Shown: piece by piece, positions 1 through 64,000 of the stretch
Position numbering within the stretch: the stretch's first letter is position 1
How the letters are laid out: every line of letters begins with the position of its first letter
Notes under the pieces: model-generated
Told to the model about the DNA's origin: nothing
The model's input: the letters and a program-made list of their open reading frames with translations, nothing else
The model's database searches: none
Position numbers and translations under genes: made by a program
Assembly: GCA_029259175.1 (NCBI GenBank)
Contig: JAPDJH010000005.1
Coordinates: 57,913 to 121,912 of the forward strand
Source of the DNA: Hadesarchaea archaeon
Lineage (GTDB): Archaea > Hadarchaeota > Hadarchaeia > Hadarchaeales > Hadarchaeaceae
Direction: 5' to 3'
Length of the DNA stretch: 64,000 nucleotides

Positions 1-383
1 TGGAGAGCCATCAGGTGTTCCTTGGTTTGGGGTTGAGGACAAGGCTCGTTGGCGGCGATGACAAGCAGAGCCCCATCCATCAGGGCCGCGCCTGAAAGCA
101 TCGTGGCCATCAGCATCTCGTGGCCGGGGGCATCCACAAACGAAACACGGCGAAGCTCTTTCGTGTTTCCACCGCAGTAAGGACACTTAGGCTTTGTACC
201 ACATCGCCCGCACTCTTCACATCTGTAAAAAGTGGTGTCGGCATATCCGAGCCGGATAGTTATGCCTCGCTTGATCTCCTCACTATGGGTGTCGGTCCAC
301 ACGCCGGAAAGGGCTTCGGTCAAAGTGGTCTTGCCATGATCGATGTGTCCGACCATCCCAATATTTACTGTAGCTTGTGGCAT
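1..383 (-). CDS. eif2g: Translation initiation factor aIF2 subunit gamma (N-terminal part; runs off the window)
   Basis: Not in ORF track. Manual translation gives [49 protein letters not shown], a Zn knuckle, FVDAPGHE and PQPQTKEH. Confidence 0.95.
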
Positions 384-422
384 GTACTCACACCACTACA
401 CCGCTCTGAAATGATAAAAACT

Positions 423-836
423 TCAGGATTGGGACTGGGAGGATGCTGACTCCTCTTTTTTACCAAAAACTTCTTCTAGCGGTTTTTCTCCTTTCTTCAC
501 AACTTTTGTGTTTATCTGGACTATGGCGTCGGAGATTTGACGTCCGCGAACACGTTTTCTTCTCCGCTCGCCGCGCTTCATCGGTCTGAAACCCGGAGGC
601 GAGCTGAGCAATATAGTTTTTCGACCTGGGCCAGCAACGTCGGGGCGCATCGGAAAACCGTCGCGATCCGTCCCGCCTGTTATTTGAAGCTCATAACCAG
701 GGAGACCCACGATAGAACCATCGAATCGATCCCCGATTTTGAGACCGATGAGTCTCCGGGACTCCGGTTCTTTTACTTCCACCTGATAGCTTCGGCCACT
801 CTCCGGATCTGAGATCACTATCTTAAACGGCACCAA
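423..836 (-). CDS. rps6e: 30S ribosomal protein S6e
   Basis: FKIVISDP, LQITGGTDRDGFPMRPDV, GERRRKRVRG motifs. Confidence 0.95.
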   Translation of the reverse strand: MVPFKIVISDPESGRSYQVEVKEPESRRLIGLKIGDRFDGSIVGLPGYELQITGGTDRDGFPMRPDVAGPGRKTILLSSPPGFRPMKRGERRRKRVRGRQISDAIVQINTKVVKKGEKPLEEVFGKKEESASSQSQS

Positions 837-951
837 CCATCACCTTTGCATCACTGGAGTGCGCGGGATTAAAAACTTACGTGTGGGTGTTGGATCTCAC
901 CAGGAGACTTGCCACAACCCCGACCCTCTACGGTAAAACGTGAAATATCGT

Positions 952-2742
952 TCACATCACACCATATGTCGGATCCTTTCGTTGCTTGATGGCAATAATT
1001 TCATCTAGAACCGCTAGTTCGTCGCCGGAAAGCAAGTCTCTCAAGTCTTTTTTGAGAACCAATACGTGATCTCGCGGAACGTCTGTATAGAGAGTGTCTC
1101 CCTCTCTTATGTTACGCCCCACTACGCCCCCATCGATAGAAATCGCCAGTTCATCGCCTAGCCGAGCCTCTTGGACCGACTGCTTCTCCTTCTGGAGTTC
1201 GCGCACCGTGCCCACTTCTTTTCCATCGGAGCGAATCAGCGGCACTTTTGGCTTCAACACGCCTCCCACCACATCGATCCCTACTATCGCAGGGTCGCTT
1301 CTCCTAAACACGTACCCGGGCTTGATCACCAGTTTGGCCGGTCTGATAAAGGCACTCAATCGTTCTGCACGGATTGCTTCTCTTTTCTGCTGCATCCATT
1401 TCTTATAATTCTCGAACAAACGGTAGATCACCTGATCCTCAACTATTTCTACACCTTCCTGTGAGGCAATGGTGCGTGCTTCGGGCAGGACTTTAACGTT
1501 GAAACAAAGAACTACTCCGTAAAGCGGCTCCGCCTGCGCGACCGATGCCGCTTCCATCACGTCGCGCTTTGACACATCACCTATATCTGCAAGTCTTATC
1601 GGAATGTTCTCGGCGGCCAATTGATTTTCTATTGCTTCCAGCGATCCCAGAGCGTCGGCTTTGACCACCACACCGTTGACATCGGAGCTTATGCGGACTT
1701 TTTCCATCTCTTGTTGCATTTCTCTCCAAGCTTGTTCCCCCTCTTTCTCGCTTTTTATGACCAAGAATGGAGCTCCAGCCACTGCTCCTTCTAGGTTGGG
1801 AGCTGCGATTTTTACTCCAGCGGCAGCATAAGCCGCGGGAACTGTCCGAAAACGGTCCTCGGGATCGCGGATTTCGTCCAATGGTTTGGGCTTAAGGATG
1901 GCACGCACCTTTGAAATGATGGGTTTCTCTAGGCCCCCAACCACAAACATGTCTCCGCGCCTGACACATCCATCATAAATGATCACATCGAGTGTTTTGC
2001 CCAAACCCGTGGTCTCCTTCACCTCCAGCACCGTTCCTCGCGCTGGTCCGGAAACCTCTAGTCTTAGCCGATCTTCGAGAAAACGCTGGGCCAAGCCAAA
2101 CAATATCGCAAGCACCTCGGGGATCCCCTCCCCCGTTTTGGCGCTGGCAGGAATTATCGAGACCTGTCTTCGGAAATCCGAGACCCTGTCAAAGCGCTCG
2201 GATTCGAAACCCAAATCGTAAAGCTTGCCTATAAGCTCGTATACTTTTTCGTCCAAGAGCTGTTGAACTCTCGAAGGCTGGGAAGCAAACGAGTCCAAAA
2301 AACATGACTTCGGCTGGACTTTCCATCCGGGTAACAGGTCTATTTTGTTCGCCACAAGCACAAAAGGTGTTCGATAGCTTTTCAGGATGGTTATGGATTC
2401 GAGCGTTTGAGGCATGAATCCCTCATTGATATCTACCACAAGCGCCGCCAAATCAGCGAGCGCCCCACCGCGTCGTCTCAAATTGGTAAAAGCCTCGTGA
2501 CCAGGGGTATCAATAAACAACAAGCCTGGAAGCTTCAGTTCTATGTTGAATCGTTTGAGAAGCGGACCACATAGCTGCCGGATTGTCTCAGCAGGAACCT
2601 CTGTAGCGCCTATATGTTGAGAGATGCCCCCAGCTTCGCGGGCTGCAACAGCGGTGCCCCTGATGGTGTCGAGCAAAAGAGTTTTTCCGTGGTCCACGTG
2701 GCCTAAGACCGATATTATGGGCTGCCGGACACATTTCTCCAT
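952..2742 (-). CDS. infB: Translation initiation factor aIF5B (IF-2)
   Basis: RQPIISVLGHVDHGKT, GGISQHIGA, FIDTPGHEAFTNLRRRGG, NKID; no intein. Confidence 0.97.
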   Translation of the reverse strand: MEKCVRQPIISVLGHVDHGKTLLLDTIRGTAVAAREAGGISQHIGATEVPAETIRQLCGPLLKRFNIELKLPGLLFIDTPGHEAFTNLRRRGGALADLAALVVDINEGFMPQTLESITILKSYRTPFVLVANKIDLLPGWKVQPKSCFLDSFASQPSRVQQLLDEKVYELIGKLYDLGFESERFDRVSDFRRQVSIIPASAKTGEGIPEVLAILFGLAQRFLEDRLRLEVSGPARGTVLEVKETTGLGKTLDVIIYDGCVRRGDMFVVGGLEKPIISKVRAILKPKPLDEIRDPEDRFRTVPAAYAAAGVKIAAPNLEGAVAGAPFLVIKSEKEGEQAWREMQQEMEKVRISSDVNGVVVKADALGSLEAIENQLAAENIPIRLADIGDVSKRDVMEAASVAQAEPLYGVVLCFNVKVLPEARTIASQEGVEIVEDQVIYRLFENYKKWMQQKREAIRAERLSAFIRPAKLVIKPGYVFRRSDPAIVGIDVVGGVLKPKVPLIRSDGKEVGTVRELQKEKQSVQEARLGDELAISIDGGVVGRNIREGDTLYTDVPRDHVLVLKKDLRDLLSGDELAVLDEIIAIKQRKDPTYGVM

Positions 2743-2785
2743 TTTAAATCCCGCTTCTATTTTGACAACGCCCTAGATAAAACAA

Positions 2786-3187
2786 TCAGAAAAAAAGAGA
2801 AAGTTCTCGTTTCGCGCTCTCCGGTGAATCTGCTGCATGAATCACGTTCTGAGTTACTGTTGTTCCGTAATCCCCACGTATGGTGCCCTTGGGCGCCTTC
2901 GCGGGATCTGTAGGTCCTATCAGAGCACGCACTCTGGCCACAGCATTCTCTCCTCTCACCAGCATGAGGACGACATCGCCAGAAATCGTGAACTGAATCA
3001 GGCGCTCAAAAAATTCTTTTCCCCGATGGGGCTCGTAAAGCCTCTCGGCTTCATCACGGGTTAATCGTTTTCTCTGCTTCCTCACTATCTCCAATCCTGC
3101 TGCTTCGATTCGTCTAACAATCTCGCTCTCCAGTCCTCGGGCTACACCATCTGGCTTTATCATTACCAAAGTTTCTTCTACGACCAT
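2786..3187 (-). CDS. ndk: Nucleoside diphosphate kinase
   Basis: TLVMIKPDGV, GTIRGDYG, NVIHAADS. Confidence 0.96.
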   Translation of the reverse strand: MVVEETLVMIKPDGVARGLESEIVRRIEAAGLEIVRKQRKRLTRDEAERLYEPHRGKEFFERLIQFTISGDVVLMLVRGENAVARVRALIGPTDPAKAPKGTIRGDYGTTVTQNVIHAADSPESAKRELSLFF

Positions 3188-3282
3188 CGGTTAACATAAT
3201 GTTAAACGACTTTTAACTTTTTGTCATCGGCTTTTCCTAACCGCAAAATCACATTCCTAAAACCTGAGTTAAAAGAATCGTG

Positions 3283-3477
3283 TCATGTTAGCTTTCCTCG
3301 CAGTTTGCGCGAACGCTCTGTCCATCTAATCTTCTGTGGCTTGCGGCCCAATCGATAATTGCGTTCGCACTTGCTGGCACAGAAAAAAAGCACCGTACCA
3401 TCATTACGAACAAACATAAGCCCTCGTCCCGGTTCTATTCTGCCACCGCAAAACGAACACTTTCTAACCTGTGGCAT
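3283..3477 (-). CDS. rpl24e: 50S ribosomal protein L24e
   Basis: CSFCG..IEPGRG.MFVRNDG..FFCASKC. Confidence 0.95.
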
Positions 3478-3479
3478 CG

Positions 3480-3701
3480 CTATGGCACCTTTATCTCTCT
3501 GGCCTCGCGCTCCGTCTCGCGAAGCATGAGAATGTCCCCCACACGCACGGGCCCTTTTACGTTGCGAGTGATGATCCTCCCCTTATCCCGTCCATCCAGT
3601 ATTCTGCACTTTACCTGCAGGATCTCACCAGTAACGCCCGTCCGCGCTCTAACTTCAATTACCTCAGCCGGATATCCCAAGCCCTCCTCTTCTTCAGGCA
3701 T
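3480..3701 (-). CDS. rps28e: 30S ribosomal protein S28e
   Basis: [44 protein letters not shown]; start moved to ATG at 3701. Confidence 0.94.
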
Positions 3702-3705
3702 AGAA

Positions 3706-4077
3706 TCACTTCTTGAGTTCCTTGATGCGCTCAACTATTTCGTTCACCAAGTCCGCTGCCTCTCCGGGCTCGATTATTGCCGCCGATGCCGCTGCGACTT
3801 CGATACCACTCGCTGCTCCCAGTTCCTGTTTACTCGGCACGTAGACATAGGGAGTCTCTTTTTCATCGCAGAGCGGGGGTAAGTGGGCCACTACTTCGGG
3901 CGGGTCCACATCTTCCGCTATGACAACCAGCTTCGCTTGTTTGCGTTCGACTGCCTTGGTAACCTCGTTCGTGCCGCGCTTGACTTTCCCCGTGTCGCGT
4001 GCGCGTTCGATCGCCTCGTATGCCTTGTCGGCGAGTTCCTTCGGGACTTCAAACCGCACGTATATCGGCTTGGCCAT
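3706..4077 (-). CDS. rpl7ae: 50S ribosomal protein L7Ae (K-turn binding)
   Basis: [31 protein letters not shown]. Confidence 0.97.
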
Positions 4078-4084
4078 TCACACA

Positions 4085-4120
4085 CCTCCTTCGGGTTATA
4101 CCTTCATCATTCATTAGCGT
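4085..4120 (-). promoter_or_regulatory. Putative K-turn (box C/D-like) element in the rpl7ae 5' UTR, adjoining the Shine-Dalgarno
   Basis: Minus strand AUGAUGA-A-GGU-AUA-ACC-CGA-AGGAGGUG directly upstream of the start codon. Confidence 0.6.
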
Positions 4121-4167
4121 AAAAGGATTATGGCGAGCCCATAAAAAGGATTTGGATGAGAGGTCTT

Positions 4168-5640
4168 TCACCGCTTCATTTTCTCCCATATCTCTAGCAG
4201 TCGCTCTTTCCATTCTCCATCTGCCAAAACTTCGATTCCAACGTACCTGTGTTTGTTCCGTTCAAGAAACCGTCTAACGGCGTCCAAGGTCTGACGGATC
4301 GTTTCCTCTTCCACCTCTTCTGGGATCTCATGCTGCCACAGCGGGTACATCTCCTCCAATTCCTCCGGAATGGGGCCGAACGGGGGTACAACTTTAACAA
4401 AATGAGGATTGGGGGAAGTGCTCTTGGGTTTCGCCCGGTCTCCAAAAGCAACGTACAGAACCAACGTCTTTCCTTCCGGAGGTGAGTATTGTTCCAGTCT
4501 CTGCCGGTATCTCAACACTTCTGGCCTATGGCGACAATCGGGTCCGAGATAGAAAAATGCCGATGATTTGCTCACCGGATCATAGCGTTCGATAAAATCG
4601 GCGTGTCGGTAGAACTCCTTCAACCCTTCCAGCAATCGCGGATGTGCCCGACACCTCTGCTCGAGGAGTTCGAACAGCCACCCCTCCCATATTGCCTGCC
4701 GGATAGTGCGGATTTCAGCAAAAGTCACGTAAAGGTTGTGGCGGCTCAAAAAATCGATTTGCTCGGATTCTGACATCTCACGGACCTCTCGGGGGGTGTT
4801 CTTGACACACATTGGACAGTCGCAAGGAAACCATTCCAATTCACTTAGCTGATGAGTACCGTGAACGGTGAGATATCGGCCGTCCTTTGCGTACAATGCA
4901 TACGCTGCAGAATCGAACAGGTCACAACCCATTGCAACCCCTAGAGCTAAAAACATTGGATGGCCTACACCAAAAAGATGAACCGGTCTCTCCACCGGCA
5001 AATTGCGCTTAGCCGCCATCGTGAGGCGAACCACATCACGGAAGCGATAGTTTTCTAAAAGCTCGACCGGACTTCCGATCGCATGCACATGATATTCCAG
5101 CCGGCCCATCTCTCGAGCGCACGTCTCTACTAGATCTGTGAAAAGCCCTCCCTGGATTGGGCCACACCAAAGCATGTCTGTCCGAGTCCTGATTTGTTGT
5201 GCTCGCTTTGCCCTCTCGACAGTTATTCTCACCGTCTCCTCTGCTTTTTCTCTGGTGGCTGTAGCACCTGTGGGTACATCGAGAATGGTGGCGATATCCG
5301 AACCAATGCTTTCCTGATACTTCACTATTTCATCTGGATCCACCTCTATCACGCCGTGGCGCAACAACTGGTATGCGCCGCTATCGGTCATTATAGGGCC
5401 GTCGAATTCCAAGAGATTGTGAACGCCTTTCTCGGAGGCGGAGGGGCCAAAATTGCGCCATATCAGATAAGCGTTGGTAATCAGGATTTCTGCGCCAAAT
5501 TTCTTTAGTTCGGAACAAGGGATGGTAATCCGCGCCGGGTTTATTACCGGCATCAGAGTAGGGGTTTCCACTATCCCGTGGCGCGTCCGAAGTCGGCCTA
5601 TTCGGGCCAAACCATCATGACACAGTACCTCGAACATCAA
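4168..5640 (-). CDS. tgtA: Archaeosine tRNA-guanine(15) transglycosylase, short form without an evident PUA domain
   Basis: ARIGRL.T.HG.VETPTLMPV, MTDSGAYQ, DLFDSAAY, CDCPMC...HNL Zn site. Confidence 0.92.
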   Translation of the reverse strand: MMFEVLCHDGLARIGRLRTRHGIVETPTLMPVINPARITIPCSELKKFGAEILITNAYLIWRNFGPSASEKGVHNLLEFDGPIMTDSGAYQLLRHGVIEVDPDEIVKYQESIGSDIATILDVPTGATATREKAEETVRITVERAKRAQQIRTRTDMLWCGPIQGGLFTDLVETCAREMGRLEYHVHAIGSPVELLENYRFRDVVRLTMAAKRNLPVERPVHLFGVGHPMFLALGVAMGCDLFDSAAYALYAKDGRYLTVHGTHQLSELEWFPCDCPMCVKNTPREVREMSESEQIDFLSRHNLYVTFAEIRTIRQAIWEGWLFELLEQRCRAHPRLLEGLKEFYRHADFIERYDPVSKSSAFFYLGPDCRHRPEVLRYRQRLEQYSPPEGKTLVLYVAFGDRAKPKSTSPNPHFVKVVPPFGPIPEELEEMYPLWQHEIPEEVEEETIRQTLDAVRRFLERNKHRYVGIEVLADGEWKERLLEIWEKMKR

Positions 5641-5676
5641 ACAACAACACGTGCTGAAAAATAAGAGTCTTCGTGT

Positions 5677-6882
5677 TCAACACACCGAATGCTTGCCCTC
5701 TGCTAGTTCTTTGCAAAAAACGTCTATTCGCTCCAGCTCCGAATCGATGATTTCACGGATTTTCGGTTCAACTTCTTTTAGTTTTGTTCCCTTTGCAGGG
5801 ATTACCCGTGCTGCTGCCAGCGCCGGCTGGTCGATCGGTTTTCCGATCTGGCTAACCAGCCACACATAGACCTCTCGTAGGCCGGGAACTTGAGAGTGGA
5901 TTTCCTTCGCTATTCTGTGGGTGAGGAGGTTGTATATTTTGCCCACGTGGCTCACAGGATTCTTGCCAGCCGCAGCTTCAGATCCCATGTGCCGGTTGAG
6001 GGGGATAACTCCATTTGGCCTGTTCCCACGACCAACTTGGCCCGAATCAGCGCCATCGGCGCTCGTACCAAGCACTGTAAGATAAATGCCTCCCACGCCC
6101 CTCCCTCGAGTATCTAGAGTGTTAATACGGAGTTCAAGATCCAAATCAACTTGCTCTTTCAAGAATTTCAACACGCGTTCGTGGACTTCCTCCTTTCTCC
6201 TGAAGTACTCATCCTCGTTTTCAATGAATCTGTCCACAAAGGCCGCTCCGATCGTTACTGAAAGCTTGGAATTCGTTCTGAACCCCATCACCTTGATATC
6301 CTCGCCCACTTCAGGGAATTCTCGTTTGAATTCCTTCGAATTCATAAAACGTTCGGTCTCCAGCACCACGCGCTCTGTTTTCGACATCGGAGCATACCCG
6401 ACCGCGGCTGAAGTGTCATTGGCACTGAGAACCTTGCCTCCGCGCTTGAAAATGTCGGTCAGGGCCGCCGATCCTGGCTTCAACTCCACCTGATATCGGA
6501 TATGCTTATCCGGATCCACAAATCGAAGGTTCGATTTGATCCAATCCTTTGCAGCTCTTATTGCTATATCTTTCACCGGAATGATTTTGTCTCCCACACG
6601 ATCGGTCGCCCGGTCACCAAAAATCAACAACATTGGCTGTTTCACTTCTCCACCTCCAAACCGGGTTTCCACCTCTCCTGCAACAAGCAAGGACTTGTCG
6701 GTGTTGTGATGAAGGATGGTTCCAAACTGTTTGAGGTATTCCCGGCTGAGCTCCACCGATACTCGGTCCAAAATGGCATCACAGATAGTATCCGGGTGAC
6801 CCAGACCTTTTCGCTCCACGATTTCTAATTTTTGTTCTTCCAATGGTGTTTGCTTGAACTCTTCGACTACAATATTTCGCAA
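5677..6882 (-). CDS. mat: S-adenosylmethionine synthetase, archaeal type
   Basis: [53 protein letters not shown]; likely TTG start at 6882. Confidence 0.95.
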
Positions 6883-6949
6883 ATCGACCCCTGGGTGCTT
6901 ATAGTTGAAATTGCTTATAAAGGTTGAGACGGGAATAACTGCGAGGAAT

Positions 6950-7525
6950 ATGCGAGTGTGGTTGCCCACGGGTTCTGAAATAAAAAAGCTTCGCATACGC
7001 GCCGGACTCACTCAAAAGGAACTCGCAGACTTGGCAGGAGTAACACAGGCATATATCGCAAAGATAGAGAGCGGACAAGCTGATCCGAAGCTGTCCACGT
7101 TAAGGAAAATCATAGAGACCATCGAAAAACGGCTTTCAACCGTGTCCCCGGTATGCGCGAAGGATATTGCAACTCGGCCCGTGATCTCAGTGAAACCATC
7201 AGAGCCTATCCGAAAAGCCATTTCGCTCATGGAAAAACACAGCATTTCTCAACTTCCAGTCCTTCATGAAGGTCGACAACTCGGGTCCATCAGCGAAACA
7301 ACGCTTGTAAACCGTGTTGCTCGAGGAGAAAAACTTGCTTCTTTGCTGAGGGCCCGGATTTCTACCGTTATGGAAGAGCCCTTTCCCGTTGTGAGTGGTG
7401 AGACAGAAGTACAACGCGTATACCTGCTTCTGGAAGAGCATCCTGCCGTACTCATCACAGAGGAAGGAAAAATCACCGGCATCATAACACGGGCAGATGT
7501 CTTTAAGCTTAAAGGTAGAGCGTGA
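6950..7525 (+). CDS. XRE HTH + CBS-pair transcriptional regulator
   Basis: IKKLRIRAGLTQKELADLAGVTQAYIAKIESG plus two CBS repeats (SQLPVL, GIITRAD). Confidence 0.88.
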   Translation: MRVWLPTGSEIKKLRIRAGLTQKELADLAGVTQAYIAKIESGQADPKLSTLRKIIETIEKRLSTVSPVCAKDIATRPVISVKPSEPIRKAISLMEKHSISQLPVLHEGRQLGSISETTLVNRVARGEKLASLLRARISTVMEEPFPVVSGETEVQRVYLLLEEHPAVLITEEGKITGIITRADVFKLKGRA

Positions 7526-7560
7526 TAAGCTTTTTCCGATTACGAACAAAGTAGTCGTGG

Positions 7561-8268
7561 ATGAACGATAAAGAAAAAGTTATGAAATGGATTGCTGGAG
7601 AAATTGTTCTCTCGGATAATCCGGGGGAAAGCTTAAAATTTTGGAGGGAGCGCTTTCGGGTGTCTCAGGCAGATCTGGCCAAAGCGCTTAAAGTTACCCC
7701 TTCTGTAATTAGCGATTATGAGTCCGGGCGTAGAAAGTCCCCCGGAACCGCCACCATCCGCAAAATTGTAAAAACGCTGATAAACATGGATGAAATGAGC
7801 GGAGGGGAAGTAATCCGTAGTCTCTCCCACGTGTTCGGAACTCGTTTGTCTCCGGAGATTGTGCTCGAAATAAGAGAGTATCCGCAACCGGTCAAAAGTC
7901 ACACGGTAATCAAGGCTATTCAAGGTGAAGTTGCTGCCAATCCAGAGCTTCTCGAGCAAAGTGTTTTCGGTTATACTGTGATCGACAGTGTGAAAGCAAT
8001 CCTCACTCTCAGTCATGAAGACTTTAGACGTCTTTACGGGCTTACTACCGAACGGGTTCTTGCTTTTACCGGAGTAACTACCGGACGCTCACCGATGGTT
8101 GCCGTTCGGGTTATAGGCATAACTCCGGGCATGGTGGTCCTTCACGGAGCAATCAAGCAAGTGGATGAACTCGCGATAAAGATTGCTCAGCTATTAAAAG
8201 TGCCACTTGTGCTCTCCAAGCTTGAAACTACAGAAGAATTGCTGTTAGCACTTCGGAAATGTGGATAG
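7561..8268 (+). CDS. HTH transcriptional regulator (COG1709-like, typically beside HMG-CoA synthase)
   Basis: [49 protein letters not shown]. Confidence 0.85.
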
Positions 8269-8354
8269 GCATCGACAATTGTCGATTTCCGATACGACAC
8301 CGAAAAAAGGATAAAAAAACTGCATCACACCATTTAACAAGCCTTGGTGAAAGG

Positions 8355-9416
8355 ATGATAAAAGTTGGCATCGTGGGCTACGGGGTTTACATTCCGAGAT
8401 ACCGCATCAAAGTAGAAGAAATCGCGAGAGTGTGGGGTGCTGATCCAAACCAAATCATGTCGGGGCTTCGAATTCGGGAAAAGTCGGTGCCCGGACCGGA
8501 CGAAGACACAGCAACCATCGCCGTTGAAGCAGCGAGAAATGCTGTAAAATACGCCAACGTTAATCCTCGAGACATCGGTGCCATATATGTTGGTTCCGAG
8601 TCTCATCCCTATGCCGTAAAACCCACGGCAACAATCGTGGCAGAAGCTATCGAAGCCACGCCCAGTCTGACTGCTGCTGACTTGGAATTCGCCTGCAAAG
8701 CAGGTACAGCTGGTCTTCAAGCTTGTATAGGTCTCGTGGGAAGCAACATCATCAAGTACGGGATGGCTATAGGAGCGGATACCGCTCAAGGTGCACCAGG
8801 CGATCCCCTCGAGTACTCGGCTGCGGCTGGGGGTGCGGCCTTCATTGTGGGCGCCTCCGAGGCCAATCAAACCATCGCTGACTTCGAAACGACATGTTCA
8901 TACACTACTGATACACCCGATTTCTGGAGAAGGGAGGGAAAGCCGTATCCGAAACACGGTGGGAGGTTTACTGGACGGCCAGCCTACTTTAAACACGTGC
9001 TGTCAGCCGCCCATGCACTGCTCCGAAAGTTAAGATTGACTCCCGAAGACTTCACATATGCTGTCTTCCACCAGCCCAATGGAAAGTTCCCGATTCAAGC
9101 TGCGAAAGAACTGGGCTTCACCAAAGAGCAGATAGAGCCCGGACTATTGGCCCCAAGGATAGGAAACACCTACTCTGGTTCGTCTATGCTTGGTCTGGCC
9201 GCTGTTCTCGATGTCGCCAAGCCGGGAGATCGCATAATGGTGGTCTCCTATGGATCCGGTGCTGGGAGCGATGCATTTAGCATAGTTGTGAACGAAATGA
9301 TCGAGCAAAGGAGAAAAAACAGTCAAGCACCTCCCGTGGAATTCTACATAAACTGGAAGAAATACATTGATTATGCGACGTATGCTAAATATCGCAATCT
9401 GCTGGTGGTGGGATGA
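8355..9416 (+). CDS. Hydroxymethylglutaryl-CoA synthase
   Basis: [48 protein letters not shown]; ATG 8355 after GGTGA. Confidence 0.94.
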
Positions 9417-10576
9417 GAGAGGTAGCGGTGATTGGAGTAGGCTTGACCAAGTTCGGCGAGCAATGGGATATCTCATTCAGAGAGATGTTGCTCGAAGCCG
9501 GGATCCGTGCCATCGAAGACGCAGGGATTGACGGAAAGCAACTCGATGCGTTGTATGTGGGAAACATGTCGGCAGGACAGTTCGTGAAACAAGAACACAT
9601 CGCATCGCTCATAGCCGACAACGCTGGATTGACACCCATAGCTGCCACCAGAGTAGAAGCTGCGTGTGCCTCTGGCGGGCTCGCGTTCAGGCAGGCAGTT
9701 ATTGCCGTTGCTTCTGGCCACCATGACTTCGTGGTCGCCGCCGGGATAGAGAAGATGACGGATTTGCTGACTGCTGGGGTCACTGGGGCTCTCGCCACAG
9801 CTGCCGATCAAGAATGGGAGGTTTACCAGGGGGCCACGTTTCCTGCTTTATACGCTTTGATGGCGCGGCGACACATGCACGAATTCGGAACCACTGAAGA
9901 GCAGCTCGCGATGGTGGCCGTTAAAAACCACTCCAACGCCTGTCTCAATCCCTACGCGCAGTACCACACTAAAATCACTGTTGAGCAGGTTTTGAAATCC
10001 CCGCCCGTTGCCAAGCCCTTAAAACTCTTGGATTGTTCACCCATAACGGACGGTGCGGCGTGTGTGATTCTGGCTCCCGCAGAAAAGGCACGTCGATTCA
10101 CGGACACGCCCATATTGGTGGCGGGTACTGGACAGGCCAGCGACACCATTTCTCTTCACAGCCGCCAAACACTCACCGGGCTTATGGCGACTGTGGAGGC
10201 CGCGCGTGCTGCCTATAAAATGGCTGGCATGGGACCAAAGGATGTTGACCTTGCCGAAGTTCACGATTGTTTCACGATCGCCGAAATAATGGCTATCGAA
10301 GATCTGGGATTCTGCAAGAAAGGAAAGGGGGGTCAGCTAACAGAAGAAGGAGAGACCGCTCTTGGTGGTAAGATACCCATCAACACCAGCGGGGGGCTCA
10401 AAGGGAAAGGACATCCAGTCGGGGCCACCGGAATTGCCCAAGTAGTGGAGATAGTCACCCAGCTCCGTGGGGAGGCTGGAAAGCGACAAGTGGACGGTGC
10501 AGAAATAGGACTGGCGCACAATGTGGGCGGATCCGGTGGGACCGCTGTGGTACACGTGTTAAGGAGGATGGACTAA
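9413..10576 (+). CDS. Acetoacetyl-CoA thiolase
   Basis: [34 protein letters not shown]. Confidence 0.94.
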
Positions 10577-10977
10577 TGGGCGTGCCCCGATTCTGGAGAG
10601 AGATCCCGAGCCGGTACAACCTGATCGGTGTGAAATGTGGAAACTGCAACAAGATTTTGTTCCCGCCCAGATTCATCTGTCCTCACTGCCGCAGGACGGG
10701 AAAACTCGAACCCTACAAATTGAAACCGAAGGGGAAAGTGCTGTCTTACACCGTAATCCACGTCGCAGCACAGGGTTTCGAACGGATGGTGCCATACATC
10801 CTTGGCATAATAGAACTGGAAGACGGACCAAGGATAATGGCTCAGATAACGGACTGTGATGAAAAGGAAATCAACATCGGAGACGAGGTTGAAATCATCT
10901 TTCGAAAAATGGGGGAAGAAGGGAAGGAAGGAGTCATCTATTACGGATTCAAGGCGCGAAAAATCCCGAAAAGCTAG
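10576..10977 (+). CDS. DUF35 Zn-ribbon/OB-fold scaffold of the thiolase-HMGS complex
   Basis: KCGNC..FPPR.ICPHC, YGFK; coupled to the thiolase stop. Confidence 0.9.
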   Translation: MGVPRFWREIPSRYNLIGVKCGNCNKILFPPRFICPHCRRTGKLEPYKLKPKGKVLSYTVIHVAAQGFERMVPYILGIIELEDGPRIMAQITDCDEKEINIGDEVEIIFRKMGEEGKEGVIYYGFKARKIPKS

Positions 10978-11735
10978 ATCCGTCTGGCAAAGGTCATATA
11001 ACCTGTATGGGCGATCATCCGTGTTTTGGGACGTGTGGCATTCGGCTTTACTTCGATTTCCCGCACCAAACACTCGATGGTGAAGATCTCTTTGAAGCGG
11101 TGGCTGCTCAACGCCTCATACACTCTCTTAACCGGCTCAATACAGGGAGAAAAAACAAAAAGGTGTCCGCCGGGCTTCAAAGCATTTTCAGCGTGTGGTA
11201 TCGCGTCCTCAGGCTTTGGGATATCCAAGGTAACCAGATCTACATCTCGCTCGTCTATGCCCTGACAGATGTCCTGCTGCTTTACCGTCACGACATCTTC
11301 GAGGCCGGTGAAGCGTATGTTTCTCCGCGCAAGCTCGACAAAATCTTCTCTTATCTCGTATGAGTAAACATGACCGGTCGGGCGAACCAGATGACCGAGA
11401 AAAATTGCCAAACAGCCCGAGCCGGTTCCGCCGTCCACAACCACGCTGCCCGGCCCCACCCCCGTGTTGGCGAGGATCTGTGCGGCATCCTTTGGAAGCA
11501 AAACCTGGGGGACACGCCGGATTTTCTGAATATAGTCTACTACAGACGGTCGCAATACTACAAACGGTTTTCCAAGATGTGAATGAATTACCGTTCCAGG
11601 TTGCGCTCCTATCGCCTGCGAGAGGTCTACCACGCCGAATCGGGTATTGAACTTTCGCGGCTCCGCTCTAACCAGATACTTGCCTCCTTGCTCGTCAATC
11701 AGCAGAACCCGCTCACCTTCAACAAACCCCGACAT
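10974..11735 (-). CDS. trmI: tRNA (adenine-57/58-N1)-methyltransferase
   Basis: PQVLLPKD, DGGTGSG.L, SYEIRED, LDIPKP, FSPCIE, HTGY. Confidence 0.9.
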   Translation of the reverse strand: MSGFVEGERVLLIDEQGGKYLVRAEPRKFNTRFGVVDLSQAIGAQPGTVIHSHLGKPFVVLRPSVVDYIQKIRRVPQVLLPKDAAQILANTGVGPGSVVVDGGTGSGCLAIFLGHLVRPTGHVYSYEIREDFVELARRNIRFTGLEDVVTVKQQDICQGIDERDVDLVTLDIPKPEDAIPHAENALKPGGHLFVFSPCIEPVKRVYEALSSHRFKEIFTIECLVREIEVKPNATRPKTRMIAHTGYMTFARRI

Positions 11736-11782
11736 ATGCTCGAGCCGTTATATATTGGGTGATAAAAAAATAAGGGGTTGCG

Positions 11783-12595
11783 ATGGAACAACAATCACGG
11801 CCTGCTGTCGAGAAAGGGCCTGCGTGGTGGCTGTTGGGGGTCGCTCTCGGCCTCACCGTCCTCTTTGCAGGATTGGTGTCTCTTGGTCACATCAAATGGT
11901 CGGGTGAGTTTCAGTCCAGTCTACTGGTCGAAGTGAGAGGCGGGGAAGAACAACAAAGCATTGTTGAGCAGATAAAAGCCATCACAAGTGCTTCGGTGGC
12001 CACGGCGCAAGCTGAAAATCTGCTGTTTGTTGAGGTTTTCACTCCTTACACGGCCGAACTCGCGAGCGAGCTAGAAAATTCTATTTCGGGCATTGAAGTC
12101 AAAGAATTAAAACCGGTGTTTGAACATGATGTGTTTTACTCATTTCTAATTGCACTTGTAGGTGCATTGGTAATACTGGGAGCTCTGCTCTTGGTAGCGA
12201 TAAGGAAAAGAAGGCCTGCATGGATTGTTCCTCTTACTATAGGGACAACTATCGGAAGTGCTCTCGGACTTTACGTGCTTGTGGGGCTTTCAGTCGATCA
12301 GCAGACGATTATCGCCGCGGTGCTTCTGGCACTATACATGATAACCATAGAGTCGAGGAGTTTGATCCGACCACCGAGAATGGTTGAACCAAAGTCTTGG
12401 ACCACCCCGACGATGAGTGCTTTGGTGATTCTGCTGGTCTGCTTTCTTCCGGTTTCTCTCATTCTTGGTCCAAGTTTCTTCGTGTTGGTATTCATCGGAG
12501 GTCTGATGGGGTGTTTGACTGTCTCTCTGGTGGTGGAGCCTGCTTTGGTGGAAAAAATGCCTCGTGAGATGGTGAAGTACCATGTCAGTCTATAG
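11783..12595 (+). CDS. Divergent SecF-like membrane protein
   Basis: 1 TM + small extracytoplasmic domain + ~5 TMs; overlaps the SecD-like gene. Confidence 0.55.
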   Translation: MEQQSRPAVEKGPAWWLLGVALGLTVLFAGLVSLGHIKWSGEFQSSLLVEVRGGEEQQSIVEQIKAITSASVATAQAENLLFVEVFTPYTAELASELENSISGIEVKELKPVFEHDVFYSFLIALVGALVILGALLLVAIRKRRPAWIVPLTIGTTIGSALGLYVLVGLSVDQQTIIAAVLLALYMITIESRSLIRPPRMVEPKSWTTPTMSALVILLVCFLPVSLILGPSFFVLVFIGGLMGCLTVSLVVEPALVEKMPREMVKYHVSL

Positions 12596-14324
12596 AGAAA
12601 AGAAGTTCCATCTGTGGGCGCTCCTGAGTGTGCTCTCCCTATTATTAGTATGGCAGCCGTGGCATGGATTGCTCCCGGCTGTGCGGGGTGTTCCGGCGGG
12701 GATAGAAACGAGCGGAGGATATGGAGTTTTGCTGGAATACCAATCATCCATTGTCGATTTTAGGGTTGAAGCTATTGATTTCGATGCTGCTTGGGACTCC
12801 GTTGTGGATGTGCTTTCGCCTTACTGGAGTGCTAGGCTCATTTCGAGCGAGCCGAGTGAAAACCTCATTAGGTTCGAAGTGGGTGGCCAGGTAACTACCA
12901 CATACCTGCAGACTTTGCTTGGCACAATAGGAACTGTAGAAAACGTGGTAACAGGAGTTTCACAGCTAGACGAACAAACAGCGAGGTCACTCAAACATCG
13001 GCTTGACCCTCACGGACTTGCCGGAACTAGTATACGATTGAGCCAAAACAGCATTTGGATAGAAACGCAAAAAGACCCCGAACTCATACAGGACACGCTC
13101 ACAAAACAAGGTCGGCTGGAACTCTTCGTTGAAAAACAACGTGCTATCGGGCCTGAAGATATCCTGGCGATTGGGAGGGCTTCCGAATCGGGCACACTGG
13201 GAGTGATTCCCATCTACTTCACCGAAGAGGGAGAAGCCGACTTCAACAACGCCGTGCTGGGAAAGGGAGGTTCTCGGCTAACAGCGTATCTGGATCGGCC
13301 ATTCGACGCGGTGATTCTCTTTGATAACGTCCTGCTGCCCGAGTTTCTAAATCTCCTCTATGACAATATTGAAAACATATTCAAAGTCAAGGATACGCTG
13401 GAGCCAATAATGGTCACAGCTTTTCCAACAGATCCCAACGAACTCTCTCCAGAAATCGTTCAATACCTAAACGTCCATGCTGGAGAGAAACTGCGCGTGA
13501 TTCTGCTCGGAACCGAAGACGATTTCTCCACCGAATTCCTCGAAGCCATTCCACAACCGTACGTTTACGAGTTCTTTGAAAAAAGACCGGGAGAAGAAGC
13601 CGACGATTGGGTCATTCGGGCTTGCGGGGTGCTCTCGACATTCCTTATAAGCGACGAGTTGGCGGAGAACGGGTTGGCCCCGGGGGGTGGTATTAACGTG
13701 CCCGTCGTTGGAGGATATCAAGCAGCAAAAACTTATCGAACCATCATTGCATACCCGCTCCCGGTTCGGGTTTCTGAAATCACCGTCGCAACCCTAGAGA
13801 GCACGGTCTCTACTAGCTTCGTCGATATGGTGTTTTTCGGCTCTGCCTTGGGGCTGATACTCTCTTCGGCTTTGGTGAGCCGCTGGTACCGGCGAGGCGA
13901 TTTCGGATTAGCTCTGCTCATTAGTGGAGGATCCGTCCTTCTTTTGGTTCTAGCAACTGTCGCGGTGCTCAAGATAACTCTCACAGCGAATAGCGCACTA
14001 CTTGTGTCTGGAATATTCTATGTATGTTTGGTCCAACTACTATTTGTAACTCGCGAATTGTTGGCTGGAATAAAAGGTGAGGAAAAAGTGAAAATCGGAT
14101 GGCGGATCCCAAAAGCCATTGCCACGATTTATCTCAGTTCTCTCGCGGTTGGAGCTTTGCTCATTGCTTTGAGTGCAATGAAAATCGAATTGGTGTTGGG
14201 GGGTGCCGCTGTTTTTATTGTGGCGGCCATGCTCAACTCGTTCTTAGTCGCGCCCATTCACGGGAGGATTTTGGAGACTCTGGTATCACGGGGTATTGAA
14301 AAGCAGGAGCAGGCTCAAGTATAA
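12582..14324 (+). CDS. Divergent SecD-like membrane protein
   Basis: GIETSGG (cf. GLDLxGG), RLDPHG (cf. RxN.xG), large acidic external domain, LPV motif before ~5 C-terminal TMs. Confidence 0.65.
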   Translation: MSVYREKKFHLWALLSVLSLLLVWQPWHGLLPAVRGVPAGIETSGGYGVLLEYQSSIVDFRVEAIDFDAAWDSVVDVLSPYWSARLISSEPSENLIRFEVGGQVTTTYLQTLLGTIGTVENVVTGVSQLDEQTARSLKHRLDPHGLAGTSIRLSQNSIWIETQKDPELIQDTLTKQGRLELFVEKQRAIGPEDILAIGRASESGTLGVIPIYFTEEGEADFNNAVLGKGGSRLTAYLDRPFDAVILFDNVLLPEFLNLLYDNIENIFKVKDTLEPIMVTAFPTDPNELSPEIVQYLNVHAGEKLRVILLGTEDDFSTEFLEAIPQPYVYEFFEKRPGEEADDWVIRACGVLSTFLISDELAENGLAPGGGINVPVVGGYQAAKTYRTIIAYPLPVRVSEITVATLESTVSTSFVDMVFFGSALGLILSSALVSRWYRRGDFGLALLISGGSVLLLVLATVAVLKITLTANSALLVSGIFYVCLVQLLFVTRELLAGIKGEEKVKIGWRIPKAIATIYLSSLAVGALLIALSAMKIELVLGGAAVFIVAAMLNSFLVAPIHGRILETLVSRGIEKQEQAQV

Positions 14325-14585
14325 TCCGGTCAAAATCCACATTGCTGCTAAAGCCAGACAAAATTCCTTGAAATAACCGAATTTTTTGAACGCTCGGGCA
14401 CCAATTAGCACTATCCCTGTCAGACCTATGGAAAAAAACGGGAGAATCGCTGCAGCAACCCAACGCACGTCAACACCAAACACTATCAAAAGAAACGCGA
14501 GCAAGCCGCCGAATACCAGCAATAAGGTTACAGGATAGAAAAGCGCAAACAAAACGTAAATTCTTGAGCGATGCATACCCATCAC
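14286..14585 (-). CDS. Small 3-TM hypothetical membrane protein
   Basis: Hydrophobic ORF coupled to the DUF61-like gene. Confidence 0.6.
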   Translation of the reverse strand: MMGMHRSRIYVLFALFYPVTLLLVFGGLLAFLLIVFGVDVRWVAAAILPFFSIGLTGIVLIGARAFKKFGYFKEFCLALAAMWILTGLYLSLLLLFNTP

Positions 14586-14983
14586 GGCACAAATAGATAC
14601 TCGGTGGTTGTCGGAAGTTTTCTGCGCAAAGACATGATTTCTGGACGGTAGAGAATTAACTCATCGCTCTCATTCTTGTTTAAAACTTTGGCTGCAACAC
14701 GTGCCTCCAAACCAACAAGCTTTGCCGTTCCACTACCAAGTTTTCGATCTATTCGAATTAACATCGGGAGCCTCAAACTTGAGTGCCAATCCTTGGGTAA
14801 CGCGGTCGCTAAGAGATCCAGTTCCTTTTTGTCGAAATAGTGGCGGCCCCCGTTTTTTAACTCCACGTAAGGCTCCGAAGCGTTTAGTGCTTCAGCTAAG
14901 GTTATCCGCTCTCGGGGCAGATGAGCATTAAGCTTCGCCTGTTCTTGTCGTATAAAGGCCTCAATATCCATGCTCCCACTCAT
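14582..14983 (-). CDS. DUF61-family protein
   Basis: LNAHLP..R.TL.E.L...P...LKNG..HYFD..EL, LRLP, LRRKLPTTT. Confidence 0.7.
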   Translation of the reverse strand: MSGSMDIEAFIRQEQAKLNAHLPRERITLAEALNASEPYVELKNGGRHYFDKKELDLLATALPKDWHSSLRLPMLIRIDRKLGSGTAKLVGLEARVAAKVLNKNESDELILYRPEIMSLRRKLPTTTEYLFVP

Positions 14984-15014
14984 CTTGGGGTTTGCCTTGG
15001 TTTAACTCTTGGAC

Positions 15015-15653
15015 TTACTGATGCCTTCTCTCTAGTATCGCCTTGATGCGTTTCAATCGGGTGAAGTTCTCACGTTCGATTTCGTCCAACCGGCTCTGGA
15101 TAAATTTAATCATTTGTTGAAGTCTCGGAATCAGCACATGCTCCAGGGCGTTAACGCGCCGTTTGGTTCGCTCTAGTTCTCGCGCCAAAGCATAAGCGGC
15201 CGCTTCTAGCTCTGCGAGTTTAACCAAATGTGCTAGTGCTTGTACAAATGCGGCTGTTGCCTTATCCAAAACTGCTGAAGTGCCATGAATCGAATACCCG
15301 GGCAATGGGGCTTTCTTGTCCTGATCTATCTCGACGTGAGGGACTGAGACTCCCATTAAATATCTGGTCTGAATCCTGAGCGTCACGTCGCGCTTCATCT
15401 CTCGTGCAGCTTGCAGAGTCTCGATGGTTCCTATCTCGGCTTGACAAATCGAGAGCTGTCCAAAGGCTTTCGAGAGACTCTCCAGCGCGTTCTTTCTGAC
15501 ATCTTCTATTTCCCTCAAAATCCCGAAGAATTCCATTATCAAAGCATCCATTTTCTCCCTCAGCAAATCGTGGCCTTTCTGTGCCAAAGCGATTCTGCGC
15601 CTGAGTTTTATGAGTTCCATTCTAGTCGGTGCAACTCCCAATGCCGTCGCCAT
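15015..15653 (-). CDS. atpD: A1Ao ATP synthase subunit D
   Basis: PTRMEL..L, GHDLLREK.DAL, TKRRVNALE. Confidence 0.95.
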   Translation of the reverse strand: MATALGVAPTRMELIKLRRRIALAQKGHDLLREKMDALIMEFFGILREIEDVRKNALESLSKAFGQLSICQAEIGTIETLQAAREMKRDVTLRIQTRYLMGVSVPHVEIDQDKKAPLPGYSIHGTSAVLDKATAAFVQALAHLVKLAELEAAAYALARELERTKRRVNALEHVLIPRLQQMIKFIQSRLDEIERENFTRLKRIKAILERRHQ

Positions 15654-15655
15654 TC

Positions 15656-15988
15656 TTATTCCTCCCTTCTAACCACAACTTCAGCGCCCACTGTTCTCTT
15701 TATGAGCTCACGTAGCTCATCAACTTCTGGCATCCATCCACTCTTATCCGGAACCGCTAGGACCAGAGGTACTGGTTTCTTTCTGCGAAGCTCTTTGAGT
15801 TCAGGTGAGATCTGAGAGGCAATCCGGTGTGGCAGAATGATTAGCCCGATCTCTGGGTTGTCGAACAACTCGCGTATTTTCGCCAGAGTCGCCTCCATTC
15901 TCTCGTGGAGATAAAGTTGGGAAACCCCGGCCAAACCGAAACCGGAAATAAAATCTATGTCTCCTATGCAGGCAATTTTTAGACTCAC
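15656..15988 (-). CDS. atpF: A1Ao ATP synthase subunit F
   Basis: KIACIGD.DFISGFGLAGV, LRELIKRTVG; GTG start after GGAGGTGA. Confidence 0.92.
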   Translation of the reverse strand: MSLKIACIGDIDFISGFGLAGVSQLYLHERMEATLAKIRELFDNPEIGLIILPHRIASQISPELKELRRKKPVPLVLAVPDKSGWMPEVDELRELIKRTVGAEVVVRREE

Positions 15989-17106
15989 GACAAGCTCACC
16001 TCCAAAACTAGTCTCTTTTTTATTTCTGCAGCGGGGAGACCGTCGGCTTTCATGCGAAGACATTTTCTCAAGTTTCTGAACTCCGCCTCCTTGTGAGCAA
16101 CATAGGAAATCACGGGAGCTACTGAAAACTGGTGAAGCAAGGATAGCCGCTTACACAATTCGAGATAGAATCGGTCGAGCGCCCGCTCTGCAGCCTCGGG
16201 CCCTTCTCTCGCTATCTCCTCAGCTGCACTCGACAAGGCTGACCCCACCATCGTTATACGGATGGAGTGAATTGCCGATTTTATATCCTCAGCGACCATC
16301 ATGGCCTTGAGCATAGGCTCTGTGAGTTCATGACTCGGCCGTATCAGATACTTGTCGATTTCGGGCTCTGGAACACCAGCATCCTTCAGCCTCAATATGG
16401 TTTTAGCATTAACAGCGTCGACCAGATAACCCACCAGCTGTTTCAAGATTTTCCTATCAGTCTTTGTTTTCTGTGCAAGTTCCCATAACGATGAATAATA
16501 TGTTTTCTCGAGAGCCACCAACAAAGCCGGTAAACCGTGCTGTTCGTAGTCGGATAGTGCCCGTTGGAGCGAATCGCCGTAGTCCGTGCCCTTGAGGAAC
16601 TCTAGGAGCTGCTCCAGCGATTCTGCTGATGCCAACAGCTGCAAGCTTTCATACGTGTGAACGGGAGATGGTAGAAGCTCGCGGCTTCGTTCTTCCTTCG
16701 GAATTTGATAGTGGATGGCAGAAACTATCATTTTCAAGTTCCAGAGATACCGCTGCTCGACTATTTTTCGAATCACAGGGGCCGTGTCATCGGGAACCAA
16801 CGAAACTAGCTCGCGTAATCTTTGCACCACCAGACCGTGTAAAAGCCGCTCGAGCACTCGAAAATCGTCTTTGTCGGAGAACTCACGGACAACGCCTCCA
16901 TATTCGGTGCCCTCAAGAGCGAGTAGGGCCGAACGCAGGTCTGGCGTTTCTATTAATTCCATGAACTTGGATGTCGGGAGAAGCCTCGCCTCCCATGCAC
17001 TGACCGTTGAGTTGCAAAACACATAATCCATGGTGTGCTTGGTAGAAATGAAAAGCGCAGCAAAAAACAGTGCGATGGCTGTTAAGAACAAACCAACAAC
17101 AATCAT
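15985..17106 (-). CDS. atpC: A1Ao ATP synthase subunit C (with N-terminal hydrophobic helix)
   Basis: vATPase AC39-like repeats (WNLKMI, VDAVNAKTILRLK, EFRNLR); operon position. Confidence 0.88.
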   Translation of the reverse strand: MIVVGLFLTAIALFFAALFISTKHTMDYVFCNSTVSAWEARLLPTSKFMELIETPDLRSALLALEGTEYGGVVREFSDKDDFRVLERLLHGLVVQRLRELVSLVPDDTAPVIRKIVEQRYLWNLKMIVSAIHYQIPKEERSRELLPSPVHTYESLQLLASAESLEQLLEFLKGTDYGDSLQRALSDYEQHGLPALLVALEKTYYSSLWELAQKTKTDRKILKQLVGYLVDAVNAKTILRLKDAGVPEPEIDKYLIRPSHELTEPMLKAMMVAEDIKSAIHSIRITMVGSALSSAAEEIAREGPEAAERALDRFYLELCKRLSLLHQFSVAPVISYVAHKEAEFRNLRKCLRMKADGLPAAEIKKRLVLEVSLS

Positions 17107-17718
17107 CTAGGCCCCTTCGAACAACGCCTTTGCGATCTCTACACGAAGGCGCTCCTGCTCTCTTCTCAACAAGCTGTCGAGTGTTTCGTCTGCAACTATC
17201 AAACCATCCGGGGTCTCGGCTCGAATTCCGCCAATAGCTGAAATCGGTTTGCCTAAAGACACTTCTTTTCCGGTTTTCTTCGAAATCTCGTCAAGCTTCT
17301 TCTCTAGGATTTTAGTATCCCGTTTATTCGCCCGCAGCACTACCTTATCAGACCCTAGTTCTTTGCATGTGCGCTCGGCCAGTTTGAGCAAATATTTCGA
17401 ATACTCGGCGGAAGACACGTACTTTTGAAGTGCTCGCCGGATCTCTTGAAGACCTTGTTCGATCAATTGTTCCCTCTTCTGCAAAAACTCTCTTCTCGCT
17501 CTCATCCGACCCTCAGCAAGAATCTGATCACGCATTCTCGCCCCTTCCGATTCAGTCTCGCGTGTTATCTGAAGCCGGCGCTCCTTGGCGGTTATTTTTG
17601 CACTGCCTAAGATTGTTTCGCTCTCACGCCTGGCCTCGCGGATAATTCTATCGGCTTCTCGTTTGGCTTCTGATAAAATCTCCTCTGCTAGCAGGGCCGC
17701 GCCTTTTTCTGCTCGCAA
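17107..17718 (-). CDS. atpE: A1Ao ATP synthase subunit E
   Basis: Charged coiled coil, IGGIRAET.DG.IV.D.TL, ALF terminus. Confidence 0.9.
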   Translation of the reverse strand: MRAEKGAALLAEEILSEAKREADRIIREARRESETILGSAKITAKERRLQITRETESEGARMRDQILAEGRMRARREFLQKREQLIEQGLQEIRRALQKYVSSAEYSKYLLKLAERTCKELGSDKVVLRANKRDTKILEKKLDEISKKTGKEVSLGKPISAIGGIRAETPDGLIVADETLDSLLRREQERLRVEIAKALFEGA

Positions 17719-17736
17719 ACTTAGTCCCCCAGCGCC

Positions 17737-18207
17737 CTATGGAATCACTGTCGGGCTGGTGAGAAGCAAAATCGTCGCTAGCAAGCCAAGAATTGCATAC
17801 AACTCTACCATCACTGTATACATCATGCCGGGAGTAAAAGCCTCGGGACGTTTTGCCACCGCGTTCACGCTTGCTGTCGCCACCCGGCCCTGAAGCAAGG
17901 CTGTGAATCCTTGGAGAATCGCGGGACATGCAGCTGCGAGAACCACCAAACCGCTGATCTCCGGACTGAGAGTGCCCCCTAGAACTCCGCTGAAAATCAA
18001 TATCATAAAGCCGCCTATGAAACCGTAGATTCCTTGCGTTCCCGGCAACACCTCTAAGATGAAAAGCTTTGAAAACTTCTTTGGATCTTCCGCTGTCACC
18101 GCTGCTGCTGCAACACCTGTCATGCCCACTCCGATCGCTGACATGAGGCCTGGAATCGCTACGGCCAGACCTGCCGCCAGTACTACTAGAACGGCGTCAC
18201 TTACCAA
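17737..18207 (-). CDS. atpK: A1Ao ATP synthase proteolipid subunit K/c (4 TM)
   Basis: LPGTQGIYG, LLQGRVA, MVELYAILG. Confidence 0.93.
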   Translation of the reverse strand: MVSDAVLVVLAAGLAVAIPGLMSAIGVGMTGVAAAAVTAEDPKKFSKLFILEVLPGTQGIYGFIGGFMILIFSGVLGGTLSPEISGLVVLAAACPAILQGFTALLQGRVATASVNAVAKRPEAFTPGMMYTVMVELYAILGLLATILLLTSPTVIP

Positions 18208-20242
18208 TCCTCACACCCCCTCTTAATATCGTAAACCTCCTTTTAGCCTTAAAGGGAGTAAACGGCTCTCCACCTCCCTCATAGAATTTGCCAAAAAACT
18301 CGGCGAAATGGAGACGCATGGTGTGGATGAACCCTCCCAGAGTGTTTATGAAAATGTTGAACGAATGCCCGGCCACAAACACGAATCCCAAGGCCACAGC
18401 ACCAAGAATCGCGACGAGTATGGCCGGGGAAGCGGTAAGATAGGGAGAGACCAGCCACCCCCAAAAGATCGAGATTATGAAATTGATAGAAAACGCGATC
18501 ACGCCCGTGGCAATTCCCAATGCAAGCAAACGCGTATAGGAAGTCACGTCCGCTATGAGCCCTGTTATTCCATAAACCGTGTTTATGACGCCCCCCAGTT
18601 TGCCTCTCACGCCCCGTCCGGAAATCATTGCACCAACCGCGCCCAAACCGATTCCTCCATAGAAAAGCCCTCTGCTAATCTGGGTAACAAGCGATGCCGG
18701 TGCAAAGGGATTGAAGGCAGAAAACAGCTCCATTCGCGGAAAGGTATAGTTGATCCCAAATTCGTGCAAACCCACACCCAAAACACTGAAGCTGAGACCA
18801 AAAAATCCGAGCAACAAAAAGATTCGTGCAAGACGCTCCGAAAAGACTGAAACCAAGGATTTTTGTCTAAGGTCCTTCAGAACTCCTGCCACTCCGAACG
18901 CTAAAATCAAGTGAAACATACCAATAAAAATCACTAGCTTCAGCAACGGAATGGGGTTCTCCACGGGGTTGACCCACAGCCCGCCTCCGAATCCAAACCA
19001 GCCGCCAATGAACACGCTTACGATTGCTGTAACGATGCCGCATAATGCCATCATTCGTCTCAAGTATGGCGGGAAAGATTTTACAAACCACAGGCCTGAG
19101 AGCATAAACGCTGCCAGTGCCAATCCGTAGCCGGCGTCGGAAAGACAGATCCCAAAAAAGACGGGGAAGGTTAGTGACAAAAGCCACGTCGGATCCACTT
19201 CGTTGTATCGAGGCAAACCATACATTCTGGTCAGAAACTCGAAATCTTTCACCATTTCGGGGTTCTGGAGCTGAATTGGGACTTCGCGTATTTCAGCTGG
19301 CGAAGGATCGGTTACCAGCATCAAACTGCGACCTCGAGTATGCCTCTTCACTAGTCGTTCGACCTTCTTTAAATCTCTCGCGAGCACCCAGCCCTCGAGC
19401 ACTACCAGCATGTCGGACCCTCCGAAAAGTCCAGCAGCCTCCAGCCTTTCCTTTTGGATTTCCAACGTCTCTCGTGCACAAACCACGTCTTGGAGATACT
19501 GACGGCCCAACCGACGAAGTTTTTGTTCGACTATCCTTCTTTTTCTCTCTAAAGAATCCAGCCTTGATTGAAGTTTAGCTATAGCTGCTGATGGTGTCTC
19601 CCTCATATCGGGCAAGTCCACCAGCTCTACTCCAAACCGATAAAGAAGGGGGGCTAGCTTCGATTTTTCAGTCGACTTGCACGCGATCACAACGGGGAGC
19701 TTCCTCGCTTTTCCAACGGCGTATACGACAGCTTTCTCATTGCAAGCCGCGTACACGGCTTTCGAGAATTCCTCGAAAACGTCCTCATCGATCAGACCCG
19801 CAACAACATGGAGAAAACGGCCCTCTCTGAAATGTCTGAGTGGATGATCCAGAGCCGAAAAAGGGGTGAGTGCGGAAATTTGTTCCCTGACACTCTGACT
19901 CTCCTTTTGAAGGGAATCCAACGCTTCCCGATATTTTTTTATTTTCGGTTCGATTCGGCGCACGACTTGCTCGGCTTTCTTGAGGGTGCTTTCAAGTGTG
20001 AGTTCTGGCACCGGTCGCGGCTTTCCCTTGTAGACGCCGAGCAGTTCCTCCATATCGTGTAAACTGGACAAAAGAGAGACCAAGTTTTCAAGCTGTTCGC
20101 TTACTTGCCTACGCACTCCTTCAATCGAAGAAGCCTCCTTCAACTGTATTACTCCAGCTTCGTGGAGAGCCGAGACAAGGCGTTCTCGGCGGTTTTTGTG
20201 AAAAACCAACACGATTTTCTTTATGGGAGCTGGATAAAGCAC
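18197..20242 (-). CDS. atpI: A1Ao ATP synthase subunit I/a
   Basis: YGLPRYNEVDPT, SDAGYG, SYTRLLALG, HTMRLHFAEFFGKFYEGGG..F.PF. Confidence 0.95.
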   Translation of the reverse strand: MLYPAPIKKIVLVFHKNRRERLVSALHEAGVIQLKEASSIEGVRRQVSEQLENLVSLLSSLHDMEELLGVYKGKPRPVPELTLESTLKKAEQVVRRIEPKIKKYREALDSLQKESQSVREQISALTPFSALDHPLRHFREGRFLHVVAGLIDEDVFEEFSKAVYAACNEKAVVYAVGKARKLPVVIACKSTEKSKLAPLLYRFGVELVDLPDMRETPSAAIAKLQSRLDSLERKRRIVEQKLRRLGRQYLQDVVCARETLEIQKERLEAAGLFGGSDMLVVLEGWVLARDLKKVERLVKRHTRGRSLMLVTDPSPAEIREVPIQLQNPEMVKDFEFLTRMYGLPRYNEVDPTWLLSLTFPVFFGICLSDAGYGLALAAFMLSGLWFVKSFPPYLRRMMALCGIVTAIVSVFIGGWFGFGGGLWVNPVENPIPLLKLVIFIGMFHLILAFGVAGVLKDLRQKSLVSVFSERLARIFLLLGFFGLSFSVLGVGLHEFGINYTFPRMELFSAFNPFAPASLVTQISRGLFYGGIGLGAVGAMISGRGVRGKLGGVINTVYGITGLIADVTSYTRLLALGIATGVIAFSINFIISIFWGWLVSPYLTASPAILVAILGAVALGFVFVAGHSFNIFINTLGGFIHTMRLHFAEFFGKFYEGGGEPFTPFKAKRRFTILRGGVRIGK

Positions 20243-20246
20243 CCCG

Positions 20247-20552
20247 TCACCTCAAGAGTTGCTTCACTATCCGAGACGCTATCTTTTTCGATCTCTCCTT
20301 CGCCATTCGTTCCATTTTAGCAAGTTCTCTCTGCGTCTTCTTCATTAGTTCATCGACCTCGGCTTGCGCGGCCTTTTTGATTTCCTCTAGTTTCTCAGCC
20401 GATTCTTGTTTTGCTTGCTCTACGGCTTCGTCAATCAAACGCTGGCTCTCTTTTCTGGCCTCCTCCATAAGCTTTGCTGCTTTTCGTCGCGCGTCTTCTA
20501 TGATTCGCTTGGCCTTTTCTTCGGCTTCAAACACCGTTCGCAACACGTCCAA
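20247..20552 (-). CDS. atpH: A1Ao ATP synthase subunit H/G (peripheral stalk)
   Basis: EAEEKAKRIIEDARRKA coiled coil at the head of the operon. Confidence 0.85.
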   Translation of the reverse strand: MDVLRTVFEAEEKAKRIIEDARRKAAKLMEEARKESQRLIDEAVEQAKQESAEKLEEIKKAAQAEVDELMKKTQRELAKMERMAKERSKKIASRIVKQLLR

Positions 20553-20638
20553 TCAATCGACCCCCATCGGTGTGATTCAGATACAAATAGTCTCAAGTTT
20601 ATTAAAATGAAGTCGATAAATTTAGCGGGTGTGATTGG

Positions 20639-22405
20639 TTGGGGAGAATCGTTCGGATCACCGGGCCTGTCGTGATCGCTGATGGATTGCGCGGTTCAGA
20701 AATGTACGAACTCGTGAGAGTGGGTGAGGAAAAACTAATTGGAGAAATAATTGGGCTCAACGAGGATCGGGCAATAATCCAAGTCTATGAGGAAACTTCG
20801 GGGATAAAACCCGGGGAGCCGGTTGAAGGAACTGGCAGACCGCTTTCCGTGGAGTTGGGTCCGGGGCTCATTGGGTCCATATACGATGGGACTCAGCGCC
20901 CACTAGATGTCATTATGTCAAAAGTCGGATACCTCGTGAAGCGGGGTGTCTCAGCTTTCGCTCTTCCTCGGGACAAAAAATGGAAATTCACTCCGAAGGT
21001 CGGGAAGGGGCAAGAGGTTCAGGAAGGAGACGTTCTTGGAATCGTGAAGGAGACCAAGCTGGTGGAGCATCGAATAATGGTTCCACCAGGGATCAAAGGA
21101 AAGGTGGTGGAGATCGCTGATGGCTCGTTTACTGTTGAAGAAACGATTGCAGTAATCGAAACAGCTGGGGGAAGCAGGGAAGTTCAAATGATGCAGATAT
21201 GGCCGGTACGACGTCCCCGTCCGTACAAGAAGAAATTGGAACCCTCGGAGCCCCTGTTTACCGGTCAGCGGATCGCGGACACCTTTTTCCCGGTGGCTAA
21301 GGGCGGCACCGTGGCCATTCCAGGAGGATTTGGAACGGGAAAAACCGTGTTCCTGCATCAGGTGGCGAAATGGGCCGATGCCGAAATTGTGACGTATATC
21401 GGGTGTGGCGAGCGTGGAAATGAAATGTGTGATGTGCTCGTTCACTTTCCTCAGCTCAAGGATCCGCGGAGCGGTGAACCGCTTATGGAACGCACGGTGC
21501 TCATCGCGAACACTTCCAATATGCCGGTCGCCGCAAGAGAGGCCAGCGTATACACGGGGATAACTATTGCTGAGTACTTCAGGGACATGGGGTACAATGT
21601 GGCGCTGATGGCGGATTCCACCTCACGATGGGCCGAGGCGATGAGGGAGATTTCAGGTCGGCTAGAAGAAATGCCAGGAGAAGAAGGATTTCCGGCGTAT
21701 TTGGCCTCTCGGCTGGCGGAATTTTACGAGCGGGCAGGAAGAGTCATCACTCTCGGGAGTGAAGAGCGAATAGGCTCGGTGACTGTGCTTGGCGCCGTGT
21801 CGCCGCCAGGTGGTGATCTCTCAGAGCCTGTCACTCAGAACACGTTGCGTATAGTCAAAGTTTTCTGGGCGCTGGACACGGGATTGGCAGACAGACGCCA
21901 CTTCCCGGCGATCCACTGGCTTACCAGTTATTCGCTCTATGTCGACCACCTGGCCCCGTGGTGGAAAGAGCGATTTGGCAGGGATTGGAGGTCTTTGCGC
22001 AGTGAAGCTTTGGCTATGCTCCAGAAAGAGGCTGAGCTAGAAGAAATAGTCAAGTTGGTAGGACCCGATGCTCTTCCAGAGCCGGACCGAGCAGTATTGG
22101 AATCCGCTAGAATGATGAGAGAGGATCTCCTCCAGCAATTCGCTTTTCACCCTGTGGACACATACTGTCCACCGGAAAAACAGATCACGATGCTCGAAAT
22201 CGTGCTCGAATTCTATCGAAAATGTGTGGAAGCGACTAGGCGTGGCGTGCCGGTGCGTGAAATCATCAAACTGCCCGTGCGCGAGACGATTGCCGGAATG
22301 AAACGGATAGAAAACGAACGCTTCCAAGAAGAGAGCAAGCGGATCAGAGAACAATTAGAACAAGAATTTGAGGAACTGTTCAGAAAAGTCGGAGGAGGGG
22401 GGTAA
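20639..22405 (+). CDS. atpA: A1Ao ATP synthase subunit A
   Basis: [46 protein letters not shown]; no intein. Confidence 0.97.
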
Positions 22406-23829
22406 TGGCCGAAGAAGTGAAATCGAAAGAGTACATGACTGTGCGCGAGGTTTCCGGTCCGCTTATGATAGTGGAGGGTGTTAGAGGTGTCGGCTATGGA
22501 GAAGTCGTAGAAATCGTGGCACCCAGTGGGGAAATCAAACATGGACAGGTGCTCGATGCCTATCTCGATAGAGCAGTGATTCAAGTGTACGAAGGCACAT
22601 CGGGTATTGACACCAAAGCAACGCGCGTGCGGTTTACAGGAGAGACCGTCAAGTTTGGGGTCAGCGCTGAACTTCTCGGAAGGATATTCAACGGCCGTGG
22701 AGAGCCAATCGATGGAGGACCAAAACCCATCGCCGACGACTACTGGGATATTCACGGATCTCCTTTGAACCCGGCTGCGCGCGAATACCCCAATGAATTC
22801 ATACAAACGGGGATTTCGGCGATAGACGGGATGAACACTCTCGTTCGGGGACAAAAGCTTCCCATATTTTCAGGTGCAGGGCTGCCACACAACGAGATCG
22901 CTGCGCAGGTGGCACGTCAAGCGAAGGTTCTGGGTGAAGAAGAGAAGTTCTCTGTGGTTTTCTGCGGAATGGGAGTCACGTACGAAGAGGCGAACTTCTT
23001 TATCAAGGACTTTGAAAGCACAGGTGCGCTCGAACACGCAGTGGTTTTCCTTAACCTTGCCAACGATCCGGCCATAGAGCGAATCATCACTCCTCGTCTA
23101 GCTCTAACTACTGCTGAGTACTTGGCTTTTGTTCAGGGGATGCATGTGCTCGTTATTCTCATCAACATGACCAACTACTGTGAGGCGTTGCGAGAAATTT
23201 CTGCCGCGCGGAGTGAAGTTCCGGGCAGGCGAGGATATCCGGGATACATGTACACAGATTTGGCGACCATTTACGAACGAGCAGGGCGGATTCGAGGAAA
23301 GAAAGGATCCATCACTCAAATGCCGGTTCTGACCATGCCAGGAGACGACATCACACATCCAATCCCTGATCTCACCGGATACATCACAGAAGGACAACTG
23401 GTGCTCGACCGCGAGCTTCACCACAAGGGGATTTATCCGCCAATAAACGTGCTCCCCTCTTTGTCCAGATTGATGAAGGATGGTATAGGGAAGGGGAAGA
23501 CTAGAGAAGACCATGTTGATCTGTCCAACCAGCTGTACGCGGCTTACGCTGAAGGACGCGATCTGCGTTCACTGGTCGCGGTGGTGGGAGAGGAAGCACT
23601 AACGGATAGGGACCGGGCTTATTTGGAATTTGCCGATCAGTTCGAACGGCGATTCATCAATCAGGGACGCTACGAGGACAGATCGATCGAAACCACGCTT
23701 AACATTGGATGGGAGTTGTTGCGTTTGCTGCCTCGGAGCGAGCTAAAACGGATAGATCCGGCGTTCATCTCTCGCTATCTGGAGCGTGGAGAAGGGAGCG
23801 CTCAGAACTCAAAATCCTCATCACCGTGA
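22405..23829 (+). CDS. atpB: A1Ao ATP synthase subunit B
   Basis: [35 protein letters not shown]. Confidence 0.97.
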
Positions 23830-23856
23830 TCAGACCAGCCAGGTTCTTCATCGCGC
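23798..23856 (-). ncRNA. Box C/D guide sRNA, predicted to direct Cm34 of tRNA-Leu(CAA)
   Basis: Minus strand GCGCG-AUGAAGA(C)-ACCUGGCUGGU-CUGA(D')-UCACGG-UGAUGA(C')-GGAUUUUGAGUU-CUGA(D)-GCGC with a terminal stem. Confidence 0.85.
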
Positions 23857-23892
23857 ATCATACAGTAGATGTCGTTGTATAAGAACCACGCG

Positions 23893-25002
23893 CTAAGTTA
23901 TTCTTTCTACCATGCGACGAGCTTTCGGTAAAGCTTTCTTGTATCTCTGCCTGTGCTCATGGAGAAATGCAATCATGCGCTCAATCGCTAGTTGTTTGCA
24001 CTCACCGCAGATCATCTTGCCATTCTTGCATCGTTCACGTATTTCAAGTAATTCCTTGTCATCTGGAACAAGGTGGTAGAGATAGAGCTCGTATATGCGG
24101 CAAACATCTGGATTGCCACCGTGTTTTCTTTGTTCTTCAGCTGTTGGGCGCCCTCCGGTAAAAGCGTTTTTCAGTTTTTTTGTTACCTCGCGGTCTTCAT
24201 CTGTCAGAAATATTGCTGTTTCCGGTTTGCTGCTGGACATTTTCTCACCCAACAGCCCGGGAAGCAGACGGTGGTATGTGGACGACGGAAGAACGAATCT
24301 GAACTCCTGCTGAAACTTGGCGGCCAGATCACGCGCCAAACGCAAATGCGGGTCCTGATCTATCCCTACCGGAACCACCGTTGGACGAGGCCCACCGAAC
24401 TCAGGCAATTGGGGGTGCAAAATGTCGGCCACATCGATCAGAGGATAGTATATGGACGAAATGTTTGTTTCACCGGCAAATCCATAAATTGCTCGAACGG
24501 TGCTGAACGTCACTCTTTTTCCCAAAATGAAAGCCAAGTCGCGGACTGCGGATCTTTTGCTTTGAAAATAAACATTGCAATTTTCTATATCCAAGCCAAG
24601 AGCTTCATAGTTCGCCAAGTATTCCTTTGTGGCAAACCGTTTTGCTTCGTCAAAGGAAAGCCCTCTTGCGGAGTATGCTTCTAAATCGGCCACACAGAGA
24701 AAAATCTCTGCGCCTTTTTTCTGATACCATATGAGCTGGTCGATCACCATTTTGTGTCCAAGGTGCATCTTGCCGCTGGGCATAAGTCCCGTCATCACCG
24801 CGTAAGGTTTCCTGGCCTTCATTGCGTTCAAAACGCGGTCGAAATCGCGATGACCGAAAATCAGCTTCCGCCTCATCAAAGGAAGAGGGTCTGAGATCTT
24901 TTGGAGCAGGTCTCCAAAGGGCTGAATTCCAAACTCCTTCATCACCCGCTCGTAATCTTTCGGAATGACGCTGCTCCACGGATCCAAAGGTGCCGGCATC
25001 AC
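23893..25002 (-). CDS. trpS: Tryptophanyl-tRNA synthetase
   Basis: LDPW, TGLMPSGKMHLGH, VPVGIDQDPH, KMSSS, CGECK. Confidence 0.95.
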   Translation of the reverse strand: MMPAPLDPWSSVIPKDYERVMKEFGIQPFGDLLQKISDPLPLMRRKLIFGHRDFDRVLNAMKARKPYAVMTGLMPSGKMHLGHKMVIDQLIWYQKKGAEIFLCVADLEAYSARGLSFDEAKRFATKEYLANYEALGLDIENCNVYFQSKRSAVRDLAFILGKRVTFSTVRAIYGFAGETNISSIYYPLIDVADILHPQLPEFGGPRPTVVPVGIDQDPHLRLARDLAAKFQQEFRFVLPSSTYHRLLPGLLGEKMSSSKPETAIFLTDEDREVTKKLKNAFTGGRPTAEEQRKHGGNPDVCRIYELYLYHLVPDDKELLEIRERCKNGKMICGECKQLAIERMIAFLHEHRQRYKKALPKARRMVERIT

Positions 25003-25535
25003 AGCCTCTCCCGCGTCACGGCATAATAAGTTATGTCCCCTTCCTCATCCACGATTGCCCAAATAAAGCGTTTGCGAACCCCATGAGCCAACCTAACGGC
25101 TCGAACCAGTTCGGTTGCTCCAAACTTGGCCGATCCCGGGATTGCGTGAACCAAAAACTTGGAGTGGGCTTCCCCCGGGCGGTCCCCCCGGTCGTACACT
25201 CGAAAATGCGCTCCGAATTTCAGCCCTGTTCTCACAATGTAGCCGCGCGAACGCAAGTCAGCATACGTGACATATTTGAGTCTGAATTCCGGATCCGTTT
25301 TCGCAAATTTCTTCATCAGCGTTTCGAAATCTAGCTTATTTCCCTTTTGATCTTCGATTATTATTTTTCCGTTTTCAACCAGATAGAGTGCCTCGACAGG
25401 AGAGAGCTGAAGTCGCCCGCCACTAAGCGGTTTTCCATAGCATCCCCGCTGGTAAAATCTGTTTGCACGATCTGGATCCATCACTATAACGACTCTCTTT
25501 TGCAGGACCGCCCGAGCCGGTGCCTCTTCCGTCAT
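24999..25535 (-). CDS. endA: tRNA-splicing endonuclease (short, alpha4-type length)
   Basis: LS.VEALYL, Y.DLR.RGY.VRTGLKFGAHFRVY, HS, RLAHGVRK. Confidence 0.93.
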   Translation of the reverse strand: MTEEAPARAVLQKRVVIVMDPDRANRFYQRGCYGKPLSGGRLQLSPVEALYLVENGKIIIEDQKGNKLDFETLMKKFAKTDPEFRLKYVTYADLRSRGYIVRTGLKFGAHFRVYDRGDRPGEAHSKFLVHAIPGSAKFGATELVRAVRLAHGVRKRFIWAIVDEEGDITYYAVTRERL

Positions 25536-25569
25536 CCAAATCCCAATAGAAAAGGTCTTGGAGATTTAT

Positions 25570-27024
25570 TTAGGATGACTGCTTGTTCATAGAAGTATTG
25601 AGTTCTTTCCAGTAACGGAGATTGTGAATGCAACCGGGATCGGGCGCTTGGACATTTCCGTAGTATCCATAGGCTCGCGCCCTACAGCCCCCGCAGATGT
25701 AGCGGTACTCGCACTGAGAACACCCCTCTATCGAATCCCGGTCGCGCAGCTTCCACAAGAGTTCTGATTTATCCCAAATCTCCACGAGCTTATCCGTCCT
25801 GATGTTGCCCAACTTAATCGGCATGAACACACAGGGGATGATGTCTCCGTTGGGTTCCAAACCACAGTAAAGCCTGCCAGCGCCGCATCCTCCTAAAAAC
25901 TCCGCCAGGGCCTTCGTTCGGCCCCGCAGGGCCTTCAGCGCACCTTCAGTGGTGAAGTGTGTTGCTATCACGCCCGCATCTGAACCATATGCATACTCCC
26001 ACGAAACGACCGAGAACTGGGGTGCCGTCGAATAGCAGGTGAGCCCGTCGCCTTTTATCATTCGCTCGTACAGATATTTGAGCAGCTCGTACCTCTCTTG
26101 GGGGGAGATGTCCTGTTCCACTATTTCTTTGCCCCGGCCTGTTGGCACGTAGTTGAAAACGATGACGCGTTTTGCCCCGAGCTCCGTGTGCGCAAACTCG
26201 ACCAAGTCCGGAATCTCTTTCAGGTTATACCGGGTCGCGGTTATCGCCACGCACGTGTCCATCCCCGCTGCGACGGCATTTTTGATTCCCTCGCAGGTCT
26301 TCTTCCAGATCCCCGGAATCCCCCTGAACTCATCATGGGTCTTTTCAAAACCGTCAAGAGAGATCTCTACGTAGTCAAAAATCTCCTTCATCTTGTGTGC
26401 CACTTCTGGGGTGATTAGAGTCCCGTTGGTTGCTATCGAAACGAAAAATCCCTTGCTCTTGGCGTAACCTGCGACCTCATAAATATCCTTGCGCATGAGG
26501 GGCTCGCCCCCGGAAAAGGCAATCGCCACCACTCCTGCCTGTTCAAGCTGGTCAATAACCTGTTTGGCTTCCTCGGTCGTAAGCTCATCTGGAGCCGGCG
26601 ATTTGAGGGCGTTCGCATAACAGTGCTTGCAGTTCAAATTGCACGCCCTAGTGTAGTTCCACACAACCAAAAAGGGTGCAACGGAGGTAAAAGGACGACG
26701 AGCACCATATCGTGCTATGCCCGAGAGCACGTTGACCATCCCGCGACGGATGACCGGATCCCTCAGTTGCTTTCTCAGATCCCCGCTATAACCAAAAATC
26801 GATTTTCCTCTTTCTATTACGGCCTTAACAATCCAATAAGCTATTCGGTCTTGAAATCCGCAAGGAACGTTCTCCCCCACGTAGCGCCGGAGTGCGATGT
26901 CCAAACGACTGACTCCCTCTTTTGACCTTTCGCACACGAACCGCAACATGGCTTTGGTAAACGGATTGCTCAGCCAGCGCTCTACGCTCCCAATGATGAC
27001 CTCTTCTCTTTTCGTGCCCGCCAT
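25570..27024 (-). CDS. Radical SAM protein with SPASM domain
   Basis: CNLNCKHC, FSGGEPL, CGAGR...G.I.PC, C..C.YRYICGGCRARA, DPGC. Confidence 0.92.
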   Translation of the reverse strand: MAGTKREEVIIGSVERWLSNPFTKAMLRFVCERSKEGVSRLDIALRRYVGENVPCGFQDRIAYWIVKAVIERGKSIFGYSGDLRKQLRDPVIRRGMVNVLSGIARYGARRPFTSVAPFLVVWNYTRACNLNCKHCYANALKSPAPDELTTEEAKQVIDQLEQAGVVAIAFSGGEPLMRKDIYEVAGYAKSKGFFVSIATNGTLITPEVAHKMKEIFDYVEISLDGFEKTHDEFRGIPGIWKKTCEGIKNAVAAGMDTCVAITATRYNLKEIPDLVEFAHTELGAKRVIVFNYVPTGRGKEIVEQDISPQERYELLKYLYERMIKGDGLTCYSTAPQFSVVSWEYAYGSDAGVIATHFTTEGALKALRGRTKALAEFLGGCGAGRLYCGLEPNGDIIPCVFMPIKLGNIRTDKLVEIWDKSELLWKLRDRDSIEGCSQCEYRYICGGCRARAYGYYGNVQAPDPGCIHNLRYWKELNTSMNKQSS

Positions 27025-27127
27025 CTGGTCTCACTCCGGTGAAACTACAATTTCACCTAATAAAACCGTAACAGGAGGATTTATATAACAGCGTTATCAT
27101 AATATGAATATGGGGATTCACGCTAAT

Positions 27128-27234
27128 GCCGGGCGGCGAGCCGAGGCGATGATGAGAATTTGGGTCTGAGACGTTGAGGTTTTTCGTCGAGGAAGATTCA
27201 CCTCCATCCGAGTCTGTGCAGCCCGCCGCCCGGT
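27128..27234 (+). ncRNA. Extended box C/D-like structured RNA
   Basis: 11-bp terminal stem GCCGGGCGGCG/CGCCGCCCGGU, AUGAUGA at 27149, CUGA at 27166, internal GACG/CGUC hairpin, CCGA at 27208, following T-run. Confidence 0.65.
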
Positions 27235-27363
27235 ATTTTTTCCCGGCGTGCTTAAAAAAAATCATGGGGTGCCTGCGGGCTGAAGACGCGTGGGCCGGGC
27301 GGGCGTGGGGGTTCCTTCAGGGATCGTCTGCCCTCCGTTTGTAGTGACATAAAATCGAACGAG

Positions 27364-27692
27364 ATGAACGGTGCATTTTCGTGGTGCGGTTGTTTTTGCG
27401 GTGCGGGCGTGGCGCTCGGCGGCACAATCAAGGGCGCGGAAGCTAGCGCGGCCGGAACCGCGATGGGTTTCCCCACGATGTTCCTCTCTGGGGCTTTCTG
27501 GCCAATCGAGATGATGCCCGGCTTCAGGCAGGCAGTTGCCAAAGCCATGCCGTTGGACTACTTCCGTGGCGGCCTGAGACAGACGATGATCTGCCAGACC
27601 CCCAGGTCGCGCTGCCTCTCCTGACTTTGGGGGTCTTGGCTGTTGTGTTCCTCTCTCTGGCGATAAAGCTGACGGAGTGGAGGGAGTTCTGA
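27364..27692 (+). pseudogene. Remnant C-terminus of an ABC-2 type permease
   Basis: FPTMFLSGAFWPIEMMP....AKAMPLDYF..GLR, then a frameshift to LLTLGVLAVVFLSLAIKLTEWREF*; N-terminus absent. Confidence 0.75.
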
Positions 27693-27754
27693 AGATAACC
27701 ACCACTGAGCAAAGCGAGAGTCCAAACTCCCGGCTCGTCGACTGACCGGGCCTT

Positions 27755-27922
27755 TTACCTTCTGAACCTCCGCTTCTGCCAGCACTCCCGGCAGTAAACC
27801 GGCCTTCCCTCGGTAGGCTTGAAGGGGACCTCACACTCGGCACCGCAGTCGGCGCAGATGGCCTTGTGCATTTGCCGCGGCCCGAACCTTCGCGGCCTCC
27901 CGAACTTTCTTCCATACGCCAT
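27755..27922 (-). CDS. CxxC-x17-CxxC small zinc-ribbon protein (55 aa)
   Basis: Not in ORF track. MAYGRKFGRPRRFGPRQMHKAICADCGAECEVPFKPTEGRPVYCRECWQKRRFRR; AGGAG SD. Confidence 0.9.
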   Translation of the reverse strand: MAYGRKFGRPRRFGPRQMHKAICADCGAECEVPFKPTEGRPVYCRECWQKRRFRR

Positions 27923-28066
27923 TTTTTTCTCTCCTAGAACCCAACGAAGCAGTCGAAGCTGCCAAATGGTTTTTCTCGTGAAAAACCTCGTTGCGTTCCG
28001 AGTTCATTGTGCCGCCCGCATATAAATGCTTTTGAAAAGCGTTTGAAAAACCATCGAACGACCGAG

Positions 28067-28144
28067 TGGTGGGGTCGCCGGGATTTGAACCCAGGTCACC
28101 AGCTCCCAAAGCTGGCAGGATAGACCAAGCTACCCCACGACCCC
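28067..28144 (-). tRNA. tRNA-Pro (UGG), CCA encoded
   Basis: GGGGTCG/CGACCCC acceptor stem, CCAGC-TT-TGG-GA-GCTGG anticodon arm, TTCAAAT T-loop. Confidence 0.96.
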
Positions 28145-28166
28145 AACACACCTTTTTGGAACCATA

Positions 28167-29360
28167 TTAAGAAGCTCTCCGTTTCAGAGATTTTGCGACC
28201 TCTTTTTCCAGCCAGCTGAGAGGAACATCCGGAATCGCTATCCGAGTGCTCTGTCCCCTGTGTCCTGGCCCTGAAGGCTTCAGCATAACAAGACCCAAAG
28301 CACGTAATCTTTGAAGATAACTCCAGAACTGAGTCACTCCTCGCGGTTTTTCCCCATATTCTTCACATACTATGCGATAGGTGTTTTTCACCTCGCCCGT
28401 GAACACATAAGCTTGACCGCTTGATTTTAAACGCCGAACCACAGCGAGTAATGCAAGTTTCTCATGGAGCTGGAGGTCGGCCAACACGTCGCGTCGGATT
28501 TCTGGATATACCTCCGATTTGGCTTCCCGAGCATGCTCGGGCAAAACTGTTTCTGAACCATAATTATCCGCCACCAGTCCCGCTCGCCACAGCAGCTCGA
28601 GAGCAAGCCTTGCGTTCCCCCATCTCGCCGCGATATCTGCAATCAGCTCCACTGTTTCTGGATCTACAGCGCCAGGCCGAAACGCCAATTCTATCCGCTG
28701 CTCCATAATATCCATGAGCTCCTGAGCGCCGTATCCTTCGAGAACCAACATGTTGTGCATAAATGTGCTGCGCGTGGGGGAGTCAAGCTTATCTAGAAAG
28801 CGTCGATCGTGGGCGATCCCGAGAATGCTTATCCGATTTTTCAATCCCTTCTCCTCTGCTGCTCGGGAAAGAAAGAACAACAAATCCGGACCGTTCAGAT
28901 TGACAAAATAATCGATCTCATCCAGCGTCAAAAGCAGATATTTGTCATGGACCTGAAGGTGAGTGACAACCATATCCAACAATTTTTCCGGCCCAAGACC
29001 GTGGTACGGCCAGCGTGGGTTGTAGTGCTGAACCAGTTTAGCACATATCGCAAACACCGTCTTGTCCTTCCGGCAGTTGAGATGAAGATAATCCAGCTGG
29101 ATTTTTTTCTCGCGCGCCAGCTCCTTTAGCTCCGTGCCGAACTTGTACGCGAGAACCGTTTTCCCGACACCGATATCTCCCACTATCAGAGCGCGCTGGC
29201 TGGTTAGAGATGCGAGCAGTGGGCGAAAGACCTGGGCAAGCCATCGGAACTCGTCGTCTCGGTGAACTAAAACCGGAGGGATGTAGTCCGAAAACAGCAC
29301 GCTGGGATCCCTGAAGACCGAACGCTTGCGGAGTTCTTCCTCGAGAATTCTCCTCGACAT
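28167..29360 (-). CDS. cdc6: Orc1/Cdc6 paralog
   Basis: DYIPP.L.HR, GDIGVGKT, LDEIDY, GNARLAL.LL, C-terminal wHTH. Confidence 0.9.
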   Translation of the reverse strand: MSRRILEEELRKRSVFRDPSVLFSDYIPPVLVHRDDEFRWLAQVFRPLLASLTSQRALIVGDIGVGKTVLAYKFGTELKELAREKKIQLDYLHLNCRKDKTVFAICAKLVQHYNPRWPYHGLGPEKLLDMVVTHLQVHDKYLLLTLDEIDYFVNLNGPDLLFFLSRAAEEKGLKNRISILGIAHDRRFLDKLDSPTRSTFMHNMLVLEGYGAQELMDIMEQRIELAFRPGAVDPETVELIADIAARWGNARLALELLWRAGLVADNYGSETVLPEHAREAKSEVYPEIRRDVLADLQLHEKLALLAVVRRLKSSGQAYVFTGEVKNTYRIVCEEYGEKPRGVTQFWSYLQRLRALGLVMLKPSGPGHRGQSTRIAIPDVPLSWLEKEVAKSLKRRAS

Positions 29361-29439
29361 CGTTTTCTTCCCCTTTCTTATTCTCATGCAAGATTAAGAA
29401 TGACACTCAAGATTATTAAAAAAGGGCAGGGATGTAATA

Positions 29440-29910
29440 GTGACCGATATGCCGTTGTCTCCCGCCTCTCTCAAACGGTTGATGGAATTAAAAGTAAAAG
29501 ACGTTATGAACCCCCGGCCGCCAACGTGCAAACCAGAAACACACGTGTCCGAATTGTTGAAAAAATTTCGAACCAGAAAGGAAGATTACGTGTTGGTGGT
29601 AAACCAGAATAAAAAGCTCCTAGGAATAGTCACCGAAAGTGATGTGCTTTATGCCCTGAAAAGGCCGTCGAGACACATGTTCATTGGTGCATGGGCTGCA
29701 CGGGAGATGATAAAGATTACTGCAAGCAGGGCCGAGGAGATCATGAGCAAACACCCGCTGACCGTGCATCCAGAAAACACCGTCCGTGAAGCTCTCGATA
29801 TAATGTCCACGCATAAATTCCGGCATCTCCCCGTGACTAAAGAAGACAAAATAGTTGGCGCGATAAGCATCCGAGACATCATTGAGAGTATGCTGAAACT
29901 GAAAGAGTAG
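29440..29910 (+). CDS. CBS-pair protein
   Basis: VKDVM..., LLGIVTESD, FRHLPV, VGAISIRD. Confidence 0.9.
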   Translation: MTDMPLSPASLKRLMELKVKDVMNPRPPTCKPETHVSELLKKFRTRKEDYVLVVNQNKKLLGIVTESDVLYALKRPSRHMFIGAWAAREMIKITASRAEEIMSKHPLTVHPENTVREALDIMSTHKFRHLPVTKEDKIVGAISIRDIIESMLKLKE

Positions 29911-29922
29911 AGGGGGTTCTTC

Positions 29923-31125
29923 ATGATAAACATTCTTCTCTTCGCAGGGCTAGTTCTCGCCCTCGGGGCGATCGGTGGACGGATTGCTCACTCTCTCAAA
30001 TTGACCGGCATTGTCGGGTACATATTCATAGGATTTTTAGTGGGACCAATTCTGGGGCTCGTCAATCGATTAGGTTTGTCGGGTTCTTTTTCGTCTTTAT
30101 GGACAATGTGGACACATCTCACCCTCGCTCTAGTGGCTTTCGTCATCGGAGCCCAGCTCACAATTTCTCTCATCAAACACCTCGGTAAGCCGGTGTTGGG
30201 CATGCTATTCGCGGAGTCTCTGTGTGCAACTTTTGCTGTAATTATTGGAATCACGTTGTTTACCGGAGATCTCACGCTAGGACTAATATTTGGCGCAATG
30301 GCTGCGGCGACCGATCCCGTGGCTACTGTAGGAGTACTGCACGAATACCACTCAAAAGGGCCGGTCACAAATGCTCTCCTAACATTGGTTGGATGGGACG
30401 ACGCAATAGCATCGACTGTTGTAGCAATAGTCTCGGCCGTTGTTATTGGAATTCTAGGCGGAACGGCGACGATAGGAGGAGTAGTAGCGACTGTCATTTT
30501 CAGGATATTTGGAGGCCTGTTCATAGGGGTCGTCCTTGGTCTGCTCTTGGTGCTCGTTGTGACAAAAATCCGCGATCGAGAAAGTATTTTCATCTACACG
30601 CTTGCTATTGTTCTCCTAGGTGCCGGTATTGCCGAGTACTTCGATATCTCGCTGATTTTGACCTGTATGGCCATTGGAATAACCTTTATCAATTTTCTGC
30701 CTCGAAAGGGCCACTTTGTGCGGAACTTGATAGAGGAAATAATGCCCCCGCTTTACGTGGTATTCTTCGTCCTCGTAGGTATGCAGCTGAATTTTGAGAT
30801 GATAGAAACCGCTGGTGGACTGGCCGCCGTCTACATAATGAGTAGAATGTTTGGAAAGTATGGAGGAATTTCGGCCAGCGCCCGTCTGTTACGGGCCCCA
30901 CGAGTTTTCCAAAAATACCTCGGGTTCGGGATGTTCTCTCAAGGAGCTCTAGCATTAGGACTTATGGCGCTATTAGGTACTAAGATATCCAAATTTTCTC
31001 CCAGCTCAAGCATACCGACCCTGGGGATCACGGTGATCACTATAACTACTATTGCCTTTGAAATCATCGGACCAATTGGCGTGAGGTTGGCCATCAAAAA
31101 AGCTGGAGAAACTAAACGAGAGTAA
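29923..31125 (+). CDS. CPA2-family cation:proton antiporter
   Basis: Multiple TMs, AATDPVAT, GWDD, FFVLVG, SQGALALG, FEIIGP. Confidence 0.88.
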   Translation: MINILLFAGLVLALGAIGGRIAHSLKLTGIVGYIFIGFLVGPILGLVNRLGLSGSFSSLWTMWTHLTLALVAFVIGAQLTISLIKHLGKPVLGMLFAESLCATFAVIIGITLFTGDLTLGLIFGAMAAATDPVATVGVLHEYHSKGPVTNALLTLVGWDDAIASTVVAIVSAVVIGILGGTATIGGVVATVIFRIFGGLFIGVVLGLLLVLVVTKIRDRESIFIYTLAIVLLGAGIAEYFDISLILTCMAIGITFINFLPRKGHFVRNLIEEIMPPLYVVFFVLVGMQLNFEMIETAGGLAAVYIMSRMFGKYGGISASARLLRAPRVFQKYLGFGMFSQGALALGLMALLGTKISKFSPSSSIPTLGITVITITTIAFEIIGPIGVRLAIKKAGETKRE

Positions 31126-31251
31126 CTTCAACCAGTGCCTTCTAATTAGTGAATTATTCTCCGCTCAAAATCCAGGTAGTGAATAATCTAGGTGAAAGCC
31201 TCCAAACGTGTAAGATAAAACCGAGAAAATCTAAACACCAACGGGCTGTCC

Positions 31252-32445
31252 ATGATAGAAAACCTCCTGTTCTTAATAGGGATTCTGCTGGGTTTTGGAG
31301 CGATTGTGGGGAAAATCACGCATGCTTTGAAACTTACAGGGGTGGTGGGATACCTCATCGTAGGGATGGTTCTAGGGCCTATCACTAAATCATTTGGATA
31401 TTTTGGTGTAAGCGAATCCACGCTTTCCACCCTCTGGGAAATCACTACCAAAACCACGCTCGCTCTCGTAGCTTTCATAATTGGCGGCCATCTGAGGATA
31501 AAGATGTTCAAACAGTTGGGCAAGTCCATTATCGCCATAATATTCGGAGAATCCTTTGGTGCTTTTTTCTTGGTGTTGGTACTAGCCTATTTAGTGAGTG
31601 GAAATCTTGCTCTCTCCCTCCTTTTGGCCTCTCTGGCACCTGCGAGCGCTCCGGCGGGGACTGTGGCCGTGCTGCACGAATATCGAGCGAGAGGGCCGCT
31701 CACAAACGCCCTTCTAGCGGTGGTCGGATGGGACGATGCACTAGCTATCCTGATCTTCGCTTGTGCTCTAAGCGCAATAAAAATAAGTTTGGGGGGAGCG
31801 CTCACCATTTTTAGTGTCGTGGAGCCCCTTAGGGAAATCATTGGCGCTCTCATTTTAGGAACGGCGCTGGCAGTTGCTCTGCTCTTTCTTACTAGGAGAA
31901 TCCAAGACAGAGAATCTCTGCTCGTGGTTTCCTTAACGTGTATTTTTATCGGTGCTGGACTTGCTGAAGGAGTTGGATTCTCATTAATCCTAACGTGTAT
32001 GATACTTGGAATGCTCTTGATCAATCTGGCCCCCTCTTTCGCGAGAACTTCTTTAAATATGATTGAAAACTTGATGCCACCCGTATACATTGTGTTCTTT
32101 GCTCTCGCTGGCACCCAACTGAGATTTGACTTGCTCGCCACAATGGGGCTTTTGGGTGTGACCTATATTGTTGGAAGAGCTCTGGGGTTGATAAGTGGTG
32201 CTTCTATAAGCGCTAGACTTTCTGGGGCCTCACCGGTTCTTCAGAGATACTTAGGATTCGGAATCCTGTCCCAAGCAGGAGTGGCCATAGGACTTGCCGC
32301 TCTGGCCGCTTCAGAGCTGGCTGGAACACCAATAGCCACTCAATCGCTCACTTTAATAATGGCCACAACGGTAGTGTTCGAAATAATTGGTCCCATTGGA
32401 GTGCGATATGCCATAACAAAGGCCGGAGAAGCGAGACGGAAGTGA
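31252..32445 (+). CDS. CPA2-family cation:proton antiporter (tandem paralog)
   Basis: SAPAGT, GWDD, FFALAG, SQAGVAIG, FEIIGP. Confidence 0.88.
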   Translation: MIENLLFLIGILLGFGAIVGKITHALKLTGVVGYLIVGMVLGPITKSFGYFGVSESTLSTLWEITTKTTLALVAFIIGGHLRIKMFKQLGKSIIAIIFGESFGAFFLVLVLAYLVSGNLALSLLLASLAPASAPAGTVAVLHEYRARGPLTNALLAVVGWDDALAILIFACALSAIKISLGGALTIFSVVEPLREIIGALILGTALAVALLFLTRRIQDRESLLVVSLTCIFIGAGLAEGVGFSLILTCMILGMLLINLAPSFARTSLNMIENLMPPVYIVFFALAGTQLRFDLLATMGLLGVTYIVGRALGLISGASISARLSGASPVLQRYLGFGILSQAGVAIGLAALAASELAGTPIATQSLTLIMATTVVFEIIGPIGVRYAITKAGEARRK

Positions 32446-32451
32446 AATCGA

Positions 32452-32994
32452 ATGTGGGTAGAAATAGTGAGAGTAGGGGAAGTAAATCAAACCGTAGTCG
32501 AAACTGTGCGTAAAGGGATTATAAAATATTTGGGACCCATCATCGAAAATTCTACAATCGGTCCAACATTCAACATGCCGCCCGCTGCGTACAATCCTGA
32601 CCGACAACAATACGATGCTGATCTAATCTTGAACCGGCTTTGTCATCGAATCCGGGGAAGTCATAAAGTGTTGGCCTTGACCGAACGTGATCTCTACACC
32701 TCGTCTGCCAATCTGAACTTCATTTTCGGATTAGCACAATGTCCAGGACGGTGCGCCATAGTGTCTGTCGCTAGGCTCGATCCCAGTTTCTACCGCAAAC
32801 GCATGAACAAAAAGCTTCTGCTCGAAAGAAGTGTGAAAGAAGCTGTGCACGAACTCGGACACACTTTTGGATTGGAGCACTGTCCCAACCAGCGGTGCGT
32901 GATGCGTTTCTCAAACAGCGTGCTAGAAGTGGATGAAAAACCGGCCTCGCTGTGCACCGAGTGCTGGCGAAAATTGTACACGCGAGTGCTCTAG
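32452..32994 (+). CDS. amzA: Archaemetzincin Zn-metalloprotease
   Basis: KEAVHELGHTFGLEHC...CVM.FSNS....D.K...LC..C. Confidence 0.93.
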   Translation: MWVEIVRVGEVNQTVVETVRKGIIKYLGPIIENSTIGPTFNMPPAAYNPDRQQYDADLILNRLCHRIRGSHKVLALTERDLYTSSANLNFIFGLAQCPGRCAIVSVARLDPSFYRKRMNKKLLLERSVKEAVHELGHTFGLEHCPNQRCVMRFSNSVLEVDEKPASLCTECWRKLYTRVL

Positions 32995-32996
32995 CC

Positions 32997-34106
32997 CTAC
33001 TCCACGCGCATCATTTGGGTGCGGCCGTAATCGGAAATGACCCTCATGAAGCCCCTTAGCTGCTGATCCAGCTCGGGATCGCCCGTATCTACTCTCAAAG
33101 CCCGCAAACCTGAAAGTTTGTGCATCGTCGCCACGACTAGGATGTTCCGCAATCCCACTCTTCGAATCACCTTTGGGCTGAACTGCTGGTTTCCGCGCCC
33201 AAAGACGAATCCCTGACCGCCAATAGGAGAGACCACTATTTTAGCCGCTTTATCTCTGATTAAATCCAAAATCTGTTTCTCGTTCAGATCCCGGGCGATT
33301 ATTTTTTTATTCAACACGGCATCGACACCGAGCAAGGTCTTGTCTTCTCCCAGCTGTTCGGCTATGGCACGGGTGGTCGTGCCCGGGCCCAGCAGATAGA
33401 CCACCTCCGGCTCCATCTGCTCTACCACATATCGCGCAATCGCTCGTTGCTGTTCGAACTCCTCTTCGGCTTCCAAGCTCGCGAGTTTGGAGCCCTGAAC
33501 CAAGCGTGGTTCATACGGCACCAACACGTACCCGTACAATCGGGCCGAGACCCTTCCTTCTCGGCAAGCCTCTTCGTCCACGTCCATCACCTCTGCTTCG
33601 CGGAGAGGGAGCTCGTCCCACAAAAACTTCATTAGCGTCTCAGCTGCCGCCTCCGGATCCGTAGAAAACGCTCCGGAATGCATCTTAACACCAGCAGGGA
33701 CTGCCACCAGTGGTGTCTCGGTGTTCACTACGTCAAAAACGTCGCGCAGGGTTCCGTCCCCTCCAACCACTACGATCAGTTCACAGTTCTTGTCTAAGAA
33801 CTCGCAAACAGCCCGTTTGGTATCTGCGGCTGTTGTTTTTTCTGAATCCAGCTTTCCCACCACGTGCGCTGGAAACTCGGCTTCTATGCATTCGTTTTCT
33901 CCCATGTCCTTGGGATAAGTTAACAATTCGAATTTGTGTCTCACCGGAGTCAACGCACGAAGCAATCGGACGGCTCGTTGGGGAGCAACCGGCTTCGCTC
34001 CAAGTTCGGTAGCCTTTTGCAAAACCTCGGGCCCATCGGTTCCTTTGAGACCAACACTTCCGCCCATTCCAGCGATTGGATTAACAACTAGTCCGATCTT
34101 TTTCAT
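32997..34106 (-). CDS. ATP-NAD kinase family protein (COG3199-like)
   Basis: NPIAGMGG.VGLKGTDG, GGDGT.RD, PAGVKMHSG, GGQGF.FGRGNQQ. Confidence 0.85.
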   Translation of the reverse strand: MKKIGLVVNPIAGMGGSVGLKGTDGPEVLQKATELGAKPVAPQRAVRLLRALTPVRHKFELLTYPKDMGENECIEAEFPAHVVGKLDSEKTTAADTKRAVCEFLDKNCELIVVVGGDGTLRDVFDVVNTETPLVAVPAGVKMHSGAFSTDPEAAAETLMKFLWDELPLREAEVMDVDEEACREGRVSARLYGYVLVPYEPRLVQGSKLASLEAEEEFEQQRAIARYVVEQMEPEVVYLLGPGTTTRAIAEQLGEDKTLLGVDAVLNKKIIARDLNEKQILDLIRDKAAKIVVSPIGGQGFVFGRGNQQFSPKVIRRVGLRNILVVATMHKLSGLRALRVDTGDPELDQQLRGFMRVISDYGRTQMMRVE

Positions 34107-34128
34107 GTATGACGCTCCCGAACTGCTC

Positions 34129-34401
34129 TCAAGGTCCGGTTTTGACCAGCTCGCTCTTCGCTTCGTCTATGAGTTCGCACGCCCGAGTGTAGAAATCCTT
34201 CAGATACGCGCCAATTTTTCCATAGTCCTGGTTTTTTAGGGCCTCCTCGATCTTTGTGATCTCTTGCTCAAGCTGAAAAACATCATGGCATAGCTTTTCC
34301 TCAATCGAGAAACGCTTACCTAGATCATATGCGTCCAATTTGCGCCTATTTCTTCGTTCTACCCCTTCGACTTCTCGATTTTCCTTTTGCCGAAACAGCA
34401 C
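34129..34401 (-). CDS. Hypothetical helical protein (paralog of 34346-34702)
   Basis: Shares DLGKR..EE..C...LE..ITKIEEAL...YG..G.YL..FYT..CELID with its neighbour; GGAGG SD. Confidence 0.7.
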   Translation of the reverse strand: MLFRQKENREVEGVERRNRRKLDAYDLGKRFSIEEKLCHDVFQLEQEITKIEEALKNQDYGKIGAYLKDFYTRACELIDEAKSELVKTGP

Positions 34402-34702
34402 GTCTCATGCCTCCTTTTCTAACTTTTGAACCGCTCGCGGAGTGGGGGTTGGCAGTCATTCTTGGAGGGATTTGAATTCGAATCGCCTTCATTTCCTTTT
34501 TTGTTTTATCGATAAGCTCGCACACCTTGGTGTAGAACTCTCGCAAATAGCCCCCGACCGCTCCGTAATTTTCCTCTGAAAGCGCTTCCTCAATCTTCGT
34601 GGTTATTTGCTCCTCCAGCGCAAAGAGAGATCTACAAAATTGCTCTTCCGCCCTGTACCTCTTGCCCAGATCTATCTGGACCAATTTTCTTCGTTTGAGC
34701 AT
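34346..34702 (-). CDS. Hypothetical helical protein with basic tail (paralog of 34129-34401)
   Basis: Same shared motif; TTTATA box upstream. Confidence 0.7.
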   Translation of the reverse strand: MLKRRKLVQIDLGKRYRAEEQFCRSLFALEEQITTKIEEALSEENYGAVGGYLREFYTKVCELIDKTKKEMKAIRIQIPPRMTANPHSASGSKVRKGGMRRAVSAKGKSRSRRGRTKK

Positions 34703-34751
34703 CGGCCAGCCCCCAAATTTGTTTTTATTTCCCCTCTATAAAGGAAGTTCC

Positions 34752-36242
34752 TTACTTCCGCAAGCGAACAAATTGTTTCCAACTCAGAATGGGCCGGCGC
34801 GACGCACGCACCTCATCGATCCTCGAAACGCTTGTAGAAAAGGGTGCGCGCTTCAGGGTTTCTGGATCCCTACGAGCCTCTTCAGCAATCTGCTTCATCG
34901 CATCCACGAAACGATCTAATTCTTCTTTCGGCTCAGTTTCGGTGGGTTCGATCATCAACGCTTCGGGGACTATGGGCGGAAAGTAATAAGTTGGTGCGTG
35001 GAAGCCAAAATCGAGAAGCCGTTTGGCCACGTCGCGTGCGGTGACACCTGTCTCTCGCTTAAGAGGTTCAGCGCTAAGCACAAATTCGTGTTTGCATGGG
35101 GCCTCGGGATCATAACGAACCTCGAACCCGGGAATCCGGCGCAACTTTTCTTTCAAATAGTTAGCATTCAGCACCGCGACTTCGGTTGCTTCTTTAAGAC
35201 CGGAGGCGCCCATCATCAAAAGATACGCATAAGCCTTCACCAAAACGGCAAAGTTGCCGAAGAAAGATCTTATTTTCCCTATGGACTTTGGACGATTATA
35301 GTCAAGCCAGTACTTGTCTTTGTCCTCATCGTATTGGATTATGGGTACCGGCAGATAGGGTTCAAGTTTCTCCGATACGCCCACTGGGCCTGCTCCGGGG
35401 CCTCCTCCACCGTGAGGGGTCGAAAATGTTTTGTGCAGATTGAAGTGTACGATATCGAATCCCATGTCACCCGGCCTCGTTTTGCCCATGATGCCGTTGA
35501 GATTGGCACCGTCATAATAGAGCAGGGCGCCGGCATCGTGTAATATCGAGGCTATTTCTTTTATCTCGTGTTCAAAGAGACCAAGGGTATTTGGGTTTGT
35601 CAACATGAACGCTGCTGTTCGATCCGAAACAGCTGCTCGGAGTGCCTCGACATCAACACGTCCGGTGGAATTCGATGGAATAACAACCACGCGGAAACCA
35701 GCCATAGCAGCGCTCGCAAAATTCGTGCCATGAGCGGAATCGGGAATAACCACTTCGGTTCGATTTTCCCCTATGTCCTTGAAGTAGGCGCGCACAAGAA
35801 GCATGCCGAGAAGCTCTCCGTGAGCGCCGGCTGCTGGTTGTAGACAAACGCGTTTCACGCCTCCTATTTCCGCCAGCATGCGCTCCAGACGGTAAAGAAT
35901 CTCCAACGCCCCTTGAACGGTGGAAGCATCTTGTAGCGGATGAATGTCCCGGACTTGCGGCAAAGCCGAAAAATCCTCACATGCGCGGGGGTTGTACTTC
36001 ATCGTGCACGAACCCAGAGGATACAGACCAGACTCTATCCCAAAGTTCATCTGTGAAAGACGAACATAGTGACGGACAACTTCTGGCTCTGAGAGTCTAG
36101 GAAGATTTAGTCTTTCGCGCCGCAGCTTGGGCGGGATTTCCGGAATTTCCTCGATCTCCGGGTTGAAAAATCCTCCTTCCCTCTCGCTCTGTGATAGCTC
36201 AAACACCAGAGGCTCCGGATATTTTGCCTGTCGATAAGTCAT
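34752..36242 (-). CDS. gcvPB: Glycine dehydrogenase (decarboxylating) subunit 2
   Basis: PLGSCTMKYNP, QPAAGAHGE, HFNLHKTFSTPHGGGGPG. Confidence 0.96.
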   Translation of the reverse strand: MTYRQAKYPEPLVFELSQSEREGGFFNPEIEEIPEIPPKLRRERLNLPRLSEPEVVRHYVRLSQMNFGIESGLYPLGSCTMKYNPRACEDFSALPQVRDIHPLQDASTVQGALEILYRLERMLAEIGGVKRVCLQPAAGAHGELLGMLLVRAYFKDIGENRTEVVIPDSAHGTNFASAAMAGFRVVVIPSNSTGRVDVEALRAAVSDRTAAFMLTNPNTLGLFEHEIKEIASILHDAGALLYYDGANLNGIMGKTRPGDMGFDIVHFNLHKTFSTPHGGGGPGAGPVGVSEKLEPYLPVPIIQYDEDKDKYWLDYNRPKSIGKIRSFFGNFAVLVKAYAYLLMMGASGLKEATEVAVLNANYLKEKLRRIPGFEVRYDPEAPCKHEFVLSAEPLKRETGVTARDVAKRLLDFGFHAPTYYFPPIVPEALMIEPTETEPKEELDRFVDAMKQIAEEARRDPETLKRAPFSTSVSRIDEVRASRRPILSWKQFVRLRK

Positions 36243-37618
36243 TTTTTACCCTCCATTATTTTTCCCGCAGCCTCAACGAATCGATCCAGATCTCTTTTGC
36301 TGTGAACCTCTGTGGAGCAAATCAGCTCTGATTCTCCAAGTTCTGGAAACTCGCTGACTAGAATATGGCCTCCGTGGATGTTTTCCTGGAGCAGCTTCTG
36401 GTTGAAATCGCGCATCGTTCCCCCATCTACGCGCCTCAAAACAAACTCGTTGAAATGAAATGCGTGAAAAGCGGGTGCATCCAACCCTTCGATTTCCGCA
36501 AGTCGTTTCATTAAATAGTGCGCGTTCGCCATGGAAATCGATGCCACCGTTTTCAGGCCTTCGGGGCCCATGCTTGCAAGATATGCGGCGGCAGCAATCG
36601 CACAAAGAGCCTCGTTCGAGCAAACGTTGGACGTCGCTCGCTCGCGCCGAATGTGTTGCTCACGTGTTTGAAGAACCATGCAAAACGCTCGCTCGTCACC
36701 ATCCAAGGTTGAAGCCATCCCTATCAGGCGCCCAGGCATCTGGCGTACCAACTTCATATCGTTCCGGCAAGCAAAAATTCCCAAAGAGGGGCCACCAAAA
36801 CTGGGTGACTGGCCCAACGGCTGGCCCTCACCCACCACCATATCGGCTCCATATTCGCCCGGTGGTTTGAACAAAGCCAACGAAATCGGGTTTACCCCAA
36901 CAATGAATAAAGCGCCGGCACGGTGTGTGAGGTCAGAAATCTCATCCACTTGTTCTTCCAAAAAGCCGAGATAGCTGGGATTCTCGATATACACGCCCGC
37001 CACATCTTCGCTCAAAACGTTTCGGAGGTGATCCAAATCTATTTGGCCGGAGTTGGGGTCCTGATTGATTTCATCTACTCTCATTCCAATCCCTTCGCAG
37101 TAATTTTGGAGGACCGATCTTCTTTCCGGAGAAATGAAATGGGGAACTAAAAACCGTCTGCGGCCAGTAACTCGGCAGGACATCAAAGCTGCTTCGCCAA
37201 GGGCTGTAGCCCAGTCATACATAGAAGCGTTCACGACTTCTAGTCCAATGAGTTCTGCGACGAGACTCTGATATTCGAAAAGGGCCTGCAGCAATCCCTG
37301 ACTGGCTTCTGACTGGTAGGGGGTGTAAGCTGTGAGAAATTCTCCACGTTGCGTGATATACTTCACATGAGCGGGCACGTAATGGAACCAGCACCCGCCA
37401 CCGAGAAAAATTGGTATTTCGCCTTGGTACCGGTTTTTGCTCAAAACACGCCTGAGATGCCACAAGGTTTCCTGTTCAGACAGAGGAGGGGACAAATTCA
37501 GTCTGTCTGTCCTGAACTCTGGAGGGATATCTCGAAATAGCTCATCTACACTATCGATTCCCAATTCCTTTAACATTTCTTTAAGCAGGAAAGAGTTCGG
37601 GACGAAGCGGTGGCCCAT
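36239..37618 (-). CDS. gcvPA: Glycine dehydrogenase (decarboxylating) subunit 1
   Basis: TAYTPYQ.EASQG.LQ..FEYQ, LQTREQHIRRERATSN. Confidence 0.96.
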   Translation of the reverse strand: MGHRFVPNSFLLKEMLKELGIDSVDELFRDIPPEFRTDRLNLSPPLSEQETLWHLRRVLSKNRYQGEIPIFLGGGCWFHYVPAHVKYITQRGEFLTAYTPYQSEASQGLLQALFEYQSLVAELIGLEVVNASMYDWATALGEAALMSCRVTGRRRFLVPHFISPERRSVLQNYCEGIGMRVDEINQDPNSGQIDLDHLRNVLSEDVAGVYIENPSYLGFLEEQVDEISDLTHRAGALFIVGVNPISLALFKPPGEYGADMVVGEGQPLGQSPSFGGPSLGIFACRNDMKLVRQMPGRLIGMASTLDGDERAFCMVLQTREQHIRRERATSNVCSNEALCAIAAAAYLASMGPEGLKTVASISMANAHYLMKRLAEIEGLDAPAFHAFHFNEFVLRRVDGGTMRDFNQKLLQENIHGGHILVSEFPELGESELICSTEVHSKRDLDRFVEAAGKIMEGKK

Positions 37619-37627
37619 ACCTATCAG

Positions 37628-38044
37628 CTATTCGAGGGTCTTAATGTACTCCGCGTAGGCTTTCGCGTCCATCAGATTCTTGAGTTCGGCTTCCAGTGCA
37701 CTGGGCTCCAGCACACATATCCAGCCCTCGTCGTAGGGGTTGGTGTTCAACAATTCAGGCTTGTCTCGAAGCGCCTCATTGACCTCTTTAACTACGCCGC
37801 TGAGAGGAGAATAGATCGCTGAAACAGCTTTGATGGACTCAGCAGCTCCCAGCTCCATCTCCTTGGATTTCGGCTCGGCCACTTGTTTTACTTGCTTACC
37901 GACTTCTGGAAGCTCCACATATACGACATCGCCCAGCTTGCTCTGGGCGTAATCCGTGATCCCCGTTCGCGCCACGTTGCCCTCGACTTTCACCCATTCG
38001 TGTTCTTTTGAATAGTATAAACCCTCGGGGATTTTGTATTCCAT
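37628..38044 (-). CDS. gcvH: Glycine cleavage system H protein
   Basis: YSKEHEW, GITDYAQ..LGD, ESIKAVS (lipoyl-Lys), PYDEGW. Confidence 0.95.
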   Translation of the reverse strand: MEYKIPEGLYYSKEHEWVKVEGNVARTGITDYAQSKLGDVVYVELPEVGKQVKQVAEPKSKEMELGAAESIKAVSAIYSPLSGVVKEVNEALRDKPELLNTNPYDEGWICVLEPSALEAELKNLMDAKAYAEYIKTLE

Positions 38045-38407
38045 TTTCTCACCAAATTCCATTATCTCTCCGGTTTAAAAGCATGAAAGCGGGCTTTCAA
38101 CGCTACAAGACGGATGACTTGATTTCCTCGATCGCATTATCTTCGGATAGAAAACGCGCTACGGTCAGGAGTAAGATTATAGAGTATGTCTTCTTCTCGG
38201 TGCGAAATCAATCGCTGCTCCTCTTTCAGAGTTTCCAATTTTGTGGACAGTTGTAACGAGGATGGTTGTTGCTATGATTGGTACTTTATTATTCCTCAAA
38301 AGGAGAAAAAAGCCATACTGTTGCGACGCACCAGACACCAACCTTTCGCTTTAGCATGAGGTCGTCGAAGGACTTCGAAAGTATAAGGACAGCAGATGAG
38401 GAGATGT

Positions 38408-38701
38408 TCATTTCATCCAAGCCCGTTTGACATCAACAAGCTTCTCTTTTTTCAGCACATCGTATCCAAAGCGATGGCGCCCAACCCGAAGCCTGTAGTG
38501 GAATTCGGGGCCCTTCCATCGTTTGATGTCCACCCTTGGGCGCCCCATAAAAGGATTCCGACCGAGTTCTGCTAAGGCCTCCACACATCTTCGGGCTTGT
38601 TGGGGCGCGTGTGTCGCCACCGTTTCAAGGTATGATTGAACTTGCGGTCGAAGGGCGACTTTAAATCCCGAGGCGCTCCCTGAGTTCTTCGAGTAGGACA
38701 T
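38408..38701 (-). CDS. RelE/ParE-family toxin
   Basis: L..NPF..RP.VDIKR.KG...YRLRVG.HR..Y.V; overlaps the upstream small gene. Confidence 0.8.
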   Translation of the reverse strand: MSYSKNSGSASGFKVALRPQVQSYLETVATHAPQQARRCVEALAELGRNPFMGRPRVDIKRWKGPEFHYRLRVGRHRFGYDVLKKEKLVDVKRAWMK

Positions 38702-38900
38702 ATCCCTCTTCCTCCAGCGACCCGATATCCTCGGGCTTGGGAGGGCATCTGGGCAGGACGAGTTCCAGTATGCGGTTTTCTAGGATTCGCCTGATGATCG
38801 TGTCGTAGTCTTCGCCCTTCCGTCCAAAGCGTCGGAGGAGATCTCTGGTTTCGGGCCGGATGGCGATAGTCGTCAAGCGTTTTGGCATTTTTTTCACCAA
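38661..38900 (-). CDS. Putative antitoxin (RHH-like N-terminus)
   Basis: TTIAI..ETRD.L...G.KGE.YD.IIRR.L, acidic C-terminus YV.LEEL; directly upstream of the toxin. Confidence 0.75.
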   Translation of the reverse strand: MVKKMPKRLTTIAIRPETRDLLRRFGRKGEDYDTIIRRILENRILELVLPRCPPKPEDIGSLEEEGYVLLEELRERLGI

Positions 38901-39160
38901 TTATATGTTGTTATAATATGATATAAGTGTTTCGAGGTCACAAATTGTCACCGCGATGGGCTAAAGTTTATAAAGAGCCACCAGTGAGATTTGAACCCAT
39001 GATTGGGGGTGTTCAAAAGGTTCCGGGTAATATTCGAGGAAGCCGAACTGAGAACGATTTTTGAGACGCTCTGAAGCAGGTCAGGCTATTCGCTTTTATT
39101 CTTTTGGTGTGGAGCTGCTAGCGAGGCGGCGAGTTGAAAGGCTTTTGACTTCAAGTTAAG

Positions 39161-39246
39161 CGCCGGGGAGGGGATTTGAACCCCTGCGACCCGCAAGGGT
39201 CACCAGATCTCGAGTCTGGCGCCTTACCTGGCTTGGCTACCCCGGC
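39161..39246 (-). tRNA. tRNA-Ser (CGA)
   Basis: GCCGGGG/CCCCGGC acceptor stem, CCAGA-CT-CGA-GA-TCTGG anticodon arm, long variable arm GACCC-TTGC-GGGTC. Confidence 0.96.
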
Positions 39247-39285
39247 CCAATCATTAATCTTCACCGATACCGTCTAAAATCTAAC

Positions 39286-42200
39286 TCACAGCAGAAAATC
39301 TGCCAAGCTGGTTTGTCGCGACACGTCGCTTTCAAACATCGATTGGATATCGCGCTTCAACAACATGAGTCTCTGTTTCGTGTACTCGCTCACGCGATAT
39401 TCTTCAGCGAGCTTAAGCGCTACAGCCAAATATTTCTCTACTCCCCCGCGTGAAACCGTCAACACCAGTTTTCCGTTGCACCGCAAACATGTTCCCTTGA
39501 GGGGGATCCGACGATATTTCGCGTTGCAGTTGACGCATCGAATCTCCTGGGTGGAGAAGCTGCGGATGTTTCCCTTCATGTCCCGGATAAAGTGATGATC
39601 GATTACCAGCTCAGCAACGTGGTTAGGATCGACGGCCCTTATCCGCTCTGCCAGCTGCAACTGGGACTTCACTTTTTCCTCCATTGTTTCCAGCATCTTG
39701 TAGCGCGTCTCCAACGGGCCTCGCGCAATATCCGATGTGTCCATAGTGAATCCAAATCCACATGTCTCCTTATCTGAACCGAGCCGTTTTTTTGCAGTCT
39801 CCATAATCTCCTCTATCTCGGCTGGAAGCGCATAGCGCTCAGCATGTTGGTAGAACTCCAAAGGATAGCGAAACATTATGTCCATGTTGTGTGCTTGCTT
39901 GTCTATCTCATTTGGATTCAAGTGAACGCTGAGCAGAAGAGGCGCATCCATGCGTCCTCCCCGCGAAGAGGGGAGAAAGCGCTTGCTGAAGTTCAGAAGC
40001 GCGTCTAGTAACAGCATCACACAGTCCTCATCGCCGTCGCAATCACGTCGTTTCGCGGCGTGAAAGAACGGGTGCGCAAAACACACGTTGGCGGGAGTGA
40101 ATCCGATTATTCGGCCCACCATGCCCACCGAGGTGTGGGGGGCCAAAGCAAGAACCAGATGCCCGAGCAGATTTTCTTTTCTTTCGGCCCGATAGTAGGC
40201 AGGCAACCCATACAGTTTTTCCAACAACTCGTCAACAAAACGGGAGACCCGAAGCAGATACTCGGCGCATTTTTCCGAGATGATCACATCTTGAACTTTT
40301 AGTTCTACAACTTGATCCTCTCTTTCAAGGGGCTCGCCATAGATATCCGTTTCGTACCCCAGTTCTTTCAATCTCCCAACCGAAACTCCGATCTCGCGCG
40401 GACGGAAGTGAGTAAGAGGAGCATTGGTCGCATCGAATCTGCTCGTGCCATCCTTGAACACATATACTCCGTGTTTCGCTCGCAGAATACCCTTTTCCAA
40501 AGGCTCGGGGATTTTGTAGTCGCTCGACATTCCCTGTACTCCTTTTACCAGTCCTGGTGGCTTCTCCCCCAAACGAACCGCCGCTTGTTTGAGAATCTCT
40601 GCTATATTGATTTCTTTCTCCACGTAATACCGCAGGCTCTGATTGTGTTCTTTACATTTTTCGGTGGTGAAAATTTGATGGCACTTCGGACAGCGCCGAA
40701 CGTACTTTCCCTCACCGCCACAGTTTGGACACCGTTTAGACGATATGGCTGCACCGCACCGTTCGCATTCCAGCAACGCGATCTCCACTTTGACTTTTCC
40801 AACGCTAGCTGCCTCAACCACGTTGCGCATCCTTCCCCCCGCATGCCCAACAGGGAATAACACATGCACCGGAGGCCGCATCTCCCTCGGTTTGGCCTTC
40901 TCGGGGCGCCCCATTCTGGCACCTATAAAGGTGCCTCCTCGCTTTCGAAGCGGAATCCCGGAAAGCTCGCTTAGAACCATCAGCACATCGGCCGAGTGTG
41001 TTTCCCGTATTTTAGTCTCGAGTTTCTCGGAAGACAGTTTTCCGTCCACAATCAATCCCAGCGACACGCACAGCGGGAGCGCGTGTTCACGAATCACCAC
41101 CTCCGCATTCTCAACCTTATGTGGAACTCCTATTTCCTCAAGCAAACGTTTGGGAGAGTCCGCCACAGTGACTCGGAGTTCTGCTAACCGATTCGCCTCA
41201 AAACGCGGAGTCCCAGTCGCGAGCCAGCGTGCTAATTCTACTAGCTCTTCAACAGAAAGCTGCTCATAATAGTACGTGTACGCAGGATGAAGCGGCACTC
41301 CAAGCTTTTTGCTGATCTCTAACGCTAGCTCTGGCGGTGGAGGGGGAAACGGAGGTCTCAAAAATTGAGAGATATCGTGATCAAAGGCGTTGTCCTTCAT
41401 CGCTTTTTCGACTTCCTGTGCCCACCACTCCTCACAATATCCTGGAGGCATCAGCGGGTGATTGTTCTCCAGAAATTCTCCGTAGCCAACCAGCATATCG
41501 CCCAAATACAGGATCTCCCTAACTCTCGATTTCAGCCGACGTGCCTCTTCCGCGTTGTTTATTCGGAGTACCGATCCATCGTCAAGTTTAACGAGTGGCC
41601 CTTCTATCCAATCCACCGAAGCTGCGATTCCTCCCTTACCCGGACGCTCCAATTTGAGCTGTGTGCCTATTGCGATGAAATCGTCGCAAAGCACCATGGT
41701 CGCCGGATTGATGCCAATAGCGGAAATTCCGGTATTCCTAGACCGGCCATATCTCAATCGGAATCCGCCACGCTTTCCAAGCCCGTCCAATCCCGGATGA
41801 GAAAACACCGGCCGGCCAGCAATCACTTCATCCAGATACTTGTCCGGCTTCCGGAAGAGCTCCTTTGCTTCTTCAGCTTCTTTTACTTGGAGCTCTGGCA
41901 GCCAAGACCAGCCCGAGAGCTTCAAGCTGTCCACGTATTTCATGACCTTGGGGATCTTCTGAAGTAATCCGTCCACAAGAGCGAGGATTGCTCCTCCCCG
42001 CAAGTAGTTGTGCTCCACTCGGTCCAAGTTTCTGTACGCGTTCACTTCGGTGGGAGGATCAGAAGGCTCGCCCGTAACCTCCACTGGCAGGTTCCATATG
42101 AGCTTCCGAATCTCGTCCGATGAGGGGATATACTGGCCGGGCGCTGTGGTGGTCTTGTAAAGCTCGATCTCTTCCACATAGCGCTCTACTTCTTCCTCGG

Positions 42201-42735
42201 TGGGATGGTAAGGGTCTAGATGAAGTTTTCGTCTAACGAAATCTGCAATAAGGATGGAGAGTGCCGCCGCCGTTCCTCCGGCTGCTCGGATTGGACTGGC
42301 CAAATATAGTGCCAAGTACTGGCTGGTTCCAAAGCGCTTTTGCTGCACGTCTTCATAGTTGCGTTTTATTTTCACGGCTGTAATGCCCTCGAGGGGGGCA
42401 ACAACTATGCCCTCTGTAAGAATCGCTAGAGCTGTCCGAATGGCCTGCTCGGCTGCTTTTTCCTTTTCCATGTTGCCGAACCTACCATCCACAATCATCT
42501 CCGCGATTTTGAACGCCAGTTCTTCGCGGTCTTTTATTTCCGACTCAAGCTCCTGAATCACCTTTGCCACTCCGGGAGGACCGACCAGCTGCTCTACACG
42601 CTCGCTCAGATCTCCAGCAGGAGGGATTTCGGGGAACAACTCTGGATCGTACCCCATTGCTCTGGCCTTCTTAGCGATTTCGTACGCCTCTTCCACTTTT
42701 CGCTTTATCTGCTCGGCATAGGCGCTCTTTTCCAT
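39286..42735 (-). CDS. polC: DNA polymerase D large subunit DP2
   Basis: PIRAAGGTA, GGFRLRYGRSRN, RMGRPEK, AAKRRDCDGDED, C-terminal Zn finger and QTSLADF PIP box. Confidence 0.97.
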   Translation of the reverse strand: MEKSAYAEQIKRKVEEAYEIAKKARAMGYDPELFPEIPPAGDLSERVEQLVGPPGVAKVIQELESEIKDREELAFKIAEMIVDGRFGNMEKEKAAEQAIRTALAILTEGIVVAPLEGITAVKIKRNYEDVQQKRFGTSQYLALYLASPIRAAGGTAAALSILIADFVRRKLHLDPYHPTEEEVERYVEEIELYKTTTAPGQYIPSSDEIRKLIWNLPVEVTGEPSDPPTEVNAYRNLDRVEHNYLRGGAILALVDGLLQKIPKVMKYVDSLKLSGWSWLPELQVKEAEEAKELFRKPDKYLDEVIAGRPVFSHPGLDGLGKRGGFRLRYGRSRNTGISAIGINPATMVLCDDFIAIGTQLKLERPGKGGIAASVDWIEGPLVKLDDGSVLRINNAEEARRLKSRVREILYLGDMLVGYGEFLENNHPLMPPGYCEEWWAQEVEKAMKDNAFDHDISQFLRPPFPPPPPELALEISKKLGVPLHPAYTYYYEQLSVEELVELARWLATGTPRFEANRLAELRVTVADSPKRLLEEIGVPHKVENAEVVIREHALPLCVSLGLIVDGKLSSEKLETKIRETHSADVLMVLSELSGIPLRKRGGTFIGARMGRPEKAKPREMRPPVHVLFPVGHAGGRMRNVVEAASVGKVKVEIALLECERCGAAISSKRCPNCGGEGKYVRRCPKCHQIFTTEKCKEHNQSLRYYVEKEINIAEILKQAAVRLGEKPPGLVKGVQGMSSDYKIPEPLEKGILRAKHGVYVFKDGTSRFDATNAPLTHFRPREIGVSVGRLKELGYETDIYGEPLEREDQVVELKVQDVIISEKCAEYLLRVSRFVDELLEKLYGLPAYYRAERKENLLGHLVLALAPHTSVGMVGRIIGFTPANVCFAHPFFHAAKRRDCDGDEDCVMLLLDALLNFSKRFLPSSRGGRMDAPLLLSVHLNPNEIDKQAHNMDIMFRYPLEFYQHAERYALPAEIEEIMETAKKRLGSDKETCGFGFTMDTSDIARGPLETRYKMLETMEEKVKSQLQLAERIRAVDPNHVAELVIDHHFIRDMKGNIRSFSTQEIRCVNCNAKYRRIPLKGTCLRCNGKLVLTVSRGGVEKYLAVALKLAEEYRVSEYTKQRLMLLKRDIQSMFESDVSRQTSLADFLL

Positions 42736-43517
42736 CAGTTCACCACCTCGGCCAAGTTGTTGAAAACAAAGTCCGGCTTCATGCTCGATTTTGCCAGATC
42801 AGCTCTCCGCGTAACACCGCTCAGAACCAGTATAGACCGCACGCCCAGCTTTCTGGCAGCCACGATATCGGTGTCCAGACGATCCCCAATCACAACTGTC
42901 TCCTTTTTTCTAACACCGGCAATCCGGAGTCCCAACTCCAACATATAGGTAGAAGGTTTGCCTATGATAATGTCTGGCTCTCGACCAGTACACCCGCTTA
43001 TGGCCCCGATCACGGCGCCCGCGCCCGGCATCAGACCCTTCTCCGTCGGATAAGTCCTGTCGGCGTTAGTGGCAACGAAACGAGCACCCGCAAATAAAGC
43101 GCGTGCCGCCAAAGCGATTTTAGCATAGGTGAGCTTCCGATCCAATCCAACCACCAAGCAATTCGCCTGCTCGGGGGTTCTCGTCATTCGCACTTTGGCC
43201 GCGCGCAACTCGTTGATCAGACCCCTTTCTCCTACTGGAAAAACCGTGGCTCGCTTCATTCGTTTGAGATACAAAGCTACAGCGTACGCAGAAGTTATTA
43301 TCTCGGAGCGATCGGCGTAAACCCCCATTCTACGAAGCTTCTTAACATAAGCATCCCTGTCCAGAGTCGCGTTATTTGTTGTGAACAATACCTTTCCAAT
43401 CTTTTCTCGAAGCCTCTCAATTACCGGTCCCGGACGACCGATAGGGCGTTCTCCTTTGTACAATACGCCATCCATATCCAAGAACACCAGTTTTACATCA
43501 TCAAGCGGTCGGGGCAA
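42735..43517 (-). CDS. HAD-superfamily IIA hydrolase (NagD-like)
   Basis: DMDGVLY, TNN, ATNAD...P, GKPS, IGDRLDTD. Confidence 0.92.
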   Translation of the reverse strand: MPRPLDDVKLVFLDMDGVLYKGERPIGRPGPVIERLREKIGKVLFTTNNATLDRDAYVKKLRRMGVYADRSEIITSAYAVALYLKRMKRATVFPVGERGLINELRAAKVRMTRTPEQANCLVVGLDRKLTYAKIALAARALFAGARFVATNADRTYPTEKGLMPGAGAVIGAISGCTGREPDIIIGKPSTYMLELGLRIAGVRKKETVVIGDRLDTDIVAARKLGVRSILVLSGVTRRADLAKSSMKPDFVFNNLAEVVN

Positions 43518-45060
43518 AATTCATCACCACCAGTTCATGTGTTTGTAAATCAAATACTGGCACATAACCAGGAGTGGGATCTATACCCATTTTCTGCATG
43601 TACTGTGTCTTGGCCTGAAAAGTTGCCGAATTGACCACTGTTATATTGCGATATGTCTCCGCTCCAAATCTATGGACGTGGCCGCAGTGGAAAACATCCG
43701 GAATTTCGTCTATCACCATCAAATCCTCGGGTTCGGGAGCGATTGCCGTCCTACCTCCGTAAATTGGTGCGAGGTGTCTGCGCTTTAAGAGCTCAATCAT
43801 TGGTTTGGTTGGATGAAGTCTGGAAAGACCGGGAACAGCCGGAATCAGATCATCAAAACTTCTCCCATGATACAGAAGGAAATACACCCCATCTAGGGAA
43901 ATGAGCGAAGGATTGCCAAGCATGTGAAATCCGCGTTCATATAGCGGTGCAGCAATATCTTCGGGGATCGCCGGCTGCGGCTCCGAGGGTCTAGCAGCGT
44001 CGTGGTTTCCAGGAATGATAATGACCTCGATATGCTCGGGAATCTGGGAAAGCAACTCGGCTGCCGCCCCATACTGTTTGTATATGTCGTGGATTAGGAG
44101 TTCGCTTTGTTGTTCGGGATAAACTCCTATCCCATCGACCACGTCTCCAGCGATTATCACGTATTTTACTCTGCTCGCCAGTTCGCGCTTGGATTCTCCC
44201 CCTTCTTCTCCGCGCAGCCATCGGACGAAACGGTAAAACAGGTTTTCTAAGAATTGCTCACTCCCGATGTGCAGATCGGAAATCATAACGGCACAAAACG
44301 GCTCTTCTGCTCTCCGCCGCTCACGCTGAAATGGAATGCCCGGCCAAAAAATATCGCGCGCAAATACGGTAGATCTGCCACGAGACGCCTTTTGACCCAC
44401 TACCCCTATCACCTCGTCAACAACCACGCGCTCTGCTTTCATGTGCAGTTCTTTGTCTTGTTTTCGCCTTGGAACGATGACCGTGGCTGTTGCACCTGTG
44501 GGATCCTCCAGCTCTATAAACACCGTGCCGGTGGACGGCTGTCGTTTTGAAGCGACCATCCCTATAATGGCCACTTCCTCGTGTTCCGAACGGCTGGGGA
44601 GGCCAGAAAGAGACATAGCAGCTTCGAGGCCTATACGAGCTCTCAGTATTTCAGCCAACTTGCGAAAACGGTCATTGAACAATTTGACAAAATCCTCTAT
44701 CTGTCCCTTTGAGTAGCTCTTACTGGTGATGTCCTTTAGAACTTTGATTTTGCCTTTGTACTCGGCCGCCAAAGGTTTGAACTTTTTGTGGGTGAGCTCA
44801 GAAGGCTTGAATTCGACCGACGGATGCTCGACCTCGGGCTGCGCTTTCTCCTCCATGACAGATACGGAACCCTTCTCCAGAATCTGTCGAATCAAATCGG
44901 ACGTTACCAGAAAGGGCTTGTGCTGGGTGCTTATCAGAGCGCCCAACACATGGTCGGCCAAAGCGTCGGAGTTGGGGTGGGTCTGCAAAAACTCCAATGC
45001 GTCCTTGGTGAGTTGCATTTCAGCATCGGCAAATTTCTTGACGAGCTCACCAATTTCCAC
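43501..45060 (-). CDS. polB: DNA polymerase D small subunit DP1
   Basis: ISDLHIGS, AGDVVDG.G.YP.Q, PGNHD, YHGRS.DD, HLAP.YG, FHCGHVH. Confidence 0.96.
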   Translation of the reverse strand: MEIGELVKKFADAEMQLTKDALEFLQTHPNSDALADHVLGALISTQHKPFLVTSDLIRQILEKGSVSVMEEKAQPEVEHPSVEFKPSELTHKKFKPLAAEYKGKIKVLKDITSKSYSKGQIEDFVKLFNDRFRKLAEILRARIGLEAAMSLSGLPSRSEHEEVAIIGMVASKRQPSTGTVFIELEDPTGATATVIVPRRKQDKELHMKAERVVVDEVIGVVGQKASRGRSTVFARDIFWPGIPFQRERRRAEEPFCAVMISDLHIGSEQFLENLFYRFVRWLRGEEGGESKRELASRVKYVIIAGDVVDGIGVYPEQQSELLIHDIYKQYGAAAELLSQIPEHIEVIIIPGNHDAARPSEPQPAIPEDIAAPLYERGFHMLGNPSLISLDGVYFLLYHGRSFDDLIPAVPGLSRLHPTKPMIELLKRRHLAPIYGGRTAIAPEPEDLMVIDEIPDVFHCGHVHRFGAETYRNITVVNSATFQAKTQYMQKMGIDPTPGYVPVFDLQTHELVVMNFAPTA

Positions 45061-46336
45061 TTCTGGGCCCCCTGCTCACTACGTCCACCAACTGGGTTAG
45101 CAGGTGTTCAAACCGGTAATCACCCTGTACTGCAGAATAGACTTGAAGCGGGTCGACTTCCAGCCGGATCTCTTTGGTTCGGCCGTAACGCCCACGGTTC
45201 ACTATTCTGGCCGAGAGAACCCCAAGCGTGTCTAATTCTGAAATCAAATCACTCACACGGCGTCTGGTCAGCGGGTGCTCGCCCAGTTGTTCGCACACCT
45301 GTCGGTAAGAATCGTAAACCTCGCCGCTCTGAAGAGCTCTCGAAAAACGCTGCGCCAAGACTGCCACGGTGTACAAAACAATTTTTGATTGAAGTGGGAG
45401 TGTTTGGAGCACCTCCACGGTCTGATCCGCTTCGATCTGTTCACGGGCTTTCCGAACGTGTGCGGGCATCACTTTCTCGTCCCCTTCAGCTTCTGCGATC
45501 TCGCCAGCGACCCTAAACAAATCGAGAGCTCGTCTCGCGTCTCCATGTTCACGTGCAGCATAGGCGGCACACAATGGGATTACTGCTGGATCCAAAACCC
45601 CCTCGACAAAACTCATGCGGGCCCGCTCGGCAAGTATATCACGAAGCTGGTTGGCGTTGTAGGGAGAAAACACGAGCTCTTCTTGACCCAAGCTACTTCG
45701 GACTCGACCGTCCAGAAACTCCAAAAAGTTCAAATCATTAGATATCCCGATAATCGATACCTTTGCGTTAACCAAATCTGAATTAATTCTGGTGAGTGCA
45801 TAGAGAGAATCGTCGCCGGTGCGTCTTACGAGACGATCCACCTCATCCAAAACGATAACACACATGTGCTTCTCGCGGTCGAATGCTTTGATAAAACTAC
45901 GATAGACCTCATCTATGGGCCAGCCTGTCCGTGGAACACGTTCCGGGAGACCCAGCGCGCGTAAAGCCTCTTTGCCTCTCTCTTTTTTCAGTTCTTCCAA
46001 AAACACATCTGCCAATTTCGCCAGCAAACGGTAGTGAGTGTTTGTGATCTCACAGTTTATGTAAACTGATTTGACCTCAAAATTAGACTGTTTAGTGGCT
46101 TCTTCAAGCTCTCGCAACACGTGTTTCACGGTGGCCGTTTTGCCTGTTCCAGGTTTACCGTAAATCAAAATATTAGAAGGAGTTTCACCCCGCAACGGTG
46201 CCGCCAAGATTCGGGCCAATTTGTGAATCTCTTTATCACGGTGGGGGAGTCTCTCCGGAATATAAGTCGGTCTTAAGTACTCGCGATTCTTAAAGATGGG
46301 CTTTGAATTGAGAATCATGTCAAACAGCCCTGGCAT
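45047..46336 (-). CDS. cdc6: Orc1/Cdc6 replication initiator (Orc1-1 type)
   Basis: YIPERLPHR, YGKPGTGKT, LDEVD, HGDARRALDL, RRVSDLISELD.LG, GRYGRT. Confidence 0.96.
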   Translation of the reverse strand: MPGLFDMILNSKPIFKNREYLRPTYIPERLPHRDKEIHKLARILAAPLRGETPSNILIYGKPGTGKTATVKHVLRELEEATKQSNFEVKSVYINCEITNTHYRLLAKLADVFLEELKKERGKEALRALGLPERVPRTGWPIDEVYRSFIKAFDREKHMCVIVLDEVDRLVRRTGDDSLYALTRINSDLVNAKVSIIGISNDLNFLEFLDGRVRSSLGQEELVFSPYNANQLRDILAERARMSFVEGVLDPAVIPLCAAYAAREHGDARRALDLFRVAGEIAEAEGDEKVMPAHVRKAREQIEADQTVEVLQTLPLQSKIVLYTVAVLAQRFSRALQSGEVYDSYRQVCEQLGEHPLTRRRVSDLISELDTLGVLSARIVNRGRYGRTKEIRLEVDPLQVYSAVQGDYRFEHLLTQLVDVVSRGPRSGNW

Positions 46337-46823
46337 TGTCTTTCACCTCCTCTCCGAGCTCGAGAAAACTTTCCAGCCATTTCATCCACCAGCTCAAAAT
46401 CTTCGAAACCGTGCTCACTAACAACCTCTCCTCGTACACATCGACACGTGCACTTTCTGGCTCGATCGCCAGTTTTAAAAGTTTCAACGCGCGCCTATCT
46501 GCCAACTGTAATGCCAACCGTTTGAGTTCTGCAGCTTCTTCGTTTCTTCCTTGGCTCTGTAGCAGATTTATGGATTCTCTCACACTCCAATAAAAGTCAG
46601 AAGGGAGTTCGCTGAGCTGAATCCGGTTTTCTTCAGAGACCAGTTTTTTTCTCAACTCGGCCGGTGAAACACTCCGCACTTTAATATCGCCTCGCCTTGC
46701 GAGCACGCGTGCTTCCCAACAAAACAGTTCGATTTTGTCTTCAGCTTCAAAAGGCCCGATTTCCTGACCTGCAATCGACACCGCTGGCACATCCTTTAGA
46801 ACTTCGACTTGGGTCTTCACCAT
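46320..46823 (-). CDS. GINS subunit Gins23-like
   Basis: N-terminal B-domain (IGPF...IEL..WEA..L...G) then helical A-domain (LSELP.DFY, R..KLLKLA); next to mcm. Confidence 0.75.
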   Translation of the reverse strand: MVKTQVEVLKDVPAVSIAGQEIGPFEAEDKIELFCWEARVLARRGDIKVRSVSPAELRKKLVSEENRIQLSELPSDFYWSVRESINLLQSQGRNEEAAELKRLALQLADRRALKLLKLAIEPESARVDVYEERLLVSTVSKILSWWMKWLESFLELGEEVKDNARAV

Positions 46824-48820
46824 TTCACCCTCGCGATAGTTTCCTCAGAAGGCGAATAGAGGGCCCCACGGTTTTTCTCGGTTTCTATGTAATGGTCTAC
46901 GAATTTTTCAGGAATGTTTCGCTCTACAGCCCGTCTCTTCAATTCCTTGATTGGGATGTACTCGCCGTACTCCGCCTCCAATTCCTCGAAAATCTCTTGA
47001 ATACGGGCTATCTTTTCCCGCTGAGATTTCGGCACCCCTGTGGTAATGAGATCCACATCAACCAAACCCGTGTGTATGTCCATGCCCACTTGTTCGAGAT
47101 AGTATTTGACGAGCTCAATAGCGCGTTTTGCATCTTCTATAGTGACTTTCTCACTGAATCTCAAACGGGCCCGCGCTTTGGCCAAGCGGATGATGGCCTC
47201 TAGTTGTCGAATCGTGATCGGTAAAACACCTCCTTTAGCAGAAACTGTTCTGCGCCATTCCACATAGAAATCCTCGATGAGCTTCTGGGCTTCTTTGTCG
47301 GAAAACTTGGGATGGATGTTCTTTCGGGCATAAATGATCATTTTTCTAAGCAAATCTAGTTTGATGGGAGGCTTCACAACTTTCTGTGGCTTAGTATGGA
47401 GAGTTATCACGTGTTTGGCCATAGCATGATCGTCTTCTGTTTTTGGTTCGTCCTTCAAGGCAAAAATTAAATCGAAACGGGAGAGCAACACGGGATCCAA
47501 TGGAAGTTGGGAAGCGATAGGAGTATTTTTATCAAATCGTCCGTGCACCGGATTCGTAGCTGCCAAAACGGCTGTGCGGGTGTTGAGAGTAGCAACGATG
47601 CCTGCCTTTGCGACGCTTATGGTCTGTTGCTCCATCGACTCGAGCATTGTGCCCCTTTCCTCTTCTGGCATTTTCTCAAACTCGTCGATGCACGCGAGCC
47701 CCCCATCGGCGATCACCAAAGCTCCTGCCTCCAAGTTCCAACCGGTGCCTAGCTCGTCGCGAACCGCCGTGGCCGTCAGTCCGGCACCCGTTGTCTTTTT
47801 GCCCGAAGTATAAACTCCACGGGGTGCAACCTCAGCGACCCATTTGAGAATCTGGCTTTTTGCTGTACCGGGTTCACCGGTCAATAAAATGTGGATATCG
47901 CCGCGAATCCGTGTGCCATCCTCTAGTTCTAACGGATCACAACCAAAAAGCTGGAGGGCGATCGCTTCCTTGACGGTTTCATGCCCCATTATGGCTGGAG
48001 CAATCGAATGGATTATCTTATGGCTAATCCATGGGTCCTTTGCCAGCTTCTCTATTTCTTTAATGTCTTCTGATGTCAACTCGGTCTCTTCCACTCCTTT
48101 TTGTAAAACCTCAAGGTGGTTGACTAGGAATACTGTGGTCATTACGCGCTCTTTTTTTCTGCTGAACAAAGGCTGAGGAACGCCCGTGAGGATCACATGG
48201 TTTCCAGGAACTGCTTGATCCACCAAATCGTCGCGCAGAATTCCTTTGAGTCGTCGCGGCATGCGCCCGCCCCGAAGCTTGGCTGGCGGTTCTTGGACTG
48301 CAATGCTCTGCCAATCTCGAAATTCGGTTGACTCAAGCACGAGCTCAAAAGCGTTGGGTCCTCGAGCTTTACAGTTGGGGTTCTCACAAATGAAAGGAGT
48401 TGTGATAAAATCTCCGACCTGCTCTTTGCGGTACTCTTCGCCGCACCGTTTGCATCTGAAAGTGGCCACGTTTATTTCAGGTCTAACTTGACCAGCCTGA
48501 ACCATTATGCCCTCTATTTGAATCAGTCTACCTAGGTGTTCAGCGCGAATCTCTCGGATTTCGACACTTTCTCCCAAATTTTTAATTCTCAAACTCATGC
48601 GAGGAATCTGAGTTATGCTTTCCAAAAGCTTTGTAGCCTCATCAAAAACTTTCAACGGCTCGTTTAACACGTATTTGGCCAACTCTTGATCGAACTGAAT
48701 GATCTCGTCATAATCCACTATTAACGATTTTCGGCCAGCAGCCACAGCTTGTTTCAATCTTTTGGAAATGGCAGATTGGCGCAGGAAATCTTCTAACTTC
48801 TCCCTCATTTTTTGATCCAT
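46817..48820 (-). CDS. mcm: MCM replicative helicase
   Basis: Zn finger, GEPGTAKSQ, IDEFEKM, MEQQTISVAKAGI, SRFDL, RQLE; no intein. Confidence 0.97.
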   Translation of the reverse strand: MDQKMREKLEDFLRQSAISKRLKQAVAAGRKSLIVDYDEIIQFDQELAKYVLNEPLKVFDEATKLLESITQIPRMSLRIKNLGESVEIREIRAEHLGRLIQIEGIMVQAGQVRPEINVATFRCKRCGEEYRKEQVGDFITTPFICENPNCKARGPNAFELVLESTEFRDWQSIAVQEPPAKLRGGRMPRRLKGILRDDLVDQAVPGNHVILTGVPQPLFSRKKERVMTTVFLVNHLEVLQKGVEETELTSEDIKEIEKLAKDPWISHKIIHSIAPAIMGHETVKEAIALQLFGCDPLELEDGTRIRGDIHILLTGEPGTAKSQILKWVAEVAPRGVYTSGKKTTGAGLTATAVRDELGTGWNLEAGALVIADGGLACIDEFEKMPEEERGTMLESMEQQTISVAKAGIVATLNTRTAVLAATNPVHGRFDKNTPIASQLPLDPVLLSRFDLIFALKDEPKTEDDHAMAKHVITLHTKPQKVVKPPIKLDLLRKMIIYARKNIHPKFSDKEAQKLIEDFYVEWRRTVSAKGGVLPITIRQLEAIIRLAKARARLRFSEKVTIEDAKRAIELVKYYLEQVGMDIHTGLVDVDLITTGVPKSQREKIARIQEIFEELEAEYGEYIPIKELKRRAVERNIPEKFVDHYIETEKNRGALYSPSEETIARVKW

Positions 48821-49172
48821 GAATCCAGCCTCCCGTTTGGTAATTTCGGGATGAGATTTAAACTATGCTCGTAAAAATTTGAGAAATCGTTATTAAAACT
48901 TGTGAAAATTTTTGCACTATTTCTTAAATTTTGCGACACAATTTTGACTATGAGAGAGTGTGAGATCTTCGAAACCCACGTCTTCTTTTGAATGAGTCGC
49001 ATACGCGCCCCAATTTGGAAAAATCGTCTCTGGATTAAACTCATTTTTTCAGAGAGGTCACCAAAAGTATTTCAGTATAAAAACGAGACTTAGCTGGCTT
49101 GGTTTGCTAAATAATTGTCAGATTAAAGCGCGAAAATTTCTCCAGTGGATGCAGTGGAAATCAGTGGAAGAA

Positions 49173-50480
49173 CTATTGACTGCTCGATAGAGAAATATAT
49201 TCATATGCCTCTATCGGAGATTCGAAACAATAACAAATTTTTTGATATTCTTTTCTGAATTCTGCTACCTCTTGGGCGATGCGCTCTTCGGGTTCACCAT
49301 CTACGACCACCCGAACTATGAACTCGGCAATTGTCTTCATTTCTCGTTCTTTCATTCCCAACCGAGTAACCTCGGAGGTGCCAATCCGGATCCCCCCAGG
49401 ATGTTTATAATTGCGTCCTTGTCGCGGATCCCATGGCAAAAGATTTCGATTGAGGATGATATTCGCATTTTCCAGTTTCTGCTCGATGGTGCCCCCGTCG
49501 CCGTACTTCGTTATGTCCGCTAAGAGAATATGGGATTGAGTGAAGCCCAGATCTGCGCACAGAACGTTTATTCCTTGGTCATAGAGGGCCTTTCCCAAAG
49601 CTTTAGCGTTCTTTATGATTTGAGATGCATATTCTTTACCAAACTTCATCATCTCTGCCAATGTGACGACCAAAGCAGCGACAGCGTGCAAATGGTGGTT
49701 GCTGACCACGCCGGGAAAAACAGCCCGGTTGATCCGATCTGCAAGCTCCTTAGTACACAGGATCATCCCATGCTGTGGTCCAGGAAGGGTTTTGTGAGTG
49801 CTGCAGGTCATGACCTCTGCCCCCTCGCGTAGAGGATCTTGGAAGTGCTTACCGGCTATAAGCCCGGCTACGTGAGCGGCATCATACATGACGTGGGCCC
49901 CCACATCCTTCGCTATTGGAGCGAGCTCTTTTACAGGATGCGGAAAGAGAAAAACGCTGCCACCGAAGGTTACGAGCTTTGGCTTCACTTGCTTGATTTT
50001 TTCCTCAGCAGCTTCAACGTCTATGTTCATCCGGGTTTCATCAAATGGGAAATATTCGATTTCTAAACCGTGGACGGCTCCAGCCGTGCCTCCGAATTTC
50101 TTTTTCCCCATGCTGATGTGTCCGCCCATCGCAATCGACAAACACATCATCGTGTCGCCCGGATCGGTTAGGGCGGTATACGTAGCGAGATTAGCAGTCA
50201 CGCCCGAAATGGGTTGGACGTTTGCATGCTCGGCTTCAAAAAGTTCTCTTGCCAGCTCCATTGCAAGCAGTTCCACTTGGTCGATATATTTGCATCCGGC
50301 ATATACCCGCTCTCCAGGCCACCCCTCAGCATATCGGTGTTGGAAATCGCAGATCAGCAACTCCCGAACGGCAGGGCTAGTCACATTCTCACTGGCTATG
50401 AGCGGAATAGAATTTCTGAACCACTCATGGTGTTGGTGAACTAGATCGAAAACACGCTTCATGTATTCTTCTGATTTCAC
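49173..50480 (-). CDS. glyA: Serine hydroxymethyltransferase
   Basis: LIASEN, RYAEG.PG.R.Y.G, STHKTLPGPQ. Confidence 0.96.
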   Translation of the reverse strand: MKSEEYMKRVFDLVHQHHEWFRNSIPLIASENVTSPAVRELLICDFQHRYAEGWPGERVYAGCKYIDQVELLAMELARELFEAEHANVQPISGVTANLATYTALTDPGDTMMCLSIAMGGHISMGKKKFGGTAGAVHGLEIEYFPFDETRMNIDVEAAEEKIKQVKPKLVTFGGSVFLFPHPVKELAPIAKDVGAHVMYDAAHVAGLIAGKHFQDPLREGAEVMTCSTHKTLPGPQHGMILCTKELADRINRAVFPGVVSNHHLHAVAALVVTLAEMMKFGKEYASQIIKNAKALGKALYDQGINVLCADLGFTQSHILLADITKYGDGGTIEQKLENANIILNRNLLPWDPRQGRNYKHPGGIRIGTSEVTRLGMKEREMKTIAEFIVRVVVDGEPEERIAQEVAEFRKEYQKICYCFESPIEAYEYISLSSSQ

Positions 50481-51697
50481 CTCACCAGCCCCTTCAACTC
50501 TCTCACATCTCCAGATATCACTTTTGGTGGCTCCGAGATACTTATTGCCTCCTCGGGGTCTTTAAGTGTATGGCCCGTTGCTACACACACCACCTTTTCA
50601 TCTTTGGAAACCTCGCCCGAGCGCAACAACTTTATCAGTCCAGCAACGGACGCTGCACTTGCCGGCTCCACCCCGATCCCTTCTAGTTGGGCGATTAGTT
50701 TCTGTGCGCGGACAATTTCTTTGTCCGATACAGCTTCAGCCATTCCTTTGGACCTTCTTATAGCATGCAGTGCCTTAATTCCGTTTACCGGATTGCCTAT
50801 CCGGATGGCCGTAGCAATTGTTTCAGGATTCTCCACGGGTTCGAAATAATCCCAGCCTCGCTTGAATGCACGGACAATTGGCATTGCGCCTTTTGCTTGG
50901 ATTCCGATCATAGAAGGAATTTTCTTTATCTTTCCTATTCGGTGAAACTCAGTAAACCCTTTATATATCGCCCATATATTAGCACAATTTCCCATTGGCA
51001 CGAACACTCTATCTGGACTTCCGTTTAGTTGCTCCACAATTTCATATCCTATGGTCTTCTGACCCTGAGGGCGGAACGGATTAATCGAGTTCAGCAAATA
51101 TATTCGTGGATTTTTCTCACAAACTTCTCTGACGAGCTCCAAGGCTCGATCGAAATTCCCTTTTATTGCGAATACCTGTGCACCGAAAATCAAGGTTTGA
51201 GTTAATTTGCCTAGAGCGACCTTTCCTTTCGGTAAAAACACATAGCATTTCAAGTTCGCTCTGGCAGCGTAAGCAGCAAGTGATGCCGAAGTGTTGCCAG
51301 TGGAAGCGCACGCGACAATTTTTGCTCCGAACTCCAGTGCCTTGGTCACGCCCAAGGTCATGCCACGATCCTTGAAGGATCCCGTTGGATTAGCTCCCTC
51401 GAACTTTATGAAAAGTTCTTCTATGCCCAAGTATCGTGCTAAACGGTCACATCGAATAAGAGGCGTTCCTCCCTCATCCAAGCTCACCACTTTGGAAAAA
51501 TCGAGAACTGGTAGAAGGGCGCGATAACGCCACACTCGGAGGGGTCCAGAGAGCGGATAGCACTTTAAATTTCGCTTTAACTCCTTGTCCGAAAACTCCA
51601 CTTCGAGCAGGCTTCCACACTTGGGGCAAGTGTAAGCAAGAGCTTGAATTGGCAATTTGTGTTTGCACTGGAAGCACTGGAGCTCCATCCGAACCAA
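50477..51697 (-). CDS. thrC: Threonine synthase
   Basis: NPTGSFKDRG, ASTGNTSAS, EPASA. Confidence 0.95.
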   Translation of the reverse strand: MVRMELQCFQCKHKLPIQALAYTCPKCGSLLEVEFSDKELKRNLKCYPLSGPLRVWRYRALLPVLDFSKVVSLDEGGTPLIRCDRLARYLGIEELFIKFEGANPTGSFKDRGMTLGVTKALEFGAKIVACASTGNTSASLAAYAARANLKCYVFLPKGKVALGKLTQTLIFGAQVFAIKGNFDRALELVREVCEKNPRIYLLNSINPFRPQGQKTIGYEIVEQLNGSPDRVFVPMGNCANIWAIYKGFTEFHRIGKIKKIPSMIGIQAKGAMPIVRAFKRGWDYFEPVENPETIATAIRIGNPVNGIKALHAIRRSKGMAEAVSDKEIVRAQKLIAQLEGIGVEPASAASVAGLIKLLRSGEVSKDEKVVCVATGHTLKDPEEAISISEPPKVISGDVRELKGLVR

Positions 51698-51730
51698 GAT
51701 GAATTCTTGTGGTCTTCTATAAACTTGTGC

Positions 51731-52738
51731 TCAAGCAATGGTTCGACACACGTCTATCAAGTCGCCTAGCAAAGAACTCGATGTTTCTCGAGGACCTGCT
51801 CCGAAACCGGTGATCGAGATCTCGCGTGCTAGGTCCAGCTTGAAGTTTACCGCGTTCAGAGTCCCTCCAACAGCAAGCGGGTGTCCTAGCGGAACTAGCT
51901 TTGGGGAAACCTCGACTGTCTGCCTCGTTGCCACGCCAACCAATTTAATGGTGTTGCCGGTTTCCTTGGCCAGTTTTATCGCTTGGGGGGTTATGCGAGC
52001 AATCCCCGTTCGTCTCACATCTTTGAACTTCACATCACGGCCAAGAATCGCATTGGAAAGAATAACAAGCTTAGCCGCAGTGTCTATACCCTCGATGTCC
52101 AAGGTGGGATCCTTCTCAGCGATGCCGAGCTCTTGTGCTTCGCGCAGTACTTGGTCAAAAGGCGCCCCTTCTTCGGCCATTCGAGAGAGGATGTAGTTGG
52201 TGGTGCCGTTGAGCACCCCTTGGATTTCCAGAACCTCGTTTCCAGCTAAAAGCTTTCTCGCAAGCTCGATTACCGGAATCGCGCCGCCCACGGAGGCTGA
52301 GTATCTGAACTCTACGCCCTGTTTTTTCGCCAGATGTTCCAATTCTCGAAAAGCCACAACCAATGGGCCCTTGTTGGATGTGATCACGTGCCGTCCAGCT
52401 TTCATGGCTTTTTTGATATGGGTAAGGCCGGGTTCACCGGTTTGGATGTTAGTGGGGGTGAGTTCAAAAACTATTTCGCATTCTACGCTCTCAATCGCTT
52501 CTACTGCAGAGATTCGCTTGTAATTGGGAAATGCCGAAACTTTGGCTTTCTGGTATGCCTTTTTCACTAACAGCCGCCAGTCCAGGCCCTTGTTATTCGT
52601 TGCCGCCCCGGAATCATCTACTACGCCCACTACGCGGGGCTTCAAACCAAATCGCCGATACAAAAACGATTTTTTTTCGGCTAAGCTTTCCACAAGTCCG
52701 CGCCCCAAGTTCCCGAAACCGATTATTAGGAGCCTCAT
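51731..52738 (-). CDS. hom: Homoserine dehydrogenase
   Basis: IGFGNLG, VITSNKGP, GVLNGTTNYIL, D..GID.AAKL.IL. Confidence 0.94.
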   Translation of the reverse strand: MRLLIIGFGNLGRGLVESLAEKKSFLYRRFGLKPRVVGVVDDSGAATNNKGLDWRLLVKKAYQKAKVSAFPNYKRISAVEAIESVECEIVFELTPTNIQTGEPGLTHIKKAMKAGRHVITSNKGPLVVAFRELEHLAKKQGVEFRYSASVGGAIPVIELARKLLAGNEVLEIQGVLNGTTNYILSRMAEEGAPFDQVLREAQELGIAEKDPTLDIEGIDTAAKLVILSNAILGRDVKFKDVRRTGIARITPQAIKLAKETGNTIKLVGVATRQTVEVSPKLVPLGHPLAVGGTLNAVNFKLDLAREISITGFGAGPRETSSSLLGDLIDVCRTIA

Positions 52739-53250
52739 GGGGGACCACCGACCGAGGTTATCAATAACAAGTCTTTTTGTTTACAGAACTCGGATAGCCA
52801 GCTAATGGCTTTTCGGGCATGTCGGTCACTATCGCTAAGAATGGTAAGTCTAGCAGCTGATTCTTTTCTGGGTCCGCCCATTGCTAGACTCAAATCCATC
52901 ACGCGCGTTCCGGTTATAGAGTTTATTCGATCCACCAAGGTGCGGATGTCGGCGTGAACTATATGTCCGAGTAAAATAACTGTCTGCTTTACTGTGTACA
53001 CCTCCTCACCTACTTGGGTGACCAAGACGTTGCGCGACTTCAGCGCGTTCAAAACACGTTTGAGACGGGATTGATCCTCGATCTCGAAGATCAGCGTTAC
53101 GGGGACTCGGCCAAGAGGTGTTTTGTGCTCCCGCTGGTGGATTATGCTCTGGATGTTGCCCCCGTAACGGGCGATTGGTTCTAAGGCTCTCAGCAATTGC
53201 CCCGGGATGTCCTCGAGCTCCATAACTAGCTTGACCAACACGCTGCTCAC
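52735..53250 (-). CDS. ACT-domain allosteric subunit associated with homoserine dehydrogenase
   Basis: ELEDIPGQLL..L.PI...GGNI.SIIH; GHIVH; coupled to hom. Confidence 0.85.
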   Translation of the reverse strand: MSSVLVKLVMELEDIPGQLLRALEPIARYGGNIQSIIHQREHKTPLGRVPVTLIFEIEDQSRLKRVLNALKSRNVLVTQVGEEVYTVKQTVILLGHIVHADIRTLVDRINSITGTRVMDLSLAMGGPRKESAARLTILSDSDRHARKAISWLSEFCKQKDLLLITSVGGPP

Positions 53251-53283
53251 CTCGGCTGAAACCCCTACTCTCTCTGAGGCCCT

Positions 53284-53424
53284 TTATTTAACGATGCCTA
53301 GTTCTGCCAGCTCCGAACGCTTGAGGGTGCAGTGTCCGTTTTCGTAGAAATCACACTCTGGACAGCACTCACCGCGTTTGTCACACTCCTCATAAAGATA
53401 ACAATTGGGGCAACACCTCGGCAT
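53284..53424 (-). CDS. Small Cys-rich protein (46 aa)
   Basis: MPRCCPNCYLYEECDKRGECCPECDFYENGHCTLKRSELAELGIVK; GGTGAG SD and TTTATA upstream. Confidence 0.7.
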   Translation of the reverse strand: MPRCCPNCYLYEECDKRGECCPECDFYENGHCTLKRSELAELGIVK

Positions 53425-53537
53425 TTCTCTCACCAAAACTCTCAGATTCGGATATGGGAATCGAAGATATAAAGCTAAGCCTTGAGCAAAAGCGAGAACC
53501 GAAAAGCTTAATCCGAAGAAAAAATATAAGATATGAT

Positions 53538-53792
53538 GCCGGGATGGGGTAGCTCCTAGAGATGGTTCCGGGGATCCCGCTGGCACTGCCCGAGGGTCCA
53601 AAAGACTCTGGCGGGCTTGTCAGAAGCGCCAAGGAACCGCTCGAAAACCTCGACCGGTAGGGAAGCGGGGCCGAAAGGTAACCGCCCAGCTCGGGAACGG
53701 GCTGGATCGGACGGTCTTGTGGGCTTTCCCATGTGGAAGGTCCGTGGAGGCTGTTCGGCCCTGCCGGAAGAGGCGGAGTTCCCTGTCCCGGC
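53538..53792 (+). ncRNA. Large GC-rich structured RNA of unknown class (~255 nt)
   Basis: Ends pair (GCCGGGAUGGGG..AGCUCC / GGAGUU-CCCUGUCCCGGC), nested helices with G-U pairs, GAAA and GGAA tetraloops, BRE/TATA-like CCGAAAAGCTTAAT upstream, T-run downstream. Confidence 0.75.
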
Positions 53793-53832
53793 GCTTTTTT
53801 TATGAACTCAAAACAGAGAAAGTGATGGAAGG

Positions 53833-53943
53833 ATGAGTCGGCGCAAAAAAAAGTCAGCCACCGAGCGTTTGAAAATGCTTCAAACCAGAATTTTGACCCC
53901 TTCGGATATCGGGAGGCGCCTGCGTCGTAAGCGTAAGAAATAG
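53833..53943 (+). CDS. Putative highly basic micro-protein (36 aa)
   Basis: MSRRKKKSATERLKMLQTRILTPSDIGRRLRRKRKK*; fills the gap between the RNA and the radical SAM gene. Confidence 0.45.
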   Translation: MSRRKKKSATERLKMLQTRILTPSDIGRRLRRKRKK

Positions 53944-53959
53944 AAACCCCACTTTAGAT

Positions 53960-54829
53960 TTGATGGTGCTCGAAGTCATTCGCAGATTCGATCCTTGGTC
54001 GGATTCTTGGTGCACCTGTCCAAAAAAGTACAGCCTGAACCCATATACGGGATGTGCACATCGCTGTGTCTACTGCTATATCACTTCTTACATTCCACGG
54101 GCATTTGAATGCCGGCCCAAACGGAATCTGCTGGAGAGGGTGGAGCGCGATATTAGAAAAATAGAGAAGGGCGTGCACGTAAGCATGTCGAACAGTTCGG
54201 ATCCATACCCGCCTCTCGAAGCGGAACTACGGCTCACCCGTGGGTGTTTAGAGCTTTTTCAGAAGAATGCGATCCCGGTACAAATAATCACCAAATCTGA
54301 CTTGGTGGTAAGAGACCTGGAGATTCTGAAGAATATGTGCTGTGTGGTAAGCTTCACGATCACTACTATGGATGAACGAGTCAGACGCAAACTTGAGCCC
54401 GGTGCACCTCCAAGTGAAAAGAGACTCCAAGCAATGCGTGAACTCGCCGAATTAGGGATTGCTGTCACTTTACGTTTAGATCCGGTGTTTCCGGTGTTGA
54501 ACGAGGGAGAAGTAGAAGAAATAGTGGAGGCTGCGGTTAGTGCGGGGGCGCTTCACGTGACCACATCTACTTTCAAGCCTCGGGCTGATGGGTGGAAAAG
54601 GTTTTCCCAAGTATTTCCACGTGTTGCAGAGCAAATCCGTGATCTTTATTTTGTCGAAGGGTTTAGAAGACACAATGCATTTTATTTGCCAGACAACGAG
54701 CGTCGAAGGCTGCTGGAAATGGTAGCTAAAGCCTGTCAACGGAATCGTGTTAGTGTAGCGTTCTGCCGTGAAGGAATAAAGTTCAAAGCGCCCAGTTGCG
54801 ATGGGAGCCACTTACTCGGAGACTTCTGA
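53960..54829 (+). CDS. Radical SAM protein, SplB/COG1533-like
   Basis: SLNPYTGCAHRCVYCY, SNSSDPYPP.E....TR, TKS.L..RD, LEP.APP...RL. Confidence 0.88.
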   Translation: MMVLEVIRRFDPWSDSWCTCPKKYSLNPYTGCAHRCVYCYITSYIPRAFECRPKRNLLERVERDIRKIEKGVHVSMSNSSDPYPPLEAELRLTRGCLELFQKNAIPVQIITKSDLVVRDLEILKNMCCVVSFTITTMDERVRRKLEPGAPPSEKRLQAMRELAELGIAVTLRLDPVFPVLNEGEVEEIVEAAVSAGALHVTTSTFKPRADGWKRFSQVFPRVAEQIRDLYFVEGFRRHNAFYLPDNERRRLLEMVAKACQRNRVSVAFCREGIKFKAPSCDGSHLLGDF

Positions 54830-55645
54830 AACGGTCGTTTGAACTGGGACTGTTGCTGGAGCGAATCTCGTTAAGGCGCGGGCCGGAGCCGGCGGTAGAG
54901 TCCACCTTGCTGGCCTAAGATGAGGTGGCGTGGCTTGAAGTATAGTAAACGAGTCCAACTCATCTGGATTCACAGGTACTGAAACGAGATTAGTGCGGGG
55001 GTTCAGGCTCATCGGCGCTAAAAGGAGGCCTCGCCTGACACGGAGCTCGGAGAGGAGGCAAATCCCCGCTTCACTTTCGAGCTGGAGGGAAGAAGGAGAG
55101 AGAGCATGAGTGCTCACATCGGAAGAAACGACGATGGTGCTCGCTATGTAATCAGTTAGCTTGTGATGGAGATCGTCGAGAGCCTGGAGATTTCCGAACC
55201 AGCACTCGTAAGGGATATAAGCCAGCGGTACTATTATATCGAATCCTAGCTGTCCATCGTACTTCACCCATGGCTCTATCCCTAGAGATCGGAGCGCCTG
55301 CACGATCAGCTTAGTGATGCACTTACTGATCTTCAATCCTCCTTTTTGTGGCCGCACCGTCCAGACCAAATCGCGACCCACCGGTTGTTCTGGTCCTCCG
55401 GCGTAGTACCAATAAGAGATATAAAAGGCCTGTGCACCTTGGGCGACATACTGACGGATGTTCTCTGGTGTTAATCTGATAGGTTTTCGTTCGTTGCCTA
55501 CACGTTCATAGCGTTGGATGGATTGAATCCGAGAGTTATAGATTGCACTCTCTCGCACTCCCATGCCCATTGTGCTATTAGCGGAAAGCAGGAGGATCGA
55601 TTGCACATCGCATCGCTCGTAGTACATCTTTTCCCTCCGGTCCAA
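54812..55645 (-). CDS. Archaeo-eukaryotic primase (PriS/LigD-Pol-like) homolog with degenerate catalytic motifs
   Basis: GRDLVW, VKYDGQLGFDIIVP (cf. K.SG.KG.H...P), LLAPMSLNPRTNLVSVPV...EL..F (cf. R.PYSL...GLVSVP). Confidence 0.7.
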   Translation of the reverse strand: MDRREKMYYERCDVQSILLLSANSTMGMGVRESAIYNSRIQSIQRYERVGNERKPIRLTPENIRQYVAQGAQAFYISYWYYAGGPEQPVGRDLVWTVRPQKGGLKISKCITKLIVQALRSLGIEPWVKYDGQLGFDIIVPLAYIPYECWFGNLQALDDLHHKLTDYIASTIVVSSDVSTHALSPSSLQLESEAGICLLSELRVRRGLLLAPMSLNPRTNLVSVPVNPDELDSFTILQATPPHLRPARWTLPPAPARALTRFAPATVPVQTTVSEVSE

Positions 55646-55705
55646 AACTCAAGAGGGATTTATAAACGGATTGAGAGGAGGGGTCGCCGAAAGTATTCTG
55701 CCCGA

Positions 55706-56131
55706 CCCCTTTGTTTCCACTGGAGATGATTTGATAATTAGCATTAGATTATTTATGATATAATAATAGATAAACTAGGTGCAGATATTGAGTGAACTAG
55801 ATTGGTTGGCTGGATTTCTCGATGCTTGTGGGTGTTTTACAAAAAATAAGTTAAAAATAGTCAGAAAAACCGAGAATAGGCTAAAAATTTATCGGTATCA
55901 AAACCCTGTTCTGTTTGTGGTAAATAATGATCCTTCTCCACTGGAAATAGTGAGGCGGATGATCGGGGGAGGGAAAATAATTCGAATAGGAGGTTCATAC
56001 CGATTAGAGGTCCGACGCAAGCAAGATGTTTTACGGGTTGTGGAACTGATAGATGGGCGGTTGAGATCCTTTAAAAAGAAAGAAGTCTTTGAGAAATGGA
56101 AATGGTTGGTTTTCCAGTGGAAACAAAGGAG
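55706..56131. other. Probable chromosomal replication origin (oriC)
   Basis: Inverted ORBs: CTCCAGTGGAAACAAAGGGG on minus (55706-55725) and TTCCAGTGGAAACAAAGGAG on plus (56112-56131); 17-bp perfect inverted repeat; very AT-rich 55727-55777. Confidence 0.8.
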
Positions 56132-56147
56132 TACCAGGATCCACTGA
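55779..56147 (+). CDS. Single-motif LAGLIDADG-fold protein, probably nuclease-dead
   Basis: WLAGFLDACGCF, then beta-strands, L..V...IGGGKI and YRLEV..KQDV..VVELI typical of the fold. Confidence 0.75.
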   Translation: MQILSELDWLAGFLDACGCFTKNKLKIVRKTENRLKIYRYQNPVLFVVNNDPSPLEIVRRMIGGGKIIRIGGSYRLEVRRKQDVLRVVELIDGRLRSFKKKEVFEKWKWLVFQWKQRSTRIH

Positions 56148-56148
56148 G

Positions 56149-56988
56149 TTAGCTCTCTTCTCCTTTGCTCAGTAACTCTGCTGTTTTTTGAAGCGCGCGC
56201 TCGATTTTCTCCGGCACTTTGCTGGGCTTGATTGAAAGGCGCGCCACCTTTGTAGCGATCTCCTGTATGGCCTTGCTGGCCACCGTTCGGGGGTAGAGGG
56301 CGAGCACTGGCATATTCTTTCTGAAGGCATCGCCCACCAATGGGTCTTCGGGGATGATTCCCAGCAGAGGGGCAACGGCGCTGAGCTTTTTGCCCCACTC
56401 CCTCACATCCACGCCTCGAGGGACTTTGTTGAGCACGGTTCCCACCGGGCGCACATCCATAAATTCCTTCAGCCCGCGTGCAGTGTTTATGGTGGCTTCC
56501 ACGGAGTCATCGTTGGGTTCGGCGACGAAGATCAGACCATCCGCCACGGCGGTGAGGATAAGGTGCTCAAAACTCATCGATGCAGGGGTGTCGATCACTA
56601 TGTACTCAAATCGCTTTCGCAACTTTTTTATGATCTGGTCAAACTTCCGCTTCGTTTCTTCAATGAAGGAAAGAAAGTCGCCCCTGATGACTGGGAGGAA
56701 GCGCCCCCCTGCAGGCAACACCGCCAGATTCGGATAGAGTGGCTCCCCCTCGGATTCCAGCTGGGAAAGGTAGATTGCTTCTTCCAATGGTTTTCCCTCC
56801 AAAACCTGCGCGAGGGTCACATCATAATCGGGACACATCTTCAGTTCGACTGAGCGGATGTGCATGTCTCCGTCCACCAGCAGAACCCAGTTCTTGGGAA
56901 AGAGCTTCGCCAGCGAGATGGCGAGTCCCATCGAGAAGGTACTCTTCCCAACGCCTCCCTTGGTTCCGACGACCGAGATTACGCTCAT
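56149..56988 (-). CDS. ParA/MinD-family ATPase
   Basis: Deviant Walker A KGGVGKS, LVDGD, IVIDTPA, VLNK, IPEDP.V..A. Confidence 0.92.
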   Translation of the reverse strand: MSVISVVGTKGGVGKSTFSMGLAISLAKLFPKNWVLLVDGDMHIRSVELKMCPDYDVTLAQVLEGKPLEEAIYLSQLESEGEPLYPNLAVLPAGGRFLPVIRGDFLSFIEETKRKFDQIIKKLRKRFEYIVIDTPASMSFEHLILTAVADGLIFVAEPNDDSVEATINTARGLKEFMDVRPVGTVLNKVPRGVDVREWGKKLSAVAPLLGIIPEDPLVGDAFRKNMPVLALYPRTVASKAIQEIATKVARLSIKPSKVPEKIERALQKTAELLSKGEES

Positions 56989-56992
56989 GGTC

Positions 56993-57439
56993 TCACTTCT
57001 TGCTTACCGATCCTCCAAAAATATTCCGAAGACTCTCTTTTAGCTCTTCAGGGCTCCTCACCACGGCGCGGTGCTGGGGAACAAAGGGTTTTTCCCTCAT
57101 GCGCAGGTGGGTGCGGATGTCAGCGGCTTTGTACACCATTTTTGCTCGCCCCTGCGTTCCCCTTAGGCTTTCGATCCCCACAAGCCCCGCCCGTACGAGA
57201 TAGTTGAGGTGATGTTTGATAAGGGTTGCCGGAAGCTTTCGCCCCATCACACGCCTGAGCCTCTCCGCCAGCTCGAACTGTCGCATGGGGCCCTTGTCGA
57301 GTTCGCGGTAAATCGCATAGCGGACGGGGTGGGCGATGGCTTTCGCGATCTCCAGTTGTCGTGCATCGTTGAGGATTTCCCACCCCTCTTCCGCCGGTTC
57401 GAAAACCAGCTTTATGCGTTTGGGTCTTTCAATCTTCAT
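56993..57439 (-). CDS. ArsR-like winged-helix DNA-binding protein
   Basis: AKAIAHPVR.AI...L.KGPM...ELA, IKHHL..L.RAGLV; 4-nt gap to the ParA/MinD gene. Confidence 0.82.
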   Translation of the reverse strand: MKIERPKRIKLVFEPAEEGWEILNDARQLEIAKAIAHPVRYAIYRELDKGPMRQFELAERLRRVMGRKLPATLIKHHLNYLVRAGLVGIESLRGTQGRAKMVYKAADIRTHLRMREKPFVPQHRAVVRSPEELKESLRNIFGGSVSKK

Positions 57440-57580
57440 TTGGTTTCCGATTTCTTTTCTGACTTAGCGGAATAAAAAATTTTTTTCATTCCAAGTTGAT
57501 GTTTCATCGAAAAGAGATCGAAAGCAGAACCGTTTTTTCATGCTCGCATTTCTGGGCGGTTGCTGGGGGTTTTCTTGGAG

Positions 57581-57884
57581 TCGTGAGCGGGTTCTCTTCG
57601 GAAACCTTGACCTCCGAAGTTGGCGACTCTGGGCCGCCTTTAGGGCCGGAACCCGCACGGCCCCGTTCCCGGAGCGCTGCTCCGGAAACCTCTTCCCCGG
57701 GCCTGCCGATCCGCGCAGTTCTGCTTCCCGCAGAGCGCCACGGACGGTGCGAGAAGCGCTCTCTGGAGTCACCGATCTGGGCATTCCGTAGAGCGGTTCC
57801 GCCTCTCCCTTTAAGCTTGTTTCGGGGAGAGGGATGGGCGAAAGTATTTGCGGGGTCAGGAGTTTCGAAGAGAACCTCGTGAGC
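57581..57884. repeat. ~290-bp GC-rich element with long terminal inverted repeats and 8-bp flanking direct repeats (MITE or structured RNA)
   Basis: TCGTGAGC-GGGTTCTCTTCGGAAACCTTGACCTC ... GGGGTCAGGAGTTTCGAAGAGAACC-TCGTGAGC. Confidence 0.6.
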
Positions 57885-57918
57885 AAAACTTTAAACACCA
57901 CCGGTCCGAGAGAGATTT

Positions 57919-58260
57919 GTGCACGACGCAGATTTGGTAAAGCAGCGGATTTTGCTTGAACTGAAAAGCCGTCCAGCATCCACCTTGTGGAAATTAGCGA
58001 ACACGCTCGGACTGCCGGTTTCAGAAATAGAAGAAACGCTGGTGGGGCTCGCTGATAGCGGACTGGTCAGAGTGACGGCATCTGGCTGGGAGCTCACCGC
58101 GCGGGGGCTGGAGTGGCTCGGAAGGTCCGCCGAGACCCCTTCCCCGAACAAACAGCCGAGCAAGGTAGGGCGCCCGAAGGAAGTAGTCAAGATCCCCCTG
58201 CCAAGCGATGTGGAGCGCTCCAAGAAAGTCCGCAAGCCCTTCAAGGAAGAGAAGGACTAG
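57919..58260 (+). CDS. Winged-helix protein with basic low-complexity tail
   Basis: RILLEL....STL..LA..LGL..SEI...L..L...GLV......WELT..G; TTTAAA ~24 nt upstream suggests a leaderless mRNA. Confidence 0.7.
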   Translation: MHDADLVKQRILLELKSRPASTLWKLANTLGLPVSEIEETLVGLADSGLVRVTASGWELTARGLEWLGRSAETPSPNKQPSKVGRPKEVVKIPLPSDVERSKKVRKPFKEEKD

Positions 58261-61200
58261 TCTCCTTGTGCTGGCTTGAGTAGTTTCTTCGCCCTACTTC
58301 TCTTCACTTTTGCTGGTTTTGTTTTTTCCTTCTTTCTCAGTTCCTCCACAGCTGGGGCGAGCAGATCTTTATAGGTTTGGATCACTGGTGGGAGCTCCTC
58401 TGATTTGCGTTTTCGGACCACTGGCCGTTTGAGCTCTACCTTGGCAGGCCGTCCTCTCCACCACCTTATGAATCTCACGGAACCGAAGATGCCTAGCGGC
58501 GCGATGAAGATAAGTGCGAGCAGGTATACTGGGAACGCTGGTGAAGGAGGCAGAACGGTCTCCGACTCGACCCCGCTGCCGAAGAATCCGAGGGCTGGAG
58601 CACTGACGGAGAAGTAAATATAGTTGGCATCTCTGTCAGTAAACGTGGCGGGGAGCGCTTCCCACTCTCCCTCTTCCCGCCAATAATAGACGTGGATGAG
58701 GTGTTCTTTGCCGGGGTCGGCCAGCCAGCTGGGCAACCTCACTTGCAGGGTAAGGTCTTGGATCAAGGCCGGATCTAGATTGGTGAGAAGCTGGAAGTAC
58801 TGGTAGGGGCGCACGGGGATCGGAGGCATATTCTCTGGTAGATTTTCAATAGTTTCGATCCGCATCCACCCCCCGGGCACGTTTTCGGAGGGCACGAAAG
58901 AGACGGCAACGAGATCGGTTCCTAGTTCGGAGAAGTCGAGCTCTACGTTTTCTCCAGCGGGGGCGGTCGGGATTTCCACGGTCCCGACTCGGGCCCGGAG
59001 TTCTATCTCATCCATGGCGGTCGAGACGTTCCCCGCGCGATCCCTCACCCGAGCATAGACGTGCTTCAATCCTTCTGGTAGTGAAAGGGTGTAGGTGCGC
59101 TGGACGTCGAAGGGCTCCCATTCGGTCCACTGGACGAGATCCTCGCTGAATTGCATCTCAGCTATTTCTGAAAGTTCGTCGACGGCGGCGAGGGACAGAG
59201 TCACTTCGCGGGAGAGGGTAAAGGGTGAGTTCTCGTTGATCGTGAAGTTTAGAATTCGGGGTGGCGTGGTGTCGATTCCGCAGCGGGTGTCGGCGGTTTC
59301 GGGTGGGGCCTCGGTGTTGTTGCCGTCGTCCGTGGCGATCGAGTAGAACTCGTAGTGCCCGTCGTTTTCGGGGGCGATGAAGGACCAGCTCCAGGGAGCT
59401 TCGGTGTCGGTCGCGAAACTCTTCCACTCGCTCCAGGGGTCGTTCTCATTCGCGCGGTAGCGGTAGTAGAGGGCAACGCTGGTGACCGTTCCGTCCGCGT
59501 CGCTGGCCTGCGCAGTGATGACCACGGGAAGCTGCGAGTGCCAATAAGGCTCGATGTTTTCAACGAAGGACACGGGCGGAACCGGTGCTGGCCCGGGAGC
59601 GGAGCCGCCGGCCGCTTCTTGAATAGTCACTGTGTGAGCATAGATTTTCTCATTCCCCGCCGCGTCTCTGGCCTTGATTTGAATGGTGTGGTCGCCGGTT
59701 GAGAGAGCTCCTGTGTTAAAGCTGAAGCTCACCTCCGGAGCCGGAAGGGCAGGACTAATGTCGACGATGGGCTCCCACGCACCACCATCCACACTGTAGC
59801 GTAACCACGTGATATCGGTTCCCGTCCCGTTGACCTTTCCGCTGTAGTCCAAGGAGGTCTCGGTTGTTGGTGAGGAGGGGACACTCATGTCGAAGAACTG
59901 GGGAGGATCGGTGTCGATCTGGAACTTCCAAACCTCGGACCACCGGAGCTGATTTCCGGAGCGATATCCTCCCACACGCCAGTACCACACCTCGTCCTCG
60001 AGCGTGGCGGTGTAGGAGTTCTCCCGGATGTTGTCGTTGTCGATGGTGGGGGAGGAGAAGTCTGGGTCGTTGTCCACTTGGAGCCAGAAGTTGTCTACTG
60101 GGCACAGGTTGTCCCAGCGAAGCGTGACGGTTGGCTCATTGGTGATGGTGTTGTTGTCGGGAGAGAACAGGATTGGGGCTACGCTGAGGGTGCTTGATTG
60201 CCAGCTCTCAGCGACGCGCCAGAGCGGAGCGGTTTTGCCCGATCCTGCCCACTCAGCGACAGTTCTCCACACCCCTTTTGTTGCTCGTAGTGCAGAGTCC
60301 CATCTTTCCACCCAGCCCCACCGTGAAACCGAGGAGAGGAGAAGCGCCTTCCACTCCTCGACGACGCTCCACACCCCCGGCGCTTCTGCTTCTCCACTCC
60401 ACTCTTCAACAGCTTTCCATTCAGCCGTTATGGGATTTGTTTTGGCTGACCAACTTTCGATGAGTGTCCACTGGGCCATCTTTACCCCGATTTCTCCAGT
60501 CCAGCATTCAGCGGCCCTCCACTTCCCAGCACTGGAATGAAGAGCACCGGTCCAAGATTCAACATTCTTCCACTCTGCCGGGGTCTTCATTGTCCCCGTC
60601 CACTGCTCAGCGCTTGTCCACAGGATTGTTTTTGGTTTCACCCCTCCTTGCCAGGATTCGGTGGCTTTCCATCCAGCCGTTTCCGAGCGCACGGTTGTAG
60701 TCCAAGACTCGTGCGCGCACCACTCGGCAAGCGTTTCAAGCGCTCCGCTCCACCCTTCCGCGAGTTCCCAAGCCACCTCTTTGCTCCTTGGATTAGCAGT
60801 CCATCCTTCAGCTGCATTCCACTGAGTTGTTTTCGATATGGTTCCGCTTACCCATGACTCGACACTGAGCCACGCGGCTGTTCGCTTGATCTCGGCCGTC
60901 CACAGCTCAACCGAGACCCAAACTCCGCGTCCTTGGATCGAGCAGCTCCACTGTTCGAGCTCCCGCCACGTCGCGATGATGATCACCCACGTGTTCTCCG
61001 ACCAGTTCTCAACCCCTCCCGTGCCAAGCGCTGCGACACGCCACCAATACACGCCGGGGGGCAGAGCGTTTTCGATCTCTATGAGGTTTTCGTTGGCCGG
61101 GATGTTCGCGTTGTCGTAGAGATTGTCTCCGTCCGCGAAGTTCGGATCGTTATCGATGACGAGTCGATATCCGGACTCTCCGGTCACATCGGTCCAGCGG

Positions 61201-64000
61201 AAAGCGGGCGTAGGGTCGGCCGTGTAGGTGAGGTTTTCGGGGCTCAGGAGTTGCGGCTTGCCGGGTGTGACGGGAGGTGGAGTGTATGTGATCTCCACCC
61301 AGTAGAGCACGGGGGTGAGCGTGTTGTCTTCGCTTGCGAAATCCACCCGGTACTGGATGTAGCGGTTGTCCCCCAGGCCGATTGTGCTCCCGCTGGGGTC
61401 GGTGTAGGGTCCCTCCCAATCGGTCCAGGTGGTTCCGTCGGCGCTTGCTCGCGCATAGATTTCGATCGAGGTGGAGTAGACGTTCTCCTCCATCACCACG
61501 CACGCGTCGATGTGGGCGACCGTCTGGGTCGAATCAGTGTTGTCCCATGCTTCCAGCTTCACGTAGAGGTTGTCCCCGTCTAAGTAGCTCGGGTAGACCG
61601 TGTTCTCGATCCACCCAGTATTCGCCTCGCCCACGGGGAGGTTGTCGATGAACAGCCACCGCGAGTTCGCGTTGTCCCACACCCATATCCCGATGTTCTC
61701 CGAGTCTCCGTCGGAGTATCCGTAGATTCTGAGCTTGAGGCTCTCCCAGTCGGTGGTGATGTTCTCCACCGTGTACTGCCAGCGCAGGCCGTAGTTCTCG
61801 GGCGTGTGGTTTTCGTAGAAAATCAGGAAGTCCTCCTGCAGGCGGTGGGCGGTGCTCTGGACCGAGGTCCGCAGGCGCACGCGCACGTTGTCCCCCCCGC
61901 CCCCGAGATTGCTCAGGTAGTTGTCCGGGTCGAGAGTTATCGTGTTCTCCCACGTCACCTCGGTGCTCCCCACCGAGCCGGAGTTCAGGAGCACCCACTG
62001 GTCCGAGCTGAAGTCGTAGATTTCGAGCTGGTACTCGGCGGTGTTTTCGGACGCGAAGCTCACGTGCACCGTGAGGTTGTCCAGGGTCCCTTGGTAGGTG
62101 ATCGGTTCTGACTCGTGCACGACCTCCAGGATGTACCCGGTCGAGGTGTAGTTCTCCTGAAAGAGGAGGTAGTCGATCTGCACCCGGTGGTCCGAACTCT
62201 CCCCGGTGGTGTAGAGGCGCACTCGGATGTTCTCCCGCCCCGGAGTGTCCGAGATGAAGTTCTCGATGTTCTCGCCGAAAGTCCCGTCGTAGATGACATT
62301 CTCCCACGTCACCTCGGTCGTCCCCACCTCTCCCGAGTCCAGCGTCCGCCACTCCTGGGCATCCCAGTTCCAGATCTGCCACGTGTAGGTCACGGTGGCG
62401 GTCGACTTGAAGTTGATGACCAAGCGCAGGTTGTCGATGTCGGCCTCGGGCGTGCTCACCTGGCTCGAATCGAAGCGGAGGTCGAGGGAATAACTCAACG
62501 TAGCGGCTTCAGAGCGTTTGAAGGCGAGATCAGCGAACCCCGTTGAAAGTGAATTCACATTGGTACTGAAATTGTCGACGTCCAGCGTGAACCCGCTTCC
62601 GTCCCATCGAATCGAACCCACTCTGGCAGGCGTACTCCCTCCGTCGGTAGTGTTGATGCTCACCCCCAAGATCTCGTCCGGGTCGTTCGGATTCTGGCGT
62701 AGGGTTATCCAGTGGTAGTCGTCCGTCGTGCCCAGTCCGGTGTCCGTCCCCCAGCCGGAGGAGGGGGTCCACACGTTGTAGGTGGGTTCGCTGGCGTCGT
62801 CGCCGTCAAACAGGATGATGCACTTGCTCTCTCCTGCTTCCCATGCGATGTCGAAAACCTGGTGGGTGTAGGTCAGAGCTGCTCCTTCGTGTTCGTGCTC
62901 TCCCACAAAGGTATCTGAACTTCCGTCCCAGACCACCGAGTACAAATCTCCCCCGTCATCAAGCATGGTTACCATGATGTTGTCCGAGTGGGGGTCTCCC
63001 TTGGCGACCACAAAGCGAATGTCACCGCCGTCGACCGTGGAATCGTAGGTTACCTCGGGGCCCCACGAGCTGCCGTCCCACTTTCTGGCCTTGAGCACGC
63101 CTGCTGTGGGGGTGGCCCAGAAGAAAACGGCCTCTCCCGATTGGTGCTCGTAGGCCACGGCGACCGGTTGTTGCCCGTCTCCGACATAATTTCCATCAGA
63201 GGAGAGCACGAGCTCATTTCCCCAGCTCGACCCGTCCCAAATAAGGGCGGTAACATTATCCGCTTCATCTATGGTTATCATCGCGATCTCGTCTGAATCG
63301 GGTTTGCTTGCGAGCTTGACCACCACCACATCGTCCGTGTTAGCGGTCAGGTCGATTCCCTGAGGAGCGCTCCACTGGTTTCCGTCCCATACACTGTACA
63401 TCAGCTCGTAGGTTCCGGCTCCACCGAACTGGTCTGTGGACCAGACCAAGAGAGCATCACCGCTGACATTTTCGTATGCGAGGTCGAAGCTACGGTCGTC
63501 ATCCACTACCGAGCCCCCGCTCCCGAGTTCGTGATTTTCAATCCAAGAGTTTCCATCCCACACGTAGACATCTAGATATCCGTCCTCTCCCAGTGTGACA
63601 ATTATCCGTTCGTTGGCCCTAGTGGATACCGGACAGTATTCGACCCTCGTCCACTGAATGTAAGCGCCGGTGTCCGCGAGTTCGTTTTCGGTTCCCCAAG
63701 CAGCCCCATCCCAGTCACGGAACTTCGGATAATTCTCGTTGGAGACATCCGAGCGGTATCCGACCGTTCCCTCAGGCGCGCTCCCAGCCGCCCCAGTCTG
63801 TTCTGCATCCACTTCATAGTAGTTGGTATCGTCATCAACATCCATGGAGTCCGTCGAGGTTCCGCTGACCTCAGTCCCGTTCTCCACCAGCGTGTAGTTT
63901 TCGTAATCGGTCTCGCTCTGGTAGAGAACAGCGCTTTCAGCGTCGACCTGGTAGTTCTCACCGTCGTCGGCGTCGAGGTTGTCGGTCGAGTTCAGAGCCG
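58257..64000 (-). CDS. Giant multidomain cell-surface protein (N-terminus beyond the window)
   Basis: Frame stays open from 63887 to the edge; acidic beta-rich repeats (WDG..W), Ig/FnIII-like modules (DTDPP, DAAGN, DRAGN), PGF-pre-PGF-like domain, C-terminal TM and basic tail. Confidence 0.88.
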   Translation of the reverse strand, partial: ALNSTDNLDADDGENYQVDAESAVLYQSETDYENYTLVENGTEVSGTSTDSMDVDDDTNYYEVDAEQTGAAGSAPEGTVGYRSDVSNENYPKFRDWDGAAWGTENELADTGAYIQWTRVEYCPVSTRANERIIVTLGEDGYLDVYVWDGNSWIENHELGSGGSVVDDDRSFDLAYENVSGDALLVWSTDQFGGAGTYELMYSVWDGNQWSAPQGIDLTANTDDVVVVKLASKPDSDEIAMITIDEADNVTALIWDGSSWGNELVLSSDGNYVGDGQQPVAVAYEHQSGEAVFFWATPTAGVLKARKWDGSSWGPEVTYDSTVDGGDIRFVVAKGDPHSDNIMVTMLDDGGDLYSVVWDGSSDTFVGEHEHEGAALTYTHQVFDIAWEAGESKCIILFDGDDASEPTYNVWTPSSGWGTDTGLGTTDDYHWITLRQNPNDPDEILGVSINTTDGGSTPARVGSIRWDGSGFTLDVDNFSTNVNSLSTGFADLAFKRSEAATLSYSLDLRFDSSQVSTPEADIDNLRLVINFKSTATVTYTWQIWNWDAQEWRTLDSGEVGTTEVTWENVIYDGTFGENIENFISDTPGRENIRVRLYTTGESSDHRVQIDYLLFQENYTSTGYILEVVHESEPITYQGTLDNLTVHVSFASENTAEYQLEIYDFSSDQWVLLNSGSVGSTEVTWENTITLDPDNYLSNLGGGGDNVRVRLRTSVQSTAHRLQEDFLIFYENHTPENYGLRWQYTVENITTDWESLKLRIYGYSDGDSENIGIWVWDNANSRWLFIDNLPVGEANTGWIENTVYPSYLDGDNLYVKLEAWDNTDSTQTVAHIDACVVMEENVYSTSIEIYARASADGTTWTDWEGPYTDPSGSTIGLGDNRYIQYRVDFASEDNTLTPVLYWVEITYTPPPVTPGKPQLLSPENLTYTADPTPAFRWTDVTGESGYRLVIDNDPNFADGDNLYDNANIPANENLIEIENALPPGVYWWRVAALGTGGVENWSENTWVIIIATWRELEQWSCSIQGRGVWVSVELWTAEIKRTAAWLSVESWVSGTISKTTQWNAAEGWTANPRSKEVAWELAEGWSGALETLAEWCAHESWTTTVRSETAGWKATESWQGGVKPKTILWTSAEQWTGTMKTPAEWKNVESWTGALHSSAGKWRAAECWTGEIGVKMAQWTLIESWSAKTNPITAEWKAVEEWSGEAEAPGVWSVVEEWKALLLSSVSRWGWVERWDSALRATKGVWRTVAEWAGSGKTAPLWRVAESWQSSTLSVAPILFSPDNNTITNEPTVTLRWDNLCPVDNFWLQVDNDPDFSSPTIDNDNIRENSYTATLEDEVWYWRVGGYRSGNQLRWSEVWKFQIDTDPPQFFDMSVPSSPTTETSLDYSGKVNGTGTDITWLRYSVDGGAWEPIVDISPALPAPEVSFSFNTGALSTGDHTIQIKARDAAGNEKIYAHTVTIQEAAGGSAPGPAPVPPVSFVENIEPYWHSQLPVVITAQASDADGTVTSVALYYRYRANENDPWSEWKSFATDTEAPWSWSFIAPENDGHYEFYSIATDDGNNTEAPPETADTRCGIDTTPPRILNFTINENSPFTLSREVTLSLAAVDELSEIAEMQFSEDLVQWTEWEPFDVQRTYTLSLPEGLKHVYARVRDRAGNVSTAMDEIELRARVGTVEIPTAPAGENVELDFSELGTDLVAVSFVPSENVPGGWMRIETIENLPENMPPIPVRPYQYFQLLTNLDPALIQDLTLQVRLPSWLADPGKEHLIHVYYWREEGEWEALPATFTDRDANYIYFSVSAPALGFFGSGVESETVLPPSPAFPVYLLALIFIAPLGIFGSVRFIRWWRGRPAKVELKRPVVRKRKSEELPPVIQTYKDLLAPAVEELRKKEKTKPAKVKRSRAKKLLKPAQGD

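Follow-up and report, generated by a model that had tools for sequence, protein, structure and literature searches.

A ~255-nt structured RNA from a Hadesarchaea genome, a divergent member of a putative new RNA family

Closest described RNAs

Apart from rRNA, tRNA, RNase P RNA, SRP RNA, and guide sRNAs, very few classes of large structured RNA are known in Archaea. Each comparable new class in bacteria (OLE, ROOL, GOLLD, raiA) opened a line of work; OLE, ROOL, and GOLLD are much larger than the RNA described here, whose family spans 255 to 296 nt, and raiA, at ~200 nt, is nearest to it in size. HgcC/E/F/G-type ncRNA genes are GC-rich islands of AT-richer hyperthermophiles and were first found that way. 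We analyzed a 64-kb stretch of contig (64,000 nt, hereafter the window) from a genome of the Hadarchaeota (Hadesarchaea), an uncultivated lineage of subsurface and hydrothermal settings, and found that its positions 53538 to 53792 are a genuine RNA of ~255 nt that is transcribed separately and folds very stably. Like the Hgc-type genes, this RNA is an island of high GC content (65% versus 51% across the window), and in its relatives it forms a GC bump downstream of an AT-rich promoter dip, but it is longer, its architecture is different, and no Rfam Hgc family matched it. With OLE, ROOL, GOLLD, and raiA it shares a stand-alone gene, a strong promoter, a multi-domain fold, and heavy covariation, as well as nearly invariant internal loops and a patchy, lineage-restricted distribution (PMC12286853 and PMC12968392); those RNAs are bacterial whereas this one is archaeal, and none of the four gave a match in our Rfam 15 scans of the window and six relatives' loci.

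The new RNA is also similar in length to archaeal SRP and RNase P RNAs. It shares with Archaea_SRP (RF01857) paired 5′ and 3′ ends, a conserved internal loop, and hairpins with GNRA/GNAR-type caps branching from a junction, and with RNaseP_arch (RF00373) a P1-like closing helix around two domains. Unlike SRP RNA, it is missing from many relatives, and it matched neither covariance model even at E ≤ 10 (gathering thresholds 96.5 and 84 bits, respectively). The first-pass annotation of this DNA, made from the letters alone, had seen no CR-I/IV/V motifs of RNase P and had advised locating the true SRP and RNase P RNAs of this genome (G000); both lie on other contigs, the SRP RNA as a full-length match at G000:C2:112103-112414 (168.6 bits) and the RNase P RNA at G000:C11:15576-15868 (165.3 bits).

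We took up the same annotation's advice to search Rfam. A gathering-threshold scan of the window with Rfam 15 returned two tRNAs only, both away from the RNA, and a scan of 53400 to 53950 against 4227 families at E ≤ 10 gave no match on the RNA itself; DUF805b at 53490 to 53511 (16.4 bits versus a threshold of 35.6) lies upstream of it and was treated as chance. Scanning six relatives' loci at E ≤ 5 gave nothing relevant, and the matches there to DUF3800-VI, mir-3913, mir-725, and RUF20 (all E ≥ 0.78) were likewise treated as chance. No riboswitch or aptamer class, group I or II intron, or known self-cleaving ribozyme of Rfam 15 matched in the window or the six loci, and the element sits between genes, behind a promoter block of its own, and not within a host gene. 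No C/D or H/ACA sRNA family of Rfam matched either, and the architecture, two domains held within a closing helix, resembles neither class. The papers searched on Hadesarchaea/Hadarchaeota ncRNA and on structured ncRNA discovery yielded no earlier description.

Fold, promoter, and transcripts of the locus

The first-pass annotation had proposed a highly structured RNA of this length on the plus strand, and its sequence is as given there. Plus-strand folding with RNAfold reached a minimum free energy (MFE) of −157.8 kcal/mol versus −112.1 ± 5.3 in 200 shuffles (z = −8.64; 0/200 equally stable), and the minus strand reached z = −2.67 only. The strand preference had been argued from G-U pairs, and invariant G.U and U.G pairs are indeed found on the plus strand only. 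Most of the proposed drawing, a long terminal helix enclosing two domains, was recovered in the MFE structure: the terminal helix (GCCGGGAUGGGG/CCCUGUCCCGGC and AGCUCC/GGAGUU), whose outer 9 bp correspond to family helix 1 (99.3% paired across the family); the extended hairpin (UGGUUCC/GGAACCG, CUGGCA/UGUCAG, GCCCG/CGGGC, and AGGGUC-CAAAA-GACUCU); and the multibranch domain with its closing pairs, a GAAA-capped hairpin (53665-53685), and a GGAA-capped hairpin (53686-53705). A small hairpin GUGGG-CUUU-CCCAU, which had also been drawn, is unsupported by the MFE or by the family fold; both instead pair UGGGCUUUCC with GGAAGGUCCG around a CAUGU loop within the third and longest hairpin of this domain (53707-53758). 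Domain 1 contains an internal-loop module in which GGAUCCC (53572-53578), invariant in the nine sequences of alignment A1, faces CAGAAGCGCC (53621-53630); in relatives the loop is UGGAUCCCACUG opposite CAGCAGGCUG. Two further ideas were considered and set aside: a bulge-helix-bulge processing site within the terminal helix, because the 4-bp helix has its 3-nt bulge on the wrong side, and base-pairing between GGUGGAUCC and the 16S 3′ end, whose register differs between the window and relatives.

A block reading GAAAGTTwTTTATGG is found across the family at about −36 to −22, lies at an equal upstream distance in 29 other distinct upstream sequences, and aligns with CGAAAAGCTTAATCC of the window, which by position and consensus is probably the promoter. 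The RNA's own promoter, as had been suggested, would lie in this BRE/TATA-like block; the more obvious AAAAATATAA at 53520 to 53529 fails to align. The terminator that had been suggested is matched by a T7 run 2 nt past the last paired base; T-runs are conserved in relatives, falling 0 to 4 nt after the 3′ end in most family members.

Expression was judged from contigs assembled in two runs on a single sample; such contigs show presence and not strand, ends, or level. A check of metatranscriptomes had been recommended, and the RNA stretch was present in contigs of both runs: RNA-library contigs cover 53545 to 53792 and 53204 to 53788, stopping at the predicted 3′ end, and a DNA contig from the same sample runs past this end to 54804. 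A third RNA-library contig (53787-54005) bridges the RNA 3′ end and the small downstream ORF, and because it overlaps the 3′ end, it may reflect read-through or DNA carry-over. Contig depths were 15.8 and 5.99 for the RNA versus 2 to 4 for its neighbors, per-contig figures that give no expression ranking. The features of the locus are collected in Table 1.

Table 1. Coordinates of the RNA element, its parts, and adjacent features in the window. A1, nine-sequence alignment; MFE, minimum free energy structure; R1, covariance model built from eight relatives.
Feature	Position	Strand	Basis or remark
BRE/TATA-like putative promoter element CGAAAAGCTTAATCC	53500..53514	+	About −38 to −24 from RNA 5′ end; consensus alignment
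Structured RNA, ~255 nt, predicted divergent family member	53538..53792	+	MFE, model R1, pairing, metatranscriptome contig
Terminal helix 5′ strand: 12 bp, 1-nt bulge, 6 bp	53538..53556	+	Pairs with 53775-53792 (MFE)
CUAG at junction into domain 1	53556..53559	+	Invariant in A1; at least 97% in 59 distinct sequences
Domain 1, extended hairpin	53559..53642	+	MFE; family helices 4-7
Domain 2, multibranch; closed by CCUC/GAGG and CCGGUAGGG/CCCUGCCGG	53648..53773	+	MFE; family helices 8-11
Terminal helix 3′ strand	53775..53792	+	MFE; RNA-library contig ends at 53788 and 53792
T7 run, likely archaeal transcription terminator	53795..53801	+	Conserved T-run position
46-aa Cys-rich mini-protein (MPRCCPNC...), conserved divergent neighbor	53287..53424	−	tblastn
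36-aa Lys/Arg-rich ORF, immediately 3′ of RNA, candidate partner	53833..53943	+	Conserved ORF

The RNA family and selection on its fold

A blastn search of the RNA against 60 relatives found no homologues, its sole match being 25 nt (E 0.0013) in G008, so that sequence search alone would class the RNA as an orphan. The first-pass annotation had pointed to flanking-gene synteny as a way to collect homologues, and this worked, recovering eight beside the downstream radical-SAM gene. Model R1, a covariance model built from these eight relatives with the window excluded, aligned over its full length (1-283) to window positions 53536 to 53794 at 67.3 bits (E 1.5e-16); the runner-up match in the 64-kb window scored 10 bits. 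Given this significant score to a model built without it, we assign the window RNA to a predicted new family.

A genome search with R1 behind a first-look filter missed the window's own copy in G000, which means that R1 negatives for divergent copies are uninformative. For the final tally, we used a shorter, domain-only model (R2, window included in the build), which recovers that copy at G000:C4:111557-111688 (window 53645-53776; 64.7 bits). With R2, the RNA was found in 32 of the 66 Hadarchaeota species genomes (31 of 45 family relatives and the window genome), always as a single copy, and in 0/20 genomes of other Hadarchaeota families. Scanning viral contigs for the pattern gave 0 matches, as did a distant blastn search of plasmids. 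As far as searched, the predicted family is restricted to one Hadarchaeota (Hadesarchaea) family. Within that family, the RNA was not found in 14/45 relatives, including all three congeners of the window genome (88-95% complete), and G003, G013, and G020 have the syntenic site without the RNA. These absences and empty sites indicate that the RNA is dispensable, and because it is missing from several genera of the window's family, it is probably accessory rather than essential. The genomic position is common to the window and the family, with the divergent Cys-rich gene upstream and the 36-aa ORF and/or the radical-SAM gene downstream.

In an alignment of 31 sequences (30 distinct), both partners change in 63 of the 98 pairs versus 29.0 ± 2.9 in 500 shuffles, 0/500 of which reach 63; with partners slid, 11 to 23 pairs do so. 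Overall, 96.1% of cells in the alignment are paired, and both-side changes affect 11/12, 2/7, 7/8, and 5/5 pairs in family helices 4 to 7, respectively. RNAalifold on a plain MAFFT alignment returned the identical architecture, with 34/95 pairs compensated. Covariation, which had also been proposed as a check, is therefore strong, and these data show that selection targets the fold, not the sequence. The first-pass proposal of a stable ncRNA of possibly new class is supported on each of the three points it had left to be decided, as the RNA has no significant Rfam hit, covaries, and is present in RNA-library contigs. On comparative grounds, we consider this a previously undescribed RNA family whose predicted shape is strongly conserved. 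The new RNA lends itself readily to structure determination and probing, its covariance model can enter annotation pipelines, and the 14 of 45 sampled relatives that are natural knock-outs offer a phylogenetic-profile handle on function within one family.

Possible functions and neighboring genes

We somewhat favor, at a little better than even confidence, an independently transcribed, stable, trans-acting structured RNA, present once per genome, of which the window copy is a divergent member; our best guess at its role is a folded RNA that acts in trans or a scaffold for an RNP. It has the archaeal BRE/TATA-like element upstream and the T-run downstream, and the terminal helix joins the RNA ends around the extended hairpin and the multibranch domain. 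The former carries the almost invariant module, GGAUCCC facing CAG.AG.GC, and the latter the hairpins with GNRA-type caps and the G.U-rich long hairpin. The folded RNA itself would be the functional product, perhaps a scaffold whose invariant loops are offered to a protein or ligand, as an RNP or a tertiary-structured RNA.

The only candidate partner seen is the 36-aa Lys/Arg-rich peptide. Its ORF occurs in 12/66 Hadarchaeota genomes, 11 of them within the window's family, and in 0/14 family genomes without the RNA; of these 11, 10 have it immediately 3′ of the RNA, the exception being G034, where ORF and RNA are on separate contigs. The ORF is missing from 21/32 RNA-bearing genomes, and G038, from another family, has it without the RNA within 1.5 kb, so the 36-aa product cannot be an obligate partner. 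Neither it nor the Cys-rich mini-protein has a Pfam or NCBIfam match, and every atlas look-alike of the latter scored <0.9. The Cys-rich gene is found upstream on the opposite strand in 26/31 loci (tblastn) and also in four of five RNA-less family genomes tested (G002, G003, G013, and G020); the PrimPol-like gene occurs in 45/66 genomes, RNA-less ones included, and radical-SAM orthologues are widespread. None of these three genes tracks the RNA, since all occur in RNA-less genomes.

The lack of any conserved protein gene that co-varies with the RNA would also suit an RNA acting without a dedicated protein, as a ribozyme, a ligand sensor, or an RNA-only tertiary or quaternary assembly like those lately solved for bacterial OLE, ROOL, and GOLLD. 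Its compact multi-domain fold, invariant internal loops, and GNRA-type loops typical of tertiary docking fit such an RNA, as do several conserved unpaired motifs of relatives that are self-complementary (CCGG, CUAG, GGAUCC, and the apical GGCC), and RNA-only homo-oligomers of large ncRNAs have precedent (PMC12286853). However, the window copy has CCAAAAG where relatives have the palindromic apical GGCC loop, and homodimerization through GGAUCC or GGCC palindromes was set aside on this ground. A mutual-information scan of 59 distinct sequences gave no adjacent covarying pairs, as expected of a pseudoknot or tertiary contact, outside the nested structure (the top non-structure pairs are scattered and apparently clade-driven), and the data indicate no substrate or ligand, so we rate this reading as unlikely. 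The broader idea, that the window RNA is the founding member of a new large tertiary-structured archaeal RNA class with its own activity (ribozyme, ligand- or protein-sensing RNA, or RNA-only assembly), is tentative and on balance unlikely. If true, the bacterial "ornate" RNAs would gain their first counterpart in Archaea, here carried in a conserved block near the replication origin, beside PrimPol-like and DNA-repair-type genes.

Gene order raises the prospect that the RNA is a cis-acting 5′ leader (riboswitch or attenuator) for the 36-aa ORF and/or the PA0069-like radical-SAM gene. The latter is co-directional and starts 20 to 180 nt downstream in 18/31 loci, the small ORF lies 40 to 60 nt downstream in about 10, and the third RNA-library contig spans the 3′ end into the small ORF. 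Against this, five loci (L035, L037, L039, L054, and L062) have no co-directional gene after the RNA, the next gene being convergent or a radical-SAM remnant; at L035, only a C-terminal remnant is left and the RNA is intact (298 bits). These loci indicate a stand-alone RNA and not a leader. The T-run after the closing helix in most members, the congener G003 with its Cys-rich and radical-SAM genes adjacent and no RNA between them, and the failure of any Rfam riboswitch family to match also argue against a leader, which we consider improbable.

The window copy is the lowest scorer of the family (67.3 bits versus 163.9-298.1 for the other 30), has 54% identity to its nearest relative, and is 20 to 40 nt shorter, without family helix 2, hairpin 3, and the GGCC loop. 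These features, and the fact that no copy was found in the three congeners, would fit a decaying relic: a fast-evolving, nonfunctional copy of a real family in a genus that otherwise lost the RNA. Yet 82 of the 98 family pairs are canonical in it and only four are broken, 27 differ from the family majority on both sides, and 76 of its 97 MFE pairs are common to the family model; since neutral decay would destroy pairing, its retention argues against a relic. The copy also keeps CUAG, GGAUCCC, the promoter block, and the T-run, no other signal in the region is as stable as its fold, and RNA-library contigs contain it. A second strain, from other samples, has 13 to 14 differences in 53200 to 53525 and zero within the RNA. 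We regard decay as decidedly improbable.

It is more doubtful still that the RNA is a highly diverged SRP, RNase P/MRP, group I/II intron, H/ACA, or C/D RNA beyond the reach of the Rfam models. The size range of SRP and RNase P RNAs and the helix closing the ends are compatible with this, and the AGCAGCC strand of SRP helix 8 may bear a distant resemblance to the conserved internal loop's CAGCAGGC strand. The negative Rfam scans, the canonical SRP and RNase P RNAs elsewhere in the genome, and the dispensability of the RNA in 14/45 family relatives, unlike universal RNAs, speak against it.

That the locus is no RNA gene at all, and instead a protein-coding or antisense ORF, an origin-proximal DNA element, or a chance GC-rich fold, is scarcely credible: mechanical ORFs overlap it on both strands and an antisense peptide motif recurs in 21/57 distinct sequences, but no frame is stop-free in more than 11/57, 25/56 sequences depart from the reference length within the region by a number not divisible by three, substitutions compensate pairs, conserved G.U pairs make the structure strand-specific, and the origin-proximal gene block is equally present in the RNA-less relatives L006, L008, and L121. 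Nearness to an origin, which the first-pass annotation had put at ~2 kb, is plausible. The window has two inverted copies of TCCAGTGGAAAC (55713-55724 and 56113-56124), one at a site that matches the "Common" ORB motif of PMC4164010 exactly over 20 nt, and an ORB-like motif lies 1 to 3.3 kb from the RNA in the window and nine related loci.

Homology, fold and covariation of the window RNA

A blastn search with the window RNA (53538-53792, plus strand) against 60 relatives gave no usable match. The gene downstream of it encodes a radical-SAM protein (best NCBIfam match the PA0069 family, below cut-off) whose orthologues are present in most relatives. At eight orthologous loci a GC-rich block of ~280 nt, itself preceded by an AT-rich dip, lies just upstream of this gene, and the eight blocks share with the window RNA the motifs CUAG, GGAUCCC and a ...CGGCGC followed by Ts. 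A covariance model built from those eight sequences alone (R1; 283 positions, 98 pairs) matched 53536-53794 over the full model length (67.3 bits, E 1.5e-16), the next-best match in the 64-kb window scoring 10 bits; because R1 was built without the window sequence, the homology of the window RNA is free of circularity. Because the R1 genome search missed the window's own copy in its genome, we built a second, shorter model (R2), limited to the multibranch domain and with the window among its sequences; R2 recovers this genome at 64.7 bits.

The first-pass annotation had described a long terminal helix enclosing an extended hairpin and a multibranch domain, and re-reading the sequence bore this description out. 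The minimum free energy (MFE) of the plus strand is -157.8 kcal/mol, compared with -112.1 +/- 5.3 kcal/mol for 200 dinucleotide-preserving shuffles (z = -8.64; 0/200 as stable); the reverse complement folds at -110 kcal/mol (z = -2.67). The MFE structure agrees overall with the earlier drawing, except for one hairpin, GUGGG-CUUU-CCCAU, which is displaced by UGGGCUUUCC/GGAAGGUCCG pairing around a CAUGU loop, an alternative supported by the family.

Given nine sequences in a plain MAFFT alignment, RNAalifold returned the same architecture, with 34 of 95 pairs kept via two-sided changes. In an alignment of 31 sequences (30 distinct) fitted to R1, a fitting that favours the R1 structure, standard pairs occupy 96.1% of cells (shuffled, 89.8 +/- 0.3), and 63 of the 98 pairs show two-sided changes (shuffled, 29.0 +/- 2.9; 0/500 shuffles reach the observed count). 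Covarying pairs are present in all 11 helices; sliding the 3' partners by 1-3 columns lowers pairing to 36-47% and covarying pairs to 11-23. On the basis of the independent MAFFT/RNAalifold result and the slid controls, we argue that the covariation signal is real despite the model-fitted alignment. Several G.U and U.G pairs of the long hairpin are invariant across all 30 sequences, which identifies the plus strand as the RNA strand. The elements conserved best, and common to all members, are CUAG at the entry to the extended hairpin (domain 1), an internal-loop module GGAUCCC(A/G)CUG facing CAG(C/A)AG(C)G(C), and the junction nucleotides of the multibranch domain (domain 2). When 59 distinct sequences were scanned for mutual information, no convincing pseudoknot emerged.

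The window copy is the family outlier, with 54% identity to its nearest relative. It keeps 82 of the 98 family pairs as canonical pairs, with 4 broken and 12 deleted, and at 27 pairs both bases differ from the family majority; of the 97 pairs in its MFE structure, 76 are also in the family model. Family helix 2 and hairpin 3 are missing, the terminal helix being extended instead, and so is the GGCC apical loop of domain 1.

Features of the window around the structured RNA (window coordinates)
Feature	Position	Strand	Remarks
Cys-rich 46-aa protein	53287-53424	-	eight cysteines, two CCPxC...C repeats, acidic tail
BRE/TATA-like block CGAAAAGCTTAATCC	53500-53514	+	aligned with family block
Terminal helix, 12 + 6 bp	53538-53556 with 53775-53792	+	MFE
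Extended hairpin (domain 1)	53559-53642	+	MFE
Multibranch domain (domain 2)	53648-53773	+	MFE; GAAA-capped hairpin, GGAA-capped hairpin, long hairpin
T7 run	53795-53801	+	T-run after RNA
36-aa Lys/Arg-rich ORF	53833-53943	+	consensus MPKRKKPxYERRLKLIxQRILSPSDIAKRLRKKK
Radical-SAM protein gene	53960-54829		downstream of RNA; Pfam Radical_SAM and DUF1848 domains
277-aa protein	54812-55645	-	no Pfam or NCBIfam match
Inverted copies of TCCAGTGGAAAC	55713-55724; 56113-56124	-; +	
20-nt inverted repeat containing TCCAGTGGAAAC	55705-55724 and 56113-56132		95% complementary
122-aa ORF flanked by repeat arms	55779-56147		weak LAGLIDADG_1, 23.4 bits (cut-off 23.1)

Relation to known RNAs and distribution

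Across the whole window, the Rfam 15 gathering scan returned two tRNAs only (28070-28144 and 39161-39246), on which ARAGORN agrees. At E<=10 the sole match in 53400-53950 was DUF805b, which lies upstream of the window RNA (53490-53511) and is sub-threshold (16.4 bits against 35.6). Rfam includes the motifs of a 2010 survey of bacteria, archaea and their metagenomes. Within the window's genome, a 1.31-Mb archaeal assembly of 23 contigs (90.9% complete), contig 2 carries a full-length archaeal SRP RNA (168.6 bits) and contig 11 an archaeal RNase P RNA (165.3 bits), so the window RNA is neither of these. Tests with Rfam models for raiA, OLE, ROOL, GOLLD, SRP, RNase P, intron, riboswitch and guide-RNA families likewise gave no assignment. 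In observable behaviour the window RNA resembles the large bacterial ncRNAs of obscure role, raiA, OLE, ROOL and GOLLD, but by the Rfam models it belongs to none of them. Our literature search on Hadesarchaea and Hadarchaeota ncRNA found nothing relevant, although paper supplements could carry unlisted motifs; on structured-ncRNA discovery, it turned up only bacterial surveys and the 2010 survey. We rate the family as a new RNA class, as the first-pass annotation had thought possible, and a very distant kinship to a known RNA may exist beyond the limit set by sequence and secondary-structure models.

Of 121 related genomes, 31 have an R1 match, one copy in each; all 31 belong to the window's own taxonomic family (31/45), and the 75 genomes of other families have none. 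With R2, 32 of 66 species genomes of the phylum match, namely 31 of 45 family relatives plus the window's genome, and 0/20 genomes in the five other families. R2 gave no match in the window's three congeners, which are 88-95% complete, or in genus g6; 7 of the 8 genus g11 genomes and single genomes of genera g5, g9 and g12 were likewise negative. In one RNA-less relative (G003) the Cys-rich and radical-SAM genes are adjacent at the syntenic site with no RNA between them, and the Cys-gene loci in G002, G003, G013, G020 and G040 gave no score above 10.7 bits in filter-free cmsearch. Loss in several lineages is the simplest reading of these incomplete assemblies, from which absence is not provable. 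Since several genera are without the RNA, it is accessory.

An exact-pattern scan of 185,579 species genomes yielded 28 stretches, 27 labelled Hadarchaeota, Hadesarchaea, Hadarchaeales, Hadarchaeum or 'Hodarchaeaceae' and one Bathyarchaeota. The locus L078 (JBBIVD010000178.1), a typical member at 249.5 bits labelled Candidatus Bathyarchaeota, may be mis-binned or mislabelled. The pattern occurs in 39 metagenome contigs and in no viral contigs; blastn against plasmids gave no match.

Putative transcription signals, neighbouring genes and proposed mode of action

A BRE/TATA-like block, GAAAGTTwTTTATGG, precedes every member, ~36-22 nt ahead of the terminal helix's first G, and a T-run follows 0-4 nt after the last paired base in most. 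These elements favour the proposal that the RNA has its own promoter and terminator. The more obvious AAAAATATAA (53520-53529) is not the aligned block and lies too near this start to serve. The stretch is present in two metatranscriptome runs of one sample (contigs 53545-53792 and 53204-53788); the DNA contig from this sample runs on, from 53496 to 54804, and one RNA-library contig (53787-54005) overlaps the 3' end. These assembled contigs from one sample, from which strand, ends and level are not derivable, place the stretch in RNA libraries and hint weakly at a 3' end. A second strain (DNA run X2, RNA run X5) carries 13-14 substitutions clustered in 53200-53525, a 330-nt stretch that covers the Cys-rich gene and the intergenic promoter region, and none in the window RNA or the 1.1 kb downstream.

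The conserved gene order is homoserine dehydrogenase, ACT-domain protein, divergent Cys-rich protein, RNA, optional 36-aa ORF, optional radical-SAM gene, optional convergent gene and 277-aa protein. Of 31 loci, 26 have the Cys-rich gene, whose product matches no known family, on the upstream side of the RNA, and 18 have the radical-SAM gene on the downstream side. No larger neighbour shares the distribution of the RNA: the Cys-rich gene also occurs in RNA-less genomes, and the 277-aa gene is independent of the RNA, being found in 45 of 66 Hadarchaeota genomes, RNA-less ones included. LigD_Prim-Pol and DNA_primase_S clusters are among the ESM-Atlas look-alikes (0.95-0.96) of the 277-aa protein, which is thus possibly primase-polymerase-like.

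The RNA could be a leader or riboswitch for the downstream gene. This is disfavoured because no co-directional gene follows it in five loci (L035, L037, L039, L054 and L062). A short ORF resembling the radical-SAM C-terminus (...SCDGSHL...) lies ~60-330 nt downstream of the RNA in L035 (genome G017), where the radical-SAM gene appears deleted save for this remnant; the RNA there is intact, with the family's best score (298 bits). A protein-coding reading does not hold up: any given frame is open in at most 11 of 57 distinct sequences, and in 25 of 56 the length difference from the reference is not divisible by three.

We commit to the reading of a folded RNA that acts in trans, as an RNP scaffold or a tertiary-structured RNA, although the step from fold to scaffold is one that we infer. 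Its invariant loops would be binding surfaces, and the 36-aa peptide would be a possible, non-obligate partner. Alone among the neighbours, this ORF, which matches no known family, occurs within the window's family solely in genomes with the RNA (11/32, compared with 0/14 RNA-less), and it is missing from most of those. It lies directly 3' of the RNA in 10 of 11 genomes; in G034 the two are on different contigs, and in G038, from another family, the ORF has no RNA within 1.5 kb of it. Together with the ATGAA that comes after it, the T-run behind the RNA resembles the family TATA block and may double as the ORF's promoter.

Proximity to a putative replication origin

The first TCCAGTGGAAAC copy, extended to 20 nt, exactly matches the 'Common' archaeal ORB motif of Ori-Finder 2, TCCA[CG]T[TG]GAAA[TC][GA]AAGGGGT, as given in PMC4164010. 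Judged from these motifs, the inverted-repeat site is probably a replication origin, in line with the earlier placement of the RNA ~2 kb from one. Nine related loci have ORB-like motifs at 1-3.3 kb from the RNA, and relatives that lack the RNA carry such motifs in this gene block too; the proximity thus results from block synteny and does not have to mean a functional link.

Two Orc1/Cdc6 C-terminal domain matches, of 109.9 and 71.4 bits, lie at 45134-45415 and 28233-28487 (-); a short distance downstream of the first is the MCM gene (46817-48820), and the ORB pair is ~10 kb away from it. The ~800 nt at 57440-58260 hold no convincing gene, only overlapping mechanical ORFs on both strands, and no Rfam match; they contain a 23-nt inverted repeat (57590-57612/57854-57876) and a 20-nt direct repeat whose other copy (55678-55697) lies beside the ORB. 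The 1876-aa minus-strand ORF at 58257-63887 has the look of a giant surface protein: it is rich in Trp and Glu, contains internal repeats, and at its C-terminus has a hydrophobic segment and then a basic tail.

Follow-up and report, generated by a model that had tools for sequence, protein, structure and literature searches.

A small inactivated homing-endonuclease gene nested between two initiator-binding boxes at the most likely replication origin of a Hadarchaeota archaeon

The closest described counterparts of the locus studied here are the Orc1/Cdc6-ORB origins, such as Pyrococcus abyssi oriC and Sulfolobus oriC1, and the homodimeric LAGLIDADG homing endonucleases, such as I-TnaI, I-Vdi141I, I-CreI, I-CvuI, and I-MsoI. 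The former have an ORB core, TTCCAGTGGAA, with a G-rich tail; in Euryarchaeota, two long ORBs are inverted around an AT-rich stretch, and a second cluster of ORB-type repeats lies near cdc6, with cdc6, DP1, MCM, and GINS in the neighborhood. The latter have a single motif and an alpha-beta-beta-alpha-beta-beta-alpha fold of about 120 aa. LAGLIDADG proteins have also been domesticated as intron maturases and as plant or organellar splicing factors, which act on the RNA of their own intron. According to the available part of PMC1904270, Pyrococcus has two ORB clusters, and its Cdc6 binds single mini-ORBs much less well than long ORBs that have a G-string. In two Thermococcus species, according to the available part of PMC4640148, oriC and cdc6 are 349 and 453 kb apart; for Thermococcales origins, it mentions overlap only with “small computer-predicted orphan genes.”

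We analyzed a 64-kb stretch of DNA (the window) on contig C4 of a 1.3-Mb, 23-contig genome, placed in Hadarchaeota (Hadarchaeales) by its homologues. Like the Orc1/Cdc6-ORB origins of Euryarchaeota, it holds two long inverted ORBs around an AT-rich stretch. An exact 12-mer, TCCAGTGGAAAC, at 55713–55724 on the minus strand and 56113–56124 on the plus strand is the core shared by two inverted 20-nt repeats with 95% complementarity, ORB1 (55705–55724; TCCAGTGGAAACAAAGGGGT on the minus strand) and ORB2 (56113–56132, plus strand; TCCAGTGGAAACAAAGGAGT). These are the only exact copies of the 12-mer in the genome, with five more sites at one mismatch; in the window, three matches with at most one mismatch were found against 0.39 expected, a number reached in 2 of 100 shuffles. 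The core agrees with the Pyrococcus mini-ORB, TTCCAGTGGAACT, and with the conserved TTCC/GAA core given in the available part of PMC1904270. The pair encloses a 54-nt AT-rich stretch (55725–55778, 18.5% GC), a candidate duplex-unwinding element according to the GC profile (the 60-nt segment from 55729 has the second lowest GC of the whole 64 kb), and a gene for a 122-aa LAGLIDADG-fold protein (55779–56147, plus strand), with ORB2 within its 3′ end, encoding FQWKQRS. The genes are oriented divergently from the ORB pair.

The layout of ORB1, AT-rich spacer, and ORB2 was found in all 14 related loci with the LAGLIDADG gene, with 0–2 mismatches in ORB1, 0–3 in ORB2, a start-to-start spacing of 355–410 nt, and spacers of 36–67 nt (GC 0.09–0.32); loci without the gene (L035–L037 and L040) also have ORBs at the equivalent syntenic position. 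The whole 20-kb neighborhood, including SHMT, threonine synthase, homoserine dehydrogenase, and TyrRS, is equally syntenic in relatives, and synteny by itself is therefore no proof of function. A preliminary description had placed a probable oriC here, and the ORB core unique in the genome and the conserved layout make this a genuine candidate of the ORB type. These sequence features make it very likely that the inverted pair and the AT-rich stretch constitute the chromosomal replication origin, where Orc1/Cdc6 would attach to both ORBs and MCM would be loaded at the melting AT-rich stretch. For the locus as a whole, i.e., the origin, the nested LAGLIDADG gene, the AEP-like gene, and the island described below, we favor with moderate confidence the explanation that it is the chromosomal replication origin of this archaeon, with a small inactivated homing-endonuclease gene between the initiator-binding boxes. 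The anatomy of the sequence, the folds, the synteny, the selection, and the copy numbers are observations, whereas every binding event and function proposed here is inferred.

Unlike in the known Orc1/Cdc6-ORB origins, a protein-coding gene under selection fills the inter-ORB space, and one ORB lies inside its coding sequence; this nested gene is the novel part of the locus. The AT-rich stretch necessarily doubles as its promoter region, and because the promoter lies in the unwinding element and the last codons form ORB2, expression of the gene and occupancy of the origin would be physically coupled. The protein matched PF00961 (E-value 1e−4) and, in a profile search, the PDB (2.5e−10), and its structural model (pLDDT 91) had I-TnaI as its best Foldseek match (TM 0.74). 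It shares the single-motif fold and the approximate length of the homodimeric homing endonucleases, as well as a predicted dimer interface formed by the LAGLIDADG helix (residues 4–17). The homodimer model scored 0.74, against 0.00 for the best control, passing a mark reached by 20 of 30 proteins solved as one-chain pairs and by 1 of 23 single-chain proteins; 100% of contacts agreed between runs, with a partner pLDDT of at least 87. Since like homodimers have already been solved, the pass may reflect only likeness; on this modeling, the protein probably still forms an I-CreI-type homodimer.

In the motif, LAGFLDACG, a C occupies the position of the catalytic acid, which bears out the earlier observation that a LAGLIDADG protein without its catalytic acid lies inside the origin. 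Unlike in the homodimeric homing endonucleases, this acid is replaced in 11 of the 14 members (K in nine, A in one, and C in one), and the residue differs within same-genus pairs (L030 E vs. L031 K; L027 K vs. L028 E); the three members that keep an acidic residue (E) might cleave DNA. The dN/dS ratios of 0.15, 0.17, 0.21, and 0.22, from the four of eight pairs with unsaturated dS, indicate purifying selection. The gene was found in 26 of the 66 genomes of the phylum, and 22 of these 26 matches have no internal stop; among the other four, those in G015 and G022 overrun the gene’s own stop. Its homologues form a tight clade (seven representatives, E-value ≤6.5e−29), followed by a gap and then generic LAGLIDADGs at 6e−17, and the family shows vertical conservation at the order level, with 37–43% identity. 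In further contrast to the homing endonucleases, the gene is associated with neither an intron nor an intein, occupies a fixed chromosomal place in one copy per genome, and has been inherited vertically across two families of the order. On this reading, the protein is a domesticated homing endonuclease that folds and in which cleavage is no longer under selection. It resembles the domesticated maturases and splicing factors in having lost catalytic residues while retaining the fold and, presumably, nucleic-acid binding, but differs from them in having no intron and in its context of a DNA replication origin.

Alternatively, the gene may be a selfish or decaying homing endonuclease without host function, in a safe harbor between the ORBs, where it persists because its removal would disturb ORB2 or the ORB spacing. 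Such genes are typically mobile, and the loss of the catalytic residue in most members and the overlap of the last codons with ORB2 are consistent with this explanation; homodimeric enzymes recognize near-palindromic sites, and the inverted ORB pair may be one. Many sister genera are also without the gene while their origins still bear ORBs: it was found in 0 of 14 g8 genomes and 0 of 7 g15 genomes, all in genera with ORBs, and it is therefore dispensable for origin function. However, the low dN/dS extends over the whole protein (0.15–0.22), the frames are open, whereas decay would bring stops and frameshifts, and the single copy and vertical conservation also argue against selfishness, so that we consider this explanation unlikely. 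For the domesticated protein, we tentatively propose, with somewhat less than even confidence, an accessory role at or close to the origin through sequence-specific binding of DNA; the conservation of its C-terminus is confounded with that of ORB2.

On the other side of ORB1 lies an AEP-like gene on the minus strand. Its ORF spans 54812–55645, and translation probably begins at the ATG at 55627, giving a 271-aa protein from a conserved MYY start (54812–55627). The AF2 model (pLDDT 90.6) matched LigD PolDom, PrimPolC, CAPP, and PriS in Foldseek (E-values 2.6e−8 to 1e−3), sharing the fold of the LigD polymerase domain, PrimPolC, and the archaeal NHEJ polymerase at TM 0.55–0.63, and a conserved block, ...RRGLLLAPMSLNP.TGLVSVP..., matches the nucleotide-binding strand of PriS/PolDom. 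Unlike in the LigD group, the DxD of motif I is not intact, in agreement with the earlier reading of an AEP primase homolog without catalytic residues; motif II ends in Asp, where LigD PolDom has His. An hhalign comparison with the genome’s own intact LigD_Prim-Pol-type AEP (C5, motif DFD) gave a probability of 94% and an E-value of 1.1e−7. The register of motif I is ambiguous, with hhalign pairing the invariant D92 with the first Asp and an ungapped reading pairing T96/R98 with both; given this ambiguity and an invariant E200 close to motif III, some residual metal binding may remain. Canonical PriS is encoded elsewhere in the genome. Our searches found the AEP-like protein in Hadarchaeota only, and we regard it as a LigD-PolDom-like paralogue without catalytic function.

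The steadiest partner of the AEP-like gene is the Ogg gene (8-oxoguanine glycosylase; PF22175, 8.1e−67) and not the origin. In 13 of the 18 AEP-like loci, Ogg is the next gene downstream, in the same orientation. The gap is 13–49 nt in 10 of these, among them all four f4 loci, in which the AEP-like gene has no ORB next to it; in the present genome, Ogg is away from it, on C9. Such a DNA-repair neighborhood is shared with the LigD polymerase domain and PrimPolC group, and no ligase, Ku, or phosphoesterase partner of the AEP-like gene was seen. A function in DNA repair with Ogg, to which we give about an even chance, is likelier than control of the origin. In the latter, improbable case, the protein would be an origin or replisome factor, e.g., a non-catalytic primase-like subunit that recognizes melted origin DNA or recruits PriSL. 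The ability of the AEP fold to bind template DNA and nucleotides would suit this role, and the gene lies less than 1 kb from ORB1 in the window and in all 13 f1 loci, i.e., in 14 of the 18 loci. There is also a precedent, in that the available part of PMC2527604 describes polymerase paralogues that have become inactive and play a structural part in archaeal replication. Against this, strong matches were found in 25 of 41 relatives and in none of six f2 genomes, all of which have the LAGLIDADG gene and the same origin; in L040, the one f4 locus in which ORBs were found, the gene lies 9.5 kb from the ORB pair, and the remaining three f4 loci showed no ORB in its vicinity; and its tightest conserved neighbor is Ogg.

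The orc1/cdc6 gene (45047–46336; Pfam Cdc6_C, 5e−31) is the third gene of an MCM-GINS-Cdc6-DP1 operon on the minus strand, with MCM at 46817–48820 (Pfam MCM, 1.2e−90), GINS at 46320–46823 (Sld5, 1.2e−3), and the PolD small subunit DP1 at 43501–45060 (DNA_pol_E_B, 1.4e−16); a second cdc6 paralogue lies at 28167–29387. Unlike in the typical Orc1/Cdc6-ORB arrangement, the origin does not adjoin cdc6: the 9.4 kb between cdc6 and ORB1 hold five unrelated metabolic genes, a radical SAM gene, and the AEP-like gene. The Thermococcus distances cited above are a precedent for such a separation. The distance of about 9 kb in the preliminary description is thus correct, but cdc6 belongs to an operon with its own upstream array. 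The GC profile and repeats revealed an AT-rich intergenic region upstream of MCM (48821–49172, 36.9% GC), with the window’s lowest-GC 60-nt stretch (from 48872) and, at the far end (49140–49172), three tandem CAGTGGA(A) mini-ORB-like units, CAGTGGAA(A), an array kept in the MCM-SHMT spacers of 7 of 7 aligned relatives. Judging from its sequence, this array is probably a second Cdc6-binding cluster and would probably be autoregulatory, comparable to the second ORB cluster in Pyrococcus.

The true initiation site might instead be this MCM-upstream region, or both sites might fire; in the former case, the ORB pair at 55.7 kb would provide Cdc6-dependent regulation of the divergent AEP-like and LAGLIDADG promoters. 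The GC minimum and conserved tandem units point in this direction, as does the position directly heading the cdc6-containing operon, which is the usual archaeal arrangement, and the available part of PMC1904270 describes a putative Methanothermobacter origin marked by tandem 13-bp mini-ORB arrays. However, the long ORBs with a G-string, inverted around an AT-rich stretch, are those at 55.7 kb, and on a 1.03-Mb contig of a relative (G010:C1), the cumulative G−C minimum (790,950) is 137 nt from the contig’s single long ORB (791,087) and 9.5 kb from the mini-ORB array (800,453). We consider initiation upstream of MCM, or at both sites, improbable. For the ORB pair as the origin, the cumulative skew proposed earlier as a check agreed exactly in G010:C1 and roughly in the present contig, where the minimum (111,355) is 2.3 kb from ORB1, but failed in G025:C2 (minimum 365,941, 39 kb from the ORB pair at 326,715) and in G003:C2 (no usable pattern; minimum 243,825, ORBs at 87.9–88.3 kb). 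The signal is weak and noisy and, since the skew switch coincides with a switch in gene orientation, orientation alone could create it.

To the right of the LAGLIDADG gene, a wHTH-ParA operon (56149–57439, minus strand) ends 1 nt from its stop, as described earlier. It consists of an ArsR-type wHTH gene (56993–57439; Pfam HTH_20, 8.1e−7) and, downstream, a gene for a ParA/MinD-superfamily ATPase with the deviant Walker A motif GTKGGVGKST (56149–56988), the first gene of an apparent island. The island continues with a MITE-like repeat detected by repeat search (57589–57876; 288 nt, 23-nt terminal inverted repeats, flanking direct repeat TCGTGAGC), the second wHTH of the earlier account, which is a weak one (57919–58260, plus strand, 113 aa; HTH_20, 2.7e−4, below the cut-off), and an ORF for a giant secreted/surface protein (58257–64000, minus strand) that runs to the contig end and the N-terminal part of which probably continues on C6. 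The GC content is 0.576 to the right of 56149 versus 0.49 to the left. In 20 of 20 related loci, the operon is absent from the origin-adjacent position, which is taken by TyrRS and a different MinD; in relatives, TyrRS-MinD comes after the LAGLIDADG gene, whereas here, TyrRS-MinD-Macro lies on C6 (72403–68826). The ends of C4 and C6 have colinear segments in reverse orientation (96.5–99.4% identity), and the C4–C6 join depends on two short matches, which are separated by a diverged stretch. The junction at 56148 is spanned by 29.5-kb contigs from two further samples of the same study, and X5, the only run from a different study, yielded no contig bridging 56145–56273.

The ParA family occurs in 16 of 41 genomes, in up to five copies; the best match (61%) comes from another family, two of three same-genus genomes have none at the threshold, and of 11 relatives in which gene and origin could both be located, none has them on one contig. 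The family adjoins giant surface-protein genes in six of eight sampled loci, and six of eight relatives’ loci, as well as the genome’s own paralogous loci on C1 and C8, have a wHTH homologue immediately upstream of the ParA homologue. We conclude with good confidence that the island, about 10 kb including the MITE and the second wHTH, is an insertion specific to this lineage that separated TyrRS from ORB2, and that it is one copy of this cassette of giant surface protein, wHTH, and ParA.

Archaeal partition pairs include SegAB and AspA-ParB-ParA of pNOB8, in which, as here, a deviant Walker A ATPase gene directly follows a small wHTH gene. The operon described here differs in being multi-copy, patchy, tied to giant surface-protein genes, and not conserved at the origin, and neither ParB nor centromere-like repeats were seen with it. 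Although none of the genes is more than 3.5 kb from the ORB pair, the ParA and small wHTH resemble such pairs, and 14 of 20 relatives’ loci have a different MinD-type ATPase (cluster 11) about 1.5–3 kb from the origin, so that an ATPase of this superfamily is common there in the order, the proposal of the preliminary description that the AEP-like, LAGLIDADG, wHTH-ParA, and second wHTH genes work together at the origin as a single system, in origin binding, firing control, or segregation, is very improbable, because the synteny it envisaged holds in related genera for the AEP-like/ORB/LAGLIDADG core but in 0 of 20 loci for the ParA operon, which lies in a GC-shifted island breaking the LAGLIDADG-TyrRS synteny, the AEP-like and LAGLIDADG genes have independent phyletic patterns, and the second wHTH had no BLASTP match at 1e−3 in eight related cassettes.

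The MITE-like repeat has four near full-length copies (86.5–90% identity, 286–290 nt) on C2, C3 (two), and C4, with fragments on C6, and shows about fivefold contig depth and contig breaks in four runs. At the other end of the locus, the radical SAM gene (53960–54829, plus strand) runs toward the AEP-like gene, with which it shares 18 nt in a convergent overlap, and encodes a protein of the PA0069/Rv2578c/spore-photoproduct-lyase-like group (Pfam Radical_SAM, 3.8e−20; DUF1848; SPL, 2.8e−3; NCBIfam rSAM_PA0069, 7.3e−42, under that model’s cut-off).

Two exact copies of the 12-mer TCCAGTGGAAAC, at 55713–55724 (−) and 56113–56124 (+), each with an AAAGG(G/A)GT tail, were the only ones in the whole source assembly (1.3 Mb, 23 contigs; the window is G000:C4:57913–121912, that is, part of contig C4 of this genome). 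Each copy forms the core of one arm of a 20-nt inverted repeat (ACCCCTTTGTTTCCACTGGA / TCCAGTGGAAACAAAGGAGT). These arms, ORB1 (55705–55724, −) and ORB2 (56113–56132, +), fit the archaeal consensus for origin recognition boxes, and their core is consistent with both the mini-ORB of Pyrococcus, TTCCAGTGGAACT, and the invariant TTCC/GAA motifs quoted in PMC1904270. The inverted arms enclose an AT-rich putative unwinding element: the 54 nt beside ORB1 contain 18.5% GC and are among the two lowest-GC spots of the 64 kb. This AT-rich part adjoins ORB1 only, and the remainder of the inter-ORB interval is a gene encoding a LAGLIDADG-like protein (55779–56147, +). We consider the pair very probably a replication origin, an assignment drawn mostly from the ORBs themselves. 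To our knowledge, no member of the Hadarchaeota has been cultured, and no origin has been mapped in the phylum. No origin of this phylum was found in the open-access literature searched, in which the sole text joining the phylum name with “origin of replication” concerns Odinarchaeum. The ORB locus provides a concrete, conserved origin candidate for Hadarchaeota.

The gene calls and domain matches around the locus confirmed the coordinates and gene types of the preliminary description. The genes for the PolD small subunit DP1 (43501–45060), Cdc6 (45047–46336), GINS (46320–46823), MCM (46817–48820), SHMT (49173–50480), threonine synthase (50477–51697), homoserine dehydrogenase (51731–52738), and an ACT-domain protein (52735–53250) all lie on the minus strand and are followed by a radical SAM gene (53960–54829, +) and an archaeo-eukaryotic primase (AEP)-like ORF (54812–55645, −; its conserved start, MYY, is the ATG at 55627). 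We fetched 20 related loci and mapped the window's proteins and ORBs onto them, which showed that the arrangement DP1-Cdc6-GINS-MCM-SHMT-ThrS-HSD-ACT-...-AEP-like-ORB-LAGLIDADG is kept across Hadarchaeales. In all 14 loci having the LAGLIDADG gene, an upstream ORB with 0–2 mismatches occurred 36–67 nt before the aligned start, the spacer between this ORB and the gene had a GC fraction of 0.09–0.32, and a second, inverted ORB-like element (0–3 mismatches, with the G-rich tail kept) was positioned inside the last codons of the gene, giving a start-to-start ORB spacing of 355–410 nt. ORBs were still present at the syntenic place in four loci without the gene (L035–L037 and L040), those of L040 forming an inverted pair 157 nt apart. 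No Rfam match was obtained for 48000–59000 (E at most 0.1), and a tRNA scan of 40000–64000 found no tRNA.

Two further features of these loci were also recorded. In L035–L037 (genera g8 and g3), an unrelated 187-aa ORF without a Pfam family (for example, L035:9118–9678) lies between the AEP-like gene and the ORB, and in L035 the stretch comprising this ORF and the ORB is bounded on both sides by a direct repeat, GATACTATCGTAACAGTA. A 20-nt motif, GAGGG.T.G.CGAAAGTATT, is common to 55678–55697 and 57829–57848 of the window, approximately 80–100 nt upstream of the starts of the LAGLIDADG gene and of the second winged helix-turn-helix (wHTH) gene; it also occurs upstream of the AEP-like gene in L035 and may be a promoter or operator element.

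The origin had been described as lying 9 kb from cdc6 rather than beside it. The ORB pair is indeed 9.4 kb from the nearest cdc6 and 26 kb from the second; however, the MCM-GINS-Cdc6-DP1 operon has Cdc6-type boxes of its own, so this description needs qualifying. The 352-nt spacer upstream of MCM (48821–49172; 36.9% GC) holds the lowest-GC 60-mer of the window, and at its far end, next to SHMT, are three tandem CAGTGGA(A) mini-ORB-like units (49140–49172), an array kept in 7/7 aligned relatives. Pyrococcus has a second ORB cluster bound by Cdc6 in addition to oriC (PMC1904270). A cdc6 gene beside the origin is usual but not obligatory; in two species of Thermococcus, 349 and 453 kb separate oriC from cdc6 (PMC4640148). 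The second orc1/cdc6 paralogue (28167–29387, −) encodes 406 aa with a Cdc6_C domain (5.6e−20), and no ORB with up to one mismatch was found near it.

Cumulative G−C skew, proposed earlier as a check on the origin, agreed with it in one genome and was weak or discordant in others. In the near-complete relative G010, the minimum of contig C1 (1,030,738 nt) is at 790,950, and the sole long ORB is at 791,087, 137 nt apart. On C4, the contig that holds the window, ORB1 and the minimum are 2.3 kb apart, with the contig ending 8 kb further on; in G025 (contig C2) the minimum was 39 kb off the ORB pair, and in G003 (contig C2) there was no usable pattern. The skew switch coincides with a switch in gene orientation.

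The protein encoded between the ORBs has the LAGLIDADG fold and motif helix. Its match to PF00961 was borderline (23.4 bits versus a cut-off of 23.1), but a profile of 14 family members matched I-AabMI (2.5e−10) and the archaeal intron endonuclease I-Vdi141I (1.9e−9) in the PDB, and its AF2 model (pLDDT 91) matched I-TnaI (Foldseek E 5.6e−7, TM 0.74) as well as other homodimeric enzymes. A word-index homologue search returned just the window's own cluster (1 protein among 6 candidates), and the family was instead assembled by profile and genome searches; neither NCBIfam nor PADLOC has a family for it. Its members form a tight clade (seven representatives at E at most 6.5e−29, followed by a gap to generic LAGLIDADG proteins) distributed over 26/66 genomes of the phylum, in genera g1, g2, g9, g10, g11, g13, and g18, with weak matches in g19; the gene was not found in the genomes of g8 (0/14) or g15 (0/7). 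It showed none of the marks of mobility, namely, an intron, an intein, or multiple free-standing copies: each genome had a single match, located between the ORBs in 14/14 fetched loci.

Across the family, the LAGLIDADG motif reads G-F-(I/L)-(E/D)-x-X-G, where X, the catalytic column, faces the E of I-Vdi141I in the alignment. This column contains K in 9/14, E in 3/14, and A and C in 1/14 each, and varies within genera; the C belongs to the window protein, which thus lacks an acidic residue at the motif end. Outside the catalytic column the protein is constrained: the dN/dS ratio was 0.15–0.22 in the four pairs with estimable dS (the other four of eight pairs were saturated). The main rival to a function at the origin, namely, that the gene is a passenger tolerated there, is unlikely in our judgment. 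We also rejected the possibility that conserved origin DNA merely happens to contain this reading frame, because the fold, the profile matches, and the dN/dS ratio speak against it. A two-copy model pairs the LAGLIDADG helices with a score of 0.74 (best control, 0.00), a value that likeness to solved homodimers may explain; runs agreed in 100% of contacts, and partner pLDDT was at least 87. The mark for this score was reached by 20/30 proteins solved as pairs of one chain versus 1/23 solved as single chains. Because LAGLIDADG homodimers of this kind have already been solved, the model shows likeness rather than binding. Furthermore, ORB2 encodes the C-terminal peptide (L/F)(Q/E)WKxR, and therefore protein and DNA constraints are entangled at the C-terminus.

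From the sequences and the structural models, we read the LAGLIDADG protein as a homing endonuclease that has been domesticated and no longer cuts. A DNA-binding role linked to the origin is a real possibility, somewhat short of an even chance. The fuller scenario, in which a homing endonuclease that once invaded the origin became a domesticated, origin-specific accessory protein in two Hadarchaeales families, is more doubtful. In this scenario, the target of the non-cutting homodimer would lie within the ORB pair or next to it; the gene would be built into the origin, with its promoter in the unwinding element and its stop region forming an ORB; and there would be mutual regulation among initiator occupancy, the melting of the origin, and the amount of accessory protein. 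If true, the protein would belong to a new class of origin factors in archaea, and the locus would be the first origin holding a functional gene between its initiator boxes. A protein acting there would be a lineage-specific addition to the Orc1/Cdc6-MCM scheme and a clear-cut example of how a selfish nuclease can become a part of chromosome maintenance. Both ideas could be tested with the 122-aa protein and 450 bp of DNA. The open-access literature searched contained nothing on a LAGLIDADG gene at an archaeal origin (ORB, Cdc6, oriC); PMC4640148 treats orphan ORFs over Thermococcales origins, which could bear on the novelty of a nested gene. What remains new here is a probable ORB origin whose boxes enclose a LAGLIDADG gene that is inactivated yet under selection. 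In both f2 loci examined (L042, 10278–11858, and L044), a gene for a eukaryote-type topoisomerase IB (Topoisom_I 2.2e−62) directly follows the origin-embedded LAGLIDADG gene.

The AEP-like protein had 130 homologues, all unnamed or “hypothetical,” and every named source was a Hadarchaeota-type metagenome-assembled genome; homologues of one window protein carry the source names Hadarchaeota, Hadarchaeales, or Hadesarchaea. NCBIfam and PADLOC have no family for it, a single-sequence PDB search found nothing with either the whole protein or residues 85–215, and the family profile gave borderline PriS matches only (E 3.5e−3 to 5.6e−3, over 30 residues). Its predicted structure (pLDDT 90.6) has the AEP catalytic-core fold: Foldseek matched 45 PDB chains at E at most 1e−3, and those listed were all AEPs (LigD polymerase domains, PrimPolC, the Methanocella NHEJ polymerase, CAPP, and PriS). 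In hhalign, the family aligned at 94% probability with an intact LigD_Prim-Pol-type AEP on contig C5 of the same genome and had GRDLVWT(I/V)R, G..GFD, and LLSELRVRRGLLLAPMSLNP where the latter has DFD, SGSRGYQ, and LLD. The hhhDhD of motif I is thus replaced by GRDLVWT(I/V)R; hhalign, at low column confidence, set D92 and V94 against the D.D of the intact paralogue, and an alternative register pairs T96 and R98 with it, so that by alignment at least one Asp is missing in either register and the pair is not intact. Motif II typically contains a His in LigD and PriS (sGxGxH); here, it is the invariant G131..G134-F135-D136 against SGSRGYQ. At motif III, hhalign aligned S199 to the Asp, introducing a gap, and the next residue is the invariant E200. 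The genome encodes a canonical PriS elsewhere (C5:85088–85672) and, distinct from it, a third AEP in the C5:1432–2505 region (L097:1432–2505, −), which has 357 aa, an N-terminal extension, a LigD_Prim-Pol domain (1.6e−21), and an intact DFD.

Strong matches to the AEP-like protein were found in 25/41 related genomes; the six genomes of f2 gave none, although their origins contain the LAGLIDADG gene. L040, an f4 locus, has its AEP-like gene 9.5 kb from the ORB pair. In 13/18 loci, a gene for the 8-oxoguanine glycosylase Ogg (PF22175, 8.1e−67) is directly downstream on the same strand, mostly with a gap of 13–49 nt, and a spore-photoproduct-lyase-like radical SAM gene is a frequent neighbor. Because of the Ogg adjacency, the absence from f2, and the distance in L040, a role in repair is better supported than one in origin control. 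By titles and abstracts, the leading open-access literature matches included no inactivated AEP at an origin, and by title none of the open-access papers found on Hadesarchaea replication or primases addressed this topic. The pairing of an inactivated PolDom-like AEP with Ogg remains new and provides a new candidate repair factor.

Immediately beyond the LAGLIDADG gene are genes for a ParA/MinD ATPase (56149–56988, −) and, 4 nt upstream of it, an ArsR-type wHTH protein (56993–57439, −), followed by a weak wHTH gene (57919–58260, +) and a giant surface-type protein (58257 to the contig end, −). The ATPase has a deviant Walker A motif (GTKGGVGKST) and matches Pfam AAA_31, CbiA, and ParA, and, with its upstream DNA-binding partner, resembles a partition system in composition; its score against NCBIfam minD_arch was 108 bits versus a cut-off of 201.75. 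The two wHTH proteins also had weak PADLOC matches (Csa3, MkoB), which we attributed to the general similarity among wHTH domains. The operon is neither a single conserved origin-tied locus nor set in a plasmid context with centromere repeats. The next conserved gene in 17/20 related loci is TyrRS, followed in 14/20 by a 274-aa MinD just 26–30% identical to the window's ParA, and this genome has its own TyrRS-MinD-Macro genes at C6:72403–68826. The last 160 nt of C4 match C6:74722–74563 at 99.4%, and the identity between C4:120204–120404 and the end of C6 is 96.5%. Because the two matches run colinearly in reverse orientation, the contigs probably abut inside one giant gene with a variable middle, which would place an island of about 10 kb between ORB2 and TyrRS. 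The GC fraction is 0.576 in the island versus 0.49 to its left. Contigs of 29.5 kb from public sequencing runs X1, X3, and X4 (one study; X1 may be the source sample) span the junction at 56148, and run X5 has no contig over 56145–56273. The C4 end (window ~62200–64000) and C6:74563–76103 are near-identical, colinear pieces of the giant gene with a diverged middle, and this pattern suggests that strain-level hypervariability broke the assembly.

The ParA family is patchy (16/41 genomes, with up to five copies) and was on the origin contig in 0/11 relatives; the best match of the window's ParA is in another family, and none was found in two of three same-genus genomes. The preliminary description was largely right in what it observed, but the proposal that the AEP-like, LAGLIDADG, and wHTH-ParA genes form one module was not borne out, the last being patchy, absent from the origin contigs of relatives, and probably part of an inserted island; synteny extends through AEP-like-ORB-LAGLIDADG across the order, whereas TyrRS-MinD takes the place of the ParA operon in relatives. 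The locus also cautions against inferring function from closeness to an origin: synteny here covers the entire 20-kb block, and one “member” was inserted recently.

Among eight sampled ParA loci, a wHTH homologue precedes ParA in 6/8, and giant-protein homologues are present in 6/8. This genome has paralogous wHTH-ParA loci on C8, beside a reading frame that stays open for at least 1,200 aa, and on C1, close to large ORFs. Together, the genes for an ArsR-type wHTH protein, a ParA-like ATPase, and a giant secreted or surface protein constitute a recurrent cassette, several per genome and patchy across Hadarchaeales (window 56149–64000; C8:41845–47000; C1:106000–113250; loci L100–L107), which remains new. 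The only repeat found beside the ParA operon is a MITE-like element between the two wHTH genes (57589–57876; 288 nt), with 23-nt terminal inverted repeats and a flanking direct repeat, TCGTGAGC. Four near full-length copies with 86–90% identity occur elsewhere (one on C2, two on C3, and one on C4), with fragments on C6, and the element has approximately fivefold contig depth in the public runs, where it breaks the Logan contigs assembled from them.
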